This document shows, in pieces, positions 1 through 64,000 of a stretch of 64,000 nucleotides of DNA. A model generated the notes under the pieces. It had not been told where the DNA came from, made no database searches, and saw nothing but the letters and a program-made list of their open reading frames with translations. Made by a program: the position numbers and the translations under genes. The number at the start of each line of letters is the position of its first letter. The first letter of the stretch is position 1. The stretch covers positions 64,001 through 128,000 of IMG/VR virus record IMGVR_UViG_3300045988_145033; one strand, 5' to 3'. This stretch comes from a virus.

Positions 1-1035
1 TCTTGCTTGTTTATTAATAAAGTCTTGAGTTGTTCCAAATACTCTTTCTACCTTTTTAGCAATTTTATCTAGTCCAAATAGTTTATTAAGCTGATTGTCT
101 ATAGCAAAGGCACGAAGTGCTGCAAATGGATTTGAACCGAATGCTTGCATAAGCATAGGAAGTGCAGCCATAGCAAGTCCCCAAGTTCCTTGAAACTTTT
201 CTTGGTCGATAGCTCTACCTAATTCTCCACCTAAAGCCTTTACACCTTGTCCCATTTCCCCTTTACGAATAGCTTTATACCATTCTGGAATATAGTCTCC
301 ACCTCTATCATCTTCTTTATTTATCTTAGGTAAATAGTAATCTGATAGCATTTCTTTTAATGCTTTATGCTCTGTAAGCATCTCTGTTTGTATAGCAAGT
401 AACTTTTGTTGTATACCGACAGATTGAGTTAAGCTATCAGCCATAGTTCTATAATACATTTCATTTTTAAGCATTTGAGATTTAATATCAGAACTTGTAG
501 CTACGAGTGTATTATTTATGGAAGTTGCTGTTTGCATAAATCCTTCCATCATCATCTTTTGCGATGCTTTAGTACCACCTTGTATACTTTTAGATAATCT
601 TCCTACAGCGGCATATGTCGCTATACCGTTGGTAGCACCAACGGAAGGAGAGCTTTGTGAACTACTATCAGAAGACTCGCTATCTCTACTCGAATCCCCA
701 CTCTCGAAGAAAAAGTCATCTTCACCAAAATCAAAGTCTGCATCAAGTCCATACATCTCATCTTCAGATTTATAGAATTTACCAGATTTAAGTCCAGCAA
801 ACGCATTCTTTGTAAGAGATGATACGAATTGATAAAGAGATGATTGTTTTATTTTATTTTTAATTCCGGAAAAACCAGACGTATTTCTACTATCATTAAA
901 CGCCTTATATCCAGCACGAACGTCTTTTGAGAAATTCATAGTATTTCCAAATGTATCTGACATATAATCAGCATACACATTTCTCATTGACATCTTGGCG
1001 TTATACATATAAGTCGATTCTTTTTTACCAGCCAT
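1..1035 (-). CDS. Partial CDS (N-terminal ~345 codons; gene continues past the window start). Putative virion internal protein with an acidic Ser/Asp-rich segment (FDFGEDDFFFESGDSSRDSESSDSS) and a Gly-rich helical region.
   Basis: ATG at ~1035 preceded by AAAGGAGG. The minus-strand frame stays open to position 1. Composition resembles the 12748..14679 product. Confidence 0.6.
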   Translation of the reverse strand, partial: MAGKKESTYMYNAKMSMRNVYADYMSDTFGNTMNFSKDVRAGYKAFNDSRNTSGFSGIKNKIKQSSLYQFVSSLTKNAFAGLKSGKFYKSEDEMYGLDADFDFGEDDFFFESGDSSRDSESSDSSSQSSPSVGATNGIATYAAVGRLSKSIQGGTKASQKMMMEGFMQTATSINNTLVATSSDIKSQMLKNEMYYRTMADSLTQSVGIQQKLLAIQTEMLTEHKALKEMLSDYYLPKINKEDDRGGDYIPEWYKAIRKGEMGQGVKALGGELGRAIDQEKFQGTWGLAMAALPMLMQAFGSNPFAALRAFAIDNQLNKLFGLDKIAKKVERVFGTTQDFINKQAR

Positions 1036-1093
1036 TAAATTACCTCCTTTAAAAGCTTATTTCATCAAAAAAATGTTTCTGACGAGTTTAAAT

Positions 1094-1111
1094 GGTAGGC
1101 TTTCGCCTACC
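1094..1111 (-). terminator. Rho-independent terminator hairpin GGTAGGC-tttc-GCCTACC
   Basis: Perfect 7-bp stem followed by a T-rich run on the minus-strand transcript. Lies between the stop of 1121..3538 and the next gene start. Confidence 0.6.
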
Positions 1112-1120
1112 AAAATATAC

Positions 1121-3538
1121 TTATTCTTCTTGCCCTTCTTCTTTAAGATTATCTTTAAATGTAAGTTTATGAACTTTCCATTTTTCTTCAATTTGTTCAA
1201 GCTCTTCTGAATGGTCGTATGCTGGGAATAGTTCTTTTATAAGCTCTCTTCTTATAAATAGTTTCTTCTCAGCAGATAATGTGTCTTCTTCTCCATAATA
1301 CATTTTCATTATATTATTTAAACTTTCTTCAAACTTCTGAGCATTTTCGTTAGATATATTAGAAGTTAAAAGTTTAGGAACAGGGAATGTTATATCAACA
1401 TGTGTATCATCTTCTCCAGTTTCATATCTTGCTATCTTAGTTGCAAGTTCTGTAGCCATAGGAGCATAATGCACTTGAAGATTAGTTATCATTTGTACAA
1501 GTCTTCCGTCTTGAGCTATAATAGATGTAGCATAATCGTATGTCTTTTCTGCTTGATTAAGAGTTGACATAGGGAAACCTACTATATCTTCTATTATAGT
1601 TTCAAGGTTTTTCATAAAATCATCATTTGAATTATCATACTTTTGACCTTCTATTCTGTCTACTGAGAATAACTCATTACCAGCTTTATCCACAGGAATT
1701 AAAAGTCTTCCAATAGTTGCCATAGATGAGTGTACTCTTGTGAAATCTGTAAGCTCAGACGGTAGCGGAAATAAATCTGTAAATATCTCCATGGCATCAT
1801 TTCTATCATTGAATAAGCTTTGTGCAAAAGTAGTTCTGTATTTTATAGCAAGTTTATCCTTTTCATAGAATAGTTTTGTCATCATCTTATCTTGTTGTAA
1901 AAGTGTCCAGAATAGAATAGGAATTCTTGCGTATAAAAGTTTAGATTTTCCTATACCATTATTTGATTCTTCATTTTGAAAAGGAACTAAATATTTTCTA
2001 GGTATAAATCTTATTCTAAATTGAGACTTATACATATCGTTTTCTTCTAGCACTTTAAGCATAGAACCTAGTATTCTTCTATTTTCTGTAACGAAGTTAG
2101 CATCCATATGCTCAGTTAATATATTAGAAAGTCCTTCTATTATATCCTTTCTTACTATAGGATTATCTTTGTAATCTCCACTATCTCCAAACTTATTAGA
2201 ACCTAATACGTTATTTATAGTATTAGAATATGATTTATTAGCAGCATAATCCATAAATGTATCTATATAGTAAACTCCTATAAGTTCCTTATTTACTATA
2301 ACTGGATAAGTCTTCTCATCATCAAGAGGAGATACATAACAACCAGTCATATCTTTTATCTTAGATTTTCTTTTAGACTTTGTACTTCTTTTAAGCTCAG
2401 CCAGTGCCTTTTTGTATTCAGCATCATCAGTTGCTTCAGCATATAGTTTACTTATTTTAGCTTGTTTTACAACTTCTCTTTTATCAGCTCTTGTTGTCAA
2501 AAAGCTTTCATTTGACTCTCCCATAAGTCTCATATGAATACTATGAGCTATCTTTTCTTTATGATTAGGAGAATATACAGATTCTGTAAAGAATTGAGAA
2601 GCTAACTTTTCTTTTGTTTCCACACTCTTGTCTATAGGTTTTGCAAATGATTCCGAATAAGTCTCGTAAACTCTACTATATTTTCCCATACCAAAAGCTT
2701 CATCTATAGCATCGTATAGAGTTGACATTATCTCTCTTCTTTGAGTAGAAGTTCCATTATATGATTCTCTATATAGTTTTACATAATTTGCAGGAATTAC
2801 GATATTTTCACTTTCTCCATAAAAAACTACGTCTTCTATCTTATCTATATGAGACATACCATAAAGTTGTGGTTGCCCACCCGGTATAACTCTTTGTCCT
2901 TGAGCCATCTTACCCTCTATTATTTGTCTTTGCTCAACCTTACTTCCTGATACTCTATCAAGTAATTTCTTTGCTACATTTTGTAAAGGTATGAGTTCTA
3001 TAAATCTATAACCTAGCTCTAAACTTGCAAGTATGCTATCGTTTACAAGTTTATATAAACCTCTTTCTTCAAGTATTGCATTTATATCAGATTGTGTAAA
3101 AGCACTATCAGATTTTAAATAAATGTCTTGTATAAGTTCTTCTTCTGAGTAGTTATCAGGAGACATAATAAATTTAGTTAGGTTTGCAAATGTATTATGT
3201 AGCTGAGGCATTTGAGTAAGCATATAGTTTGACTCACGAATAAGTCTAGTTCTTTCATTATAAGGAATAGAGTGTACATATCTTTTACCCATATTCTCCA
3301 TAACTTCTACAAATTGATTTTCAAGGTCAGTTTCCTTTCCTCTTATTCTTGAACGTGCTTCTACTATATTACCTTGTCCTGCTGTTGATTCTATTGACGA
3401 TTGTACAAAATTAAAGCCTATATCATCTGAACTATCCATAAGCTTACCTATATCTGTAGTAATACCAAAAACTTTAGACGTCGTTTTATCCCTAAGTTTT
3501 AGGTATTGTTCTTCATTCTCTTGTCTATTAAGTGGCAT
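1121..3538 (-). CDS. Hypothetical 805-aa protein immediately downstream of the PolB-like gene. It might carry the missing polymerase motifs of a split PolB, but this is unproven.
   Basis: Long ORF with RBS AAAGGAGG and its own AACA-N6-TA promoter. No confident motif match (LYGM and YIDTF only weakly resemble PolB motifs B/C and are in the wrong spacing). Confidence 0.75.
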   Translation of the reverse strand: MPLNRQENEEQYLKLRDKTTSKVFGITTDIGKLMDSSDDIGFNFVQSSIESTAGQGNIVEARSRIRGKETDLENQFVEVMENMGKRYVHSIPYNERTRLIRESNYMLTQMPQLHNTFANLTKFIMSPDNYSEEELIQDIYLKSDSAFTQSDINAILEERGLYKLVNDSILASLELGYRFIELIPLQNVAKKLLDRVSGSKVEQRQIIEGKMAQGQRVIPGGQPQLYGMSHIDKIEDVVFYGESENIVIPANYVKLYRESYNGTSTQRREIMSTLYDAIDEAFGMGKYSRVYETYSESFAKPIDKSVETKEKLASQFFTESVYSPNHKEKIAHSIHMRLMGESNESFLTTRADKREVVKQAKISKLYAEATDDAEYKKALAELKRSTKSKRKSKIKDMTGCYVSPLDDEKTYPVIVNKELIGVYYIDTFMDYAANKSYSNTINNVLGSNKFGDSGDYKDNPIVRKDIIEGLSNILTEHMDANFVTENRRILGSMLKVLEENDMYKSQFRIRFIPRKYLVPFQNEESNNGIGKSKLLYARIPILFWTLLQQDKMMTKLFYEKDKLAIKYRTTFAQSLFNDRNDAMEIFTDLFPLPSELTDFTRVHSSMATIGRLLIPVDKAGNELFSVDRIEGQKYDNSNDDFMKNLETIIEDIVGFPMSTLNQAEKTYDYATSIIAQDGRLVQMITNLQVHYAPMATELATKIARYETGEDDTHVDITFPVPKLLTSNISNENAQKFEESLNNIMKMYYGEEDTLSAEKKLFIRRELIKELFPAYDHSEELEQIEEKWKVHKLTFKDNLKEEGQEE

Positions 3539-3569
3539 ATTATTTCCTCCTTTTGAGTTACTTTAAAAC

Positions 3570-3581
3570 TAAAGTGGTGTT
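3570..3581 (-). promoter_or_regulatory. Late-type promoter motif AACA-CCACTT-TA-GTTTTAAAG upstream of 1121..3538
   Basis: Matches the window-wide consensus AACA-N6-TA-G(A/T)TTAAAA, located ~35 nt upstream of the RBS. Confidence 0.5.
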
Positions 3582-3584
3582 TGT

Positions 3585-3606
3585 GATACTCCCGCTAGGG
3601 AGTATC
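3585..3606. terminator. Hairpin GATACTCCC-gcta-GGGAGTATC overlapping the PolB-like stop codon
   Basis: Perfect 9-bp inverted repeat followed by T-rich sequence. Confidence 0.55.
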
Positions 3607-6012
3607 ATATTGTAGGGTTTTACTTTCTATAGATATATGAAAATTACCAACTTTTGGAACTTTTACATCATACTCAAATACGAATACATCATCAGAATGT
3701 ACAGTACAAGTAACTTCATCTGACAGGAATATATGCGTTCTTGCCGTTACATCTATCTTCTTATTATCCATTTTAATAGTAGTTATAATATTAGGATTTT
3801 TAGATACTTCATCTATTGTATCTTTATTTATGAATTTACAAGATACTATTTCTTTCTTTAAAAATCTATTAGGTTTTATATAGTCTTCTATATGGTTTTT
3901 ATATTCACCATCTATTTTAACTATATAACCGTCTTCATCTTCTTTTAAAGTAAATAATTCTCCTAATGATTTATAAGGAAATTTACTATCGGGAGTGAAT
4001 GTAACTTCATATAGTGAACCATTTATAACTTGACGAGATACATTATTTCTTATATGAAATGATGATAAATTAGATACAACTCCCGCTTTAATATCAGAAG
4101 CATCTACTTTTGTATTATCAAGTCTTCCTAAAACCTTTCTTACAGCTTCGGCATATTTAAACTCATCTTTTCCTAAGAATAATGTATATGCTGGAGTTTC
4201 TTCTCTTACATATGGTTTATTTGTAGCTATATTATATGTAAACGATGCTATCTCTTTTGCTGTAGGAAGATTAAAGAATGCTGTTCCTATTATATCTACG
4301 TCTTTATCAATAAGTGCTTGTATCCCTTTTTCTACAGGTATTTCCTTTTCTTCATTTAGTTCTATTTTTTCTATTCTACCGTCTAAGCTATCTTTTGATA
4401 CATTAGTGTGCTCAACTATCATAGGATACATAGACAGAGCATCTGCGTCCATGACTTTATTTAAGAATTTATTATTAGGTAAATCATCTAAAAATGGAGT
4501 CATTTCCTTTTTAAATTTATTAGGGTCAGAACATAATCCGCCTGCTATTTGTATTCTATTTGTAAGAACGTCATATGTACTTTCAATAGCATCATCTACT
4601 TCACGTAGTCTTTCTATTATTCTCTCAGCAGATTCATTCTTTGTCATAATAAGCTTATTAACATCATTAGACATTATATATCCCATTCTCTTACATAAGT
4701 GGAAGAATGTATTGGTAACTGAAGTCATAGGAGAGTAAACTCTATCAAACTCAGTTCTTACTATAAATCTTCTAGTTAAAAGTGAAGATATATCATCTGT
4801 CTTTATATCATTAAATGCCATAACTATAACGTCAATCATATTGTACATTACATAAACCCAATAATCTTCATAAGGAAGTTTACCGATAAAGTCAGTTATG
4901 TGAGCATATGATAGTTTACCAAAACCTAACTCATGCTTTGATATAGCGTCTAAGCTCTCTCTTTCTAATTGGTCTTGTGGACGAAGTCCAAAGTAACTTT
5001 GTTGTACATCTACTATCTTAGTAAAAGACTCTGAATTATAATTGTGTCTTCTCTTAGCGGCTTTAGGGTCTTCGTTTCTATAGTTAAAATCAAATCTATT
5101 TCCAACTTTAGGGTGACAGAATAGCTTATGCTGAGGAATTCCTAATTTGTCTGCTCTATATTGTGTATGACGAACGTCGTATACAGCATTAAATATTCCA
5201 AGATACATAGGTTTATAAACTTGTATCATTTGATACCAACTGTCTTCTATCATCTCTTTTTCTGTATTATACCAAGATATAATAATCTTCATTTCTTCTA
5301 CAATCTTTTTAAATCTAGGAGCTAGAAGATTTCTAGTTTTATCGTCCATTTGAGCTTCATCTATTATCTTTAAAAGCATAGATTTAAACTCATCTTTAAA
5401 TTTATCTTCATTTTCTTTTATTTCGTGAAGTCTTTTAAAATCGTCTCTTATTATAGAAAATACATGACAAGTATTTGTACTATCATCATAATAAGTAGAG
5501 CAGGTAATAGGTTGAAGTTCTTCTATATCTGTATTTAAAACATCAGTTTCTATATCGTAATAACCTTTCTTTAAATTCTTAATAGGTGGTAAGTCATTAT
5601 AATCCTTGACTCCATCTTTTTCTTCATAACCTAAACTATCAAGATAATCCATTATTGCTAAATCTTCTATAAATAAGTCTGAGCCAATAGTTCTTCTATC
5701 TAAGAAAATATGGTCATATTTTATCTTCTTTTCTTTAAGTCCTCTTTTAAACTTATCTCCCATATTTAAAATCTTAGCTATATCGAAACCTCTCCATTTA
5801 TAAGATACTTTTTGTATAACTAGATTACCAAGAGATATAGTCTCTCTATAGTAATCTGGAGCATCTCCCTTTACAAAGTAAGCTGGTACTTTAGGGTGCT
5901 TTATTTTCTTTACATATTGCTTACCAGTTTCTGTATCGTACATAAATATATTATAAACATCTTCATCTTTATTATAATATGAGTTATAGAATAAATCTTT
6001 TGCTTTCTCCAT
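3595..6012 (-). CDS. Family-B DNA polymerase-like protein: 3'-5' exonuclease domain plus palm motif A. Motifs B (KxxxNSxYG) and C (YGDTDS) are not recognisable.
   Basis: Exo I at YYDIETDV; Exo II at LGIFNAVYDV; Exo III at YNMIDV plus LDAISKHELGFGK. Motif A-like DADALSMYPMI. The track ORF starts at GTG (6021); ATG at ~6012 with GAGGTGA RBS is the more likely start. Confidence 0.55.
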   Translation of the reverse strand: MEKAKDLFYNSYYNKDEDVYNIFMYDTETGKQYVKKIKHPKVPAYFVKGDAPDYYRETISLGNLVIQKVSYKWRGFDIAKILNMGDKFKRGLKEKKIKYDHIFLDRRTIGSDLFIEDLAIMDYLDSLGYEEKDGVKDYNDLPPIKNLKKGYYDIETDVLNTDIEELQPITCSTYYDDSTNTCHVFSIIRDDFKRLHEIKENEDKFKDEFKSMLLKIIDEAQMDDKTRNLLAPRFKKIVEEMKIIISWYNTEKEMIEDSWYQMIQVYKPMYLGIFNAVYDVRHTQYRADKLGIPQHKLFCHPKVGNRFDFNYRNEDPKAAKRRHNYNSESFTKIVDVQQSYFGLRPQDQLERESLDAISKHELGFGKLSYAHITDFIGKLPYEDYWVYVMYNMIDVIVMAFNDIKTDDISSLLTRRFIVRTEFDRVYSPMTSVTNTFFHLCKRMGYIMSNDVNKLIMTKNESAERIIERLREVDDAIESTYDVLTNRIQIAGGLCSDPNKFKKEMTPFLDDLPNNKFLNKVMDADALSMYPMIVEHTNVSKDSLDGRIEKIELNEEKEIPVEKGIQALIDKDVDIIGTAFFNLPTAKEIASFTYNIATNKPYVREETPAYTLFLGKDEFKYAEAVRKVLGRLDNTKVDASDIKAGVVSNLSSFHIRNNVSRQVINGSLYEVTFTPDSKFPYKSLGELFTLKEDEDGYIVKIDGEYKNHIEDYIKPNRFLKKEIVSCKFINKDTIDEVSKNPNIITTIKMDNKKIDVTARTHIFLSDEVTCTVHSDDVFVFEYDVKVPKVGNFHISIESKTLQYDTP

Positions 6013-6056
6013 ATCAATCACCTCAAATCGCTGTTTTTCACATCTAAAATATTAAA

Positions 6057-6068
6057 AACACCAAATTA
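6057..6068 (+). promoter_or_regulatory. Late-type promoter motif AACA-CCAAAT-TA upstream of 6094..7137
   Basis: Consensus match in a 72-bp divergent region. A mirrored AACA-GCGATT-TG on the minus strand faces the PolB-like gene. Confidence 0.45.
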
Positions 6069-6093
6069 TTATAAAAATAAGGAGGTTTTATAA

Positions 6094-7137
6094 ATGCTTA
6101 TAATTCCTAGAAGTATAAGAAATACAAATGACACTTATGGTAGTGGATACTTTGGAACTTTAAAAGTATCCGTTGATAATACTAAGCAAATGTCTGAGAT
6201 AGAAAAGAAGTATGCACCTTATATAGCGAAGATGAATACTCTTGTTAAAGAAATAGATACAGAAATTAAAAAGTCTGAAAGAAGAGCAAAAGAAATACTT
6301 GAAGCTTTTCCTAAGAAAGTTGAGATAGAAACAGAGTCTACAAAAAATAGAGTTTCTTTATACACAACTAAGATGAATGCTTTAAAGACTATTATGGGTG
6401 CTATAAAAGAGATTAAAGAAACTGAAATGAAAGAGCAGAAAATGGTTTATGATATGACAGGGAAGAATGTAGATATTAAGGGTGGTAATGTCAATATGAA
6501 AGCAAACATTGCATCTTTATATGATTCTAATATAACTTCCGCTCCTAGAACTATACACTCTTTGCAAGGATATGGTAAACCAATACCTTCAAGTAATGGA
6601 GAATTTGTTCCTAATCCTACTACAGCACAAAATGTAGATAATAGCGATATGGTAGAAGAAGGAGCAATGGAAGAAAATTACTCAAGAGATGTAAAAACTG
6701 ACGGAGCTTTCACTTCTTTATTTGGGAAAGTAGAAACTCCTGATAGTTCTAAATATATTCAAGGTAATAATACTATGAAAGATTACGAAAAGGTTGATAA
6801 TAGATTCTCGTATGGTGCTGCACAAACTGGACTTAAAGCTAAGTATTTAGAAGATACAGAAGTTAAATGTCATTGGGACGATGACGAGAAGATAGGTTGG
6901 CTTAGAACTTATTCAAAAGACACAGGGAATATAGTATCAGAAGAAGCCTTTATTTCACCAGCATATCACGGAGTTTTAAATAAAATGGTATCAGGAGGAC
7001 TGACTTATGCTATATCTGAAACTGATGATACTTACTCTATCGTACCTGATAAAGTAGACAATGCTCCTATAGCTATAGTAGATGATTTACTTGAAACTTA
7101 TAAAAGACAAGATTTAAGAGATAGACTTAAAAAATAA
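6094..7137 (+). CDS. Hypothetical protein (347 aa), a lone plus-strand gene inside a minus-strand block
   Basis: ATG with AAGGAGG RBS. Flanked by a late-type promoter and a bidirectional terminator. Confidence 0.75.
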   Translation: MLIIPRSIRNTNDTYGSGYFGTLKVSVDNTKQMSEIEKKYAPYIAKMNTLVKEIDTEIKKSERRAKEILEAFPKKVEIETESTKNRVSLYTTKMNALKTIMGAIKEIKETEMKEQKMVYDMTGKNVDIKGGNVNMKANIASLYDSNITSAPRTIHSLQGYGKPIPSSNGEFVPNPTTAQNVDNSDMVEEGAMEENYSRDVKTDGAFTSLFGKVETPDSSKYIQGNNTMKDYEKVDNRFSYGAAQTGLKAKYLEDTEVKCHWDDDEKIGWLRTYSKDTGNIVSEEAFISPAYHGVLNKMVSGGLTYAISETDDTYSIVPDKVDNAPIAIVDDLLETYKRQDLRDRLKK

Positions 7138-7138
7138 A

Positions 7139-7157
7139 TGGTGGCGTGACGCCACCA
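7139..7157. terminator. Bidirectional terminator TGGTGGCG-tga-CGCCACCA
   Basis: Perfect 8-bp stem between convergent stops at 7137 (+) and 7160 (-), with A/T runs on both sides. Confidence 0.7.
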
Positions 7158-7159
7158 TA

Positions 7160-7471
7160 TTATTCTTCGACTAAATCAGCATTTGACTTATCTAAATCAA
7201 ATCCAGCATCTTTTAATACTCTTTTTAAAAACTCGTATCTTTCTAAATCAAACTTATCTAAAAAGCCTTCATCTTCGTTTCTTATTTCCATAGCATCAAG
7301 TACCCCTCTTACAACAGCTTGTCCAGCTATTTGAAATTCTGTATAGGGCAGTTGTTCTAGTGATTCTACAATAGTTGCTACAAGAGTAGTTATCTGCGAT
7401 AGAAGTCTTACATCGAACTTATGATTTATTTTTGTTGCTTGTGATGGCATATTAAAAACGTCCAGTTTCAT
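7160..7471 (-). CDS. Hypothetical acidic protein (103 aa)
   Basis: ORF with RBS AAGGAGAGTG. Last gene of the micro-protein operon. Confidence 0.6.
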   Translation of the reverse strand: MKLDVFNMPSQATKINHKFDVRLLSQITTLVATIVESLEQLPYTEFQIAGQAVVRGVLDAMEIRNEDEGFLDKFDLERYEFLKRVLKDAGFDLDKSNADLVEE

Positions 7472-7527
7472 AGTTATTTCACTCTCCTTAAAAAAAATAA
7501 AGGATGTGCAGTCCCTTATCTTTTGGT

Positions 7528-7626
7528 TTATAGACTTATGATAATAAGAACTACTACCATAAATCCAAGTCCGACAGTTACTACTTGGACTTCACTGTCA
7601 GACAAAATTGATTTTAAGTGTTTCAT
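7528..7626 (-). CDS. Micro-protein (~32 aa), single transmembrane helix: MKHLKSILSDSEVQVVTVGLGFMVVVLIIISL
   Basis: Its ATG overlaps the upstream stop in an ATGA arrangement. The hydrophobic C-terminal half is clear. Not in the track because it is under 60 aa. Confidence 0.45.
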   Translation of the reverse strand: MKHLKSILSDSEVQVVTVGLGFMVVVLIIISL

Positions 7627-7733
7627 ATTCTACCTCCCATAATCGCGTGTGCGATAGAATACAAAATTATTAGGACAATGATGATAAATACTGAAAACAT
7701 CTTGTCCTCTAAATCTAAATGTGGGGCTTTCAT
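7623..7733 (-). CDS. Micro-protein (~36 aa), single TM helix: MKAPHLDLEDKMFSVFIIIVLIILYSIAHAIMGGRI
   Basis: ATGA overlaps at both ends, indicating translational coupling with its neighbours. Confidence 0.45.
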   Translation of the reverse strand: MKAPHLDLEDKMFSVFIIIVLIILYSIAHAIMGGRI

Positions 7734-7984
7734 ATAGTCCACCCCACTACAATTAAACTAGCAAAGAATGCACATACAGAAAACAAACCGAAGTACATTT
7801 GTTTTCTTATTGCATCCTTTCTTTTACGAGCTACTATTTTTCTTCTAATAGCTCTATTCGCTCTGCATTCTTCAGAATGTTGATATGCAGAACGAGCTTT
7901 GTTGTAATTGGCATTTATTTCTTTTTCAAAAGGAACGTCTAGTCTCACTAGAACCACGCTCCTTTCATTGAAGCTATTGCACAA
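7730..7984 (-). CDS. Small tail-anchored membrane protein (84 aa or shorter) with a very basic N-terminus (RRKIVARKRKDAIRK) and a C-terminal TM helix
   Basis: Track ORF. Its stop is coupled (ATGA) to the next peptide. The true start may be internal. Confidence 0.55.
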   Translation of the reverse strand: MCNSFNERSVVLVRLDVPFEKEINANYNKARSAYQHSEECRANRAIRRKIVARKRKDAIRKQMYFGLFSVCAFFASLIVVGWTI

Positions 7985-8091
7985 GCAATTATTGCTATAG
8001 CAAAAGCTCCTAAAGAGATGATAGTACCATAAATGGTATCTAACTCTCTTTCTCTTTCCTTGTTATAAATTTTCTTTTCTTTCTTTTTCAT
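7948..8091 (-). CDS. Micro-protein (~47 aa): MKKKEKKIYNKERERELDTIYGTIISLGAFAIAIIACAIASMKGAWF (charged N-terminus plus TM helix)
   Basis: ATG at ~8091 with GGGAGGTAAAACT RBS, directly downstream of early module A. Confidence 0.45.
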   Translation of the reverse strand: MKKKEKKIYNKERERELDTIYGTIISLGAFAIAIIACAIASMKGAWF

Positions 8092-8092
8092 A

Positions 8093-8190
8093 GTTTTACC
8101 TCCCAAGGTATTAAATTTAGACGTCGGAACTCTTAAGCCCTCTTAAGTTTATTCCTTATCTCTACTTTTATTATATATAATTGAAATGAA
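8093..8190 (-). promoter_or_regulatory. Early-type promoter/leader module A (TTTCAATTATATATAATAAAAGTAGAGATAAGGAATAAAC ... hairpin CTTAAG-aggg-CTTAAG ... AAATTTAATACC-RBS)
   Basis: One of four near-identical ~100-nt copies (plus two degenerate ones), each directly upstream of an RBS. Contains a TATAAT-like box. Confidence 0.55.
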
Positions 8191-8203
8191 AAATGCAGAT
8201 ATT

Positions 8204-8713
8204 TTACAACTTTTTCTCAAGAGTTGCTTTAAATGATTTTGTACGTTCCTTTTCCTTATATCCAAGCTTCTCATATAGACTTCTCGCTTCGGTATTAAAG
8301 TCGTACACATCTAGCGATATAGTATTACAACCCTTTTCTTTAGCATAAACCGATGCTACATTCATAAGACGAGTCGCAACACCTTTTCCTCTTGCTTCAG
8401 GGGTTGTCCATAATGCACGAATATAACAAGTTCTCTTTTCTCTATCAGCTCTTATTTCTATAAATCCTACATAGACTGAACTTATAGAAGTCTTAAGAGA
8501 TGCTAGAAATACTGTACTATAATGAGTCTTAAAATCCTCTTTTATTCTATCAAGAAGGTCTCCCTCATCTTCTAAAGGAAAGGATACTCTATCAGCGTGA
8601 TACTTATATATTGCGTGATGAAATTTTAATAGTGTATCGCTATCTTTTATATTTGCTTCCCTTATTACTATTCTCTCAATCATATCATTTTGTGCTTCAC
8701 CGTATAATATCAT
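8204..8713 (-). CDS. GNAT-family N-acetyltransferase (169 aa)
   Basis: Acetyl-CoA-binding motif ALWTTPEARGKGVATRLM and a typical ~170-aa GNAT layout. Local GC is visibly higher than its surroundings. Confidence 0.7.
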   Translation of the reverse strand: MILYGEAQNDMIERIVIREANIKDSDTLLKFHHAIYKYHADRVSFPLEDEGDLLDRIKEDFKTHYSTVFLASLKTSISSVYVGFIEIRADREKRTCYIRALWTTPEARGKGVATRLMNVASVYAKEKGCNTISLDVYDFNTEARSLYEKLGYKEKERTKSFKATLEKKL

Positions 8714-8721
8714 AATATCAC

Positions 8722-9285
8722 CTAAAATATCTTGTCTTTATAAAAAGACATTCTTTCTCTTAATATATCAGCATACTTTGTAGAATATTCTTTTTGCTTA
8801 TCTACAAGCTCTTTTTCTTTTTTGTCCATTTTAAACCAATCATCAGAACGTAAGAAAGTTTCAAGTGCTACAACTCTTACAGATATTTCATTATACTCTT
8901 CTTCCAGTTTTTTAACTTTCTTTTTATACTCTTCATTATCGGCTTTCATTTTAGTTCTATCTTCGCTATCATAAGATAAAGATATTTGCTTCACTTCATT
9001 TATATTAGCTATAAGATTTATCATCTCATCAGCTATTATACCCTTTTGCTCTTCCGTTAGCTTTACATTGTGAACTTCATCTTTTTCACAGTTATTTTCT
9101 ATTACAGATGATATAGCAGATGATAGTTTAGTAGCATTTTCTTCACCTTTTATAAACTTTGCTATTTTAGCATCTTTCTTTAAATCCTTTTTTACATAAT
9201 CACTTACTGCGATTATAAGTCCATTTATCTTTTTCTTTTCAAGTCCTTTATTTATTATAACCTTTAATTCATTTTTATCTGCCAT
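8722..9285 (-). CDS. Hypothetical coiled-coil protein (187 aa)
   Basis: ORF with AAGGAGG RBS. K/E-rich heptad-like sequence. Confidence 0.65.
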   Translation of the reverse strand: MADKNELKVIINKGLEKKKINGLIIAVSDYVKKDLKKDAKIAKFIKGEENATKLSSAISSVIENNCEKDEVHNVKLTEEQKGIIADEMINLIANINEVKQISLSYDSEDRTKMKADNEEYKKKVKKLEEEYNEISVRVVALETFLRSDDWFKMDKKEKELVDKQKEYSTKYADILRERMSFYKDKIF

Positions 9286-9302
9286 TTATTGCCTCCTTTA
9301 TA

Positions 9303-9446
9303 TAATTAAAACTCGTCTATCTTTATTGTATTTTGTATAAGTTTATTTTTACCTTTACTTTCCTTTAAAAGAGTAGAACCTTTTATAAATTTCTTATTTT
9401 CTTTACTCTGTTCTAATAAGCCTAACTTCTTTTTATATTTGCTCAT
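9303..9446 (-). CDS. Small basic protein (~47 aa): MSKYKKKLGLLEQSKENKKF...
   Basis: ATG with AAAAAGGAGACAGT RBS, between a terminator and 8722..9285. Confidence 0.35.
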
Positions 9447-9470
9447 ACTGTCTCCTTTTTCATATTAAAA

Positions 9471-9488
9471 GGCAGGGTTTCCCCTGCC
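9471..9488 (-). terminator. Terminator GGCAGGG-tttc-CCCTGCC
   Basis: Perfect stem, A-tract on one side and T-tract on the other, immediately after the stop of 9495..10154. Confidence 0.65.
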
Positions 9489-9494
9489 ATATAT

Positions 9495-10154
9495 TTATTC
9501 TTCCCATGGATATTCGTCGCCGTCACTACTTTCGTAATCTTCTTGAATTTCCACTTTCTTATTACCATAGTTTGCACTATTCTTTTTAGCTAGTTTTTCT
9601 TGGTGAAAACTCATAACTGTAGAAGTACCATTAAGTATCGCTTCTAACATATTTACAAATGTATTAGTTTCAGATGGTCCACCAAGTCTTACCATATCTT
9701 CCATTCCACCATCACTTGCAAATAGTTTTACTCTATTTGTATCCATAAATGGACATATGATTTTAGAATTTTGTATAACTTGTCCGTCTACTACCGAGTA
9801 TATAGCTGTACCAGTTACATACTTATCTTCTACATTCATTCCAAGAATTCCAAATGCTGTTTCTTTTCCTTGCATTACAAACTCAAATGGAACTTTATCT
9901 ACCATTTTCTTTCTAGCTTGTCTTACCATCATAGTTAAATCTTCAAAATCATTATTAGAAATGAAGTGAGATTTCTCAGGTTTTTTAGCAAAAGGACCTT
10001 CTTCAGTTCTTTTGTAAACTGAGAATAACATTCCTCTTTCAAATAATTTAACACTCATTCTTTTACAATTTTCAATTTCCTTTGTAAAAAATACAAATGA
10101 GATAAGGTGTGTTGATACTAAATCTTCCGGATTTTTCTTTTGTTGTTCTGCCAT
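9495..10154 (-). CDS. Hypothetical protein (219 aa)
   Basis: ORF with RBS ATAGGAGG and a late-type promoter upstream. Confidence 0.7.
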   Translation of the reverse strand: MAEQQKKNPEDLVSTHLISFVFFTKEIENCKRMSVKLFERGMLFSVYKRTEEGPFAKKPEKSHFISNNDFEDLTMMVRQARKKMVDKVPFEFVMQGKETAFGILGMNVEDKYVTGTAIYSVVDGQVIQNSKIICPFMDTNRVKLFASDGGMEDMVRLGGPSETNTFVNMLEAILNGTSTVMSFHQEKLAKKNSANYGNKKVEIQEDYESSDGDEYPWEE

Positions 10155-10181
10155 TTTTAAGCCTCCTATTTAAAATTAATC

Positions 10182-10193
10182 TAAAGTCGTGTT
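10182..10193 (-). promoter_or_regulatory. Late-type promoter AACA-CGACTT-TA-GATTAATTTTAAATAGGAGG
   Basis: Full consensus including the GATTAA extension. Confidence 0.5.
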
Positions 10194-10202
10194 CCTAATT
10201 CT

Positions 10203-12737
10203 TTAGATTTTTTGTATATTTATCTTATATGATTTATTCTTATCATATTCTATATTAACTATTTCTGGTATTACAGATGGGTCATCTGGGTCATAATTTG
10301 CTTCTATGTATTGATAGTCTGAGTTGTAACCATTTATACCTACAAACTCTATCTTTGTAACGTCAACTATATCATCTCTTACCTTTCTTATTAAATCTGA
10401 TACGTGGAAAGTCTCATCATTTATAAAGTCTATCTTAGAGAAGTAATCTCTTATATAATCCTTCACATAGTTCATATCTACTGTAGCATTATAAGCAAGA
10501 GCAACTTTGAAGTTTAAAGATATATTAGTTTTATCAAGTCTTTCATTATCATTTCCGATAATATGGTTTTTAGAAGTACCATACGTGTTTGCAAACTTTA
10601 AAGTTGACACGAAATTAGTTTGAGTTTCAAGCCACTTAGTATGAATATAGTCCATTTGAGCATATACATCATTGTATACAGTATACCCATTATTTTCTAC
10701 ATAATCATATCCAAATAAAGGGATAGATAAAAGTTTTAACTTATTAGCATCTATATCTTCTATTTGTACATATGAGTTATCTGTATACTGTCTTATAAGT
10801 GATATATCATTAAGTGAGAATACATTTATAAGTCCTTTTCCTACTATATTAGGAACACCATAATCACTTGCTTGAACTGTATCATTCTCTTGGTCATCTT
10901 GTACTATTATCTTTATAGATTTAAAGTTTATCTTAGTTGTAACCTCATTTAAAACTCCCGCATTCATAAGTTTTAAATCTATTTTACCATCTCTTATAAA
11001 GTATGCTGTTTCTATCTCAGCTTCATATAAATACATATCATTCTTTTCATTATACGATTTCATGACACAAGGAATATAACCTATATAGTTTGTATCTTCT
11101 GCTTGGAAAGATACATTTATCTTAAGTATTCCTTTGTCATTTATTGAACCGTCTGGAAGCTTTTCGTGAAACTTAACTAAGTCATCTTTATTTTCAGATG
11201 CTAAATTCGTCATAATATTAAAGTGAAGCTTTATATTTCCTTTAGGTTCTCTTGTTATATACACAGCATTTGCCATAAATGAATATTTCGATTTATCATA
11301 GTTATATTCAAACTCACAAACTGAACGTCTATCTATATAAGTTTCATAAGTTTCTACAACTCTTTTGATTCTATTTATAATATACAGTAAAGATGGTGTG
11401 TAATCAAATATGTCATTTGTTTCTTTTGTATCCCTGTGAAATGCTGTATCAGAACCAAGCGGTGCACGGAAATGTGCCATTTCAGGAACTTTATACCAGT
11501 TATCAAGCTTCTCAAGAGTTGATATATCTATAAGACAATTTAAAGTATTAGTAGGAACTAAATACTTGTCATCTACGGTTGTAAGAGGAGCAAATATAGA
11601 ATATACTCTCATCTTCCAATCATCACGAGTTTTTATAACTTTATAATTCTTTTTATTTGCTGAGAAGTGTAAAGATAAATCATAGTCTGTAATTAGTGAG
11701 TTTCTTGTGTGAAGTGAATCTATTATCTTCTTTCTTAAAGATTCTAAATCATCTTCATCAGAACCCGGAGTAGAATACTTCTGAGCTGTATCTGCTGTTA
11801 TATAAAATGGTAGTTCTTCTCCGTCACTATCTTCTACTATTATATCATCACCGATATATTCAAAGTTTGCTTCCTTACCTTTTGTAAGATACATAGAAAG
11901 CTCTATTATGCTATCTCTTACAGGTACGAAATTTCCTCTATATCCGCGATTTGTAAGAGTTATTTTATTTTGGTTCAAATCATAGTATATAGTAGGTTTA
12001 TCAGGAATTGACTTATCATAATACATAGACTTCTGAAGTCTTTTGACTTCATTTGTAAATTCAGACACTCTATAATATGGAGTAAAATCTATAAGCTCAT
12101 CTTTATAAGTTATAGGATATACGTCAGTTGTAGAATCTATATAACGATAAGTTTCTATCTGTCTTTTATATTGATAAAGTATTAAAGATAGTATCATTCT
12201 CTTACCTTGCTTTATAACTTTTATATTTGGATTTACTACTTTAGATATAGGATTATATAAAGCTTCTTTATCATATCTTGCAGTTATAGCCATTTGACCT
12301 TCTGGGTCATATATTTGTATATTTATAGGATAATCAAGAGAATATATAAATTTCCCTATCTTTACTTCTAAAGTGTGAGGTATAGTATATCTGTAAAGTT
12401 TAGGATTTATTCTTTCAGCATTTTTAAGTACATCTTCTATAAATATTGTAAATGTAAATACACGAGAAGAAGGTGTAGCTAGTTGAAAGGATACATCTGC
12501 AACTTTATTCCACTTAAATAAACTATCTTTAAACTCAGCAGTTACTGGAAACATCTCACGAGAAGATATATAAGATGAATATGATACTATATCATATAAT
12601 TCTCCCAAACCTTGAGTTTGATAAAAGGCTGTAGATAAAGCGTGTACTCTATCAGGGGGTAAACCTAAAGTATCTAAAACCACAGCCATAGATTTTAGAA
12701 ACTCCTCTTTTGTCGAGGTAAATTTATCACTTAACAT
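10203..12737 (-). CDS. Hypothetical large protein (844 aa), likely virion structural
   Basis: Co-transcribed directly downstream of 12748..14679 with a 10-nt gap. No recognisable motifs. Confidence 0.7.
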   Translation of the reverse strand: MLSDKFTSTKEEFLKSMAVVLDTLGLPPDRVHALSTAFYQTQGLGELYDIVSYSSYISSREMFPVTAEFKDSLFKWNKVADVSFQLATPSSRVFTFTIFIEDVLKNAERINPKLYRYTIPHTLEVKIGKFIYSLDYPINIQIYDPEGQMAITARYDKEALYNPISKVVNPNIKVIKQGKRMILSLILYQYKRQIETYRYIDSTTDVYPITYKDELIDFTPYYRVSEFTNEVKRLQKSMYYDKSIPDKPTIYYDLNQNKITLTNRGYRGNFVPVRDSIIELSMYLTKGKEANFEYIGDDIIVEDSDGEELPFYITADTAQKYSTPGSDEDDLESLRKKIIDSLHTRNSLITDYDLSLHFSANKKNYKVIKTRDDWKMRVYSIFAPLTTVDDKYLVPTNTLNCLIDISTLEKLDNWYKVPEMAHFRAPLGSDTAFHRDTKETNDIFDYTPSLLYIINRIKRVVETYETYIDRRSVCEFEYNYDKSKYSFMANAVYITREPKGNIKLHFNIMTNLASENKDDLVKFHEKLPDGSINDKGILKINVSFQAEDTNYIGYIPCVMKSYNEKNDMYLYEAEIETAYFIRDGKIDLKLMNAGVLNEVTTKINFKSIKIIVQDDQENDTVQASDYGVPNIVGKGLINVFSLNDISLIRQYTDNSYVQIEDIDANKLKLLSIPLFGYDYVENNGYTVYNDVYAQMDYIHTKWLETQTNFVSTLKFANTYGTSKNHIIGNDNERLDKTNISLNFKVALAYNATVDMNYVKDYIRDYFSKIDFINDETFHVSDLIRKVRDDIVDVTKIEFVGINGYNSDYQYIEANYDPDDPSVIPEIVNIEYDKNKSYKINIQKI

Positions 12738-12747
12738 TTATTCCTCC

Positions 12748-14679
12748 TTATTTCTTAATATAGTCTACGACATCATTATAAGTATTTTGTACAGAATTTG
12801 CGTATCCTGTTACTTTATCTTTAACAGCTCCCGCCATACTTTGTGCTTTAGAAACCGCCGCATCATATGCTCCAGACGCCGTATCCATACCTTTATTCAT
12901 AAGTTTTTCAGCCGTTCCTCTTGGGTCTTTTATAGCATCTAGTATACCACCAGTTACAGTTTTAAAGAATCCGTCTTTCTTAACTACTGTAGCTTTAACT
13001 TTAGGTGCAACTTGAGCTGATGAGAATGGTACAAGTTTATATCTTCCTGTAGCATTATCATATATTACTTCAGCACCATTAGTCCAATAGTATTGTAAGT
13101 CTCTGTCTTCTTTTGGAAGCCACCTGTCATAATATTTTTTAGGCACATATCTTTTTTGCATTTCGTTAAACTCATACAAAGCATTTATATCAAATGGCTT
13201 AAATACAGAAGACGCAAAAGACACAGTTATTTCTCTTATTTCTCTATTTATCATACCTTGATTTGAAAATACCGAAAACGGTATAGTCTTAGGAAAGTTT
13301 CCTACAAGTTTTGCCCAGTATGTAATAGATAAGTCATCTTCTTCTGTACAGAATATAAATATAGGACAGCTATAACTCATTCTATTGGCAACTGTATCAT
13401 CTGGGTGCTGTATTATAAGTCCGTCTTTAACTCTATCTATATATGTAACCCAAGCGTATATAAGCTTAAATGCTTCTGCTTGTCTATCCATAGCAAAAGT
13501 CAAGTTTATTGGTATATTTATCATAGATGAACCGTACGATATCCCATACTCTTGAGCTGAACCATATCTATTCGCAGGAGAGTTAGAAACGTCAAGAGAA
13601 GCATCTTGGAATGATATTCCAACTATTCTATTTTGAAGAGATGTCATCCAAGGAGTAGCACCGTCTATTCTTCCATTAAGTTGTAAGAATAAATCGTAAT
13701 CTCTTAGAATGAACTCAGCAAGGTTATAGTCATTTCTTACACTTTCTGCAAGTTTATTTGTATCTTCCTCTTGCAAGTTACAAGTAGGCTTTCCTATAAA
13801 AATATGAGTTCTTGTATGAGCAAGAGTATTATCTATAAGTGTAACACCTAGCCTATTTACGAAGTTACGTTCCAAATCTTTACCTTTTGATATATTGCCA
13901 GTCATACCATAAGAGTTTTTAATAGTTTCTGCAAGAGATGCAAAGGTATCATCTGAGAATATATCAAATCCGTCATATGAAGGATATGAAGCCGCAGGAG
14001 AATATCCAGAAGCATTCCAGAATCTTTGGAAGGCGTCTATTTTAGGTTTTCCTGTTGTCTTACCATTCATAGCTCCAGCTTCTCCCCAGCCACTTAGTGA
14101 AGCACCACGAAGAGCAGCCATAAGTTTATCCTTATCGTCTTTATTTCCTGAAAGTCTATCCATATCTTGAGCATCAGGTCCTGTATATATTTCATGATAA
14201 GGGTCTCTATTTTTAAGAAGTTCTGATTTCATAGAGCCTATAAGTCCACCAAATGTACTATTAAGTGCCATACCTAGTGGATTTCCTAAGAAATTATTTA
14301 TTTTACCTAATATTCCTCTTTGCAGTTTTGACTCTATCTTTCCTATGGTTGAGTTAATTTTATTATTTATTCTTTCTTCGACTCCACCTACTACACTATT
14401 TATTCTACCTTGAACTAAACCTTCTATATTTGAACTTCCGGTTCTTATGGCATTATCTACAGCACTACCTATACTACCTATGGCGTTATTAACAAAGTTA
14501 CCCGGTATCTCTTGAGCATTTTGCCATACTTCATTTAATCTATCAGTACCGAAGTTTGATTTAAGCTTATTTGCGTAAGTATCATATGTCTCTTTTGCTG
14601 TCTCTTGGTTCTTTTTAAACTGTGCCGTTGCGACGTCAGATAAACTTCCACCAGCTGATTTTTGGTTATCATCTGCCAT
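12748..14679 (-). CDS. Putative virion protein (643 aa) with Gly-rich helical N-terminal and C-terminal segments
   Basis: Its promoter and 5' UTR are nearly identical to those of 53808..55640 (GTGAAAAACAGCCCTTTAGTT-AAAAATTATAA). It carries Gly/Ser/Asn-rich repeats. Confidence 0.7.
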   Translation of the reverse strand: MADDNQKSAGGSLSDVATAQFKKNQETAKETYDTYANKLKSNFGTDRLNEVWQNAQEIPGNFVNNAIGSIGSAVDNAIRTGSSNIEGLVQGRINSVVGGVEERINNKINSTIGKIESKLQRGILGKINNFLGNPLGMALNSTFGGLIGSMKSELLKNRDPYHEIYTGPDAQDMDRLSGNKDDKDKLMAALRGASLSGWGEAGAMNGKTTGKPKIDAFQRFWNASGYSPAASYPSYDGFDIFSDDTFASLAETIKNSYGMTGNISKGKDLERNFVNRLGVTLIDNTLAHTRTHIFIGKPTCNLQEEDTNKLAESVRNDYNLAEFILRDYDLFLQLNGRIDGATPWMTSLQNRIVGISFQDASLDVSNSPANRYGSAQEYGISYGSSMINIPINLTFAMDRQAEAFKLIYAWVTYIDRVKDGLIIQHPDDTVANRMSYSCPIFIFCTEEDDLSITYWAKLVGNFPKTIPFSVFSNQGMINREIREITVSFASSVFKPFDINALYEFNEMQKRYVPKKYYDRWLPKEDRDLQYYWTNGAEVIYDNATGRYKLVPFSSAQVAPKVKATVVKKDGFFKTVTGGILDAIKDPRGTAEKLMNKGMDTASGAYDAAVSKAQSMAGAVKDKVTGYANSVQNTYNDVVDYIKK

Positions 14680-14712
14680 TGTAAAACCTCCTTTTAATTA
14701 TAATTTTTAAAC

Positions 14713-14724
14713 TAAAGGGCTGTT
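14713..14724 (-). promoter_or_regulatory. Late-type promoter AACA-GCCCTT-TA-GTTTAAAAATTATAATTAAAAGGAGG
   Basis: A 21-nt core identical to the promoter at ~53760 on the opposite strand. Confidence 0.55.
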
Positions 14725-14753
14725 TTTCACACTTTTGCGACAAAAAAAAAAAT

Positions 14754-14772
14754 GGTGAGGATAAACCCCACC
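14754..14772 (-). terminator. Terminator GGTGAGG-ataaa-CCCCACC (conserved module)
   Basis: A11 tract on one side. On the minus transcript the stem is GGUGGGG/CCUCACC with a G-U wobble pair, followed by U11. Confidence 0.65.
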
Positions 14773-14779
14773 ACTTATA

Positions 14780-16105
14780 TTATATTAAATACATAGGACC
14801 GCAAACATTAAGCCAGAAGCCTGCTGTAGTTTCTACATTTATATTAGGAATAGCAAATCCTCTTGTAGCTTTCTCTACACTTTGTAGATGTGTTAAAAGC
14901 TCTTGCAAATTCTTCTTTATATTAGAACCTAAGTTACTATCAATAAATATTATACGTGCTTTTTCTTTCACAATGACATCTGTTAGTCTAGCTACATCAA
15001 AATCTTCTTCTACTGCATATTCTACATAATCGTAATCGTACTTGTATTTAGATTTAAGAGCTTCTCCTCTTTTAGTTATTATAATGGCAGTATCTAGTTT
15101 CTTAGTATAGATATTTATTATGCTATCTATACTATTAGCACTTTCACAATCATATCCTACAACTTTAACGGTATTCAGCCATTTTATAAACTTTTCATAT
15201 CCATCAATTTGTATATAATGTTCTGTAGATTTACGATTAGTTGTGAAGAAGTTAAATATAGCCATTATAGTTTGTCTATTTGTTACATATGCGATTTTAG
15301 GTTCAGTGATATGTAGAACATGAGTTATAAACTCATCCATTGTGAATTTGATTCTATCTAATACATTTCGATTATCTATATAATGTACAAGTTCTATGTG
15401 TCCTTCATCGTTCATAAACACTATATCGAAGTTATTTTCTTTACCGTCCACAACCTTTATGTCTATTTCAGGCAGTATAACACAAGAAGCTGTCATCTTT
15501 CTTACCGCTTCTCTTGCTTTATCTTGAGATTCTTTAAAAGCTACTCCTTTTACTCCTGCCATAAAGTCTCTAAATCTATCTCCTACTAGAAGCTCTCTTT
15601 GATAAGTAGTAACCTCAGGAATTTTAAATCCGTTATCTATTGCTATATGTTGTAAATAGAATACATCTTGTAAGTTCTTCATAAATCTTGCAACCATAGC
15701 GTGAGCTTCAGGAAGTTTTTCTTCATCACTATCAGCCACAAGTTGTGTAAGATATCTCATAGTCTCAACCGAAGTTTTGCTGAATGCAGTTTTTGTGTAT
15801 CTATTAGTTGGAGCATTTTCAAGACATCTTGCACAGTTTTCTAAAAACTCTACAGGATTTTGATAGACATTAAATTTAGCAGTGCTGTCCATCATTCTTT
15901 TGATTCTTTCTATTTCCTCATTATATTTCATAACGTCACTTAATATATGCGACATATGATATATAAAGCAATAGTCATCAAAACTACCATCATTTTGATG
16001 TAAAACAACATCACATCTTATAGGAGAATCTGCTGCTCCTACCACTAATTTACTCATACCTATTGTCATAAATTTCATTCCATTTTCTTGTCTATATTTT
16101 ACCAT
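14780..16105 (-). CDS. Hypothetical protein (441 aa)
   Basis: ORF with AAGGAGG RBS. Confidence 0.7.
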   Translation of the reverse strand: MVKYRQENGMKFMTIGMSKLVVGAADSPIRCDVVLHQNDGSFDDYCFIYHMSHILSDVMKYNEEIERIKRMMDSTAKFNVYQNPVEFLENCARCLENAPTNRYTKTAFSKTSVETMRYLTQLVADSDEEKLPEAHAMVARFMKNLQDVFYLQHIAIDNGFKIPEVTTYQRELLVGDRFRDFMAGVKGVAFKESQDKAREAVRKMTASCVILPEIDIKVVDGKENNFDIVFMNDEGHIELVHYIDNRNVLDRIKFTMDEFITHVLHITEPKIAYVTNRQTIMAIFNFFTTNRKSTEHYIQIDGYEKFIKWLNTVKVVGYDCESANSIDSIINIYTKKLDTAIIITKRGEALKSKYKYDYDYVEYAVEEDFDVARLTDVIVKEKARIIFIDSNLGSNIKKNLQELLTHLQSVEKATRGFAIPNINVETTAGFWLNVCGPMYLI

Positions 16106-16144
16106 TTTTCTTCCTCCTTAAAATTTTTAAAATATAAAATAAAA

Positions 16145-16165
16145 GGGTGAGAACAACTCTCACCC
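16145..16165 (-). terminator. Terminator GGGTGAG-aacaa-CTCACCC
   Basis: Inverted repeat with flanking A/T runs between two minus-strand genes. Confidence 0.55.
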
Positions 16166-16172
16166 ATATAAA

Positions 16173-17027
16173 CTATTTGCTGATAACTGAACCTTCAGGA
16201 ACTATTTTATTTCTGTCTTGTCCCATTATAAGTTCAAAACCTATGCTATTTAATACATATAATGCAACTTCATCTTCATTGTACGAAGTTTTCATTTCAC
16301 ACAATATGTCAGTTAAATACTTTGTAGCCCCTTGGAACGCAGATATCGAGTTCATATCCACAACTACTGTAACTCCATTTAAAGCATCATAGCTATTTAT
16401 AAACTTTGCCATATCAGGACCTTCATAATCAAGTCTTACAACTTTAGCCTTGATATTCTTAGTCTTTTGTAAGAATATATCATTACTTACTTGATATGAA
16501 GTTATGAACAAAACTTCTTCTTCCTTTTTGACTTCCTCTTCGGTTTTCATAAGATAAGCTTGACCTAAATCCTTTGCATTCCAGTCAGGTCTTGAGAACT
16601 CTCTTGATGCTGGGATATATTTTAAACTTGCTATAAATCCACAAATTTCATTTAATCCTTGCATAACGGCATCATCTTTAACATTGTATCTGTCAAGAAA
16701 TTCTTCCATGATATGTTTAGGTACATACTTGTCAGCTAGTACAGGTAAATCAGGTAAAGCATCTATATTGTGCTCTACTATACTATCTATTAATTCCTTT
16801 AAAGAATATTCTTTAACATGTCCTACAGCTTTACCATCTTCAAATCTTTGAAGTTGTACAAATCCTCCATTTGTATTCCAAGTTGTTATAGCTGTGAATG
16901 TTTGATAAATTCCTTTATCATTTACCTTACCAATTTTTCCAGTCATGATGTCCATAAGTCCATCGAGCATATCTTCCACACCTATAACAATTCCAAATCC
17001 TATTCCTTTTACTTCTTTTTTGTTCAT
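16173..17027 (-). CDS. Hypothetical protein (284 aa)
   Basis: ORF with AAAGGAGG RBS, preceded by degenerate early module E. Confidence 0.7.
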   Translation of the reverse strand: MNKKEVKGIGFGIVIGVEDMLDGLMDIMTGKIGKVNDKGIYQTFTAITTWNTNGGFVQLQRFEDGKAVGHVKEYSLKELIDSIVEHNIDALPDLPVLADKYVPKHIMEEFLDRYNVKDDAVMQGLNEICGFIASLKYIPASREFSRPDWNAKDLGQAYLMKTEEEVKKEEEVLFITSYQVSNDIFLQKTKNIKAKVVRLDYEGPDMAKFINSYDALNGVTVVVDMNSISAFQGATKYLTDILCEMKTSYNEDEVALYVLNSIGFELIMGQDRNKIVPEGSVISK

Positions 17028-17100
17028 TTTTGAACCTCCTTTAAATTTTAAATTTTAGCATCTAGTTATTCCTATTGCTAGGTTTATAATATATAAGAAA
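17028..17100 (-). promoter_or_regulatory. Degenerate early-type module E (TTATATATTATAAACCTAGCAATAGGAATAAC...AAATTTAAAATTTAAAGGAGG), lacking the hairpin
   Basis: Shares TATATAT-TATAA, GGAATAAC and AAATTTAAAAT blocks with modules A-D. Confidence 0.35.
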
Positions 17101-17107
17101 TAATGTG

Positions 17108-17128
17108 AATGGTGCACGAAGCACCATT
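17108..17128 (-). terminator. Terminator AATGGTGC-acgaa-GCACCATT
   Basis: Perfect 8-bp stem after the stop of 17139..17981. Confidence 0.6.
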
Positions 17129-17138
17129 CTACATATTA

Positions 17139-17981
17139 TTATCTGAAGTGTACATTGTATTCATATTCAGCTTCTTTATTTTGTTTTAAATACTCTTCTT
17201 CTATATTAAGCTGATTAGCACATAGAAGATTTCTGTGGTCTTGATAAGTAGAACCATTTATAAGCACATTAACTGTATTACCTATAAATAAGCAAATAGT
17301 TGAGAACTTTCTTCTTACGTTTTCTCCTATACTTCTGTAGTATTCAGTTAAGTCTTGTAATGTTATAGAAAACTCAGTTTGAATTACAGTCTCAACTGCA
17401 ACTGAACCAGATAAACTATTTTCTGGTCTATTTGTAAGCTTTTGCTCACCATCTACAGTTCTATTAACCCAATCTAGTTTCTTTAACTTTTTAAGATAAT
17501 ATTTTACATCATTTCCTTCAACGCTTCTACAAGCATAAGTTTGATATAAAGTATTAGGGTCATCAGCTGATTTTTTAACCATTCTCCAAGGAATTCTTGT
17601 AGCAGCCGTAAATCCCGGAGCATATCTATTAACGGCTTTTACGACAGCTCCGTCTGCTCCACCATTACATAGCATTACTCCACAATAGTTTAAATCGTTT
17701 TTAACTATAGATGAAGTTGCTGTAATTGTCGATTCTAAATCTTTATCAAGAGTTAGAACTTCAATCTTATTAGTTCTCTTACCAGTTAGAAACTCAGCTA
17801 CAAGTTGAGTTACACCAATAAGCATAGTATTTTCTCCTTCTTTTCTTCTTCTAAATAAAGTTCTACCAGAAGGAAGTGTTATATTTTCTTCTTTTCTTAT
17901 AAGAACTCCTCTTACCTGATTTCCAGTTGAGGCGTGATTTATATCTGAAGATATACTTACTATATCACTAAATCTTTTCAT
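17139..17981 (-). CDS. Hypothetical protein (280 aa)
   Basis: ORF with AGGAGG RBS, 3 nt downstream of the previous stop. Confidence 0.7.
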   Translation of the reverse strand: MKRFSDIVSISSDINHASTGNQVRGVLIRKEENITLPSGRTLFRRRKEGENTMLIGVTQLVAEFLTGKRTNKIEVLTLDKDLESTITATSSIVKNDLNYCGVMLCNGGADGAVVKAVNRYAPGFTAATRIPWRMVKKSADDPNTLYQTYACRSVEGNDVKYYLKKLKKLDWVNRTVDGEQKLTNRPENSLSGSVAVETVIQTEFSITLQDLTEYYRSIGENVRRKFSTICLFIGNTVNVLINGSTYQDHRNLLCANQLNIEEEYLKQNKEAEYEYNVHFR

Positions 17982-17983
17982 TT

Positions 17984-20659
17984 TTAACCTCCTATGTTTA
18001 TAATATCTACAATATCTGTTTGTAAACGTCCGCTCTCACGCTTTATAAGCGTATCATAAACCCTTAAATCTGAATATAATCTTTTCTTAGTTTTATTCTT
18101 TAAAGTATCATAAAAACCTAACTTTGCGTGTCTATCCCAGAAATAAGTCTTATACTTGTCGTTTAATATATCAAGAGTTATAACGTCATCATTTTCAAAT
18201 TCACGGAACTTCTTTTGAAAAGCATAATCATCTATGATTATTTCTCTATCGTGTTCCCATACCTTTACTCTCACATGCGGTATAGTGTCTTCTATATAAA
18301 AATAATCATTATCGTACTCTTTATACCACTTTTGAAAACCATCATCATATGTAAACTCATTAAGGTCAGGTCTTATGTATTCTACTGTATTAGGAACTGT
18401 AATCCAAGGTGGATATAAAACTTTACTTCTATCTCTTTCTCCCTTTCTATGTAGTAAGTCAGTCACTTCAAGATATGAGTGTAGTCCTGACATTTTAACT
18501 GTCATTGTAGCTTCTTCAAAAGTTGTAGTAGTTACTCTATCCCAAAGCCACACATGGTTTTTAATTAAAGTCTCAGATAGTATTCTTTCGTAATCATCAA
18601 ATACATAAGAAGTACCCGAAAGTCTCAAATCTACAGTATACGATTTTAAAAAGGCTATCATCTTAAACATTGTCGTTTTAATAGTTTGAGCTTCATCTTC
18701 TTTTATCTTAGATAAAAAAGATAAAAGATTGTCTCTCGCTGCAAGATGCGATGGATTACAATAATTATATAAATCTTCTATAACTGATAGTAATTCTTCA
18801 TTCATATTAGATTCAACATTTGCTCCAGTTGCACGAAGTGACTCAAGATGAGTATACAAAGCTGGATTTGTATGAGATAACCATTCTGAGTAAGTATTGT
18901 AGTTTTTAATATCTTTATAGTAATGATTTATAGCCATAGTTCCAACCATATGCTCAAGCTTCATAAGTTCTTTCATTATATGATAATCAAAATGCTCAGT
19001 TTCTATCATTTTACGTAGAACACCTAGTGCATTTCTATTATGTAAAAGTACATCTAAGAAATCTACAACTGACATAGATGAGTTTACAGTTTTATAATAA
19101 GTTAGATATTCCATATCTTTTGGTATATTTCTTTGAAAGGCATCCACTATATCAGCACTTAATTTAAAATGGTTATCTATTCCATATATGTAAACTAAAC
19201 CTTCTGTATCTTTTATTATATCATCTTCAAAGCCATTCTTATTTATAATAAGTATCATAGCATACACAAATGCTTCCCATAAGGTTGCTGGTAGTTGAGC
19301 CTTTGTAAGAGTTAGTTTAAAGTCCCCTAGTCTTTCTTTATTTCCAAATAAAAAAGACATAAACTCAGATTGAGTAAAAGCGTTCTCAGTTAGAGATACA
19401 ACGTTATCAACTCCTATATATTTAGTAGTAAGAAATGAGAAGTTTTCCTTAAGTACCATATCTTCAAGCTTATCACGTCCTAATCCCCATCTTTTATCAT
19501 TTGCTACAAATTCATTAAATGGTATTTTAGCCTTAGTATCTCCCTCTCTTATATTGTAGATATAATTATGTAAATCTGATGCTCCTATAGGAACTCTTAC
19601 AAAAGATAACTTATAATTTTCGCTTAAAGATTTAGTCTTATCATATCCCTTTTCAAAGTCTACATATTCTTTATAAAGAATATATTGATAAACGTCTTTA
19701 ATACCAAAAGCTTCTACTATATTTATAATAGACGATTTATCTCCTTTAAATCTTAGAACTCTATTTATTTTTTCAGCAAATGCTATTCTTACATTCTTAG
19801 GTAAATCAGCCACATATGGAATTGAAAATGTCTTATAAAGACTATCAAGTATATCATCTGACGTAAAGTCAAACTCCAAAATATTCATAGGGTTTTCAGC
19901 AAGTATCACATACATTGTAGCACAGATAAGATAAGTAGCCATTATAGGTTCATAGTATTCATATGAATCATTATAATACTCATTAAAGATAGTTCTTGCA
20001 AATGCAAGTCTTAAGTATTCGTATACTTCTGCAACTCTATATCCAATATTATAATTTACTGTATCTATATATAAAAGTCCAAACTTATCTGAAGTTCTTG
20101 TCACATAAAAGGGTATTCTTCTTTGAATAAAGTTAAGATACTCTTTATCTTGATTTTTCTTTATTATCTCCTCAAGTAGTCCTTTATTCTCTAATATTGA
20201 TAGCTCCCCTTGACTCATAAGATGAAGTGGAGTATTATCTGTAATACCATCTATATGATACCCTAAGTATATGTAATCTTCCTCTCTATAAGGATAACCC
20301 ATTAGAGTTAGCACATATCTATTTTCTTCTTTATACTCAGCTATTATCTTACGTCTTTTATTTGCGTGTAATTGCTCTCTTTGAGCAAGTGTTGTGAACC
20401 TAGATAGTTCACGTACATCTCTTTGTATTATTATAATATCATTACTATCATATATTCCTATTGCGTTTAGTTCTTCTGTAGTGTAGTCATACTCGTAAAC
20501 TGTATCAGTTCCGTTATACGCATTTTTATATTTATTAAATCTAACCTTCATTTCTTCCGTGTCCCATATCTCAAGTTCTTTTTGTCTTTTTATGACAGCG
20601 GTTTTGAGACAGTTAAGAATATCTCGGTTATCAGTTACAAAATCATCAATCCGTAACAT
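17984..20659 (-). CDS. Hypothetical large protein (~891 aa)
   Basis: The track ORF extends to 20698. The internal ATG at ~20659 has a strong AAAGGAGGTGTACT RBS, so the first 13 codons are probably 5' leader. Confidence 0.7.
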   Translation of the reverse strand: MLRIDDFVTDNRDILNCLKTAVIKRQKELEIWDTEEMKVRFNKYKNAYNGTDTVYEYDYTTEELNAIGIYDSNDIIIIQRDVRELSRFTTLAQREQLHANKRRKIIAEYKEENRYVLTLMGYPYREEDYIYLGYHIDGITDNTPLHLMSQGELSILENKGLLEEIIKKNQDKEYLNFIQRRIPFYVTRTSDKFGLLYIDTVNYNIGYRVAEVYEYLRLAFARTIFNEYYNDSYEYYEPIMATYLICATMYVILAENPMNILEFDFTSDDILDSLYKTFSIPYVADLPKNVRIAFAEKINRVLRFKGDKSSIINIVEAFGIKDVYQYILYKEYVDFEKGYDKTKSLSENYKLSFVRVPIGASDLHNYIYNIREGDTKAKIPFNEFVANDKRWGLGRDKLEDMVLKENFSFLTTKYIGVDNVVSLTENAFTQSEFMSFLFGNKERLGDFKLTLTKAQLPATLWEAFVYAMILIINKNGFEDDIIKDTEGLVYIYGIDNHFKLSADIVDAFQRNIPKDMEYLTYYKTVNSSMSVVDFLDVLLHNRNALGVLRKMIETEHFDYHIMKELMKLEHMVGTMAINHYYKDIKNYNTYSEWLSHTNPALYTHLESLRATGANVESNMNEELLSVIEDLYNYCNPSHLAARDNLLSFLSKIKEDEAQTIKTTMFKMIAFLKSYTVDLRLSGTSYVFDDYERILSETLIKNHVWLWDRVTTTTFEEATMTVKMSGLHSYLEVTDLLHRKGERDRSKVLYPPWITVPNTVEYIRPDLNEFTYDDGFQKWYKEYDNDYFYIEDTIPHVRVKVWEHDREIIIDDYAFQKKFREFENDDVITLDILNDKYKTYFWDRHAKLGFYDTLKNKTKKRLYSDLRVYDTLIKRESGRLQTDIVDIINIGG

Positions 20660-20680
20660 AGTACACCTCCTTTGATTTTT

Positions 20681-20723
20681 CAAATAGCTGTTCGTCATAA
20701 AACCCCCAGAAACAGCTTAAATA
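20681..20723. promoter_or_regulatory. Back-to-back divergent late-type promoters (minus AACA-GCTATT-TG; plus AACA-GCTTAA(A)-TA)
   Basis: AACAGC elements about 20 bp apart in the 17984 / 20758 divergent region. Confidence 0.45.
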
Positions 20724-20757
20724 GAAGAAAAATATTAACTTTAGGAGGTATAAACAT

Positions 20758-21681
20758 ATGGAACTTACTATTATAAGTTTGATAGTTATGGTAAATTTAA
20801 TGCTATTTGGTGGAGCTACATTATTTGTAATGTATATGCTTAAATCAAAGGAAATGGAAGATAAAAGAATAGAAAATGAAAGGCAATTTATGCTTGAGCA
20901 AACGAGACTTTCAATAGAGCAAACCGAGAATAAACGAAAGGAAGAAGAAAGGGTAAGACGGTATTTACTCGATAAGGAAAAGCAACTTGCAGATATTAAA
21001 CTTCGTGAAAAGGAAATAGATTATAACGCCTCTCTTGATGTCAAGAAAGAAGTTTATAATCCTTTAGAAGAAATGATAGAAACTGTTGTAGAACCTTATT
21101 TGAAATTCAAATATACTAATATAGAAAAAGACCCTAAAGACTTTGTAATGGAAGATATAATAATTCCTAGATTTGGACCGCATAGAGAAAATGATATAAA
21201 AGATATTTATAAAACTATAGTTTCTGATATGTCTCCTACTATGAGAAATATACTAGGTAAATATTTAAAAGATGAAAATTTAGATATAATGATAGATAAG
21301 ATGATAAGACTATACTACAATAGAACTCTTGATACATTAACTAAATATAAAAATGAGCTAGCACTTCGTGAACAAGCTGTAATGTCAAGAAAAGACCCAC
21401 TATTTATAAATGGTAAGCTTAATAGAAAGGCAAGAGGACTTTCAAAAGAAGCGGCTGATGCAATAGAATATTATAAGATACATAATGTAAAAGACTTAGT
21501 AGAAGCACAAAAACTTATGCGTGATGAAGAACACGCTGACTTATATATAAATGCACGTTATGAAAATGAAATACGTAATGGATTTGACCACGGAGTTAAT
21601 ATACTAAAAGTTGACCCTTCACAATATGATGACTTTTTAAGGTGGAAATTCCCAGACAATTACGGTTTATATAATAGATAA
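20758..21681 (+). CDS. Membrane-anchored coiled-coil protein (307 aa): N-terminal TM helix followed by a K/E-rich coiled coil
   Basis: ORF with TTTAGGAGGTATAAAC RBS. The hydrophobic N-terminus is MELTIISLIVMVNLMLFGGATLFVMYML. Confidence 0.7.
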   Translation: MELTIISLIVMVNLMLFGGATLFVMYMLKSKEMEDKRIENERQFMLEQTRLSIEQTENKRKEEERVRRYLLDKEKQLADIKLREKEIDYNASLDVKKEVYNPLEEMIETVVEPYLKFKYTNIEKDPKDFVMEDIIIPRFGPHRENDIKDIYKTIVSDMSPTMRNILGKYLKDENLDIMIDKMIRLYYNRTLDTLTKYKNELALREQAVMSRKDPLFINGKLNRKARGLSKEAADAIEYYKIHNVKDLVEAQKLMRDEEHADLYINARYENEIRNGFDHGVNILKVDPSQYDDFLRWKFPDNYGLYNR

Positions 21682-21692
21682 AGGAGAAGATT

Positions 21693-24485
21693 ATGGAAAT
21701 ATTTAATATAGATAAATTCATAAGAGCAAGACAAGTAAAAGAAGTTACGACAACTAACCTCTTTCTCGCATCAGGTTCACCAGACCCTGAAGGACTTGTA
21801 TCTCAAGTTATATTTGGTACGTCTACAATAGATAGACAATCAAGATATGGGTATATACAACTTCATGGAAAGTTTATGCACCCTATAATATACAAAAGAA
21901 TATTTAAAAGAAGTTATAGAAAGATAGACGGTATTATAGCTGGAACTGATTACTATAATATTACTGAAAAGGGAGAACTTGTAAAAGACCCCGAAGGATA
22001 TACTGGACTTGAATGGCTTTATAAGAATTTTGAGAGAATAAAGTTTCAGAATATAAATTTAGAAGAAGATGGTGATGATATAGAACTATCTTTATTTAAA
22101 GAGGACGTAAGAGCAGTTATGAAGAAATATACAAAGGACCAGTTATTTATTGATAAGATTATAGTTATACCTATAGCTTATCGTGATATAGATATAAGAG
22201 ACGGTCAAATGGGTATTGATGAGCTTAACTCTTTATATCGTTCTATTATGAATAAAGCTAGAATGCTACAAGATAATAAGAATGTAAAACTGTTTGATTT
22301 GAATAGGCTTATGTTTCAGATGCAACTACAGATAGCTCAACTATCTGACCACTACAAAGCTATAATAAGTGGTAAGTATGGACTTCAAAGAAAAAGAGCA
22401 CTATCTAAAAACGTTGACTATGGTTCAATAGTTGTATTATCAGGACACGAGTTTGACGGAGATAAGTTTTATGATGAAAAGGTAAATGTTGATAAAACAG
22501 GTTTCCCTTTAACTGCTATAGTTACTAATATGCAATTATTTATAATACGTAGAGTAGAAGATTTCTTAAGACAACTTCCTATGACAAAGAAAAATGGTGA
22601 GCAGTTCTCTTTAAGAGAAAAGGAAATGTATTATGACGGTGAGAAGATAAAGGAATACATACAAACTTATGCTCACTCTATATCAGAAAGATTTAACTTT
22701 GTTGAAACTCCAGACGGTGGTAATGTTACTTTCACATATAAAGTAGCTGGAAAAGAAAAGACAAGATTTATGACAATAACTGACGTTTTGTATATGTTTG
22801 CTTATAGTGAAGCTGAGCTTGCAGAACGTCATATGCTTATAACACGTCACCCTACTATGGATAGCTTTAACGTTATACCTACGCTTATTCACGTTCTATC
22901 TACTATTAAGACAATAGAAGTCGAAGCGTATGGTATGAAATATCCTTACTATCCCGATATAGATTATATCTTTGATAAGTATGGAGATTTAAGAGTAAGA
23001 GAAAATGCAATAAAGGCAGAAAGAGAATTATCAGGTTACTTTACAGAATCTGAAAAGATATCCACTTTACAACTTGAGGGAATGGACGGAGACTTAGACG
23101 GAGATAAAAATATAGCAAGACCGGTATTTTCAGATGAAGCCAACGAAGAATGCAGGCAAAAAAGAGAGGCACTTGCGTCACACTTTAATATGAGAATGGA
23201 GAATATGAAGATACTTGGAACTGATAGTGTACAAGCTTTATATTCATTTACAGTATTTAGAAAAGACGCACCTTATGCTAAACCTGCTACAATAGAAAAG
23301 TTAAAGAATGCTAAATCAGATGATATTACTGTAACTTATTTATTTAAAGAACTAAGACTTGCAGATACTACTAAATTTAAAAGAGAAAATGATATAAGAG
23401 ATTTAATACCTATTAAAAATGGTGAGTTTGGTTATAAAGGAAAAGATACAGTTTGTACAATAGGACAATTCATAGCTTGGAAGCTTTTATTTGAAGATTG
23501 TAAAATACCAATTCTTACAGAAGTTCTAACTAAGAAAGTCATAGAAAGAACTTTTACAGAAATAGGAGTTAAGATACAACATAAAGAAATTACAATAGAC
23601 GATTTCAAGAAATGTGTAAATAGATATGAAGCGTTCTCACTTCGTATGACTTCATTTGTAAATCCTTCTGTATCAACTGAAATGCTTATTCTTACACCAG
23701 AGATAAGAGAATTAAAATCGAAACTTATAGAAGAAAATAAAGCTGGTATTGAAGCTAATGACCCATATGCCGCTGCTAAGGTTGAAAAGCCACTAATTGA
23801 TAAAGTAGAAGAAGTGTATGGAGATAAACCTGAAATGGAAACTTATCGTTCAGGGGTTGTAACTCTTGATAATAACTATAAGGTACTTGCACTTATGGCA
23901 GGAGCACTACCACAAGATGAAGACTTCAATAAGTTTAAAGTAGTTACAGATTCTTTATCAGACGGACTACAAAAGAAAGACTTATCTTACTTTGGTAATA
24001 TGGGACTTGTGGGTGGATACTCAAGAGGTAAAGCACCAGAAGTCGGTGGAGCTATGGCAAAACTTGCAGGGTATGTGTATCAAACTATGAGACTTGATAA
24101 GTTTGGTACTGATTGTGGAACGAAAGTATATTGTGAAATATATGTAGACCCTAAAGCAGAAGTTGAATATTATGGAAGATATGTTCCTGAAGGGAATGAG
24201 CTTGTAATGATAACTAAAGAAAACTTCTCAAAATATGCTGGAAAGAAAGTTCCTATGCGTTCAGTTCTAACTTGTAAGACACCTCTTGTATGCAATAAAT
24301 GTGCAGGAGATGGAATATACAATATCTTAGGAATATATGATAGACCTGTAGATTTCGGACTTAAGCTTAATAAACAACAGCACGAGCTTGTACAAAAGAG
24401 ACTTAAACTTTCTCACGATACTTCAGTTAAATTCAAGCACTTAGATTTTGACTGTATAGTACCTAGTAAGAAGAAAGGAAAATAG
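21693..24485 (+). CDS. Multisubunit RNA polymerase beta-prime N-terminal-half-like subunit (930 aa), a split RNAP subunit
   Basis: RYGYIQLHGKFMHPIIYKRIF resembles ERMGHIELAAPVAHIWF. VIPIAYRDIDIRDG resembles the VLPVLPPDLRP motif. SGKYGLQRKRALSKNVDYGSIVV resembles [24 protein letters not shown]. The catalytic loop reads DGDLDGD in place of NADFDGD. Confidence 0.7.
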   Translation: MEIFNIDKFIRARQVKEVTTTNLFLASGSPDPEGLVSQVIFGTSTIDRQSRYGYIQLHGKFMHPIIYKRIFKRSYRKIDGIIAGTDYYNITEKGELVKDPEGYTGLEWLYKNFERIKFQNINLEEDGDDIELSLFKEDVRAVMKKYTKDQLFIDKIIVIPIAYRDIDIRDGQMGIDELNSLYRSIMNKARMLQDNKNVKLFDLNRLMFQMQLQIAQLSDHYKAIISGKYGLQRKRALSKNVDYGSIVVLSGHEFDGDKFYDEKVNVDKTGFPLTAIVTNMQLFIIRRVEDFLRQLPMTKKNGEQFSLREKEMYYDGEKIKEYIQTYAHSISERFNFVETPDGGNVTFTYKVAGKEKTRFMTITDVLYMFAYSEAELAERHMLITRHPTMDSFNVIPTLIHVLSTIKTIEVEAYGMKYPYYPDIDYIFDKYGDLRVRENAIKAERELSGYFTESEKISTLQLEGMDGDLDGDKNIARPVFSDEANEECRQKREALASHFNMRMENMKILGTDSVQALYSFTVFRKDAPYAKPATIEKLKNAKSDDITVTYLFKELRLADTTKFKRENDIRDLIPIKNGEFGYKGKDTVCTIGQFIAWKLLFEDCKIPILTEVLTKKVIERTFTEIGVKIQHKEITIDDFKKCVNRYEAFSLRMTSFVNPSVSTEMLILTPEIRELKSKLIEENKAGIEANDPYAAAKVEKPLIDKVEEVYGDKPEMETYRSGVVTLDNNYKVLALMAGALPQDEDFNKFKVVTDSLSDGLQKKDLSYFGNMGLVGGYSRGKAPEVGGAMAKLAGYVYQTMRLDKFGTDCGTKVYCEIYVDPKAEVEYYGRYVPEGNELVMITKENFSKYAGKKVPMRSVLTCKTPLVCNKCAGDGIYNILGIYDRPVDFGLKLNKQQHELVQKRLKLSHDTSVKFKHLDFDCIVPSKKKGK

Positions 24486-24498
24486 AAAAAAAAAAATA

Positions 24499-24518
24499 GG
24501 AAGGGGCGTCCCCCTTCC
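24499..24518. terminator. Bidirectional terminator GGAAGGGG-cgt-CCCCTTCC
   Basis: Perfect 8-bp GC-rich stem, with A11 upstream and T-rich sequence downstream. Confidence 0.7.
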
Positions 24519-24527
24519 ATATATTTT

Positions 24528-24590
24528 TAATGGGATTATGTCTTTACTATATAGTATAATGGGATTTGTCTAATATTGGGATTATAGACT
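24528..24590. repeat. Three direct copies of (A/T)TGGGATT(A)T in the convergent intergenic region
   Basis: AATGGGATTATGTCT; AATGGGATTTGTCT; ATTGGGATTATAGACT. Confidence 0.4.
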
Positions 24591-24619
24591 TATACTGTAT
24601 ATTTTTCCAAGTGTTTCCG

Positions 24620-25603
24620 TTATAGGTAAGTATTTTCAAATACTTGTAAAAGAGCTTGTATACAATCAGCTGCATCGTATAAATCATCTTTTGACTCAAT
24701 ATGGAATAACTTACCTTCGCTATCAGCTGGAGCCCAAGACTCAGCATATGTAGAAAGTTTGGCAATTCTTGCCTCTGTATTCTTTCTTTCTTCTTCAGTT
24801 AGCGGTACATGGTCAAGTGTCCAATAAATCATTTGACAATCTTGTCCACCAAATGAAGCTGTTACAAATTCCAAGTCTCCTATTCTTGGAACAAAGTAAC
24901 CTATATCACGAACAGCTATCTCGTCACCTTTAACTCCAAAGTTTTCAGCTGAGATAACCAAGTGAATATCGTTCATATGGAAATACTTATTAAGCTTTCT
25001 AATGATACGAGACATATACTCATAATTTTCAACACATACAGCGATAGACTCTTCCTTAACGTTTAAGAAAGTACCGTCTGTATGCTTAAGCATATCAGCT
25101 CTTAAGTTTCCAATGTATTCAGCACATATCATAAAATCTTTCCACCCATCAGGTAGAGCGAAATTAGATACGACTGGAATATGTTTTCCAATATCATTAT
25201 AGATTTCTGGATTAGTAGTTACATAAGATGAAATAAATCTCTCGATTTTATTATCTCTTATTCCTACTTCTCTAAAAGGTACTTTATATACCCAACCAGA
25301 ACCTTCAGCCATAAAGGCAATTCTATTTTGTCCTCTTCCAAGGTATTTAAAACCTGCACCCATTATAAGTCTTTTGAATCTCTCAGCAACTTCATCTGGA
25401 GCAGATTCGCTCACAAATACTTCAGCAAGTTCTTGAGCTAGTTCTACTACTCTTTCTTGAACTTCATCATTATCGCCCATTCTTTGTTGACGTCCGAATG
25501 GACTTTCACCAAATGGAGAACTAGATTCTCCGAATCTTCCATTACCACTTAAACTATTACTTCTCTTTAAAACGTTTCCTACTTCTTTAATATTAAATGC
25601 CAT
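24620..25603 (-). CDS. Hypothetical protein (327 aa), possibly an atypical protein-kinase-like fold, with an FG/Gly-rich disordered N-terminus
   Basis: GRGQNRIAF may be a Gly loop, VYKV a conserved Lys, HMNDIHLVISAEN a catalytic-loop-like segment and VRDIGYF DFG-like. N-terminal GRFGESSSPFGESPFGRQQ. The kinase call is weak. Confidence 0.35.
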   Translation of the reverse strand: MAFNIKEVGNVLKRSNSLSGNGRFGESSSPFGESPFGRQQRMGDNDEVQERVVELAQELAEVFVSESAPDEVAERFKRLIMGAGFKYLGRGQNRIAFMAEGSGWVYKVPFREVGIRDNKIERFISSYVTTNPEIYNDIGKHIPVVSNFALPDGWKDFMICAEYIGNLRADMLKHTDGTFLNVKEESIAVCVENYEYMSRIIRKLNKYFHMNDIHLVISAENFGVKGDEIAVRDIGYFVPRIGDLEFVTASFGGQDCQMIYWTLDHVPLTEEERKNTEARIAKLSTYAESWAPADSEGKLFHIESKDDLYDAADCIQALLQVFENTYL

Positions 25604-25658
25604 TTTCTTCCTCCTTAAAATTTTATAATTTTATAATAAGTTAAATTGCTAATTATTT

Positions 25659-26762
25659 TTACCACCATTTATTTACTGTAGAACCTGTTCTAGGCTTCAA
25701 CGGAACGTAAGGTTTTGATTCCACCGCCGCACCCGGTGTAACCCAAGGTCTTACCCCGCCATTTGAAGAACTACCACCGCCTGTATTTCCTCCAAATATT
25801 GATGCAAACCCTTTCTTACCACTACTTCCTCCGCTACCACTGTTTCCATATCCTAAGCCGTTATTTGGTTTGTACTTATCGGCGTATGTATTATTCTTTT
25901 CACCGAATGTAGACTTTTTCTTGCCGAATGGACTATTACTGTTATATCCACTTCCGTAGTCATCGTTAAATAATCCGCCACCGAATGAACCAAATCTACC
26001 GAAACTTCCATCATCTACAAAGTAATCATCTTCATTTTCTTCTTTCTTGAACTTTGCAAATGACGAAGTCTTTTCTTCTTTCTTACCAGCTGTATAGAAC
26101 CCACTTACTGTACCCGGAATAAGTTTTCCAGTTTTCTTTTCATTCTTCTTCATATTTTGTAAGAAGTATTTATCAGCGTCTGGGTCAGGTCTATCAGGTT
26201 CAATCTTAAATCCTAAATCTTGAATAGCTGCCACAACTTCTGGAGCTATTAGTTCTTCGTCTACTGCCGCAGTTAGAGTCTTAACTAATTTATCCAAGTT
26301 ATTAGTAACTAGCTTTAGAACCTTAGTAAGCATAAATGTGTCTACACCGTATCTTGAAAGTTTTAGCTCACTATCAATAGTAGTGATTTGACTGATACCG
26401 GTAGTATCTACTATTTCATTGATTTGCTTTAATTGCTCTTTATCAAATCTAGTTCTGAAGTCAGTCATACCGTCGTTCCACTTGTCTCTCATTCTAATCC
26501 ATCTAGTCAAGTTTTCCCCAACGCTTTCTTCTTCTCTACCGAAATACGCAGCCGTTTTATTTAGGAAATCACAATCTGTGAATTTACCTAAATCGTTTGT
26601 CATGTAATTTTCAAGTGCCATCATTGTTTGTTGCCATTGCTCTTCGTAGTTTGCAGCAACTTTTAAATCGTGACTTAAAAATACACCTTCCGGAACCATA
26701 GAGTTCCATTTGTTCTTTCCATTCTTTCCATACTTTTTACCGTATTGTGTTACATCAATCAT
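25659..26762 (-). CDS. Hypothetical protein (367 aa) with a C-terminal FG/Gly/Ser/Asn-rich low-complexity tail ending in KWW
   Basis: The tail contains SFGRFGSFGGGLF, PFGKKKSTFGEKNN and GFASIFGGNTGGGSSSNGG. Preceded by degenerate early module F. Confidence 0.65.
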   Translation of the reverse strand: MIDVTQYGKKYGKNGKNKWNSMVPEGVFLSHDLKVAANYEEQWQQTMMALENYMTNDLGKFTDCDFLNKTAAYFGREEESVGENLTRWIRMRDKWNDGMTDFRTRFDKEQLKQINEIVDTTGISQITTIDSELKLSRYGVDTFMLTKVLKLVTNNLDKLVKTLTAAVDEELIAPEVVAAIQDLGFKIEPDRPDPDADKYFLQNMKKNEKKTGKLIPGTVSGFYTAGKKEEKTSSFAKFKKEENEDDYFVDDGSFGRFGSFGGGLFNDDYGSGYNSNSPFGKKKSTFGEKNNTYADKYKPNNGLGYGNSGSGGSSGKKGFASIFGGNTGGGSSSNGGVRPWVTPGAAVESKPYVPLKPRTGSTVNKWW

Positions 26763-26830
26763 TTTGATTCCTCCTTAAAATTTTTTATTTTTACCTCTCG
26801 GTCTACATATATAATATATAGTATAAAAAA
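26763..26830 (-). promoter_or_regulatory. Degenerate early-type module F (TATACTATATATTATATATGTAGACCGAGAGGTAAAAATAAAAAATTTTAAGGAGG)
   Basis: TATATAT-TATATATGTAGA-GAGG blocks align with modules A-D. No hairpin. Confidence 0.35.
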
Positions 26831-26852
26831 TGAAAGTTGCACTAAGGCTACT

Positions 26853-28502
26853 TTATTTGAACTGGTCTGTAACTCCAAGTAGTTCAAGTGTAGCCTTTCT
26901 AGCTTCTTCCATTTGTTGCTCTAACTTCTTCTTATTTTCTTCAGATATATTAAATTCCCATTCATTCTTAGAACCACCGAATATCTTAGTTAGAAGTCCG
27001 TCTGGGTCTCCCGGTGCCGCATCTTGAATATTATCATAAGCGTCTTCGGGATTTGGTGATATTCTAAAATAGTTCTCAGTAAACTTAAAGAATTTAAGTT
27101 GTCTTTCGTTTGAGTTATTTTCCCCTTCAGATGCGTTATCTCTGTCTTTATCAAGAAGCATATGAAGTATAGGAATACCATTATAATATCCTCTAAATTG
27201 TATTATAAGAGTTTCTACGTGGAACTTAATTCCAAATCCACCAGCAACATGAGCCGCTGTTAGTTGTCCACCCATAAGTGGACTTGGATATCTTTTAGTA
27301 GCTATAGCTTCTCTTGCAACTCTTTCTCCGTCTCTGTTGAATTGTCCTGCTGTTATAATAGGGACATTAAGTCTTTGAGCGGCTAGTTTCAAAGCTTCAA
27401 ACTTTCTAACTAAAAGTGGTTTATTTCTATCTTCCATTTCATCTTTACTATATGGTGGGTCTTTTATAAGGTCAGCATAGTCTACTACTATTGCAACTAT
27501 TCTTTGTCCACCATTTCTATAATCTGCAACTAAATCGTCTAAATCTTCAGCTCCAAATTTATATCTTGAATATTGCTTAACTATTATACCCATTTCTTTA
27601 TCATCTTTAGGAGCAAGACGAGCAACTGCAAGTTCTCCTATTTCTTCATTAGACCTACCGTCAAGTGTACGAGAAAACATCTTCTCAGCTGATGACCAGT
27701 CCATGAATCTTTTAAATACTTGTAATACATCGTTTTCAAATGTTATATGTAAAACTGTATTTTCAAGTCCGGGTATATTATCAGCATTAGGATTAAACTT
27801 AGATATACCCATAGTTACATTTTCTAAAAATCCAGATTTGAATCCACCTGATAAAGCTATAGTACAATATAGCTTTTGTGGTTTAAATTTACCTATGAAT
27901 TTATCGAGTTCTGGTATACCCATAGATAGTGCATTCTTTTCTTCATAACGAAGTTTATGTATTATAGTTTCCATACCTTCTATCTTACCACCACGACGAA
28001 ATTGCACAGTAGTTACATCTTCTATAGATTCTGCATTTATCGTATTTCTCGCAAACACTTTCATTCCGCCTAGTAAGTCTTTAAAATTGTCTACCATATT
28101 CGTAACGGAAGAACCTTGAAATTTATATACATTTTCTATTAAGTTTTCAGCATCTGCAATTACCTTAGCATTAAGTGCAGTAAAGTTTACAAGATTTAAG
28201 GACGCTTGTCTATTCTCTTCAGTTAGAGCTTGATATCCAGCATACAAATCATCTGCCATTGCATTATCATAAGCTGATTGATATATCAAAGCTTCTTCAT
28301 CAAATGATACTCCATTTTTTATAAACTCAAGCATCTTCTCCATACAGCTTAGCATATTCTGCTCTCTTACATCTTGTACATTTTTATTCCATATTTCAAC
28401 GCACTCTCTACAATTTTTTATAAATCTAGCATTAGTACGAAAGTACGGTATAGTTGTGGTTATAAGGTTTAGTATAGCATAGTTTATTGGTAATATCCTC
28501 AT
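26853..28502 (-). CDS. DnaB-family replicative helicase (549 aa)
   Basis: The C-terminal RecA-like domain has GIPELDKFIGKFKPQKLYCTIALSGGFKSGF (Walker A-like) and IVAIVVDYADLI (Walker B). The N-terminus has a helical DnaB-like domain. Confidence 0.65.
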   Translation of the reverse strand: MRILPINYAILNLITTTIPYFRTNARFIKNCRECVEIWNKNVQDVREQNMLSCMEKMLEFIKNGVSFDEEALIYQSAYDNAMADDLYAGYQALTEENRQASLNLVNFTALNAKVIADAENLIENVYKFQGSSVTNMVDNFKDLLGGMKVFARNTINAESIEDVTTVQFRRGGKIEGMETIIHKLRYEEKNALSMGIPELDKFIGKFKPQKLYCTIALSGGFKSGFLENVTMGISKFNPNADNIPGLENTVLHITFENDVLQVFKRFMDWSSAEKMFSRTLDGRSNEEIGELAVARLAPKDDKEMGIIVKQYSRYKFGAEDLDDLVADYRNGGQRIVAIVVDYADLIKDPPYSKDEMEDRNKPLLVRKFEALKLAAQRLNVPIITAGQFNRDGERVAREAIATKRYPSPLMGGQLTAAHVAGGFGIKFHVETLIIQFRGYYNGIPILHMLLDKDRDNASEGENNSNERQLKFFKFTENYFRISPNPEDAYDNIQDAAPGDPDGLLTKIFGGSKNEWEFNISEENKKKLEQQMEEARKATLELLGVTDQFK

Positions 28503-28516
28503 ATCGTTTACTCCTT

Positions 28517-29662
28517 TCAGTTATCGCTAATAGTTGGTTTTTCAAATTCAGGAATATCTAGTAGCTCTTTTATCCTCGATATGTCGATATTCACATCATA
28601 TATTTCCTCTATAGTTTTTTGTATCTTGTCAGTTAAAGGTATAGTAGGAGACAGTACATACTCTGCATCTTCTTCTATTGATTTAACTTCTGATACCTTT
28701 ACTTCTCTTTCTATCTTAAATTTAAAAGTTCCTTTATAAGATGACATAATAAGTGATAGATTTTTATACTCCTCATCGGAGTATCTATTAGTATCTACAT
28801 CTATTCTTATTTCATCTTTATCAGTTTTGTCAAGCTTTAAATCATTAAAGAAAGCTTTCATTTTCTTTATTGATTGTCTGCATATCTCAGTACCATCAAT
28901 TATTGTATATCTCCTACATTTCTTATTTTCTATAAATTTACAATCATAAGTTCCATTTTCTAAATCTATTGTAATATCATCAAAACCTTTCTTTACTCCT
29001 GCGTCTGTAAATGATTTAGAAGAATATGAACCTGTATACCAAATATTATCAGCAACTACTATTCTATTATGTATATGACCACACACTGTATATAATCCTG
29101 TAGTTTCTATTATATCTTTATCTTTAAGTATTTGAGCTGACTTGTGAGTTTCAGCTTTATAAGCTTTAGCATAAGGCATAGCAGATTCTATCGAACCGTG
29201 GTATACAGTTACATCAGCCATAGTAGTTAAAGCCTTTTCTTTTAGCTCTTCGTAATCATTTGAGTAATACTCAGGGATGAATCTAAATAAAAGTCCTTCG
29301 TATTCATAGAAAGTTACGTCCTTTATTATAAATAAATTTGTATTATCTTCAAGTGGAGCAAATATATCAAGTTGTGTACTATCGTGAGATTGTGTACCTT
29401 TAACTATGAATATTTTAAAATCGTATATCTTAGCACGATTATAAAGTATCTTTATAAATTCTACTGCTATTTGTATAGCTTTATGGTTAGCCGGATAAAC
29501 TCTATCAAATAAATCTCCAGCTATAGTTAGTATATCTAAATTATCTTTTATTTTATCTATATAATAAATGATATCCATAAGTTCCTCTACATAATCAGTC
29601 GGTTCTTTATAGATTGATATATGAATATCTGAAATATTAATATGTCTTACAAAATGCTTCAT
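28517..29662 (-). CDS. Mre11/SbcD-like calcineurin-fold phosphoesterase nuclease (~381 aa)
   Basis: Metallophosphatase motifs ISDIHI (D-x-H), AGDLFDR (GDxxD), VKGTQSHD and GHIHNR (GHxH). The track ORF starts at GTG (29707); ATG at ~29662 with a GGAGGTG RBS is more likely. Confidence 0.6.
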   Translation of the reverse strand: MKHFVRHINISDIHISIYKEPTDYVEELMDIIYYIDKIKDNLDILTIAGDLFDRVYPANHKAIQIAVEFIKILYNRAKIYDFKIFIVKGTQSHDSTQLDIFAPLEDNTNLFIIKDVTFYEYEGLLFRFIPEYYSNDYEELKEKALTTMADVTVYHGSIESAMPYAKAYKAETHKSAQILKDKDIIETTGLYTVCGHIHNRIVVADNIWYTGSYSSKSFTDAGVKKGFDDITIDLENGTYDCKFIENKKCRRYTIIDGTEICRQSIKKMKAFFNDLKLDKTDKDEIRIDVDTNRYSDEEYKNLSLIMSSYKGTFKFKIEREVKVSEVKSIEEDAEYVLSPTIPLTDKIQKTIEEIYDVNIDISRIKELLDIPEFEKPTISDN

Positions 29663-29689
29663 AAACACCTCCGAAACAGCCTTTTGATT

Positions 29690-29717
29690 AAATTTGGTGC
29701 TACGCACCCAAAATTTT
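29690..29717. promoter_or_regulatory. Long imperfect palindrome AAATTTGGTGC-tac-GCACCCAAAATTT in the divergent promoter region
   Basis: The inverted repeat lies between the nuclease/helicase operon and the plus-strand operon. Its half-site AAATT(T/C)G also appears in the palindrome at ~32952. Confidence 0.35.
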
Positions 29718-29752
29718 GTTAATGAAATTTTGACTAATTAGGAGGTATAAAA

Positions 29753-30700
29753 ATGATAAAAACTAACAAAGCTAAGTTCTCTGATTTATCATCTCTATGG
29801 GTACAAATGGATAAAGTAGATAACTTATCATCAAAAGTTATAGAGCTTATAAGTGGACAAGATGTCAATGCTGAAACAGCTCCTGAATCTTTTCTTCTAT
29901 ATGAAGCGAACTCGAACAAAATGTTCAAAAGAGATATATTTAGACTATTAAATGAAGGTAAAATAAAAATCAAATACAATCCTATGGTTGCTATAGGAAT
30001 GTATCTACCTTACGCTCCTCTAATTGATAAGAATTCAGGTTCTGTACAAGTTATAGTAAATGCTACTTCTTATTGTGTGGAAGAAGATGGTAAATTAAAG
30101 ATTAATATAAATGATTTAATCGGACTTTGTCAAGGAGCTTATGCTGTTTATACATCTCTTATTAACTATACTAAGATATGTACTAATTTTAAGATGAGAT
30201 ATGAACTTATTGAGTTATATTTCAAGATTATGACTATTGCTATATCAGGTTCTCCTATATTTGCAAGCGGAGCTAACTCAAGATATCTTAAATATATCTG
30301 TGCAAGATTTTTGCTAGGACATCACTTTGGACTTGATAAAAATGTGCACGAAAGTGCAATGAACCAAGCGAAGATAGAAATGGATAATGAAAAAGCTTTT
30401 ATAAACCAAATGGTTTTAGAAACTCCAAAAGAAAACTGGCACTCATTTCACGGTATAGTAGAAATACTAAAGGCTAACTTCTTATCTTTAAAAGATAAAG
30501 TATCAGTAGAAAGTATAAGACAAAGAATTGCAATTATACTAGGTTCTCCTAATACATTTGTGATAGATTATGTCCCTTATCTTTGTGCACTATCAGCTGG
30601 ATATTATACTAACTATATCATCTACAGAAGCTCTACTATTAAATCAGAACTTCAGCCTTATTGTATGATGGTAGCAAAAGATGTATTGCAAGCACTTTAA
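29753..30700 (+). CDS. Hypothetical protein (315 aa)
   Basis: ORF with TTAGGAGGTATAAAA RBS. An AACA-GCCTTT-TG motif lies upstream. Confidence 0.7.
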   Translation: MIKTNKAKFSDLSSLWVQMDKVDNLSSKVIELISGQDVNAETAPESFLLYEANSNKMFKRDIFRLLNEGKIKIKYNPMVAIGMYLPYAPLIDKNSGSVQVIVNATSYCVEEDGKLKININDLIGLCQGAYAVYTSLINYTKICTNFKMRYELIELYFKIMTIAISGSPIFASGANSRYLKYICARFLLGHHFGLDKNVHESAMNQAKIEMDNEKAFINQMVLETPKENWHSFHGIVEILKANFLSLKDKVSVESIRQRIAIILGSPNTFVIDYVPYLCALSAGYYTNYIIYRSSTIKSELQPYCMMVAKDVLQAL

Positions 30701-30712
30701 AGGAGGTTTAAT

Positions 30713-32836
30713 ATGAAAGCCTTTATTGATAGCTCAGATGGAAGAAAGACTTCCTTTTTCGAGCATATAACTCCACATATGGCAAGTCTCATAGAAATAG
30801 ACGGAATAGTAGGAGTTCATAAGTTTACTTTAAATAAGCTTACAAATCCTACTATGGAATTTTTAGATACATTAAATTTAGGTAAGGGACACTTTCAAAC
30901 TATGTATGATGTGTACCAGTTTCCCGATTTACAATTCACACCAGACTTTGGTAAGTATCAAATAATGTTTGAAAATACTACTGGATTTAGAGATTATAAA
31001 TCGTACTGTGATTTAAAAGGAGCTAAATACTTCTATGTAGATGAAAGTCTATTCTTTGTAGTACCTAAAGGAGAAATATTTCTAACTTCTGGGGTACTTC
31101 TTATATCTTCAGGTAATGACGTAGTTAGATTTACAACTACAAAAGAAACTGACAGTATTCATCTGTATTCTAATCTGTATCTTAATACAGCTCTCAAAAA
31201 TATAGAAGTATTTTCAGATAAAAAACCCATAGACCAGTATGAGATATGTCACGGTGTATTTGAAGATGATGAAGCTAAGTTTAAAAACGGTATAGCAAGA
31301 GGAGTAGTTATAAAAGCTCCTACAAATGGAATATTATCATCTATAGGAATTATAGTATACGAGAAAGCTGGAGTTACAGGATTTGAGTTTAGAGAGATTA
31401 ACTATGCTTCTTGGAATCAAAAGATAGCAGTTCTTAATCTAAATCATTTAGAAGATGAAATAGGAGCAGGTACTACTATAACTAAGCTATTTATACTATA
31501 TGATATAAATACAGCAGAGAAAACTACAGTAGATAAGTTATTTCCGGGTATAATAGATATAGCTTCTAAAAAACCTGCACTTCATTTTGTAAAAAATGAA
31601 AACGCATCTCTTGTACCTATGATACAAGATGACCCAAGACTATATATGAACTTTGGAGCAGACAGTGAATACTTTTCAAATATTAAATCTATATCTAAAA
31701 GACTAGCACTTGATTTAATATCAGAAGAGTATTCAAAAGTCAGAAATATATTAGAAATACCAAAAGACGAAACTTTAGATACTTGGGTTTTCTACGTTCC
31801 TAATAGATACTCACAAGTAATATCTTTATACGTAAATGGTTTATTCTATCACCACGAGTTTTTAAGAGAAGATAGACTTGGACTTTCTAAGATTACAATA
31901 GAAAAAGAGCACTTAAAAGAATACGGTGAAATAAAGACATTAGAGGCTTGTGTTGAGCCTTTATTTACGAGAAGGTATGATTTAGTTATAGATGATGATA
32001 TACAGTATGGAAAGGCTACAGCACACGCTCAAAGTGATGAGCTTAATTTAATACCTTTATATGATACAGCGGGACTTGATAGTGAGTTTGACTTATTTAT
32101 ATGTGGACACTATGTTAGAAAGGAATTTTATGAATTTGTAAATTATAATAATAATTTATTTATATTCTTAAAGAAAAGATTTCCTAAGAATAACTATGTA
32201 TCTTGTATTGTACATGCTGATGATATATATAATATTAAAAAGGGTACTGTAAGTGATATAGAAGGTAAGGACCATATATCAAGATATAATAAGATTTATT
32301 ACGCTGGTAAACTTATTCCTTATAATCATATACACGACTTCTTAGAAGGTAAGTATTATGATATAGCTCTTGATACACTTCCTGATATAAATGATGCTAA
32401 GATAGAAATACTTGAGTATAAGAATAATAAAATGTATGATTTTATATCAGACGGAAATAGTCAAAACCTTTTAAAAGGATTCCACAAGATATCAGAAGTA
32501 GAAAAGAAAGTTGCAATATTTCCTATGGTCGATATCTATAACTATATAAAAACTCAAGTTTCAAATAACATCATTTTGGCTAATAATTATCCTATTCATA
32601 ACCACGATGATGATATTATAAAAAGGACCAAGTTCGTATACGATTGTATTACTATTGGAAAGAAATTAAGAGGAATTGTCAGCGGGAATGATATAATAGA
32701 CACAGGAGTGAAAGACTATATAACGACCACTTATCAAGATTTGATAAACTCCAATGGGGTACTGGTACTAAGTAATAATGAGACAGTTATTTCACAAGCA
32801 CCTATGCCAGTTATATTTGAAAGGTATGATGATTAG
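30713..32836 (+). CDS. Hypothetical protein (707 aa)
   Basis: ORF with AAAGGAGG RBS, 12 nt after the previous stop. Confidence 0.7.
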   Translation: MKAFIDSSDGRKTSFFEHITPHMASLIEIDGIVGVHKFTLNKLTNPTMEFLDTLNLGKGHFQTMYDVYQFPDLQFTPDFGKYQIMFENTTGFRDYKSYCDLKGAKYFYVDESLFFVVPKGEIFLTSGVLLISSGNDVVRFTTTKETDSIHLYSNLYLNTALKNIEVFSDKKPIDQYEICHGVFEDDEAKFKNGIARGVVIKAPTNGILSSIGIIVYEKAGVTGFEFREINYASWNQKIAVLNLNHLEDEIGAGTTITKLFILYDINTAEKTTVDKLFPGIIDIASKKPALHFVKNENASLVPMIQDDPRLYMNFGADSEYFSNIKSISKRLALDLISEEYSKVRNILEIPKDETLDTWVFYVPNRYSQVISLYVNGLFYHHEFLREDRLGLSKITIEKEHLKEYGEIKTLEACVEPLFTRRYDLVIDDDIQYGKATAHAQSDELNLIPLYDTAGLDSEFDLFICGHYVRKEFYEFVNYNNNLFIFLKKRFPKNNYVSCIVHADDIYNIKKGTVSDIEGKDHISRYNKIYYAGKLIPYNHIHDFLEGKYYDIALDTLPDINDAKIEILEYKNNKMYDFISDGNSQNLLKGFHKISEVEKKVAIFPMVDIYNYIKTQVSNNIILANNYPIHNHDDDIIKRTKFVYDCITIGKKLRGIVSGNDIIDTGVKDYITTTYQDLINSNGVLVLSNNETVISQAPMPVIFERYDD

Positions 32837-32846
32837 CTAATACTAA

Positions 32847-32880
32847 GAAAAGAGGTGAAAACTCTTTCCTTTCTTTATTT
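32847..32880 (+). terminator. Probable terminator GAAAAGAGG-tgaaaa-CTCTTTCC followed by TTTCTTTATTTTTT
   Basis: Imperfect stem plus a T-rich tail immediately after the stop at 32836. Confidence 0.4.
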
Positions 32881-33096
32881 TTTAATCCTGCACAATTAAA
32901 TAGCTTTTGATAAGTACATATACGGTGTATAATGAGAAAGTGTCGTTTGGCAAATTCGGTCGAATTTTAGTAGTATTCTTTATCTGAGTATATTCTAAGA
33001 TATACCTTGAACGGCAGATACAATAAGAATATGAGAAAATTCTTTATGTGGTTTTTAAATTTTATAATACATATTTCTAATATCAATTTCGTTTAT

Positions 33097-33312
33097 AAAC
33101 AAATGAACGATGGCTATTATTAGTATTAGTAAAAATATATTAGGTGTCCTTTTTATTGAAGAGTTGAATTATTAAAAGATGAAACCCCGTTCACCGATTG
33201 AACGGTAACAAATGAATTTTGGGTGTCCCACCTCATTAACGAATAGAAAATTGTGAAATTAACTATTCAGGATAAAGATTTAAAATTATAAGTTTATGAA
33301 TTTTAGGTGTCC
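33097..33312. repeat. Iteron-like direct repeats ATGAATTTT(A/G)GGTGTCC / TTAGGTGTCC at about 80-85 bp spacing, plus the hairpin CCGTTCA-ccgat-TGAACGG
   Basis: TAGGTGTCC at ~33141, TGGGTGTCC at ~33220, TAGGTGTCC at ~33304. ACAAATGAA is repeated at ~33097 and ~33207. The perfect 7-bp hairpin is at ~33187-33205. Confidence 0.5.
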
Positions 33313-33411
33313 TACTGTGTAATTTGTAATTGTAAAAATATAAAATTAGATATTTTCATAATGATAAAAAAGATTACGAGATATCTGGTCATGTAATAAT
33401 ACAAAAGATAT

Positions 33412-33432
33412 ATGCTCCCATTATGGGAGCAT
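33412..33432 (-). terminator. Terminator ATGCTCCCA-tt-ATGGGAGCAT
   Basis: Perfect 9-bp inverted repeat just downstream of the stop of 33438..33710. Confidence 0.6.
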
Positions 33433-33437
33433 ATATT

Positions 33438-33710
33438 TTAATGTATTTCCTCTGCATGTGGTTTGTACTGATTAAGCAGTCTACCGTGTTTTATAAAGGC
33501 GTAAGTTGCGAGTATATTTAGAACTACGATGTTTATGAAAATAAACGACACGAAGTGTAATCCTAAGATATATAACACGCTAAGAACAAAGGCACATCTT
33601 TTAAAAAATACAGAAGCCTTTTCGTTCCACGTCCTTACATAGATATAGAATAATAAAAAAGCTATGGCAAATAATACGACAATATTCAGCAATAATTTTA
33701 AAAGATACAT
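33438..33710 (-). CDS. Small integral membrane protein (90 aa, 2-3 TM helices), holin-like by position after terL
   Basis: Hydrophobic segments LLKLLLNIVVLFAIAFLLFYIYV, VLSVLYILGLHFVSFIFINIVVLNILATYAF. Confidence 0.5.
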   Translation of the reverse strand: MYLLKLLLNIVVLFAIAFLLFYIYVRTWNEKASVFFKRCAFVLSVLYILGLHFVSFIFINIVVLNILATYAFIKHGRLLNQYKPHAEEIH

Positions 33711-33723
33711 TCTAACCTCCTTC

Positions 33724-36270
33724 CTAAAACGGTTTAAGTGATTTTGGTTTTAATCTATTGACACGTCTTCCATTACCGAAGTAACTTCCGTTCACACCCA
33801 TAGTTATCTCCTCATCACCGCTTCCATTTTCCAAAGCATTATATATTTCATGAGCTTTACGCTCGAATTCCACCGCATCGTTTCCTCTCTTGTAAGTATC
33901 ATCTTCAAGAGTTCTAAATCCTAACATTTGTCCATTTTCTAAAGCATTTTGCTTTAGAAACTCTTGATACTTTTGCTCTTCAGTTAAACCAGCATAAGGG
34001 TCAACCTTAATATCAAATACATCTAGTTTATTGTATGATAAACTTTCATCATCCGGTACATTAGGATAATGAAGTCCGAATTTAATATCCATATCTATAT
34101 CTTTATATAGTACATATAAAGCCATAAGATATGCCATTAAAACGTCATCGTGATAACCCGGTAAGTGGTCTACTCTACCAGCTGATGATATAGTAAGTGA
34201 CATAAGCTCACGTGATATATCTTCTGATACGAAGTATGTCTTGTATCTATTAACTCTCATATTTAGAATTTCTCTTGTCATAGTTTCACGAACATCGTGT
34301 GTCATATCAAGTCCATATTTACCTTTAGATATTTTACCGTCATTTGAGTTAATATAGAAAGAACTATCGTCTTTTGCTGTTTGATAATAAATATTATCAA
34401 CTATATCAGAGCAATGTATAAGCTTATCTACAACTCCACGTCCTATACCATTTCTTTCTACTACAAATATACCATTAGGTACATATTGTCTGTAGAATTC
34501 AATTATAGTTTTAGCAAATATCTCAGTATCGTCTTCATTACTTCTAAAGGTAAAAAGTACCTTAGTGGTATCAGGGTCTATACCTACCATAGTAGAATAG
34601 TCGGAGTCTTTAGTTCCCCCACCACCTGCTATATCGACACCTATTACGACTTTCTTAAATCTTGCTAGTTCAAAGCCGTCATAAGTTGTAAATACATGTC
34701 TATTATTTAAGACAATAGTTTTCTTTCTTTGGTTTTTGGTATAAATATCAATAAGCTCCAAAGCTCTTCTTGAGAATGGTGAACGAATAAGAGTTCTTTT
34801 CCATTTAAGCATAACTTCCACATCAAAGACTTCTCTATCAAGTTTTCTTAATCTTTCTATCAACCATTCTTGAGTAAAACCAAGTTCATTATACATAAAT
34901 GAGCAAAATACTATATCTTTCTTACCATTCGCTCTCATATATGTCTTTAGTTCTTCTTTTGATAAATCAAACATTATAAGATTAAATCTTACACAGTTTT
35001 CAAATAAAAGCTTATATAACCATTCTCCTTCCTTAGTTGTAGCATCGGGTGGAGTAGAAGTCATAGTAATATTGTGTGGAGTTCCAACTTTTTCAGCGTT
35101 CGCTGCCGCTTCTTCGTGAGCAGGTTGTGCTGAACCATAAGCAAGATAATTATATTTAGACCAACCAATTTCGTCAAATCCTATTTTAACTAAACTCTTT
35201 CCCCGTCCAGTCTTCATAGCACCTTCTTTAGTTTGTCCTGTAGTTCCAGCGTATATTTTATTATTCCAAAGTTTATGATGAATTTCTATACCTTTTGCAT
35301 AATCATCACAGTCTACTATAGTTATATTACCAGTAGTATCTTCTTTTGCTTTAAATCTATAAAACTTAAGATAAGCTGGTAAGAACTGTAATATATTTAT
35401 AACGTCTTGTAAGTTATCCTTTGCTTTAGGTAAGTTATTTGCAAAAAGTGCCATATTAGCATTACGAGAAGCAAAGTTCCAACACCAACCAACGATAGCA
35501 TTATCAGTTCCTGATTTATACGTTTGTCTTGGTTGTTCAAGATAATACGTAATATCATTCGCTGTTAAATACATTGAAGTAAATGAACCTATATGAAATC
35601 TCATCTTAGTAGGTCCAGCTGGAGTTGATACTCTTGCTACTTCACGACAATAATAGAATATATTAGAACAAGTCTCAAGCTGTATTCTATCCATTTGGTC
35701 TTGTGTTAGATTTTTAGAATGTGGGTCTACACCATCAAGTGATGTATCATTTAAAAGAAGTGGTAACCACCATCTATGTACACCTAAGTTAAATAAAACC
35801 TTAGCAAAGTTAATTGCGTGTGGGTTTGTAGATTGGAATTGAACCTTTGGTATTTTAGGTGGTGGAAACTGTTTCATTAAATCTTCCATCATTCTATCCA
35901 TAGTAGATATATCTTTGGTGTCATTTATAACTCTACCAGTTTCTATGTCTATATTAGGGTCTATCTCTCCTTTTACATCATAGTCAACTTTAGGTATATA
36001 ACCCTCACTAGGTGCGTTAGGGTCATGTACCGTTTCATTAGGATTTATATAGTTAGAATAAATATGATTACCTTCGGAATCTACATCCACATGATTTTCT
36101 GAAACTATAGTTCCAGCAAGTTCTATAGATAATCTGTCAAATCCTATATCTCCTGTCATTTCATTATCTTTTTGAAATTGTCTTATATCACTTTGTACTT
36201 CTTTTTTGAAACTAGAATTTATCTCTTCTTCTTGTAAAAACTTATTAAATTTACTAAAACTATTATCCAC
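33724..36270 (-). CDS. terL: Terminase large subunit (848 aa) with a long N-terminal extension
   Basis: ATPase Walker A-like LEQPRQTYKSGTD and Walker B IGFDEIGW. C-terminal RNaseH-like nuclease with VIGVDIAGGGGTKDSDYS and the PGYHDDVLMAYLMALY (HDD) motif. Confidence 0.8.
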   Translation of the reverse strand: MDNSFSKFNKFLQEEEINSSFKKEVQSDIRQFQKDNEMTGDIGFDRLSIELAGTIVSENHVDVDSEGNHIYSNYINPNETVHDPNAPSEGYIPKVDYDVKGEIDPNIDIETGRVINDTKDISTMDRMMEDLMKQFPPPKIPKVQFQSTNPHAINFAKVLFNLGVHRWWLPLLLNDTSLDGVDPHSKNLTQDQMDRIQLETCSNIFYYCREVARVSTPAGPTKMRFHIGSFTSMYLTANDITYYLEQPRQTYKSGTDNAIVGWCWNFASRNANMALFANNLPKAKDNLQDVINILQFLPAYLKFYRFKAKEDTTGNITIVDCDDYAKGIEIHHKLWNNKIYAGTTGQTKEGAMKTGRGKSLVKIGFDEIGWSKYNYLAYGSAQPAHEEAAANAEKVGTPHNITMTSTPPDATTKEGEWLYKLLFENCVRFNLIMFDLSKEELKTYMRANGKKDIVFCSFMYNELGFTQEWLIERLRKLDREVFDVEVMLKWKRTLIRSPFSRRALELIDIYTKNQRKKTIVLNNRHVFTTYDGFELARFKKVVIGVDIAGGGGTKDSDYSTMVGIDPDTTKVLFTFRSNEDDTEIFAKTIIEFYRQYVPNGIFVVERNGIGRGVVDKLIHCSDIVDNIYYQTAKDDSSFYINSNDGKISKGKYGLDMTHDVRETMTREILNMRVNRYKTYFVSEDISRELMSLTISSAGRVDHLPGYHDDVLMAYLMALYVLYKDIDMDIKFGLHYPNVPDDESLSYNKLDVFDIKVDPYAGLTEEQKYQEFLKQNALENGQMLGFRTLEDDTYKRGNDAVEFERKAHEIYNALENGSGDEEITMGVNGSYFGNGRRVNRLKPKSLKPF

Positions 36271-36272
36271 AA

Positions 36273-37745
36273 TTATCCTTCGTAACCTTCAGGGTATGCG
36301 ATATTAATTGTCATTCTTGATTTCTTGTGGTCGAATTTTCTAGTTTCTTCTATATCTTTATTTAAAGTCTTTATAACTATATTACAAGCTTCTATTGCTT
36401 CTTTAGTCTTTAGCTTTCTTCTTAAAGCTTGTGCTTCTTGCAGTACAATATACGCATTATTTATAGCATCCTTTTTGGAATATTTAGTTGTGATATACTC
36501 CATATCTATTTTAGCAATAGATGCTTCTCTTGCTATATCTGTAACTTTCATCATTTCTTTTTCTATTTCATCTTCTGTAAATGTAATAGATTCTGCGTAC
36601 ATTCTTATCTCTTTTCTTGCCATTTTATCTTGAAGTGCTGCAAGTATATCGCAAGATTCGGCATATTTTAGAAGCTCTTTAGATGCAAGTATTTGAGACG
36701 GTCTATCAGTTTTTATTTCGCTAAATCTATTACGAGATTTGTCTATTGCTGATAAGAAAGTTTCCATTTGTCCAAAAGATGCTGGAGTTTCAGAAAATCC
36801 AGAGTTTACTGACCTCATTATTCTTGAAAGTAGATAATCAAATGATGAACCTTTTTGGTTTTTACCAAGAGCTGAACGAAGTACAGTTTCTACATTTAAG
36901 AATTTGTGAGTATGATGTGTATTTATAATATTTTTAATAATATAAGCTACAGCTTCATCTAGTATTCTAATATTTTTGGTATCTCCTTTTACAGCATCGT
37001 TTATAACCTCAAATATTGTAAGAACGATAAGAGAAGTTCTAAAAGATTCTTGTGGAGTCTTATGATAATCGTTTACCCATCTATTTATAACACCATAAGA
37101 ATTCGTATCAACATTTTCCCTATTATTAGCATAATCTATAGTAGATGAAAAACTTTGCATAAGTCTATTAGCTTTTATAATTTGAGAAAGTCTTCCACAT
37201 AATTTAGGGAAGTTAGATACATAGGCTACAATTTGAGGAATAAATTCTTTATATATCTTTTCTTGTAAAAGTTTACTATCTATAGTTTCAGCCTTTATCT
37301 TATCACTTATTGTATCTATATATAGCTCATCTATAACCACCATTAAAGATGATATTTTGTAATCATTTACAAATACCTCTAAATCTCTTTGTAAAGCTTC
37401 AGCTAAATCCATATTCTCATATTCTTCTAAATCCTCATCATATTTAGATACTTCTATAGTAGCTGTATTTTTAGGAACAGCAAGCTCAGTTGCTCTACTT
37501 TTAACAATAGTCTCCATAATAGCATCAGCAGCACTCCACTGAGTTTCGTCTACACCCTTTCTATTAGGAAAACCTAGAGAAAAAATATAATCGGGATATA
37601 TGTCTATCATATCACTTGCATCTTCTGGATTAAAGCCTCTTATGTCTCTTTTACAGTAGGTAAAATTAAGAGTTATACCAGAAGCTTTATATATCTGAGA
37701 TGCCAAGTTATATAGTGGCTCTTTAAGTATTTCCAACTTATTCAT
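36273..37745 (-). CDS. Hypothetical protein (490 aa) directly upstream of terL. Possibly a terminase-associated protein or an unusually large small subunit.
   Basis: Stop lies 3 nt before the terL start. Has its own AACA-N6-TA promoter. No recognisable motif. Confidence 0.65.
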   Translation of the reverse strand: MNKLEILKEPLYNLASQIYKASGITLNFTYCKRDIRGFNPEDASDMIDIYPDYIFSLGFPNRKGVDETQWSAADAIMETIVKSRATELAVPKNTATIEVSKYDEDLEEYENMDLAEALQRDLEVFVNDYKISSLMVVIDELYIDTISDKIKAETIDSKLLQEKIYKEFIPQIVAYVSNFPKLCGRLSQIIKANRLMQSFSSTIDYANNRENVDTNSYGVINRWVNDYHKTPQESFRTSLIVLTIFEVINDAVKGDTKNIRILDEAVAYIIKNIINTHHTHKFLNVETVLRSALGKNQKGSSFDYLLSRIMRSVNSGFSETPASFGQMETFLSAIDKSRNRFSEIKTDRPSQILASKELLKYAESCDILAALQDKMARKEIRMYAESITFTEDEIEKEMMKVTDIAREASIAKIDMEYITTKYSKKDAINNAYIVLQEAQALRRKLKTKEAIEACNIVIKTLNKDIEETRKFDHKKSRMTINIAYPEGYEG

Positions 37746-37779
37746 ATATTAAAACCTCCTTGTTTTACTTAAAATATTA

Positions 37780-37791
37780 TATTTTGGTGTT
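37780..37791 (-). promoter_or_regulatory. Late-type promoter AACA-CCAAAA-TA-TAATATTTTAAG upstream of 36273..37745
   Basis: Consensus match between the terminator module and the RBS. Confidence 0.45.
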
Positions 37792-37830
37792 CGTAACAGA
37801 TGTATCTAGGAACATAGAAAAAAAAATAAA

Positions 37831-37848
37831 GGTGAGGCGAACCCCACC
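37831..37848 (-). terminator. Terminator GGTGAGG-cgaa-CCCCACC within the conserved module TAGGAACATAGAAAAAAAAATAAAGGTGAGG..CCCCACCAATATTCTTTTATT
   Basis: Same module as at ~47584 and ~49980. The minus-strand RNA stem includes a G-U wobble pair and is followed by a U-tract. Confidence 0.65.
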
Positions 37849-37857
37849 AATATTCTT

Positions 37858-38292
37858 TTATTTCTTTCTTCTGTAAAGAGGTTGGTTTGTTCCTTCCTCT
37901 CTAAGTTGGTCCTTACTTCTTATGTATTCATAGAACCCTTTATGCTTGAAGTCAGCCTTTTTAGTAACTGACCCATCAGGGTTTTGAGTTTCTGTTACAA
38001 TTCTTTCTGAATAAGCATAGAAGCAAGGTATCCATGAGTTAAGGTCCAAACAAATCACATTTACTGCTGGTGGGAATCCAGCTACGTGTATTGCTGTACA
38101 GAAGTTTTGTTCCATGTAGTCAATAACATCATTGCAGACATATAAGTAATTGTCTGGTGTCATTTGACTCCAAGCTTTTTTCAATTCTTCACTCAATTCC
38201 ACAACTTGGTATCCCTTTTCAGCAAGTTCTTGGATTTGATTAAGACCTAATACGTGATTTGAGCAGTTTAACAAGTTTTCTAATTTTTTCAT
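37858..38292 (-). CDS. Hypothetical early protein (144 aa)
   Basis: Immediately downstream of early module B, with a TAGGAGG RBS. Confidence 0.7.
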   Translation of the reverse strand: MKKLENLLNCSNHVLGLNQIQELAEKGYQVVELSEELKKAWSQMTPDNYLYVCNDVIDYMEQNFCTAIHVAGFPPAVNVICLDLNSWIPCFYAYSERIVTETQNPDGSVTKKADFKHKGFYEYIRSKDQLREEGTNQPLYRRKK

Positions 38293-38396
38293 TTTTGTAC
38301 CTCCTAGTACGGTTATTTTAAATTAAGACTATTTGGAACTCCTGAGCCTTCTCAGGTTTATTCCTTTTGTCTACGTTTATTATATATAATTGAAAT
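38293..38396 (-). promoter_or_regulatory. Early-type promoter/leader module B (hairpin CCTGAG-aagg-CTCAGG)
   Basis: Near-identical to modules A, C and D. The stem sequence differs, but base pairing is preserved. Confidence 0.55.
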
Positions 38397-38410
38397 ATAA
38401 AATCGTGTAA

Positions 38411-38670
38411 TTATCGTTTATTCCAATCTTCGTCAGGGTCGAAACTATTTTCTTTCTCCCATTTAACTTGAGCTTCTCTTGCATTACGAACAGCATCATT
38501 TCCATTATTTCTTGTAATAGATGCACCTTCTGTTACAAAGAAAAAACTCATATTATATTTCTTACAAAGTGCTTCCACTTCCTTACATAACTTTCTCGCC
38601 TTTTCCAACTTCTTTTCATCAATAACCTCTTTTTGAGACTCTGCTATCTTTCTTATTAAGCTTGTATTCA
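38411..38670 (-). CDS. Small hypothetical protein (~86 aa)
   Basis: Track ORF 38411..38818 is over-extended. ATG at ~38670 follows AAAGGAGGTTTTAAT. The upstream part would overlap the divergent promoter and gene 38755. Confidence 0.55.
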
Positions 38671-38715
38671 TATTAAAACCTCCTTTATTTAATCGTTTGC
38701 TACAAAACCACCAGA

Positions 38716-38727
38716 AACACCCGAATA
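38716..38727 (+). promoter_or_regulatory. Late-type promoter AACA-CCCGAA-TA-TATTAATTTTAAAAGGAGG
   Basis: Consensus match ~25 nt upstream of the RBS of 38755..40212. Confidence 0.5.
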
Positions 38728-38754
38728 TATTAATTTTAAAAGGAGGACTCGAAT

Positions 38755-40212
38755 ATGTATGTAAAAAAAGGTATTCCTTATAATATAGTAAGTGATGACG
38801 GATATACTGGTAATTCATTTATTACAATGTCTGATATAATTGCTAATGATATAATAATGGAAGCGATTTTTAATAATAAATCAAGAGAGCAAATAAAAGG
38901 ATTAGAAACAGAACCAGTTTCTCGTGAACTTTGTGAAAGTGTACTAGATAATATAAAATCTGATGAAGTTGAATATTCTATAGATAAGATAATAGATATA
39001 GATGCAATATATACATCATCTATACAATCACTAGATAGAGAATTCAATGTAGATGAAGTAACTTTACAAGGATGCGAATTTATTGTAGATGATTATGGTT
39101 CTTCATTCACTGTAATAAAAGTGGTAACTTATGAAAATATCGAAGGAAATGAACTTAATCAAGTTCATTATTTACTACCGCTTTTCCACCATGATGTAGT
39201 TCTTGCAAATAAAGTAACGTATGCTTTACACGTATCTGGAAATGGAGAATGTGAATTTTTAAGACTTCCTATGATAGAATCAGGAGACACGTATGCTATT
39301 GATAGTCGTGAACTTGTAAATAAACTATTGGAAACTAAAGCATATTCTATGTGGTTTATGAACCTTATACAACATAAGAAACTTTTAGTAGTTCCGAAAG
39401 AAGATTTCGCTGTTCAACTTGCAAGACTTGGAATTGTGAACTTTATACCAGCACAAGGATTAGGAGTTTATCTTGACGGACAAAATAAAACTCTTATGGG
39501 TAATATAGTTGACAATAACATAAGACTTCAAAAGTTTGACGTTGATGAGATTAATAATTCTAAAGATATGATAGTTATGTATGATAATCGTTCATACAAT
39601 GAAAATCTTCTAAATCATAGACTTCCTATATCTATATCTATATTAGATGAGGGACAAGTTATGTATGCTGGAATGTATATGGACGATACATTTATAGAAA
39701 TAGCAGATAATAGAATGAAGTATATGGAAGCTGACACTTCTACTAAAATTGGAAGGCTTGCTGAAAAAGCTAAAAGAATACCAAGACAAATAGTAGAAAA
39801 AGGTGAAAAGCTTATATCTGAGCTTAGAGGCTTTATGGTTGAATGGAGAAAGGCAAAAGATGATGCTTTAAGAGAAAAGGTTATAAATGATGAGTTTATT
39901 CCTATTCTTGATAACTCTATGCAATGGCTTGTAGGTGCCGCAACTGGATTTGGAATATACTTTCTTGTCACAGCAAACCCACTTATTGCTATACTTGGTG
40001 GATATGGAGCTAAAGTTGTAAAAGGAGTTCATGATGCTAAAACTCGTGAAAGAGTTTTAAAGATGATAAAAGATGAACTCGAAATAATAGATGAGAAGAT
40101 AAACGATGCTAAAAACTCAGATGACAGAAAGAAGAAATATGCTCTTATGAGAATTAAGCAATCACTTGAAAAGAAGCTACTTGGTATAGTAAGAACTAAG
40201 AAATACGTATAA
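38755..40212 (+). CDS. Hypothetical protein (485 aa) with a C-proximal TM/hydrophobic segment. First gene of the head-gene block.
   Basis: ORF with AAAAGGAGG RBS. Hydrophobic segment WLVGAATGFGIYFLVTANPLIAILGGYGA. Confidence 0.7.
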   Translation: MYVKKGIPYNIVSDDGYTGNSFITMSDIIANDIIMEAIFNNKSREQIKGLETEPVSRELCESVLDNIKSDEVEYSIDKIIDIDAIYTSSIQSLDREFNVDEVTLQGCEFIVDDYGSSFTVIKVVTYENIEGNELNQVHYLLPLFHHDVVLANKVTYALHVSGNGECEFLRLPMIESGDTYAIDSRELVNKLLETKAYSMWFMNLIQHKKLLVVPKEDFAVQLARLGIVNFIPAQGLGVYLDGQNKTLMGNIVDNNIRLQKFDVDEINNSKDMIVMYDNRSYNENLLNHRLPISISILDEGQVMYAGMYMDDTFIEIADNRMKYMEADTSTKIGRLAEKAKRIPRQIVEKGEKLISELRGFMVEWRKAKDDALREKVINDEFIPILDNSMQWLVGAATGFGIYFLVTANPLIAILGGYGAKVVKGVHDAKTRERVLKMIKDELEIIDEKINDAKNSDDRKKKYALMRIKQSLEKKLLGIVRTKKYV

Positions 40213-40229
40213 GGAGGTGTAATACTTAT

Positions 40230-40883
40230 ATGAGAGGTTTCTTAAATAAACTAGAAGAAGTTAATAAAAAGAAAAGACCAAATCTTTATGGTGAAGCTGA
40301 TATAGATGGCTTCGATACATCTACATTTGATTTACCTGATTATATGGGAGCAGATAATGACCCAGTTCCACCAGAACCTGAACCAGAAGAACCAGAGTTT
40401 CAAGAACCTGAAGATGATACAGGAGATGATATACCAGAACCCGAGCCTGAAGAACCAGAGTTTACAGACCCTGACCCAGATGATGGCTTTGACCCTGAAA
40501 ACCCTGAACTTCAAGAAGATGCAGGAGAACCCGGAGATACTCCAAATGAAGACAACGCTTTTACAGAAGGGGAAGATGAGGATACTCCTGTATTTAGAAG
40601 AAAGACTAAAAAACTTAATAAAGCATTTGCATCTTTGTATGACCAATATAAAGACTTAATAGCAAAGCTTAAGAATATAGACGCTACAGGAGATAAGGCT
40701 ACAGTTATAAATACTTATATAGATGAGTATGAAGAAAACTTACAAGCCTTAGTTGAGTATGTAAATGATAATACTGATACTTGGGTTATAAGATTTCAAA
40801 CCTATGTAGAATTTCGTGCTACATTTGCAACTATTAATAAGAAACTGTCTTCTATAGAGGAAGATGTAAATATACTGTCGTAA
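40230..40883 (+). CDS. Acidic Pro/Glu-rich repeat protein (217 aa), candidate scaffolding or decoration protein upstream of the capsid gene
   Basis: PEPEPEEPEFQEPEDD / PEPEPEEPEFTDPDPDD tandem repeat. C-terminal helical region. Position next to the MCP candidate. Confidence 0.6.
   Translation: MRGFLNKLEEVNKKKRPNLYGEADIDGFDTSTFDLPDYMGADNDPVPPEPEPEEPEFQEPEDDTGDDIPEPEPEEPEFTDPDPDDGFDPENPELQEDAGEPGDTPNEDNAFTEGEDEDTPVFRRKTKKLNKAFASLYDQYKDLIAKLKNIDATGDKATVINTYIDEYEENLQALVEYVNDNTDTWVIRFQTYVEFRATFATINKKLSSIEEDVNILS
40371..40463 (+). repeat. Imperfect ~30-bp tandem DNA repeat CCAGAACC(T/C)GA(A/G)CC(A/T)GAAGAACCAGAGTTT (2 copies, 33 bp apart) encoding PEPEPEEPEF
   Basis: Copies at ~40371-40400 and ~40434-40463. 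Confidence 0.6.
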
Positions 40884-40897
40884 AAACAGTTGAAAAA

Positions 40898-40909
40898 ACA
40901 GCAGTTTAG
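40898..40909 (+). promoter_or_regulatory. Late-type promoter AACA-GCAGTT-TA-GATTAAAATTAAAATTG upstream of the MCP candidate
   Basis: Full consensus. A ~40-nt leader runs to the TAGGAGGTATAAAAT RBS. Confidence 0.55.
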
Positions 40910-40949
40910 ATTAAAATTAAAATTGAAAAATAACTAGGAGGTATAAAAT

Positions 40950-42704
40950 ATGGATAATAATACTATGCTTGTAAGAACAAGCTTACGTTCACCTAGCAAT
41001 GACGGTAAAGCTAGAGTTAAAGCATCTATCGTTGGTGTAAAAGACGTTCTTACTGGATTTAAACAATATGCGGAGTCTCAAGGGATTAACTTCTCTTCTA
41101 ACTCAGCACCTTCAGCTATGAAAGCTCATATGCAAGGATTAAAAGACCAAATGACTGCTAAAATAGTTGCAGACAGTCAAAGCACTAGATTTGGAAATGA
41201 CACGCAAGGAAGAGTTATGTATGCTGAAATGCAAAAAATAGCTAAATCAGACGTAGCAACAATAGGAGCAAGACTTGAAAATGAAATAAACCTATATGCG
41301 GAAGGTATGATGGCAGGGGAATATCACCCATTCCAACTTGCAATATTACCACACGTGTACTTAGAAACATTATCTCAAAATAGTAGATTTTTAATGCCTA
41401 CTAAAGAATATGTATCTGAACAATTACCACCAAGAAAAATGATTACAAGACAAGTGGTAATCGAAGGTAAGAAATATGACTTCCCTCATTGCTTAAAGAA
41501 TCCTGAAGTAATGAGAAAATTAAGAACTGCTGGAAGTAAAGCTATTGAATACAAATTAACAGATATGACAAAAACTGCATTTAATATCTTTACTGAATCT
41601 CATGAAGGAACTGTAGGAGAATCAACTCTTATTCCTCAACTTGACATCATAAAAGTAAAATACCATGATGCAGGAACAGCAGCAGATGAAGAAGTTGAAT
41701 TAAATGTATCTAATATAAACCCAGATGCACATAACTACACTATGGGTAGATTATTCAAAACTTTAAAATCACCGAAAGCAAATGCTACTACAGAAGTAAC
41801 TATATCAGCTGAAGTAAACTTTGCAACTGGAGATATTAAACTTATTAAATCTACTGAAGTAAAAGAAATTACATTCAGAGCTCATATGTCTGGAGCTTAT
41901 AATAGAAAATCAGCATCAATAGATATTGAAACTAAACCAATCATACAAGTGATTAAAAATAGAATCAATATGCTATTTGACTATGACCCGGGTTCAATGC
42001 AAAACTTCTTATCTTTAGAAAATATAGATGGAGTTTTGGAAGGACAATCTATTATATTCGACGTTGTTGTATCAGCAAAAGACCAATTTGTATTTGATAC
42101 ATTAAATGGAGTATTAGACCAATTAAAAACAGCAAAAGCTGCTGGTTTTGATTTTGAAAATTCAGATATGGGATACTATACTGGAACTCACTATACTAAA
42201 CCGGGGGTAACTAATGGATTTAGACCTACATCTCCTGAACAATGGGACATTGAAGAACTAGGAAGAAGAATGAAAGAAGTTCACACTAATATGGGAACTA
42301 AATTCAAATCTGTTTCTGGTTTACAATTCAACTGGTGGGCATCTCCAGTGAACACTGCAAGATTTATAAGAAGTACACCAATCTTAACTAAGAATGAAAA
42401 CTATGGTGGTATGACAAATGAATACGCTGTATATGGACTTCAAATAGCAGGACAAACTTGCAAAATGGTAGAAACTGAAAGAGCGTTAGATAATGAAGGA
42501 TTAAAATGTGTTCCTTATTCTAATATGGAATCTCAACCAACATTTGAATTCCAACAAGGACCACACGCATTATATACTGATGGAACATTCAGAAATCCAA
42601 CAAGACCTCATATGCCAGCTATAGCATACTATGATTACTATGATTGTAACTATATCTATGCAATACTTGGACATATTGATATCAAAGATACAGTTGCACC
42701 ATAA
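40950..42704 (+). CDS. Putative major capsid protein (584 aa)
   Basis: Strong RBS. Codon usage and GC are visibly different from the neighbours, consistent with high expression. It has a dedicated late promoter and a strong terminator, and follows an acidic scaffold-like gene. No motif-level proof. Confidence 0.45.
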   Translation: MDNNTMLVRTSLRSPSNDGKARVKASIVGVKDVLTGFKQYAESQGINFSSNSAPSAMKAHMQGLKDQMTAKIVADSQSTRFGNDTQGRVMYAEMQKIAKSDVATIGARLENEINLYAEGMMAGEYHPFQLAILPHVYLETLSQNSRFLMPTKEYVSEQLPPRKMITRQVVIEGKKYDFPHCLKNPEVMRKLRTAGSKAIEYKLTDMTKTAFNIFTESHEGTVGESTLIPQLDIIKVKYHDAGTAADEEVELNVSNINPDAHNYTMGRLFKTLKSPKANATTEVTISAEVNFATGDIKLIKSTEVKEITFRAHMSGAYNRKSASIDIETKPIIQVIKNRINMLFDYDPGSMQNFLSLENIDGVLEGQSIIFDVVVSAKDQFVFDTLNGVLDQLKTAKAAGFDFENSDMGYYTGTHYTKPGVTNGFRPTSPEQWDIEELGRRMKEVHTNMGTKFKSVSGLQFNWWASPVNTARFIRSTPILTKNENYGGMTNEYAVYGLQIAGQTCKMVETERALDNEGLKCVPYSNMESQPTFEFQQGPHALYTDGTFRNPTRPHMPAIAYYDYYDCNYIYAILGHIDIKDTVAP

Positions 42705-42756
42705 TAAGATAAAGGCGTTCCACTGCCATAAATGAAGGAGCTATATAATACATGAG

Positions 42757-42776
42757 TGCTACCCGAAAGGGTAGCA
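42757..42776 (+). terminator. Terminator TGCTACCC-gaaa-GGGTAGCA with a GNRA loop and T-rich tail
   Basis: Perfect 8-bp stem 50 nt after the MCP-candidate stop, followed by TTTCATTTACTTTTTG. Confidence 0.7.
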
Positions 42777-42795
42777 TTTCATTTACTTTTTGAAA

Positions 42796-42807
42796 AACAG
42801 CGACGTA
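42796..42807 (+). promoter_or_regulatory. Late-type promoter AACA-GCGACG-TA
   Basis: Consensus core upstream of 42839..43204. Confidence 0.45.
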
Positions 42808-42838
42808 AGAGAGAAAGAATCTAAAGGAGGAACTAAAA

Positions 42839-43204
42839 ATGAATATTGAAATTAAAGAAGATTTTGTAGCACCCTTTTTAAATGTAGACCCTACTTGGAT
42901 AGATGAGCTTATAGCATCTAAAACCGATATACAAAATAAGGTAATTTGTATAGAAGAGTTATCCGAGCTTACTAAAGAGATTACAAAGGAGATAAGAGGT
43001 GAAGATAATAAATATGAGATAGTTGATGAAATGGTAGATGTTATAATATCACTTCAAATTATGGCAAGACTGTATCATATAACTCAAAATACTCTTGATA
43101 GTGCGTATAATAAAAAGATGAGAAGAAACCTAGAGAGGATTAGAGTTAATAAGTGGACAAGTGATATTATAAATAAGATAAAGGGTGGTGTAAATGGGAA
43201 TTAA
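42839..43204 (+). CDS. MazG-like all-alpha NTP pyrophosphohydrolase (121 aa)
   Basis: EExxE-type motif ICIEELSELTKEITKEIRGE and ExxD-type EMVDVIISLQIMARLYHI. The size is typical of phage MazG. Confidence 0.5.
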   Translation: MNIEIKEDFVAPFLNVDPTWIDELIASKTDIQNKVICIEELSELTKEITKEIRGEDNKYEIVDEMVDVIISLQIMARLYHITQNTLDSAYNKKMRRNLERIRVNKWTSDIINKIKGGVNGN

Positions 43205-43826
43205 ATACGAAGCACTCACAAAGAATATAGAGAAGAACTTTAAGCTAAAACTTTGTGCAAATGATGATAAGTCTATAAAGTATATAAATAGATTCATAAA
43301 GGATAAGAAATATATAGTTGTAGGGGAAGCAGTATATCTTATATCTGATATAGAAAGTGTAGGAGATGACGTTATAATTCACTGTAAGCCTTTAGATGAC
43401 GTTATGTTTGTTTATGGCTTAGATATTCAAGTAGAGACCGACTATGAGCTAGATATGGCTCGTATCGACTTTAAAGCGACGTCTGTTGATAGTAAACCTT
43501 TTCTATCCATAGATGATGAGAACTACGAAACTGAACTTAAAGAGAGTATAGTAGTCGATACTAATAAGAAAGAATCAAGTATTGATAGAGTATTTCATTA
43601 TGTAGCTTCTGTTGATTTAGTAGTTTATATAAATGGAGTATATACTGAGATAGTAGAGCCTTTAATAGACGTTAATGATTTAGTTCATCTTGATAAAGCT
43701 GACGTTATGAAAATAGGAAATACGCTATACGATAAGAACAAAGCTATCGCTAAAATCATAAAAGAGCTACCACAAAACAGTAAAAATGTGGAAAAAAAGA
43801 AAGGACTTTTTTCTTTCTTAAAATAA
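43194..43826 (+). CDS. Hypothetical protein (210 aa)
   Basis: Its start overlaps the previous gene by ~11 nt. Confidence 0.65.
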   Translation: MGIKYEALTKNIEKNFKLKLCANDDKSIKYINRFIKDKKYIVVGEAVYLISDIESVGDDVIIHCKPLDDVMFVYGLDIQVETDYELDMARIDFKATSVDSKPFLSIDDENYETELKESIVVDTNKKESSIDRVFHYVASVDLVVYINGVYTEIVEPLIDVNDLVHLDKADVMKIGNTLYDKNKAIAKIIKELPQNSKNVEKKKGLFSFLK

Positions 43827-43870
43827 TAATTTATATCTATGTATTTATTTAGGGAAGGAGTGTGTTCGAT

Positions 43871-43987
43871 ATGGATATATTGCATTGTGACATAATAGAT
43901 TTATTTAATCTGCTCATGTATGCTATTGCAACTTCATGCTATATCACAACAGTGGGAGTCCTTGATTTAATCTTAGAACCTAAATGA
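43871..43987 (+). CDS. Small hydrophobic peptide (38 aa): MDILHCDIIDLFNLLMYAIATSCYITTVGVLDLILEPK
   Basis: ATG preceded by GGAAGGAG. Followed by a perfect terminator hairpin. Confidence 0.3.
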   Translation: MDILHCDIIDLFNLLMYAIATSCYITTVGVLDLILEPK

Positions 43988-43998
43988 TAAAATTATGT

Positions 43999-44023
43999 AA
44001 ACGGTGGGATTTTCCCACCGTTT
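43999..44023 (+). terminator. Terminator AAACGGTGGGA-tttt-TCCCACCGTTT
   Basis: Perfect 11-bp stem with a T-rich tail. Confidence 0.7.
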
Positions 44024-44080
44024 ATTTGTGTAACGAACAATTTTTTGATATAAATTAATATAATTCAGGAGGTTTAAAAT

Positions 44081-44872
44081 ATGGATAAAAGACCAAAGAT
44101 TATAACTCTTTATGGAGAGTCTGAAATATCAGCAACTCCTAGAAAGAGAATAGTTGATAGAAAATATGTAGGTAATCAAATAGTATGGGTACAAGAATGT
44201 CTTACATTTGGAAGAACTACAAGAAATGGAAATGATTTCTTAGAAGAAAACTTTAGAGAAGCAGTAGAAGACCCTTTCGTTAATGACAGATTAAAAGGTA
44301 ATAGATTCTTCTCAGAACTTGACCACCCTAGCAAAAGCGATACAGAAAGATTCGTGCAAGTATACTTACAAAATATAGCATATAGAAATAAGCACTTCTT
44401 CTTTGAAAATGGAACTATGTATTCTGAATGTGAAACTATAGATACTCCATCTGGAAAGATAGTAAGAACTCTTATAGAATCTGATGCTGAAATAGCTGTA
44501 TCTTTTAGAGGATATGGAGTGCCTAAACTTGACGGAAATGGAGAAACTATAAAGCTTGTAGCATTTGACGTTGTATATCAACCAAGTGACCCAACTTCAC
44601 TTTCAAGAGAAGAATCATTTAGAAATCAAATGTATGCAGAAGGATATAGTGCATCTGAGTTCGCAAGAATAGCAATGAGGGATAATTTAGTTGCTTATGA
44701 TACTATTCCTAAAAATTCAGGACTTTATGCTGAAGCTTCATTTGAAGGTATAAGACCTAAGCAAGTTATAAAATACGGAGATGACGTTTTAGGTATTACT
44801 TATGAAACTAAGGAAGAAATAGAAAGAAATGCTAAAGCTCAAGGATTTAGAAACTTTATCATAAATCTATAA
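44081..44872 (+). CDS. Hypothetical head-module protein (263 aa). Candidate prohead protease or scaffold by position only.
   Basis: ORF with CAGGAGG RBS. An AACA-ATTTTT-TG motif lies upstream. Confidence 0.6.
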   Translation: MDKRPKIITLYGESEISATPRKRIVDRKYVGNQIVWVQECLTFGRTTRNGNDFLEENFREAVEDPFVNDRLKGNRFFSELDHPSKSDTERFVQVYLQNIAYRNKHFFFENGTMYSECETIDTPSGKIVRTLIESDAEIAVSFRGYGVPKLDGNGETIKLVAFDVVYQPSDPTSLSREESFRNQMYAEGYSASEFARIAMRDNLVAYDTIPKNSGLYAEASFEGIRPKQVIKYGDDVLGITYETKEEIERNAKAQGFRNFIINL

Positions 44873-44886
44873 GGAGCTCTGATAAT

Positions 44887-45702
44887 ATGAACCCTAATAG
44901 ACTTATAAAAGATGTAAAGGAAAAATTAGGAATAGGAACTTTTATAGAAACTAAATATACAGATTATGATTTATATGATAGGATATTATCATCTGCAAGA
45001 ATGTGGTTCTCAAGAATATACGCTTATGAAATATTTATACCGTCTATGAAATTTGATAATTCTTTAAGATATAATGGTAGAGTGTATTCATATAAGATAC
45101 CAGAATATATCACAAAAGAGCTAGCTTATGAAAAAACTGGAGTTATAGATGTAAGACATTTGCGTCAAGCATTTTCAACTGTAGAAGATACAGGTATGAT
45201 GTATCTTCCTACAGCAGATACTATGTATCCGCCACCAGCTGACGGTGTAGGTTCTACCTATATGGGAGCTATGAGTGCAACTCCGTCATACTATATGCAA
45301 GGACTTGCTCCATATATAGGAATGGCTCAAACTCAAGCATCTTATGAAATGTATAGAAAACCTATAAAGGCTAAGTTCCGTTCTCCTAATATAATAGAAT
45401 TCGATTTAAGAGGAATGTCACCTGTTGGAACTAATTGGGAGCTACGTTTAAAAGTAGGACACCCTATGAGTTTATTTAGTGTAGATGAGCCACACTATCT
45501 TATATTTCAAAACTTAGCTGTATTTGATATACAGGAGTTCTTATGGAATAGTGAACTTAAAGGACTTGATGGACTTACTAACGGTTATGATAATATATCT
45601 TTAAAGATAGATGATTGGGCTAATGCCTCTGAGCGTAGAGCTGAGTATATAGAAAAGCTTGAAGCTGATGTAGTTCTAATGGAAGGAATTACGACTTATT
45701 AA
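44887..45702 (+). CDS. Hypothetical protein (271 aa)
   Basis: Begins 12 nt after the previous stop. Confidence 0.65.
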   Translation: MNPNRLIKDVKEKLGIGTFIETKYTDYDLYDRILSSARMWFSRIYAYEIFIPSMKFDNSLRYNGRVYSYKIPEYITKELAYEKTGVIDVRHLRQAFSTVEDTGMMYLPTADTMYPPPADGVGSTYMGAMSATPSYYMQGLAPYIGMAQTQASYEMYRKPIKAKFRSPNIIEFDLRGMSPVGTNWELRLKVGHPMSLFSVDEPHYLIFQNLAVFDIQEFLWNSELKGLDGLTNGYDNISLKIDDWANASERRAEYIEKLEADVVLMEGITTY

Positions 45703-45779
45703 AATGTGACAACACTAGATTGTGATAAGTTAGGTATATAACATCTGAAGCTAGAAAAACTGGTACAAGAATATTAGTC

Positions 45780-45960
45780 GACAATATCTTGGATAGAGTG
45801 TACACAATTAGTTCTAACGTAAGTCCGGTAAACCGCATGGAAGCGTTCAGCAATAGGGCGGAAGTGTTACGAGTGGTTTAGAAGCCTTCGGTAGTTTGAT
45901 GCCTTTATATGCAAACCTTATCACCCGGATAGTCTTTTATACTTTTAGAATATAGATAAA
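45780..45960. ncRNA. Candidate structured non-coding RNA (GC-rich island in a convergent intergenic region). Strand unknown.
   Basis: About 50 % GC against ~30 % background. No ORF longer than 14 codons. Contains the C(UUCG)G tetraloop motif AGCCTTCGGT and CGGTaaaCCG. Fills ~260 bp of otherwise unexplained sequence. Confidence 0.3.
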
Positions 45961-45970
45961 AAAAAATAAA

Positions 45971-45989
45971 GGGAGGCGAAAGCCTCTCC
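45971..45989. terminator. Bidirectional terminator GGGAGGC-gaaa-GCCTCTCC
   Basis: A9 tract upstream, GNRA loop, T-rich tail, abutting the stop of 45996..47039. Confidence 0.6.
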
Positions 45990-45995
45990 TTATTT

Positions 45996-47039
45996 TTATT
46001 CTGTCATTTCTCTTAGCTCTTTATAAAGCTTTTCATTAAATAGCATTTCTTCTCTATCAAGTTCCATAACATAGCAAGTTATCTCAGTTCTTTCAAGAGT
46101 ACGAGATGTCCAGAATTCTACATATCCACTATTACGTGGGTAGAATTCTTTTGGAACATTTACCATATCTATAAAGTAGACTCTCTTATTTGCTATTTTA
46201 AGAGTCTTATACTTTTCAGGTATTTCATTCCAATCATCAGAAGGAAGCTCAAGAACTTGTACTCCAGAAAGTCCAACTTGAGTTGCAAACTCAGTATTAA
46301 TATGATTACCCTTATGATACGCTAAGATAAATGGTGTAGTTGTATCTACAGTATTTTTCTTAGAAGACGCATAATAGTTATTTAATTGGTCTTCCGTCAT
46401 ATACTTAGATGCTACTTTAAATCCGAATTCGTATATAAGATAACCTATACAAGCATCAGCTATCTTATTATCGTTATCGAATTTAATATGCTTTAAAACG
46501 TTAGATGAGTAATTACCCACCTTTAAAAGTTTCCAAAGCATAGGAAGATTTAGGAAGTTTGCTGAAATTTCGGGAATTACACCTTTATCAAGCTTGTACA
46601 TTATATCATCATAAGGTGCAAGTCCTAACGCATATACCACATTTCTACAGTGATATATACGGATTTTCTTTTCAGAAGCTTCTACAATATCGGTAAATCT
46701 TGTGTGAGCATCATTATCCCACTCACCACTATCGTAGAAATCTATCATCTCAAATTCAGCCGTTTGAGACGTCTTATCAAACTCGCCAGTGTATCTTAGA
46801 AGTTTGTGAGATATATTTCCACCACTTCTATGAGATACGCATACAACATCACCTTTATTAAGTATAAATAAACCGTGATTGTCATTTGATAAAGTTCCAC
46901 CGGTACGGATAAAAATACAATCTTTCTTATGACCATATTTATCTCCGATAAGTTCAGTATGTCCTGAGTTAGTCATACCTCCCCCTTTTTCCCAGAATGC
47001 TGGGTAACCCTTTTTAGTAAATGCTATTTGTAATTTCAT
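45996..47039 (-). CDS. Hypothetical protein (347 aa)
   Basis: ORF with AAAGGAGG RBS. Confidence 0.7.
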   Translation of the reverse strand: MKLQIAFTKKGYPAFWEKGGGMTNSGHTELIGDKYGHKKDCIFIRTGGTLSNDNHGLFILNKGDVVCVSHRSGGNISHKLLRYTGEFDKTSQTAEFEMIDFYDSGEWDNDAHTRFTDIVEASEKKIRIYHCRNVVYALGLAPYDDIMYKLDKGVIPEISANFLNLPMLWKLLKVGNYSSNVLKHIKFDNDNKIADACIGYLIYEFGFKVASKYMTEDQLNNYYASSKKNTVDTTTPFILAYHKGNHINTEFATQVGLSGVQVLELPSDDWNEIPEKYKTLKIANKRVYFIDMVNVPKEFYPRNSGYVEFWTSRTLERTEITCYVMELDREEMLFNEKLYKELREMTE

Positions 47040-47156
47040 AATATCATTCCTCCTTTTAATTTTAAATTAAGACATTATTGCCTTTTAATATTATTTATTA
47101 CTATAGTTATTATATATAATCAAATGCAAAAATTCGTAGGAGCATAAAAAAAATAA

Positions 47157-47178
47157 GGAGAGGTTTGTGAACCCCTCC
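47157..47178 (-). terminator. Terminator GGAGAGG-tttgtgaa-CCCCTCC
   Basis: An A-C mismatch on the plus strand becomes a G-U pair in the minus transcript. Lies after the stop of 47187..47438. Confidence 0.55.
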
Positions 47179-47186
47179 AAATTATT

Positions 47187-47438
47187 TTAGATTTTAGTCA
47201 CAGTAATAAATGCAGAGAATATGACAGTATTGTTACCGCTGTCATAAGTTGATGAATATTGTATTTGCGGAATACCATTATATCCATCATTCTTGAATTT
47301 ACAAACCATTTCCAAAACTAAATCTGTTAAAGGAGTTGCCCCCTTTTCAGAAGATGTCCAAACGTGTCCCATACAAACATCTCCTCTCATTTCTCTTTCC
47401 AATCTGTCTCCAATAGTTTCATTAAATAATGTAGTCAT
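47187..47438 (-). CDS. Hypothetical early protein (83 aa)
   Basis: Directly downstream of early module C. Confidence 0.65.
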   Translation of the reverse strand: MTTLFNETIGDRLEREMRGDVCMGHVWTSSEKGATPLTDLVLEMVCKFKNDGYNGIPQIQYSSTYDSGNNTVIFSAFITVTKI

Positions 47439-47536
47439 TTTAAACCTCCTCAGGTATTTTAAATTTTGGCATTAAGAACTCTCAACCCTTGTTAAGTTTA
47501 TTCTCTTGCTCTTACTTTTATTATATATAATTGAAA
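47439..47536 (-). promoter_or_regulatory. Early-type promoter/leader module C (hairpin CTTAAC-aagg-GTTGAG with a G-U pair)
   Basis: Near-identical to A, B and D. Confidence 0.55.
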
Positions 47537-47583
47537 ATAAAAATTACGTAACTTCTTCTAGGAACATAGAAAAAAAAAATAAA

Positions 47584-47602
47584 GGTGAGGATAAACCCCA
47601 CC
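47584..47602 (-). terminator. Terminator GGTGAGG-ataaa-CCCCACC (conserved module)
   Basis: Same module as at ~37831 and ~49980. Confidence 0.65.
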
Positions 47603-47612
47603 AATATCTTTA

Positions 47613-47987
47613 TTAATTTTTATAAGCTGTATAGTCTCTTATAATATCAAGACAAGTTTCTAAGTTGTCAGATAGTTCAAATCCTGCTGGACCTCTATCT
47701 TTCATATCAAGCATAAGAGCAACTTCTTCTCTTATTTGTTCACGATTAAGCCATTCTCTCATCCTTGTAGGACTATAGCTTTTACCTTTCTTAAATTCAG
47801 TTAATATAAACTCATTATTCTTTATTTCAAATGATACTATAAACTCATTTCTTGGAGATAGTTCTTTATCTTTAAGCTCGTGTCCTTTATCATCAAATAT
47901 TACGGTTTCAAATAATACCTCTATAATCTTATGATTCTTAGTCCATTTCTTATTAGTTTTTGTTAGTCTTATCATTCTTGAAACCAT
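47613..47987 (-). CDS. Hypothetical early protein (124 aa)
   Basis: Last gene of the six-gene early operon. Confidence 0.65.
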   Translation of the reverse strand: MVSRMIRLTKTNKKWTKNHKIIEVLFETVIFDDKGHELKDKELSPRNEFIVSFEIKNNEFILTEFKKGKSYSPTRMREWLNREQIREEVALMLDMKDRGPAGFELSDNLETCLDIIRDYTAYKN

Positions 47988-48319
47988 TATTCATCACACC
48001 CTTCTGTAAAGATTTCTTGCATTTTATACGTATTAGTATCTCTATCAAAGTGAGCTAAATCAAGTCTCACCTTATTATTAATACAAGCATTTATAACAGC
48101 TGCTGTTGCTTGAGTAAGTCCAGTTACATACAAAACTAACTTATCCTCTTTTAAGTTAAAGCTGTCCCCTTCAGCACCTACTATTTCAATAACTCTTCTA
48201 TTAGCAAGTCTGAATAAATCTCCAAATGCTAGAGGATTTGCTATATCCCCTTCGAATACATATTCACTTACTGGTAATTCATGTCTCCCTTTTATTAAAC
48301 CTACTTTTAATTCTCTCAT
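47987..48319 (-). CDS. Hypothetical early protein (110 aa), possibly a Rossmann-like nucleotide-binding fold
   Basis: Beta-strand KVGLIKGRHELPV followed by the Gly-rich helix start LYVTGLTQATAAVINA. Its stop overlaps the next start by 1 nt. Confidence 0.6.
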   Translation of the reverse strand: MRELKVGLIKGRHELPVSEYVFEGDIANPLAFGDLFRLANRRVIEIVGAEGDSFNLKEDKLVLYVTGLTQATAAVINACINNKVRLDLAHFDRDTNTYKMQEIFTEGCDE

Positions 48320-48339
48320 CTTTATTCCTCCTTAAAATT

Positions 48340-48702
48340 TTAATAATCGCATATAGTATATATAACTTCCATCATAGTAGCAAGCACATAATAGTAATAC
48401 TTATATTCTTCATCATTGTCTTTAGCTTTATTATATTTATCAACAAGCTCCATATATTCCTTATAAGTTGGTATTTCCTTTTTATCAAAGTATGATGAGC
48501 ATAAATCATCGCATACTTGTAACTTAAATAATTCAGGTACATCTTTTGCAAATAGTTTATCCCATTCTTCATCAACTATAATTGATATATCTGGTAGGTT
48601 AAGTATAGCATAATCATCGACTGTTATTTTGTGAGTTTCTTCCCACGCCTTAACTAAGGCTGCTACATTTAGTATTTCTTTTTCTCCTATTCTTTTTAGC
48701 AT
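48340..48702 (-). CDS. Hypothetical early protein (120 aa)
   Basis: Operon member with AAGGAGG RBS. Confidence 0.65.
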   Translation of the reverse strand: MLKRIGEKEILNVAALVKAWEETHKITVDDYAILNLPDISIIVDEEWDKLFAKDVPELFKLQVCDDLCSSYFDKKEIPTYKEYMELVDKYNKAKDNDEEYKYYYYVLATMMEVIYTICDY

Positions 48703-49091
48703 TCTACTACCTCCAATTTTGTAACTTTATTAAGTTGCTTAGTCACACCAGTTAAAGCAGTTTCTATGTCGTGTTGTATCATGTACATTGTCTTATCGTA
48801 TCTTGAAGTTAGAACTAAATCTTCATGTGATAATACAAACGCTTCAAATATAAATATAGTGTCGGCTTGTTTTAAGATATTTTTAACTATAGCTGTACTT
48901 ACATCATTTTTGATATCTATGGATACTATCTCAAACTCTCCACAGAATATACTACACTTTAATCCAAATAATGGCTTTCTTACTTCTTCCTTATATTTAG
49001 ATACTGTAACCAAATTAGCTACAATACCTATAGTTCTTGTGTATAATAATTTATTTTCTTCAGTTTTGCTAAATTCTATATATTTTCTCAT
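48696..49091 (-). CDS. Hypothetical early protein (131 aa)
   Basis: Overlaps the downstream gene by 7 nt. Confidence 0.65.
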   Translation of the reverse strand: MRKYIEFSKTEENKLLYTRTIGIVANLVTVSKYKEEVRKPLFGLKCSIFCGEFEIVSIDIKNDVSTAIVKNILKQADTIFIFEAFVLSHEDLVLTSRYDKTMYMIQHDIETALTGVTKQLNKVTKLEVVEC

Positions 49092-49104
49092 AGTTATCTC
49101 CTTT

Positions 49105-49512
49105 TTATTTTGATAGAAAATCTAATATAAATTTTGGTACATTTTGATATCTAGTCAAGCATTCTACTTTAATATCATCTCTTGTGAAGTGTATAGCATA
49201 AGATACCATATAAGGTTTTGTGTATACATTATGTATATCATTATAAGTATCTTCGTAGATAGTTATAACTTTACCTTCAGGTATACTTTTCTTTATCTTA
49301 TCATACGCCACAGAATACACTCCTTGAATGATGTTTACAGCGTCTGTGATGCCCAAATTTACCTTTGAAAGATGTAAAGCGTGCATTTCATTGTCTTTAC
49401 GAAATACCACTTCAGATACCCTTACATCAGCTGATATGACACCTAGATAAAATGAATCTTTATCATCAGTGTGAATATGTCTTATACATTCAGTGTCTAT
49501 AAGTTTAAGCAT
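49105..49512 (-). CDS. Hypothetical early protein (135 aa)
   Basis: Operon member. Confidence 0.65.
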   Translation of the reverse strand: MLKLIDTECIRHIHTDDKDSFYLGVISADVRVSEVVFRKDNEMHALHLSKVNLGITDAVNIIQGVYSVAYDKIKKSIPEGKVITIYEDTYNDIHNVYTKPYMVSYAIHFTRDDIKVECLTRYQNVPKFILDFLSK

Positions 49513-49867
49513 TTATATCACCACCTTCTATGTCATACTCAAGCATATCATGACCAGCATAATCAAGAGCTATAACTTTTAAATCAAGAAGCTTAGGTAA
49601 GTTTATTGGTTTATCTAAGTCATCTTCATATTCATTTAAGAACTCTTCAAAATCCCAAAGAGATACCTTGTTATTATAGTCAGGATATAGAATTGAACCG
49701 TACACTTTAGAGTACATTACAACCGCCATATTCCCACCTTTAAACAGTGATACCCAATCCTTCCAAAGAGCATCATGTATTCTCATATTATGCTCCTTTG
49801 ATGAATGTCCATTCTTATAGTTCTCTATAAGACTCCTTGCCAGTGTTTTCCATTTTTGTAAATCCAT
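49505..49867 (-). CDS. Hypothetical early protein (120 aa)
   Basis: First gene of the operon, with AAAGGAGG RBS. Confidence 0.65.
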   Translation of the reverse strand: MDLQKWKTLARSLIENYKNGHSSKEHNMRIHDALWKDWVSLFKGGNMAVVMYSKVYGSILYPDYNNKVSLWDFEEFLNEYEDDLDKPINLPKLLDLKVIALDYAGHDMLEYDIEGGDINA

Positions 49868-49979
49868 AGAATTTACCTCCTTTAAATTTTTATTTGACTT
49901 TGGCTTGATTGCCTTGTCTTATGTATATAATATATAGCTTATTATAAGAATGCTGTGGAACGTAGAAAAAAAAAATAAA

Positions 49980-49998
49980 GGTGAGGATAAACCCCACC
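49980..49998 (-). terminator. Terminator GGTGAGG-ataaa-CCCCACC (conserved module GGAACGTAGAAAAAAAAAATAAAGGTGAGG...)
   Basis: Third copy of the module, after the stop of 50008..50241. Confidence 0.65.
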
Positions 49999-50007
49999 AA
50001 TATTCTT

Positions 50008-50241
50008 TTATTCATTTAAAGTTAATCTGCGTTTTAGAAGATATATATAATCTTCTAAGATTTTAATATCTGTAGAGAAGTCTTCTCCAAGATATTTATT
50101 TTTTATTGGTGCGTCTGGATTATGTATCCAGTTTGAAGCCTTCATTTGTTCTGAGACTTCTCCTTTCTTTAGTGCAAACAGTCTTCCTTCGGCTGTTTTA
50201 ATTTTGTTTTGGATTACTTCGATTTCTTTTTTATTTAACAT
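50008..50241 (-). CDS. Hypothetical early protein (77 aa)
   Basis: Directly downstream of early module D. Confidence 0.65.
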   Translation of the reverse strand: MLNKKEIEVIQNKIKTAEGRLFALKKGEVSEQMKASNWIHNPDAPIKNKYLGEDFSTDIKILEDYIYLLKRRLTLNE

Positions 50242-50336
50242 ATTATCTACCTCCTCAGGTATTAAATTTAGACGTCGGAATTCTCAACCCTTGTTAAGTT
50301 TATTCCTTATCTCTACATTTATTATATATAATTGAA
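50242..50336 (-). promoter_or_regulatory. Early-type promoter/leader module D (hairpin CTTAAC-aagg-GTTGAG). The most similar copy to module A.
   Basis: GGTATTAAATTTAGACGTCGGAA is shared verbatim with module A. Confidence 0.55.
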
Positions 50337-50353
50337 AAAAAAAACGTAGAAAT

Positions 50354-50746
50354 TTACTTATTTGCAATCTTTTCTACATTCTCTGTGAAGAAATCATCAT
50401 AAGATTTTGCATACTTTAAGTAATATTTCTCTTTAGGTTTTTCTCCGTTACTTGTTTGTCTTATTATGTTTGCGAAGTCTTTAATAGATACACCTATAAA
50501 TTCTATTATCTCTTTATTTGTGAGTAGAGTCTCATCCTCACAATGATTAATCTTTACAGATATATCATTGCATATAAAACTATATCTTCTTTTAACTACT
50601 ATATCTAAGTCTATAAGTCCACTAAAACTTAATCTATTAGATTCATTCAAATCAGCTCTTACTTTATATTCTATAAATATATCACCGCACTCAATACCAT
50701 ATTGCCATATCTTAAATATGTATCTGTCATCATTTGTTCTTTCCAT
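50354..50746 (-). CDS. Hypothetical protein (130 aa)
   Basis: ORF with AAGGAGAG RBS. Confidence 0.65.
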   Translation of the reverse strand: MERTNDDRYIFKIWQYGIECGDIFIEYKVRADLNESNRLSFSGLIDLDIVVKRRYSFICNDISVKINHCEDETLLTNKEIIEFIGVSIKDFANIIRQTSNGEKPKEKYYLKYAKSYDDFFTENVEKIANK

Positions 50747-50800
50747 TATATCACTCTCCTTTATATTCTATTTAAAAGTTTTTCAAAAAATAAAATAATA

Positions 50801-50818
50801 TACTCCCCGAAGGGAGTA
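50801..50818 (-). terminator. Terminator TACTCCC-cgaa-GGGAGTA
   Basis: Perfect 7-bp stem with flanking A/T runs, after the stop of 50827..51315. Confidence 0.6.
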
Positions 50819-50826
50819 TACATTTA

Positions 50827-51315
50827 TTATTTGTCATCCATTGTAGCGTGGTCTGAGTCAATGATAGTTTGTTCAGGTTCTATTCTTTCGTCATTCATAT
50901 CACCTAAAGTAACTTCACCGTCAGCTTTATTTTCAGTTTCAGGCATTATATCTGTAGCTCCTACTTTAATAGAGTCTCCATCAATAACAGCACCTGCTCC
51001 TGCTTCTAATTGGTCTATTAATGATTCGTGGAATTTAGTAGCTTTGTCTATTTTACCTAAAGCTTCAGCATATTCAACTTCAACATTAACACTTTCTACA
51101 GTGTCACTTCCCGGTTCAACTGGTATATCTACAGTTATACTTGGAACTTCAGGAGCATCAGCATCTACATTAACTTCAGCCGTGTCACTTGCTTCTATTG
51201 AAACAGTTTGAGCATCATCTAAAGTGTCAGCTGGAGCTACTTCAGATTCTCCGTAAATATTTGGTTTATTGAATAAAGAGAAGTCTACTCCGTCTTTACC
51301 TATTTTTTGATACAT
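50827..51315 (-). CDS. Highly acidic hypothetical protein (162 aa)
   Basis: ORF with AGGAGG RBS. D/E/V/A-rich. Confidence 0.65.
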   Translation of the reverse strand: MYQKIGKDGVDFSLFNKPNIYGESEVAPADTLDDAQTVSIEASDTAEVNVDADAPEVPSITVDIPVEPGSDTVESVNVEVEYAEALGKIDKATKFHESLIDQLEAGAGAVIDGDSIKVGATDIMPETENKADGEVTLGDMNDERIEPEQTIIDSDHATMDDK

Positions 51316-51370
51316 ATTTATACCTCCTAGTTATTTTTAATTTTATTAATTTCTCTATAAAAATGTTAAT

Positions 51371-51739
51371 TTATTGCTTTCTATCCATTTTATCTGAGAT
51401 TTTGTTATACAAAGAATCGAAGGACTTATTAAGTTCAGTTCTATCAGGTATTGCACCTAGTCTATACTTAATCTCATCCATATCTTCTTGTAGCTTTTTA
51501 ATATTATCTTCATGTGTAGAAAGCCTTACATCAGATGCAACTGAACGGTGTTTAAGTTCTTCCATAGTAACCTGTATATCGTGTATAGACCCGTTTATAT
51601 GATTTATTTCTATTGCTTGCTGATAAGTTGTAATAGTAAGAGTTACAAGTCCAACTATAGCTCCTCCTATTAAGGTAGTAAGTAAGGTTCCGGCATTTTC
51701 AAGTATTGATGAAAATGGTCCTTTATTGTTATTTGACAT
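51371..51739 (-). CDS. Small membrane-anchored coiled-coil protein (122 aa)
   Basis: N-terminal TM helix LLTTLIGGAIVGLVTLTITTY followed by a heptad-like region. Confidence 0.65.
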   Translation of the reverse strand: MSNNNKGPFSSILENAGTLLTTLIGGAIVGLVTLTITTYQQAIEINHINGSIHDIQVTMEELKHRSVASDVRLSTHEDNIKKLQEDMDEIKYRLGAIPDRTELNKSFDSLYNKISDKMDRKQ

Positions 51740-51753
51740 AACCTAAAACCTCC

Positions 51754-52197
51754 TTATTCAGATTTAGATTTTTTGTTCTTTTTCCCTTTCTTTTCTGTAG
51801 CTTCTTCAGATTCGACAGTTTCTGATGCTTCTTCTGTAGATTCTCCGGAACCAGTAGTTTCTTCTTCAACTAATCCTTCCTCTTCTTCTACAAGTTCTTC
51901 TTCGGGATACATTGCTTCTTCCATTTCTTGTGCTTCTTTTACGATATCCTCATTTACATAACCTAACTCATACAATTTATTATATAAGCTATCATTTAAT
52001 ACAACTGGTGTATCTAAATTATGAATTGTAATTTCAACTTGTCCATTTGCCTTTGCTGCTATTATATCTCCCATTCCAACCCATACTGGATTTAATATAG
52101 GTAGCGGATAAGGAAGTCCGTGTCCGTGAGTTACAGCATCACTATTGTCCTTTAATCTCGCAGTTATCAGTAATTGTCTTTCTTCTATTTTAGCCAT
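51754..52197 (-). CDS. Hypothetical protein (147 aa) with an acidic Glu-rich C-terminal tail
   Basis: ORF with AGGAGG RBS. Confidence 0.65.
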   Translation of the reverse strand: MAKIEERQLLITARLKDNSDAVTHGHGLPYPLPILNPVWVGMGDIIAAKANGQVEITIHNLDTPVVLNDSLYNKLYELGYVNEDIVKEAQEMEEAMYPEEELVEEEEGLVEEETTGSGESTEEASETVESEEATEKKGKKNKKSKSE

Positions 52198-52352
52198 TTA
52201 TAAACCTCCTATATATTTATTACATTTGAAATTCTGCCTCTTTTTGTTGATTAGCTATTATTGCAAGAGTGTCTTTATTATCTTGATATAATCCAACGTC
52301 AAGGCAGTGCATTATTTCTGGTATCAGTACATAACTTAACATAAAATCCATA

Positions 52353-53708
52353 CTATCTCTTCACCTCCGCTAAATCATCTAATAGGAACTTAGGGTCTTT
52401 TTGAGCTCCATCTATTGTAAGTTTTAGAAGATATAGTATTATAGGAACTATTAAGAAATCCTCTAAAGTATCATCAACTTCCAAATCTACAGTTTCATCT
52501 AAGATACTTGCTGGGTCTTCAGCTATTCTCATAATAGATGATATAATATCACTATCGCTATCCAAAAGCTTTTCTGAACTTTTCTTTAAACTGTCAAGCT
52601 CTACAAGAGTTGGAATCTTTTTAACATTCGAGCTATCCTTTATTAGATACTCAGCTGTCTTATCAGACGGTATTCCTATAGACATTAAAGCTACATTTGG
52701 AGATGCGAATTGATTTAACTGAGTTAGATATCTTTGCTTAGGAAACCATTTCATAAGCTTTGTATATCTTCCACCTACTTCAAATTCCTTTACATCAAAT
52801 CTTGAAAAATTACCCAAAAAAGAAGATAAGTCATCATAAGTTATATCACCATACATTGATTTTTCAAAATCAAATGGTGTCATATCCTCATGTGTGAGTA
52901 TAAGCTCACCTACATACTTTTGTGAAAACTCATACATTATAGGACGCATTCTTCTTTGAAACTCTACAAGCATAGGGGAGTAGTATATCATATCTATTGG
53001 GTGCTCGGGATTATCTTCACATACATGAGAATATAAAAGTAAATTATATTCTTCATTGTAAAACGTTTCCAAGTATTCATTATTAATTCTTGCATAAGTT
53101 GCAACTAGCTTTCTTATATAAGCTACCGTTCCTATATCTATGATAGTTACTTTATTGTCTCCAACATTACCCATCACAAAATCGTAATTTCCTACAGTTT
53201 GCTTTTCAAGTTGCTTAAACTTATCAGGGTCTTTGTCAGATACAGCATAATAAGTATAAGTTATATGATGATGAGGTTCTTGAAGTATCGTATTAGCATC
53301 AGCTCTTGTCACACGAAACATAAGTTCCTTTGCTCCCGGTAAGGATATTACAAGCAAATCTCCTACTTGTGGATAAAACCCCGGAAGAATTAAACTCTCA
53401 TTATCAAGCTCTATAGTTATACCTTTTATATCCGTCTTTCTAGTTTCCCTATTAAACTCTTTAAAGGCATAAAGCGGAGTATTATTAATTCTATTATATC
53501 TTACAGGTGAGTCTGGTGATAACCAGTCATATACTTGTCCCATACCTTTAGAACCCGTACTATCAGCATTTGATATATTATAGTATCTACAGAAGATAGG
53601 TTTTGACTCCATTCTTCTTACATTGTATTTATAGTATCTTCTCGCTTGATTTCTGAGCATCTTATTCGTCGTATCAACCGTTTGGTCTTTTAAATTCAAG
53701 GATTTCAC
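52353..53708 (-). CDS. Hypothetical protein (451 aa)
   Basis: ORF with RBS GGAGGTGAA. Confidence 0.7.
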   Translation of the reverse strand: MKSLNLKDQTVDTTNKMLRNQARRYYKYNVRRMESKPIFCRYYNISNADSTGSKGMGQVYDWLSPDSPVRYNRINNTPLYAFKEFNRETRKTDIKGITIELDNESLILPGFYPQVGDLLVISLPGAKELMFRVTRADANTILQEPHHHITYTYYAVSDKDPDKFKQLEKQTVGNYDFVMGNVGDNKVTIIDIGTVAYIRKLVATYARINNEYLETFYNEEYNLLLYSHVCEDNPEHPIDMIYYSPMLVEFQRRMRPIMYEFSQKYVGELILTHEDMTPFDFEKSMYGDITYDDLSSFLGNFSRFDVKEFEVGGRYTKLMKWFPKQRYLTQLNQFASPNVALMSIGIPSDKTAEYLIKDSSNVKKIPTLVELDSLKKSSEKLLDSDSDIISSIMRIAEDPASILDETVDLEVDDTLEDFLIVPIILYLLKLTIDGAQKDPKFLLDDLAEVKR

Positions 53709-53759
53709 CTCCTATTAAAATTGTAAATTTCTCTAAAAAGGTGTTCGATACAGTGAAAA

Positions 53760-53771
53760 ACAGCCCTTTAG
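53760..53771 (+). promoter_or_regulatory. Late-type promoter AACA-GCCCTT-TA-GTTAAAAATTATAAATAAAATAGGAGG
   Basis: A 21-nt core identical to the minus-strand promoter at ~14713. Confidence 0.55.
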
Positions 53772-53807
53772 TTAAAAATTATAAATAAAATAGGAGGTTT
53801 AAAATAT

Positions 53808-55640
53808 ATGGAAGATATAACTTTATATGGAAATGAAGTTCTACCAGAAGTAAGAGAATATATGTATGCTGAAGCTGAAATGACAGTATCGTATAATTTA
53901 ATACAAGATTATTTCTTCAATCTTATGGATAGCTTTAGAGATGAAACTATATACTATGGTGAAGCTGATGATGATGGTGAAGTTAAAACTGGATTTTTTG
54001 CGAAGATAGGACAAATGTTTGTAAAGATGTGGAAAGCTATTATAAACTTTATTAAAACTGTATTTAGAAAAACTTGGGAAATACTTTCAAAACCATTCAG
54101 TTTTAAAATGAATAGAGCTAATAACTCGTCTGGTGGCGGAGGTGGCGGTGGCTCATCAACACCTACTGAAAGAACTGCTGGTGGAGGCGGTGCTGAAGAA
54201 ACTGCTAATAGAATAACTACTACAGATTTTAGACAATACCAAGAAATTGCAAACTTAAGAAGAAATCTAGTTTCATATCTTGGAAAAATGTCTACGGTAG
54301 AAAAGGATAAACTTTTAGCTACATTTGCTATAATGAAGGATGATAGTGTAAAAAATATAAGTCTTACTAAGATAGACAATAAAGGTACATACGATACACA
54401 CATAAAAAATATGGAAGCTATAAAGAAGAACTTGCTTGAAAACTTTAAACTTATATACGAATATGATGAGTTAAAGGATACAGATGCTATTAAAAACGTA
54501 GCAGCTACTCCAGCCATGAACCTTGTGTATAAGGAAGTACCAAAGCATTCTTTAATAAATGTAAAATATGAAAAGCCTAAAGAAGATGAAGAAGTAGTTA
54601 AAAAAGGAATAGCATCTCTATTCGGGATACAAATGATAGCTAAAAAGATTATAGAATGTACATCTAAAGTTACAGATACGACACAAACTGTTCAAAAGAA
54701 AAAGTCTGAAGCTAGTATAGCTAAAGATATTAAGAGTTTGATTAATACAATATTAGCGATAAATATGAGTGATACTGGAACTCACACTGGACTTATAACG
54801 GATAAGGATAATGATATAAAGGTATTTGGAGACTATAATATAGTAGAGCTTTCTAAAGCTGTTAATGTTATATACGTATACTCATTTGGAGAAGATGCTT
54901 TAAAATTACTTAAAAAAGACCCTACAGGTATAATACAAGCTAAATTAAATTCAAATACAGTAATAAAGCCAGAAGCATATGAAACTAATAAAGGTATATT
55001 CTTAAAGAAAATGGTTAATGTCAATATAGCTGACAAGGTGTTAGAAACTGTTCAAATTAAAGCCGATGGAAATCAACCAGAATCTTTAACTTCTATTCTT
55101 AGTAAAGAATTTAAAGCAGCCGAAGGCAAAAAACCAGCAACAACATATGATGCACTAAGAGACCAGCTACTTAATGCTTTAGCGACATTTAAAGATTTAA
55201 GAGAGAATAATGAAAAGAAAGATAACGATGGTAAAACTGAATATGATAAAATAACAGATGAAAATGAAGCAGTTAAAGCGTCTGATATGTGGAAAGGTAT
55301 AGTAACTAATGCTGCAAAGATAATTAAGAATGTAGCTAGTAGTGCACCAGAAATGGCAAGAACTATAACTAGAATAGATACAGCCATAGTTATACATAAG
55401 CACTTATATAATACTATTCTTAGTGTATCGGTTACTGCTAACTTATGGGACGTATATTGTCATATGTATAAGGTAGCTAAAGACAACTTAGAGAATAATA
55501 AAGAGTTGATAAAGGATACAACAGGAAGCGATGACGCTACTAAAGAGCACAAACTAATAAAAGAAAAGTTAGCAGCATTAGATACAGAAGTTGCAGATTT
55601 AAAAGTTCAACTACAAAAAGAACTTAAAGGAAAACAATAA
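53808..55640 (+). CDS. Paralog family member 1 (610 aa). N-terminal Y-x-E repeats, amphipathic/TM helix, poly-Gly linker and a long helical body. Putative internal head protein.
   Basis: LYGNEV, MYAEAE and YYGEADDDG. Then FFAKIGQMFVKMWKAIINFIKTVF. Then SSGGGGGGGSSTP. Confidence 0.7.
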   Translation: MEDITLYGNEVLPEVREYMYAEAEMTVSYNLIQDYFFNLMDSFRDETIYYGEADDDGEVKTGFFAKIGQMFVKMWKAIINFIKTVFRKTWEILSKPFSFKMNRANNSSGGGGGGGSSTPTERTAGGGGAEETANRITTTDFRQYQEIANLRRNLVSYLGKMSTVEKDKLLATFAIMKDDSVKNISLTKIDNKGTYDTHIKNMEAIKKNLLENFKLIYEYDELKDTDAIKNVAATPAMNLVYKEVPKHSLINVKYEKPKEDEEVVKKGIASLFGIQMIAKKIIECTSKVTDTTQTVQKKKSEASIAKDIKSLINTILAINMSDTGTHTGLITDKDNDIKVFGDYNIVELSKAVNVIYVYSFGEDALKLLKKDPTGIIQAKLNSNTVIKPEAYETNKGIFLKKMVNVNIADKVLETVQIKADGNQPESLTSILSKEFKAAEGKKPATTYDALRDQLLNALATFKDLRENNEKKDNDGKTEYDKITDENEAVKASDMWKGIVTNAAKIIKNVASSAPEMARTITRIDTAIVIHKHLYNTILSVSVTANLWDVYCHMYKVAKDNLENNKELIKDTTGSDDATKEHKLIKEKLAALDTEVADLKVQLQKELKGKQ

Positions 55641-55650
55641 TAAAATTAAT

Positions 55651-55672
55651 ACTCCACCATTACGGTGGAGTA
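55651..55672. terminator. Bidirectional terminator ACTCCACC-attac-GGTGGAGT
   Basis: Perfect 8-bp stem between convergent stops at 55640 and 55676. Confidence 0.7.
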
Positions 55673-55675
55673 TCT

Positions 55676-57310
55676 TTATTTATCATCGTCATCACTTTTT
55701 ACAGATATATAATATAGTGCTTGTACTACAGTTGATATATCTTCTTGAATCTTTTTATAGAATGGATTATTTACATTTCTTATAAATTTTTGAGATATAT
55801 CTACAATCTTTGATACAACCAGTGTTATATTGATACTACGATTTAAAATATTTTCTAATGCTATCTTTGTAGAATACTCATCGAATTGTAAAGTTTCATC
55901 TGATTGAAATTCATTTAGTTTATCTCTTATTTCCTTACCTTTACTATGTAGAGCATTTATAGATTTTGATAAATCGTTTAGTTCTATCGTATTATCGTCT
56001 ATAACCTTCATAAGTTTAGCTGTTATTCTAGTTTCTATATCAGCTAAATCAGAACGAGCTATAGCATAAACAGTTTTCTCATTATCGCTTAATTTTCTAA
56101 ATTCAGAGAAAACTAAAGTATTTTTGATTTCAGCTAAATTAGAATTTCTAACGAACTTCATATCTTGTAGTATACTCGCAAGTGTATTTAAAGTCTTATC
56201 GTCAAGTATAGGTATATTCTGAACCTTACCTTTAGTTTCGTTTATAATTCTACTTTCAAGTTTAGCGACATCTGGACTTCCTTTTAACTTATCGTCTATA
56301 GACAGTATAAGATTCGTGTATTCTGTTGCTGATTTTTCCGATAATCCCTCAAATACAGTAGAGTACCCTGTATTAATTTCTTTCTGCAACTGTGTTATTT
56401 CAGCGTCTGTAGGCTTTCTATTTGCATTACCGTCCGTATCAATCTTAATTCTTTTTATAGTCATTATAGAATTTGGAGTAGTCTGATAAATCATAGCAAC
56501 CAACATAAGAGAGTCAGCATTTATAAGAGTATCGGTCATGAAATCTGCTATAAAATATTTACCACCTTTAGACAAAGCTTGTATTTTTTCAACTTTATCG
56601 AAATATGTATCAATATCTTCGAAATCCTCAAAAGGATATTGTCTTAAAATATCGCTATATTTAGTTCCGTCAAATGCTTTATCTTCAGCGATATTTCCAC
56701 GAACAACATCAAGAACAAGATTTGCTATATCTTTTGATATAACAAATACACCATTTGATGTCTTGTCTATATCAACTCTTATATCCTTTACAGCTTCCCT
56801 ACTTATATCATTTATCATCTCGTCAGTTAAAGGTTTACCTTCTTCGTTGCTTATAATATTATCAAGTCTTTTACGTATTCTTAAAGTAGCTTCTCCGTCT
56901 CTTAAACCGCCATATTTACGTATAGCTTCTTTAGCTCTTAATGTCATCATCTTAAGATTAGCCGCTCTTATAATTTCAGGTTGACGTCCGACTCTTCCAA
57001 TATTTACAGAAGAGTAGTCTGAACCTCCACCTCCACCCGAATAAATGTCAACACGGTCTCCTTTTAGTTTATCTTTGACTTTCTTGAATATGAAGCTAAA
57101 GATACCGAATATAACAGTTTTAATTCCCATCAATATTTTAAGCAATAAAGATATAGCCGATTTAGCCATATTTCCTATAGCTTGAAAGATAGACTTTACA
57201 GATTCATCATAAAGTCTAAGTTTATTTTCTGTCTCTATTCTATCCTTTAAAGCTTGTAGCTGATATGTAGCAGCTACAGCTTCGTAATATTCTATAGAAT
57301 AATCTTCCAT
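55676..57310 (-). CDS. Paralog family member 2 (544 aa)
   Basis: YYEAVAA; hydrophobic AISLLLKILMGIKTVIFGIFSFIF; SGGGGGSDYSS linker. Confidence 0.7.
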   Translation of the reverse strand: MEDYSIEYYEAVAATYQLQALKDRIETENKLRLYDESVKSIFQAIGNMAKSAISLLLKILMGIKTVIFGIFSFIFKKVKDKLKGDRVDIYSGGGGGSDYSSVNIGRVGRQPEIIRAANLKMMTLRAKEAIRKYGGLRDGEATLRIRKRLDNIISNEEGKPLTDEMINDISREAVKDIRVDIDKTSNGVFVISKDIANLVLDVVRGNIAEDKAFDGTKYSDILRQYPFEDFEDIDTYFDKVEKIQALSKGGKYFIADFMTDTLINADSLMLVAMIYQTTPNSIMTIKRIKIDTDGNANRKPTDAEITQLQKEINTGYSTVFEGLSEKSATEYTNLILSIDDKLKGSPDVAKLESRIINETKGKVQNIPILDDKTLNTLASILQDMKFVRNSNLAEIKNTLVFSEFRKLSDNEKTVYAIARSDLADIETRITAKLMKVIDDNTIELNDLSKSINALHSKGKEIRDKLNEFQSDETLQFDEYSTKIALENILNRSINITLVVSKIVDISQKFIRNVNNPFYKKIQEDISTVVQALYYISVKSDDDDK

Positions 57311-57322
57311 TTTATCACTTCC

Positions 57323-58765
57323 TTATTTTAAAAATTCAGCGAAATTAGTTCTAATGAATTCTTCGTTTTCTTTATCGTCTCCAGATACAAGTTGTAATAG
57401 ATTTTTCTCTTTACCTTTTATCTTTCCAGTTATGTTATTTAGTATATCTCTTCTCATGTTATGGAATATTTTACTATCTATTACATTTTTAACAACTTGT
57501 CCAATTTGTACCGAATACATAACTGAAGATGTCATAGCTATCGTAACGGTAATCCATTTATTTATTTCAGATATTATACCTTTATCTTCAATAGCATTAT
57601 TCTCATCTAAGTTATCTACTATAGACTTTATAGAATTTTGATATCCTGATAGTTTTCCAATTTTTTCTTTTATTGTTTTTATTTTACTATCGTCAATATC
57701 TTTACCTTCTGCTAGTTCACTAAATATACTATATATTTTTGATTGATTGCTTATTTTTTCAGCGTTAAATGAGATTTGTAAATTCATTCTTTCATCATCA
57801 GCACTATCATTATCAAATTCCCAAGTAAAATTATAAAATGTGCTCATTAAATTCTTATGACTTTCTGATTTTATTTGTAGAACTTTAGATATATCACCGT
57901 AGTTTAAAATGTTCTTTGGAGATGCACTGTCAGTATATAGTTTAGATAAAACTTCGTTCGAATCTTTTTCAAATTTATCCACAGACTCTTTATTACTGAA
58001 ATCAACACTTTGAGTTTTTAATGGAGCTAGTAAAGCTATTAAATCTTCTTGCACATCTTTATATAAAGACTTTGTAGTATTTGCAATATTAGAACTTACA
58101 CCTATAGCTGTACCGTCGACTTTCCCGATATATCTATTCACATTTAATTGAGTTGCAGCAGATAGTAGTAATATACCCGGTGCATTTAATACCGTTTCTA
58201 ATATGAATTTAGGAAAAGTATCGTCATTGTCACTAGATACAATCTTTTTAAACTCAGCATTTGATTTATTATAGCTCTCATCATTTAATAAAACGACTGG
58301 TTCGCTCATATTGCTGTATTTATCTCTTATCGTAGACAATGTCGCTCCTTCGAAAACTTTATTCATAAGTTCAGACCTTATTTTTAATTTAGGTGTGCTA
58401 GAAGATGAGCCTCCACCACCTCCACCACCGAAAGAAATACCATTACCTTTCTTTCTTCTGAAATACATAATAAGTCCTATAATTACTAAAAGTAGTAGTC
58501 CTTTTATTCCTAATACCATTTTAAGTATAATAAGTATAGCTTTCTTTATGAATACTAAAAGTGCCGCAAATATTCCTCCAACGCTTTCAGCATACATTAT
58601 TTCTCTTCTTTGATACATCTCAAGCATTACTCTACCTTCTTCTAAAGCCATATAACTTTCGCAAATAGCAAGCTCATCAACTTCAGGAATTTCAATATCA
58701 CGATGTCTGCTACTATTATCAATATCAGCTACAGACTCCATATATAAATTTACTATATTATCCAT
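57323..58765 (-). CDS. Paralog family member 3 (480 aa)
   Basis: YMESVAD and MYAESVGG; long hydrophobic GGIFAALLVFIKKAILIILKMVLGIKGLLLLVIIGLIMYF; FGGGGGGGSSSSTP linker. Confidence 0.7.
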   Translation of the reverse strand: MDNIVNLYMESVADIDNSSRHRDIEIPEVDELAICESYMALEEGRVMLEMYQRREIMYAESVGGIFAALLVFIKKAILIILKMVLGIKGLLLLVIIGLIMYFRRKKGNGISFGGGGGGGSSSSTPKLKIRSELMNKVFEGATLSTIRDKYSNMSEPVVLLNDESYNKSNAEFKKIVSSDNDDTFPKFILETVLNAPGILLLSAATQLNVNRYIGKVDGTAIGVSSNIANTTKSLYKDVQEDLIALLAPLKTQSVDFSNKESVDKFEKDSNEVLSKLYTDSASPKNILNYGDISKVLQIKSESHKNLMSTFYNFTWEFDNDSADDERMNLQISFNAEKISNQSKIYSIFSELAEGKDIDDSKIKTIKEKIGKLSGYQNSIKSIVDNLDENNAIEDKGIISEINKWITVTIAMTSSVMYSVQIGQVVKNVIDSKIFHNMRRDILNNITGKIKGKEKNLLQLVSGDDKENEEFIRTNFAEFLK

Positions 58766-58796
58766 ATTAAACCTCCATTTTTTTTTGTTTTTAATC

Positions 58797-58808
58797 TAAA
58801 ACGCTGTT
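58797..58808 (-). promoter_or_regulatory. Late-type promoter AACA-GCGTTT-TA-GATTAAAAACAAAAAAAAATGGAGG
   Basis: Full consensus upstream of 57323..58765. Confidence 0.55.
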
Positions 58809-58837
58809 TTAAAGGTATTTATAAGATAAAAAAAAAT

Positions 58838-58855
58838 AATACCCCGAAGGGTATT
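58838..58855 (-). terminator. Terminator AATACCC-cgaa-GGGTATT
   Basis: A9 tract plus a perfect stem after the stop of 58871..60109. Confidence 0.6.
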
Positions 58856-58870
58856 ATTTTATCATATAAT

Positions 58871-60109
58871 TTATTCCTTAGCTGTAGAAGTTTGCACATT
58901 TTTCAATTTATCTAAAGATGTACATAAAGGTTTTACATAACCGATAAATCTATCAAGTTGTATTTTACCTGTGTTGAATGCAGTTACAACAGCTGTAGAA
59001 ACTCTTGTCATGTATGTAGAGTACACAGTAGATATTCTCATAAGAGCAGACGCGTTATCTTTTACATTTTGATTTTCATTTTCTTTATCAGTACGGTCAT
59101 TATAAATACCTTCGGCTTTATTTTCGATTCTTGCCATTAATTTCTTCAAGTCGTCGATTTTTTCTTTATATTCAGATACACCTTTATCTAAAGCGTCTTC
59201 TATATCATCATATACGATATTTTTAGCCGCACTATTTAATTTAGCTATAGCTTTAGGTATATCTCCTCCTTTCTTAACTGTGTCAGCTTTAGAATCCCAT
59301 AATTTTGCAATAGCTTCTGCTGGTTTTTGAGTTGAAGTGTCACCGAATATAGCACCATTTAAGTCAGGGTCAGTAATACCACCATTTTTTATAGCACTAT
59401 CGTATATGTATCTGACTAATGATTCGTCGTCTCTCATATGTCTAGCTTGTTGAACATCTTTAAATAGCCCTTCAACAGTTTTACCAGCACCTTCACTAGC
59501 AGATTTTAAATCTGTAATCTTTTCTAGTTCTTCAGTTAATTTTGAAATCGTTACAGTTTCTCCAGTTTTATCAGTTAAATTAATTTGTAGTAAAGTTTTA
59601 GTTCTTGTTGTAGCACCCTTAGCTAGTTTACTTCCTATAGTACCCATAATTATATTAGATATAGCTTCGTAAGCATAATCTTTAAAACTTATTTTATCGT
59701 CTTCATTGAAAGTTGTAAGTTTAGAAACTTTGTCTAATACATCTTTAATGTATTGAATATCCATTCTGTAGTTTTTGTTAGCTTTGAATCTTCCTAATAA
59801 TTTGATTACAAAGTCTTTTGCTTTTTCATACAATTTAACGATAGCTGCTATAATCTTTTTGAAGAACCCACCTTCAGCTTCTCCATACATAATAGCTCCT
59901 ACTAAAGATAGTCCTTTAGAATCCATTAATTCTTGAGTAGCTTCAGCATATAAAACACCATTTCTTTCCATATTTGCAGACGCTTCAGCATAAGCCATGA
60001 ATGATTCCATTAAGTCGGCTTCAGATGCTTCAGGTACTCCACCGTATAATGTTCCATGTTGTGGTAATGTTGCTTCACGATACAATTTCATGAATGTATT
60101 TTCTGACAT
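58871..60109 (-). CDS. Paralog family member 4 (412 aa)
   Basis: LYREAT, LYGGVPEA, AYAEASA, LYAEATQ and MYGEAEGG repeats, followed by FFKKIIAAIVKLYEKAKDFVIKLL. Confidence 0.7.
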   Translation of the reverse strand: MSENTFMKLYREATLPQHGTLYGGVPEASEADLMESFMAYAEASANMERNGVLYAEATQELMDSKGLSLVGAIMYGEAEGGFFKKIIAAIVKLYEKAKDFVIKLLGRFKANKNYRMDIQYIKDVLDKVSKLTTFNEDDKISFKDYAYEAISNIIMGTIGSKLAKGATTRTKTLLQINLTDKTGETVTISKLTEELEKITDLKSASEGAGKTVEGLFKDVQQARHMRDDESLVRYIYDSAIKNGGITDPDLNGAIFGDTSTQKPAEAIAKLWDSKADTVKKGGDIPKAIAKLNSAAKNIVYDDIEDALDKGVSEYKEKIDDLKKLMARIENKAEGIYNDRTDKENENQNVKDNASALMRISTVYSTYMTRVSTAVVTAFNTGKIQLDRFIGYVKPLCTSLDKLKNVQTSTAKE

Positions 60110-60153
60110 ATTTTATACCTCCTAGTTATTTTAAAATTTATTTTGTTTTAATC

Positions 60154-60165
60154 TACACCTATGTT
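60154..60165 (-). promoter_or_regulatory. Late-type promoter AACA-TAGGTG-TA-GATTAAAACAAAATAAA
   Basis: Full consensus upstream of 58871..60109. Confidence 0.5.
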
Positions 60166-60270
60166 TATTTTCCTTGAAATAGGTATACTTTTCATATAAT
60201 TTGTTAGCTTGTACGCAAAAGGGTCAGAAACAAGGAAAATAGTTACATTAATATATAAGGAGGTAGCAAA

Positions 60271-63200
60271 ATGTCTGATATAAAAAGAATAGCATTTATA
60301 CCCTATGACAAGAAGCATAGAAACTATACGGAAGCTGATATTGTTGTAGGGGAGCTTATTATAGATAGCGAGACAGGTTATGCGTGGATAAAAGTTAAAT
60401 CAGGCGATTTGATTCCACTTCGTGGTGCAGGATATATAGATTTGATAAACTATATCGCTTCCACTATGGCGATAGGAATAGAGCCTAAAGATATACATTC
60501 ATTCTTACTAGATACAGCAAAAAGAATTCCTAATGAGAATATACCTACAGGTGTTTTAAAAGTAAGAGTACCGAAAGGAACTTCTACAGAATTTAAAGAA
60601 ATAGGAATAGTTACAAATGGAGAAAATTGTATAATATACACAGGAGAAAAAGATAGTGTCACACAAGAACCTATCACAGTTACAGTAAAGGACGTTTATT
60701 TAGACTATTCTAAATTTAAGAAAGAAACTAAAGAAACTCTTGCAGACCATACTACAAGAATTACATCTTTAGAAACTGAAATAGCTCAAAGAGCAAAAGA
60801 TACTAAAACTTTCTATGATAAATTTACAGAAGCTGAATCTGCTGATTTGGTTTATTGTATTCACCCAGATATGACAGCAACTAAACCAACAGAACCCACA
60901 AACTACATATTTGAGACTTCTATGGTTTTACATATGGATAATGGAGAGTCTGTAAATAGACACTCACTTGGATATCATATGGATTACAAAAATCACAGAA
61001 TAGATAAAGATAATGCTTATGTAAAGGACATAGGTAATAAGGTAGATTTATCTGTAAGATTTTATTATAAAAATGAATGTATTTGGGTACAACCTACTCA
61101 AATAGACGGTGAGTTTATTTTAAGAGATAAATCACCAAACGCTGGCTCATTTGTACCTTATAAAGGACAAGTTACAAAAGAATCATTTGCAGCATCAGGT
61201 TTAACACCGGGAGATTTAATAATTCCTTTAGGTTCTTCTAATAATGAAGAATCTGTATCTTGGACTTATTATCAAGCAAATCATGGTTTTCCACCTATGA
61301 GTGCTGTATACTTTGATAAAGAAGATAATAAATGGAAACTAGCAACTTTAAAGAATAGAGCTAAAAATATAGCAATTCCTATAGATGAGAACTGGCTTAC
61401 TATATATTCGGCTGGACATATTAAAGTACCAGAAAATGCTAAAGCTAACTTAAGTGATGAAGATTTCGTATCTAATGAAATGTACTACTTAAGCCAAACT
61501 ATAAATGGTGGATTTCAAAAAGAATATCCAACTTATATTTATCAGGAACTAGGATACGCTTATATGAAATACGGTTCTATGTGGTTTGCAATTCATATAG
61601 ATACACCAGTTGAACTTGCAGCTTACACTATTAAGAATATGGCAACTAAAGAAGATTTAAAGAATAGACAACTTGTGGTACAAGTAGCAACTCCGGATAT
61701 AGCAAAGCTTGATGAACCATTAGGAACTGTAATGACAGTCGCTGATGATAGTGGAGAAGAAACTTGGCATATAAGAAAGGTACAAGAAACTAGAAAAGAT
61801 AGTGAAAGTATACAAATAAGAAATGGTTTATGGGCAAATATCATCGAAGTATCTGGTAAGATAAAAGAAGAGGATATGGCTGGTAAACTAGATAAAGGTA
61901 TAAACTTTGCAAAATATAAAGCTGAGTATCCAGATGCTGTTGCTATTATAGAAAAGATAATAAATGGTATAGGGTATAAAACTGGAGATAGATTAAAGAC
62001 TTGGCAAGAGCTTATGGAAGATTTAGAAAAGTATGTAAAGAAAGAGCAAATAACTCAATCTATGACAGAAAATAGTATAGATAAAATACCTTCTGCTAAT
62101 ATCTTTAATCAACTTCTAAAACTTGTACAAGATATTAAACTCGGACATACTGGAAGTATAGTACCGCAAGAAAATACAGCGGTACATATTCAATCTGGTA
62201 TACTTCAAAGAACTGCTGTGACTATTCAATCGAATGTAGACGTTTTATACAATCCTACATTATTTATAGACGGTCAGCAATACGATAGAGCTTACTGGTC
62301 ATTTGATGCAAATACTGGTATCATAACTTTAAAAGAGCCTTATGATATGTATACAGATGCTAGATGGACAATATTTGACGTATTTCCTACAGATATTAAA
62401 TATATATCAAATAGTGTAGGAGCAATTCAAATAGCACCTTATGCTAACTCGCTTAAAGATTATGACGTCATAAAATGTCTTGGAGAAAATTCAAAATACG
62501 ACGGTGGTTATCAACTACGTATGGTTGTACCAGAATCTGATATTACAAACTCGTCATCTCAATGGCATTTCTTAGCTAGTCAACCTAGAGTAAAATTTAA
62601 AAATAAATGGCTTGTAGAGCTTCCAAAAACTCACGTAAAAAGAGAACTTGAAAGAAAGTTAGAAAAAGAAATATTTGACGCATATGTTAAAAAGAATGCA
62701 GTATATACTTTAGAAGATGTAGGATACGATAATATCGAAGGTATAGGATACGTGAAGGGTAAATATAAACTTAAATCTGAAAATGAGCTTACATTAAGAT
62801 TTAATATAAAGGTCACTAAAGACTTACTTGTACAACCGCCACAAGGACAAACAGAAGACCCTTTAAAGAATATGCAAATGGATTATTTAAGATTTGTAGC
62901 TAATCTTCCAGAAGGTATAGAGAAGAGTGATTTATTATTTGAGTATGCTCAAGTTTCAGTATACGATTATAAAGAAGAGCCAGATTTTATAGATGTCGAT
63001 GAATATAACTTCACTGATAGTTCCAGTCAAACTCATCAAAGAAAGACTAGAATTAAGAAATTTGGTTTTGGAATTATGTATCAGTATACTTCAGATGTAA
63101 GACCGCTTACAAAATACGACGGACTTTCAAGTAGACCTACTCCTAGTGGAAATAAAAATAGAGACGGTTCACTTGAGTATATGGACGATATGTCGGTAAA

Positions 63201-63417
63201 CTATGACGTTTATAATGAGCTTAAAACTAGAGATAAGAATAATAATGTTATAGGAGAAGGAAGATTTGGAACTAATCCAATGGAACCGAAGTTCCCTAAT
63301 CATAACGCATTTATTCTTTTAATTCAAAGATACTTTGAAGGTTTGGCTGTAGGTTTTAATAAGCACTTATTTGAAGACTACTACTTAAATGTGACTATTA
63401 AAATACCTATGAGATAA
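60271..63417 (+). CDS. Large hypothetical structural protein (1048 aa), candidate tail or fibre component
   Basis: Long ORF with TAAGGAGG RBS inside a late-promoter-driven structural region. No recognisable motif. Confidence 0.7.
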   Translation: MSDIKRIAFIPYDKKHRNYTEADIVVGELIIDSETGYAWIKVKSGDLIPLRGAGYIDLINYIASTMAIGIEPKDIHSFLLDTAKRIPNENIPTGVLKVRVPKGTSTEFKEIGIVTNGENCIIYTGEKDSVTQEPITVTVKDVYLDYSKFKKETKETLADHTTRITSLETEIAQRAKDTKTFYDKFTEAESADLVYCIHPDMTATKPTEPTNYIFETSMVLHMDNGESVNRHSLGYHMDYKNHRIDKDNAYVKDIGNKVDLSVRFYYKNECIWVQPTQIDGEFILRDKSPNAGSFVPYKGQVTKESFAASGLTPGDLIIPLGSSNNEESVSWTYYQANHGFPPMSAVYFDKEDNKWKLATLKNRAKNIAIPIDENWLTIYSAGHIKVPENAKANLSDEDFVSNEMYYLSQTINGGFQKEYPTYIYQELGYAYMKYGSMWFAIHIDTPVELAAYTIKNMATKEDLKNRQLVVQVATPDIAKLDEPLGTVMTVADDSGEETWHIRKVQETRKDSESIQIRNGLWANIIEVSGKIKEEDMAGKLDKGINFAKYKAEYPDAVAIIEKIINGIGYKTGDRLKTWQELMEDLEKYVKKEQITQSMTENSIDKIPSANIFNQLLKLVQDIKLGHTGSIVPQENTAVHIQSGILQRTAVTIQSNVDVLYNPTLFIDGQQYDRAYWSFDANTGIITLKEPYDMYTDARWTIFDVFPTDIKYISNSVGAIQIAPYANSLKDYDVIKCLGENSKYDGGYQLRMVVPESDITNSSSQWHFLASQPRVKFKNKWLVELPKTHVKRELERKLEKEIFDAYVKKNAVYTLEDVGYDNIEGIGYVKGKYKLKSENELTLRFNIKVTKDLLVQPPQGQTEDPLKNMQMDYLRFVANLPEGIEKSDLLFEYAQVSVYDYKEEPDFIDVDEYNFTDSSSQTHQRKTRIKKFGFGIMYQYTSDVRPLTKYDGLSSRPTPSGNKNRDGSLEYMDDMSVNYDVYNELKTRDKNNNVIGEGRFGTNPMEPKFPNHNAFILLIQRYFEGLAVGFNKHLFEDYYLNVTIKIPMR

Positions 63418-63428
63418 GGAGGACTGAA

Positions 63429-64000
63429 ATGAAACATACACCAAATAAAATACATATATACTCAGCCACAGGAAAGTATATAGCAACGCAACCATATACA
63501 CTAAAAGACTTTCAAGAAGACCCAAAAAGATTTTATGATGCTTGGGATAATTCTATGATAGTTACTGATACTTGGTATGATTTCCCTTGTCTTGACGGAA
63601 CAAAACGTGGCATAAGAGAGATGACAGCGGAAGAACGTGTAACTTCAGGAAGTGTCGACTTGCAAGACGGTCAATATCTTGAACTGGCTACAGGTAAGAT
63701 AGTATCAACTCCTATTCCTGAATGGCTTTTAAAACCTAGATGGAATAAAGATAAAAAAGAATGGTATGAGGGTGCAACTCCCGATGAGCTTCATGATTAT
63801 ATTGTAGATATGAGCTATAAATGGAGAGATGAAAGATTTGAGCTAGGTTTTCAGTGGCTTGATAAAAAAGGTGGTAAACATCATCAAAGAGTAAGAGAAA
63901 ACGATAGAAGTCGTTTCTTGGAAGCTAAAGCTGTACTTGAGATTACAAAGGAAATAGACCCTAACCAAACTATAGAATGGCAATTCTCAGATACTGATAG
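63429..64000 (+). CDS. Partial CDS (N-terminal 190 codons; continues past the window end), hypothetical
   Basis: ATG after a TAAGGAGG RBS, 9 nt downstream of the previous stop. The frame stays open to the window end. Confidence 0.6.
   Translation, partial: MKHTPNKIHIYSATGKYIATQPYTLKDFQEDPKRFYDAWDNSMIVTDTWYDFPCLDGTKRGIREMTAEERVTSGSVDLQDGQYLELATGKIVSTPIPEWLLKPRWNKDKKEWYEGATPDELHDYIVDMSYKWRDERFELGFQWLDKKGGKHHQRVRENDRSRFLEAKAVLEITKEIDPNQTIEWQFSDTD

Follow-up and report, generated by a model that had tools for sequence, protein, structure and literature searches.

Four genes and their common N-terminal module

The window analyzed here is a stretch of 64,000 nucleotides from a viral record (IMG/VR IMGVR_UViG_3300045988_145033, positions 64,001 to 128,000). 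The phage, which encodes a phiKZ-type multisubunit RNA polymerase, is classified from its sequence as a ~180 kb Fusobacterium myophage of the phiKZ/AR9 supergroup. Four genes in the window, called A to D below (Table 1), have exactly the coordinates and strands given in the initial annotation, and are neighbored by a head–tail-joining-like gene and a conserved virion-type gene of 1048 aa. The promoter-like motif found upstream of A, C and D is shared with the probable capsid gene described below (6 matches against 0.71 expected, all rightly positioned). Since B starts 12 nt past the end of C, these two genes are probably co-transcribed.

Table 1. Coordinates of genes, predicted protein features and DNA elements in the window
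Feature	Position	Strand	Details
Gene A	53808..55640	+	610 aa
A, predicted sites	Y20-A-E22 53865-53873; Y50-G-E52 53955-53963	+	acidic propeptide aa 1-52
A, basic amphipathic helix	53988-54104	+	aa ~61-99
A, hinge	54132-54158	+	G7SS aa 109-117; second G4 54180-54191; variable helical body beyond
Gene B	55676..57310	-	544 aa
B, predicted sites	Y8-Y-E10 57281-57289; Y34-D-E36 57203-57211	-	propeptide aa 1-36
B, hydrophobic helix	57080-57202	-	aa 37-77; hydrophobic enough for a membrane span
B, hinge	57020-57037	-	G5S aa 92-97; body paralogous to C body
Gene C	57323..58765	-	480 aa
C, predicted sites	Y8-M-E10 58736-58744; Y58-A-E60 58586-58594	-	propeptide aa 1-60
C, hydrophobic segment	58460-58585	-	~42 aa; opens with predicted mature N-terminus SVGGIFAALLV...
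C, hinge	58397-58429	-	G7S4 aa 113-123; preceded by RRKK
Gene D	58871..60109	-	412 aa
D, predicted sites	Y10 60074-60082; Y40 59984-59992; Y54 59942-59950; Y75 59879-59887	-	propeptide aa 1-77
D, amphipathic helix	59786-59878	-	aa 78-108; AEGGFFKKII...; without poly-Gly
Promoter-like motif AACAGCNNTTTAGWTTAAAA	53759..53778	+	upstream of A, 1 mismatch
Promoter-like motif AACAGCNNTTTAGWTTAAAA	58789..58808	-	upstream of C, exact
Promoter-like motif AACAGCNNTTTAGWTTAAAA, degenerate copy	60146..60165	-	upstream of D, 3 mismatches
Bidirectional hairpin terminator	55648..55674		between convergent A and B
Terminator-like hairpin	58833..58860	-	after D, upstream of C promoter motif
Predicted prohead protease, T4 gp21/phiKZ gp175 family	44081..44872	+	263 aa; catalytic H82, S141, D163
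Probable major capsid protein	40950..42704	+	584 aa; propeptide aa 1-118, 40950-41303
Replaceable segment	54177..59630		~5.4 kb, contains the bodies

Scored with the strict pattern Y-x-E-[A/S/G], A, B and C have two sites each and D has four, with none in the remaining ~1650 residues. The stacking of N-terminal sites reported in the initial annotation is borne out, with two to four sites per protein, all in the first 77 residues; one of its examples in A, LYGNEV, reads Y-G-N-E and is not a Y-x-E motif. The predicted propeptides are acidic (charge -5 to -10) and the following 60 residues basic (+5 to +8). All four proteins have a helix after the last site, as had been noted, but only those of B and C reach membrane-span hydrophobicity (19-residue Kyte-Doolittle means of 2.07 and 2.67; hydrophobic span of 25-50 aa), while those of A and D are basic and amphipathic, with a hydrophobic moment of 0.58-0.71 and a Kyte-Doolittle maximum of about 1.0. 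Likewise, the poly-glycine run ascribed to all four is present in A, B and C but missing from D. The bodies are K/E-rich as described (K+R 12-15%, D+E 14-16%).

The four had been viewed as one paralogous family, which holds over the full length for B and C only. Comparison by hhalign aligns their N-terminal modules with a probability of 99.6% (E 1e-23) and their bodies with 98.1% (E 9e-14). Matches limited to the module join A with C (85%, E 6e-6), A with D (68%, E 5e-5) and C with D (69%, E 4e-5); the A–B and B–D module pairs are not significant by hhalign, and neither the body of A nor that of D has any match (probability <1%). BLAST relates A and D to the others at E values of 0.001-0.02 in a small database. 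When an HMM of each module was compared with all ORFs in the window, the top non-self matches were the other three members (E 0.001-0.4). By these profile comparisons, A to D have an N-terminal module of ~100 residues in common, attached to bodies of three unrelated kinds, and the likeness of the modules is consistent with either homology or convergence on a single functional design. No match to A–D was found in Pfam or PHROGs. With a pLDDT of 35, the AlphaFold2 (AF2) model of C cannot be used to assign a fold to the body; at low confidence, it predicts a largely helical secondary structure. Two further ORFs had been linked to this set: the one at 1-1035 (-) is no relative, being without the module, while that at 12748-14679 (-) does have the promoter-like motif but not the module, and matches tail-tube-like and virion-structural families.

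A prohead protease and matching sites in head proteins

The Y-x-E motif is a signal across the window and is not confined to A–D. There are 21 occurrences of Y[GA]E[ASG] in the window against 1.25 expected, a 17-fold enrichment, and 15 against 1.05 outside A–D. In the first 100 residues of A–D, 6-7 sites were found where 0.1 are expected, a number reached by none of 200 shuffles. On the negative side, a few copies occur in proteins unlikely to be in heads, such as the DNA polymerase-like product of 3595-6012 (residue 620).

The initial annotation had proposed looking for a gp21- or gp175-like protease in the genome, and one was found in the window itself, at 44081-44872. Its match to Peptidase_S77 (PF03420, 27.2 bits) is barely above the gathering cut-off of 27, that to phrog_207 has an E value of 2.5e-17, and the protein is 99% identical to the ‘prohead core protein serine protease’ of phage JD-Fnp4. 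Aligned with gp21 of cyanophage P-HM1 and the protease of Pseudomonas phage Ettore, it shows its catalytic triad in invariant ELxHP, VSxRGxG and DxVxxPS motifs. Glu at P1 is a hallmark of the gp21 protease family. Sites for autocleavage are predicted near both termini of the enzyme (Y11-G-E13, Y185-A-E187 and Y216-A-E218). At the position of Y185-x-E187, the aligned T4-type and Pseudomonas-phage enzymes have I-Y-E and then G/S; in lineage L012 the protease sites are displaced by a constant +130 residues. The family domain and the triad are common to T4 gp21, phiKZ gp175 and SPN3US gp245, and one predicted C-terminal autocleavage site lies where T4-type enzymes have I-Y-E, whereas the aromatic P3 of the substrate rule, deduced from sequence only, sets the present enzyme apart. 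For SPN3US gp245, a His-Ser-Asp triad (PMC5694885) and removal of a C-terminal propeptide (PMC10052503) have likewise been described.

We are moderately confident that 40950-42704 encodes the major capsid protein. Foldseek, run on a low-confidence model (pLDDT 48, TM ~0.2), and a PDB profile search, with a marginal match (E 0.02), both point to the major capsid protein of phage S6, and the gene order resembles that of phiKZ gp119-gp120. A divergent 118-residue N-terminus precedes highly conserved sequence, and contains sites at Y40-A-E42, [Y/H]-A92-E93 and Y116-A-E118 that are invariant in a family with 50-76% identity.

Conservation was assessed in lineage L012, with orthologs 37-65% identical, where all nine sites keep Y/F and E; of 14 other Y-x-E triples taken as controls, 6 do so (Fisher p = 0.006). 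A member of the A–D family there lies inside the head-gene block, adjoining the capsid gene and the protease. Across 25 divergent representatives the module is retained, its junction reading N-h-[Y/H]-x-E-[A/S]-[V/A]-G-x-[I/L]-[F/I], and of the 72 unique sites in the family, 67 have Tyr at P3. From these sites we infer a cut-site consensus of [L/M]-Y-[A/S/G]-E, probably cleaved before [A/S/G], with Tyr at P3 and rarely His or Phe.

Variation among related phages

In comparison with JD-Fnp1, JD-Fnp4 and L010, DNA identity is 94% in the left flank of the replaceable segment and 89% in the right flank, with only short patches of 67-80% identity inside. Identity breaks off at 54175/54176, just past the Gly/Ser hinge of A, and returns at 59630-59735, corresponding to residues ~125-160 of D. 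Between phages the N-terminal module of A is 80-100% identical and its body ~20-50%; for A and D considered together, the values are ~80% for the modules and 25-40% for the bodies. The protease and the capsid protein are 98-99.8% identical, and the relatives have four to six genes of the family. It appears that the bodies are swapped or fast-diverging among otherwise near-identical phages, which fits host-interacting cargo.

Proposed role and alternatives

We consider it likely that A–D are late-expressed internal head proteins, serving as cargo or in ejection, that are trimmed by the protease and injected. The proposal in the initial annotation of stacked prohead-protease sites on capsid-packaged proteins agrees with all available in silico tests, namely the protease, the motifs in the capsid protein and the protease, conservation in L012 and kinship to phiKZ and AR9. 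Packaging, cleavage, ejection and membrane insertion are each inferred. The acidic propeptide (36-77 residues with two to four sites) would target the protein to the assembling prohead core, much as the capsid-targeting sequence of T4 and the propeptides of phiKZ and SPN3US do, and may also mask the adjoining helix. The prohead protease would then cut after each Glu, fragmenting the propeptides of A–D, and would also trim the capsid protein and itself. The last cut would leave a Gly-rich helix as the new N-terminus of the mature protein, of membrane-span type in B and C (SVGGIF...) and amphipathic and basic in A and D (GGFFKK...), and the Gly/Ser hinge of A, B and C could serve as a flexible tether from this helix to the variable, mostly helical body. 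At infection, A–D would be ejected from the head alongside the DNA, and their helices would contact the host membrane. As a counter-point to packaging, a membrane-spanning helix would have to avoid the membrane of the producer cell.

The closest parallels are in phiKZ (gp92-gp97, gp162 and gp163; PF12699) and SPN3US (gp53/gp54), where, as with A–D, a clustered multigene set in a phage of the phiKZ supergroup encodes cargo with acidic N-terminal propeptides and several x-x-E sites for a gp21/gp175-type protease. Direct kinship to the phiKZ inner-body paralogs was not found: a Pfam scan of A–D at E <= 0.1 gave no match to PF12699, and BLASTP of all family members against phiKZ gp85-gp97 returned a best E value of 0.013, over short stretches. 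The phiKZ inner proteins also differ in having no poly-Gly and, as judged by reading rather than by computed hydrophobicity, no evident hydrophobic helix in the first ~220 residues. Propeptides are 36-77 aa in A–D versus 111-254 in phiKZ and SPN3US, and unlike in those sets, paralogy over the bodies is limited to B and C. The motif of the phiKZ protease is S/A/G-x-E. At P3, A–D have Tyr and SPN3US has Ala (AXE; PMC10052503); the SPN3US paralogs gp53/gp54 have propeptides of 125-137 aa cut at several AXE sites (PMC10052503). Inner proteins of phiKZ type are packaged in the head, coinjected with the DNA and found on the membrane-derived early vesicle (bioRxiv 10.1101/2024.03.24.586471).

T4 IPI, IPII, IPIII and Alt resemble A–D in that otherwise unrelated proteins begin with a conserved short propeptide that has x-x-E at its end. 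This capsid-targeting sequence, removed by gp21, loads non-conserved internal proteins into the head for injection, and their divergence has been ascribed to an arms race, as between IPI and a type IV restriction enzyme (PMC9026906). It differs in having ~10 residues, one site and the motif L/I-x-E, and its T4 cargo consists of small, soluble basic proteins without a post-cleavage hydrophobic helix or Gly hinge. A second class of parallels comprises virion-stored proteins that, once ejected, insert into the host envelope or cross it: T7 gp14-16, P22 gp7/gp20/gp16, the N4 ejection proteins and the hydrophobic segments of siphophage tape-measure proteins. None of the podophage ejection or tape-measure proteins is known to be activated by a prohead protease exposing an N-terminal helix, and the phage described here is a contractile-tailed myovirus, unlike the podophages with ejection proteins. 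The comparison with this class draws in part on PMC13434306 and PMC6795507.

Several other readings were weighed against internal head proteins. It is quite unlikely that A–D are instead scaffold or core proteins, degraded and expelled at maturation like T4 gp22, gp67 and gp68. The promoter motif common to the capsid gene, the protease motifs, the helical K/E-rich bodies and the L012 member in the head module would suit such a role, and gp21 is known to act on the core proteins of T4 (PMC9026906). However, the sites are restricted to the first 77 residues and absent from the bodies of 330-560 residues, which would therefore outlast proteolysis; conservation is the norm for essential scaffolds, yet between phages the bodies of this family show ~20-40% identity against 98-99.8% for the capsid protein; and the copy number varies from four to six.

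It is very unlikely that B and C, perhaps along with A and D, act as membrane proteins in the infected cell (for example in superinfection exclusion, lysis control or prohead anchoring) rather than as virion parts, even though the helices of B and C reach membrane-span hydrophobicity and are followed by a basic patch, and hypervariability suits exclusion or defence. A and D share the module yet are too weakly hydrophobic to span a membrane, the hydrophobic segment, in contrast to a signal anchor, lies 36-60 residues in and is preceded by acidic sequence, the promoter type is that of the capsid gene, and the statistics, placement and conservation of the motif link these N-termini to the prohead protease.

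We regard as highly improbable that A–D are receptor-binding, tail or surface proteins in which an N-terminal anchor bears a hypervariable host-range domain and Y-x-E is not proteolytic. Tail fibres classically show such a conserved N-terminus joined to a C-terminus that is abruptly swapped among near-identical phages, and the genes flanking the cassette would also be in keeping with it, but A–D match no tail-fibre, tail-spike or baseplate family in Pfam or PHROGs, the predicted structure is mostly helical and not beta-rich (AF2 of C, low confidence), and fibre anchors are not known to combine an acidic propeptide with a helix of hydrophobic or amphipathic type. Moreover, the motif recurs at the predicted autocleavage positions of the protease and in the propeptide of the capsid protein and is conserved across lineages, and the L012 member sits among head genes. 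The idea that Y-x-E arose by chance or from composition, or serves for docking and not for cleavage, on four unrelated proteins draws on the weak pairwise similarity that A and D show to the other members. It is extremely improbable: the enrichment, the shuffles, the positional conservation in L012 and the ranking of the module HMMs largely refute it, and the Glu at P1 also speaks against it.

For the internal head proteins favored here, what appears to be new is the protein family, its Tyr-P3 cut-site sequence and the rapidly swapped bodies; protease-processed paralogous head proteins are established in T4, phiKZ, 201phi2-1 and SPN3US, and no new principle is therefore involved. If confirmed, our reading would give the gp21/gp175 proteases, a widespread family, a new substrate rule with Tyr at P3, allow sequence-based prediction of head cargo for these Fusobacterium nucleatum phages, a clade being explored for therapy, and provide a compact capsid-targeting module usable for loading foreign proteins, as with the T4 sequence. 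It would also identify candidate virion-delivered, host-membrane-engaging and rapidly diversifying proteins, likeliest to be the first to meet host defences.

A more far-reaching version, which we think rather unlikely, is that the module is a portable loading-and-arming device, in which an acidic address peptide sends whatever body is attached to the prohead, a protease cut unmasks a fusion-peptide-like membrane helix as the new N-terminus only within the capsid, and a Gly/Ser hinge completes the design, on polymorphic, injected, membrane-tethered effectors that are cassette-swapped between strains. If true, the cassette would represent a phage analogue of polymorphic toxin/effector systems and could indicate a type of injected protein that might remodel the host membrane around incoming DNA; membrane handling at DNA entry is an open question in the jumbo-phage relatives (bioRxiv 10.1101/2024.03.24.586471). 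The end of the hinge of A coincides, at the DNA level, with the left breakpoint of identity; as a conjecture, this hinge may act as a recombination joint.

A shared N-terminal module on different bodies

The neighbouring genes A–D lie exactly at the coordinates of the initial annotation (Table), which had described them as a four-member paralogous family. Searches of Pfam and PHROG with the four proteins gave no significant family, only sub-threshold noise, and BLASTP detects weak links among them that are confined to the first ~100 residues. Using profiles built from orthologs in the Fusobacterium nucleatum myophages JD-Fnp1 and JD-Fnp4 and in metagenomic contigs, hhalign matched B to C in both the N-terminal module (probability 99.6%, E 1e-23) and the body (98.1%, E 9e-14), while A–C (E 6e-6), A–D (E 5e-5) and C–D (E 4e-5) match in the module and have no match in the body. 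HMMs of the module, run against all ORFs of the window, returned the other three members as the best non-self matches and nothing else. These profile comparisons argue against four full-length paralogs: the correct description is that A–D have an N-terminal module in common and bodies of three unrelated types (A, B/C and D). Within the proposed family, B and C are related throughout; for A and D the likeness is confined to the module and may reflect homology or convergence towards a single working design. ORFs 1–1035 and 12748–14679, suggested as relatives with the same promoter type, lack the module in the HMM search and were rejected as relatives, although 12748–14679 does have the promoter-like motif.

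Features of the window discussed in the text
Feature	Position	Strand	Length	Remarks
ORF	1–1035	-		
805-aa protein	1121–3538	-	805 aa	sites Y240, Y256, Y294, Y366
AACAGCNNTTTAGWTTAAAA	3562–3581			upstream of 1121–3538
GNAT acetyltransferase	8204–8713	-		phrog_3810, E 2e-22
ORF	12748–14679	-		
AACAGCNNTTTAGWTTAAAA	14705–14724			upstream of 12748–14679
Fused RNA polymerase beta/beta'-like protein	21693–24485	+	930 aa	phrog_2986, 2962, 3015; single Y-S-E-A site, residue 371
ORF	36273–37745			
ORF	38755–40212			
217-aa protein	40230–40883	+	217 aa	
AACAGCNNTTTAGWTTAAAA	40897–40916			upstream of capsid gene
Probable major capsid protein	40950–42704		584 aa	
Predicted prohead protease	44081–44872		263 aa	motif at residues 11, 185, 216
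162-aa protein	50827–51315	-	162 aa	
Head-tail-joining-like protein	52353–53708	-		PF24214, E 5e-12; phrog_3013 'virion structural protein'
AACAGCNNTTTAGWTTAAAA	53759–53778			upstream of A
A	53808–55640	+	610 aa	sites Y20, Y50
Gly run	54132–54191			
Bidirectional hairpin terminator	55648–55674			between convergent A and B
B	55676–57310	-	544 aa	sites Y8, Y34
Gly run	57020–57037			
C	57323–58765	-	480 aa	sites Y8, Y58
Gly run	58397–58429			
AACAGCNNTTTAGWTTAAAA	58789–58808			upstream of C
Terminator	58833–58860			after D
D	58871–60109	-	412 aa	sites Y10, Y40, Y54, Y75
AACAGCNNTTTAGWTTAAAA, degenerate copy	60146–60165			upstream of D
Conserved protein	60271–63417	+	1048 aa	

In all four proteins, the net charge is -5 to -10 before the last predicted cleavage site and +5 to +8 in the following 60 residues. 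The segment after this site had been annotated as an amphipathic or transmembrane helix, and both kinds are present: in B and C its hydrophobicity would suffice to span a membrane (the 19-residue Kyte-Doolittle mean peaks at 2.07 and 2.67, respectively; span 25–50 residues), while A and D have a basic amphipathic helix there (hydrophobic moment 0.58–0.71, Kyte-Doolittle maximum about 1.0). The poly-Gly run followed by Ser, expected in every member, occurs in A, B and C and is absent from D. Between orthologs the Gly runs vary from G3 to G10, often followed by S2–S8. An origin of these runs by DNA slippage was rejected, as they use mixed GGT/GGA/GGC codons and G5–G10 is kept in members that share less than 50% identity. 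For C, the AF2 model computed with a 14-sequence alignment hints at a long helix at residues 31–105, a disordered hinge and a helical body, but its pLDDT of 35 makes it unusable for a fold search.

An exhaustive search of 1.84 billion representatives with a B/C profile retrieved only 28 proteins. Nearly all full-length matches have the same order of elements: an 'LY-x-D/E' start, internal h-Y-x-E-[A/S/G] sites, a junction N-h-[Y/H]-x-E-[A/S]-[V/A]-G-x-[I/L]-[F/I], ~45 hydrophobic residues (FIKSAI...LKI.LGFKG...), a basic patch, G5–G10 and poly-Ser. Given this order, the protein left by the last cut would begin with the Gly-rich hydrophobic helix; such a helix exposed by predicted cleavage, together with the Gly hinge, appears to be new. 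A word-indexed homolog search with a 13-member alignment found same-clade A- and C-type proteins only, and a tblastn search of all phage records with the C module recovered nothing but the cassette (the region of family genes), and that weakly. The searches point to a new, unannotated family restricted to one phage clade.

Predicted cleavage sites, prohead protease and probable capsid protein

The motif is a real signal that extends over the whole window. In a simple scan, h-Y-x-E-[A/S/G] also turned up outside A–D, and Y[GA]E[ASG] occurs 21 times in the window against 1.25 +/- 1.04 expected from residue-shuffled proteins, and 15 times outside A–D against 1.05 expected, with none of 200 shuffles reaching either count. 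The annotated stacking of short Y-x-E motifs near the N-termini of A–D was borne out, with two to four strict sites in each protein; all copies fall within the first 100 residues (6–7 against ~0.1 expected), and the remaining ~1650 residues have none. Among 72 unique family sites, P3 is Tyr in 67, His in three and Phe in two, P4 is Leu/Met, P2 is Ala/Ser/Gly, and the last site has Val-Gly at P2'-P3', with Glu at P1 and Ala/Ser/Gly at P1' fixed by the search pattern. In five head-module proteins with orthologs in the divergent metagenomic lineage L012 (37–65% identical), the aromatic residue and Glu are kept at 9/9 strict sites, compared with 6/14 control Y-x-E triples (Fisher p = 0.006). From these patterns we infer a new cleavage rule with Tyr at P3.

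The search for a T4 gp21-like or phiKZ gp175-like protease proposed in the initial annotation led to ORF 44081–44872, which by sequence is the prohead protease, a member of the T4 gp21 family. It scores 27.2 bits against Peptidase_S77 (cut-off 27) and E 2.5e-17 against phrog_207 'head maturation protease', and shares 99.2% identity with the JD-Fnp4 protein annotated as 'prohead core protein serine protease'. By tblastn, its more remote matches are proteases of the gp21 type from T4-like, phiKZ-like and other jumbo phages; a search of PDB sequences found nothing significant. The motif is also present in the protease itself (Table), and in the L012 protease the three sites are displaced by exactly +130 residues, the length of its N-terminal extension. 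At the position aligned with the site at 185–187, a cyanophage gp21 and a Pseudomonas-phage enzyme have I-Y-E and then G/S, which fits the T4 cleavage rule, L/I-x-E. This alignment also fits the C-terminal autocleavage documented for SPN3US gp245 (PMC10052503). The catalytic blocks ELxH82P, VS141xRGxG and D163xVxxPS are intact in the alignment with the same two enzymes, and correspond to the His-Ser-Asp triad described for gp245 (PMC5694885).

We are moderately confident that the 584-aa protein is the major capsid protein. Its gene adjoins the 217-aa gene upstream, in the same order as phiKZ gp119 and gp120, and the protein is 98–99.8% identical among JD-Fnp phages. In a nine-member alignment (50–76% identity), the first ~118 residues are the most divergent, yet they still keep Y40-A-E42, [Y/H]-A92-E93 and Y116-x-E118, with strongly conserved sequence directly after. 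Foldseek with the AF2 model ranked the capsid protein of Staphylococcus jumbo phage S6 first (7x30, E 3e-7, probability 1.0, TM ~0.2), followed by P1 and phiKZ capsids, which is weak corroboration only given the poor model (pLDDT 48). An independent sequence-profile search of the PDB also placed the S6 'major structural protein' on top (E 0.02), while PDB searches with the single sequence and with ORFs 1121–3538, 36273–37745 and 38755–40212 found nothing significant.

Replacement of bodies and expression of the cassette

The window belongs to a relative of JD-Fnp1, 4, 6 and 7 (~175–180 kb), whose genomes match the A–D region at 92–94% nucleotide identity in the flanks only. Because the window encodes a multisubunit RNA polymerase beta/beta', a phrog_3011 polymerase, a large terminase and several 'virion structural' PHROGs, and the polymerase 21693–24485 best matches Bacillus phage BpSp and the Staphylococcus jumbo phage MarsHill by tblastn, with phiKZ-like phages next, we place this 180 kb phage, on sequence grounds, as a small member of the phiKZ/AR9 supergroup. 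The phiKZ nuclear-shell protein chimallin (gp54) matched 102 phage records by tblastn and no Fusobacterium record, including the JD-Fnp clade; there is therefore no evidence of a phage nucleus in this clade at BLAST sensitivity, and we draw no link to that lifestyle.

In 50-residue bins, residues 1–100 of A and D show 72–100% identity to JD-Fnp1 and JD-Fnp4, versus 16–50% in the body of A and 20–64% in that of D, where the last bin recovers to 64%. Across all collected sequences the A and D modules are ~80% identical versus 25–40% for their bodies, and B and C diverge throughout; in the same genomes the protease and capsid protein are 98–99.8% identical. DNA identity is 94% from the left flank up to 54175/54176, just past the Gly/Ser hinge of A, and resumes at 89% at 59630–59735 (D residues ~125–160); a replaceable segment of ~5.4 kb thus lies between the 5' modules of A and D, which face outwards. 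This cassette-like replacement of bodies is a new observation. Since the Gly tract of A ends at the identity breakpoint, the Gly/Ser tract might be both a hinge in the protein and a joint for recombination. Relatives carry four to six family genes and occasionally an extra gene.

The promoter-like motif AACAGCNNTTTAGWTTAAAA occurs six times in the window versus 0.71 expected, every copy on the coding strand ~30–35 nt upstream of a start codon, and may be a late promoter in this group of phages; a sigma-70 promoter scan of the window was not above chance (41 versus 36.7). B and C are probably co-transcribed because B starts 12 nt past the end of C. L012 has a single family member. It sits within the head block, flanked by the ortholog of 38755–40212 on one side and by the gene pair for the 216-aa and capsid proteins on the other, and the protease gene follows closely downstream. 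The head-tail-joining-like gene at the left border of the cassette is, unlike the cassette, nearly identical in all relatives. The extra gene of some relatives (528 aa; e.g. 1396–2982, minus strand, in record L001; JD-Fnp4_48) lies between this gene and A, has one KKLYAE-SF site and no poly-Gly, and is absent from the window; in L009 (8287–9883) it is split into ORFs of 285 and 230 aa.

Probable head cargo and further candidates

A–D are probably head cargo. This reading draws on the observed statistics, placement and conservation of the motif, on a protease that is present with intact catalytic residues, on the shared late-type promoter motif, on the pattern of hydrophobicity and charge, and on the contrast between a conserved module and variable bodies; from these we infer targeting, cleavage, head retention, ejection and membrane engagement. 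The propeptide would target the proteins to the prohead core, where the protease would cut after each Glu; the mature proteins, with the helix now N-terminal, would remain in the DNA-filled head until ejected, and the helix would then engage the host membrane. We conjecture that the acidic amphipathic helix of the propeptide, next to the membrane-spanning helix, could mask it and so keep it out of the producer-cell membrane.

Protease-processed, head-packaged and injected proteins are established biology in the phiKZ/AR9 supergroup, and by analogy A–D may act like the inner-body or ejection proteins of phiKZ and SPN3US and the CTS-bearing internal proteins of T4. In SPN3US, the paralogs gp53 and gp54 have propeptides of 125–137 residues with several AXE sites at which they are cut (PMC10052503). 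PF12699 is common to the phiKZ inner-body proteins, which are proteolysed and injected and co-localise with the membrane-derived early vesicle (bioRxiv 10.1101/2024.03.24.586471); A–D are not members of PF12699, because this domain was tested and not found, and BLAST of the family members against phiKZ gp85–97 gave nothing. The module/body split resembles T4 internal proteins, in which a conserved targeting peptide is decoupled from non-conserved cargo, a decoupling attributed to an arms race (PMC9026906). The 130–155 nm heads of JD-Fnp1 and JD-Fnp4 in negative stain, with a 180 kb genome (PMC9670143), give by rough estimate a weak hint of room for substantial protein cargo.

Several other proteins in the window carry the motif. 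The GNAT acetyltransferase starts MILYGE followed by AQ, a perfect site after residue 6; by analogy with T4 Alt, this enzyme may be packaged in the capsid and injected, its propeptide then being very short. The 805-aa protein has no family match and four clustered sites, and may belong to the head, with a very long propeptide (~368 aa); long propeptides have been reported for jumbo-phage portal proteins, to which we liken it. The 1048-aa neighbour of the cassette, with no Pfam or PHROG match, has N-Y-T-E followed by A at residues 18–22, a possible short propeptide. The 217-aa protein, encoded directly upstream of the probable capsid gene in a phiKZ gp119-like position, and the 162-aa protein have in common K-[K/R]-P-N-[L/I]-Y-G-E followed by A/S at residues ~14–23, which suggests propeptides of ~22 residues.
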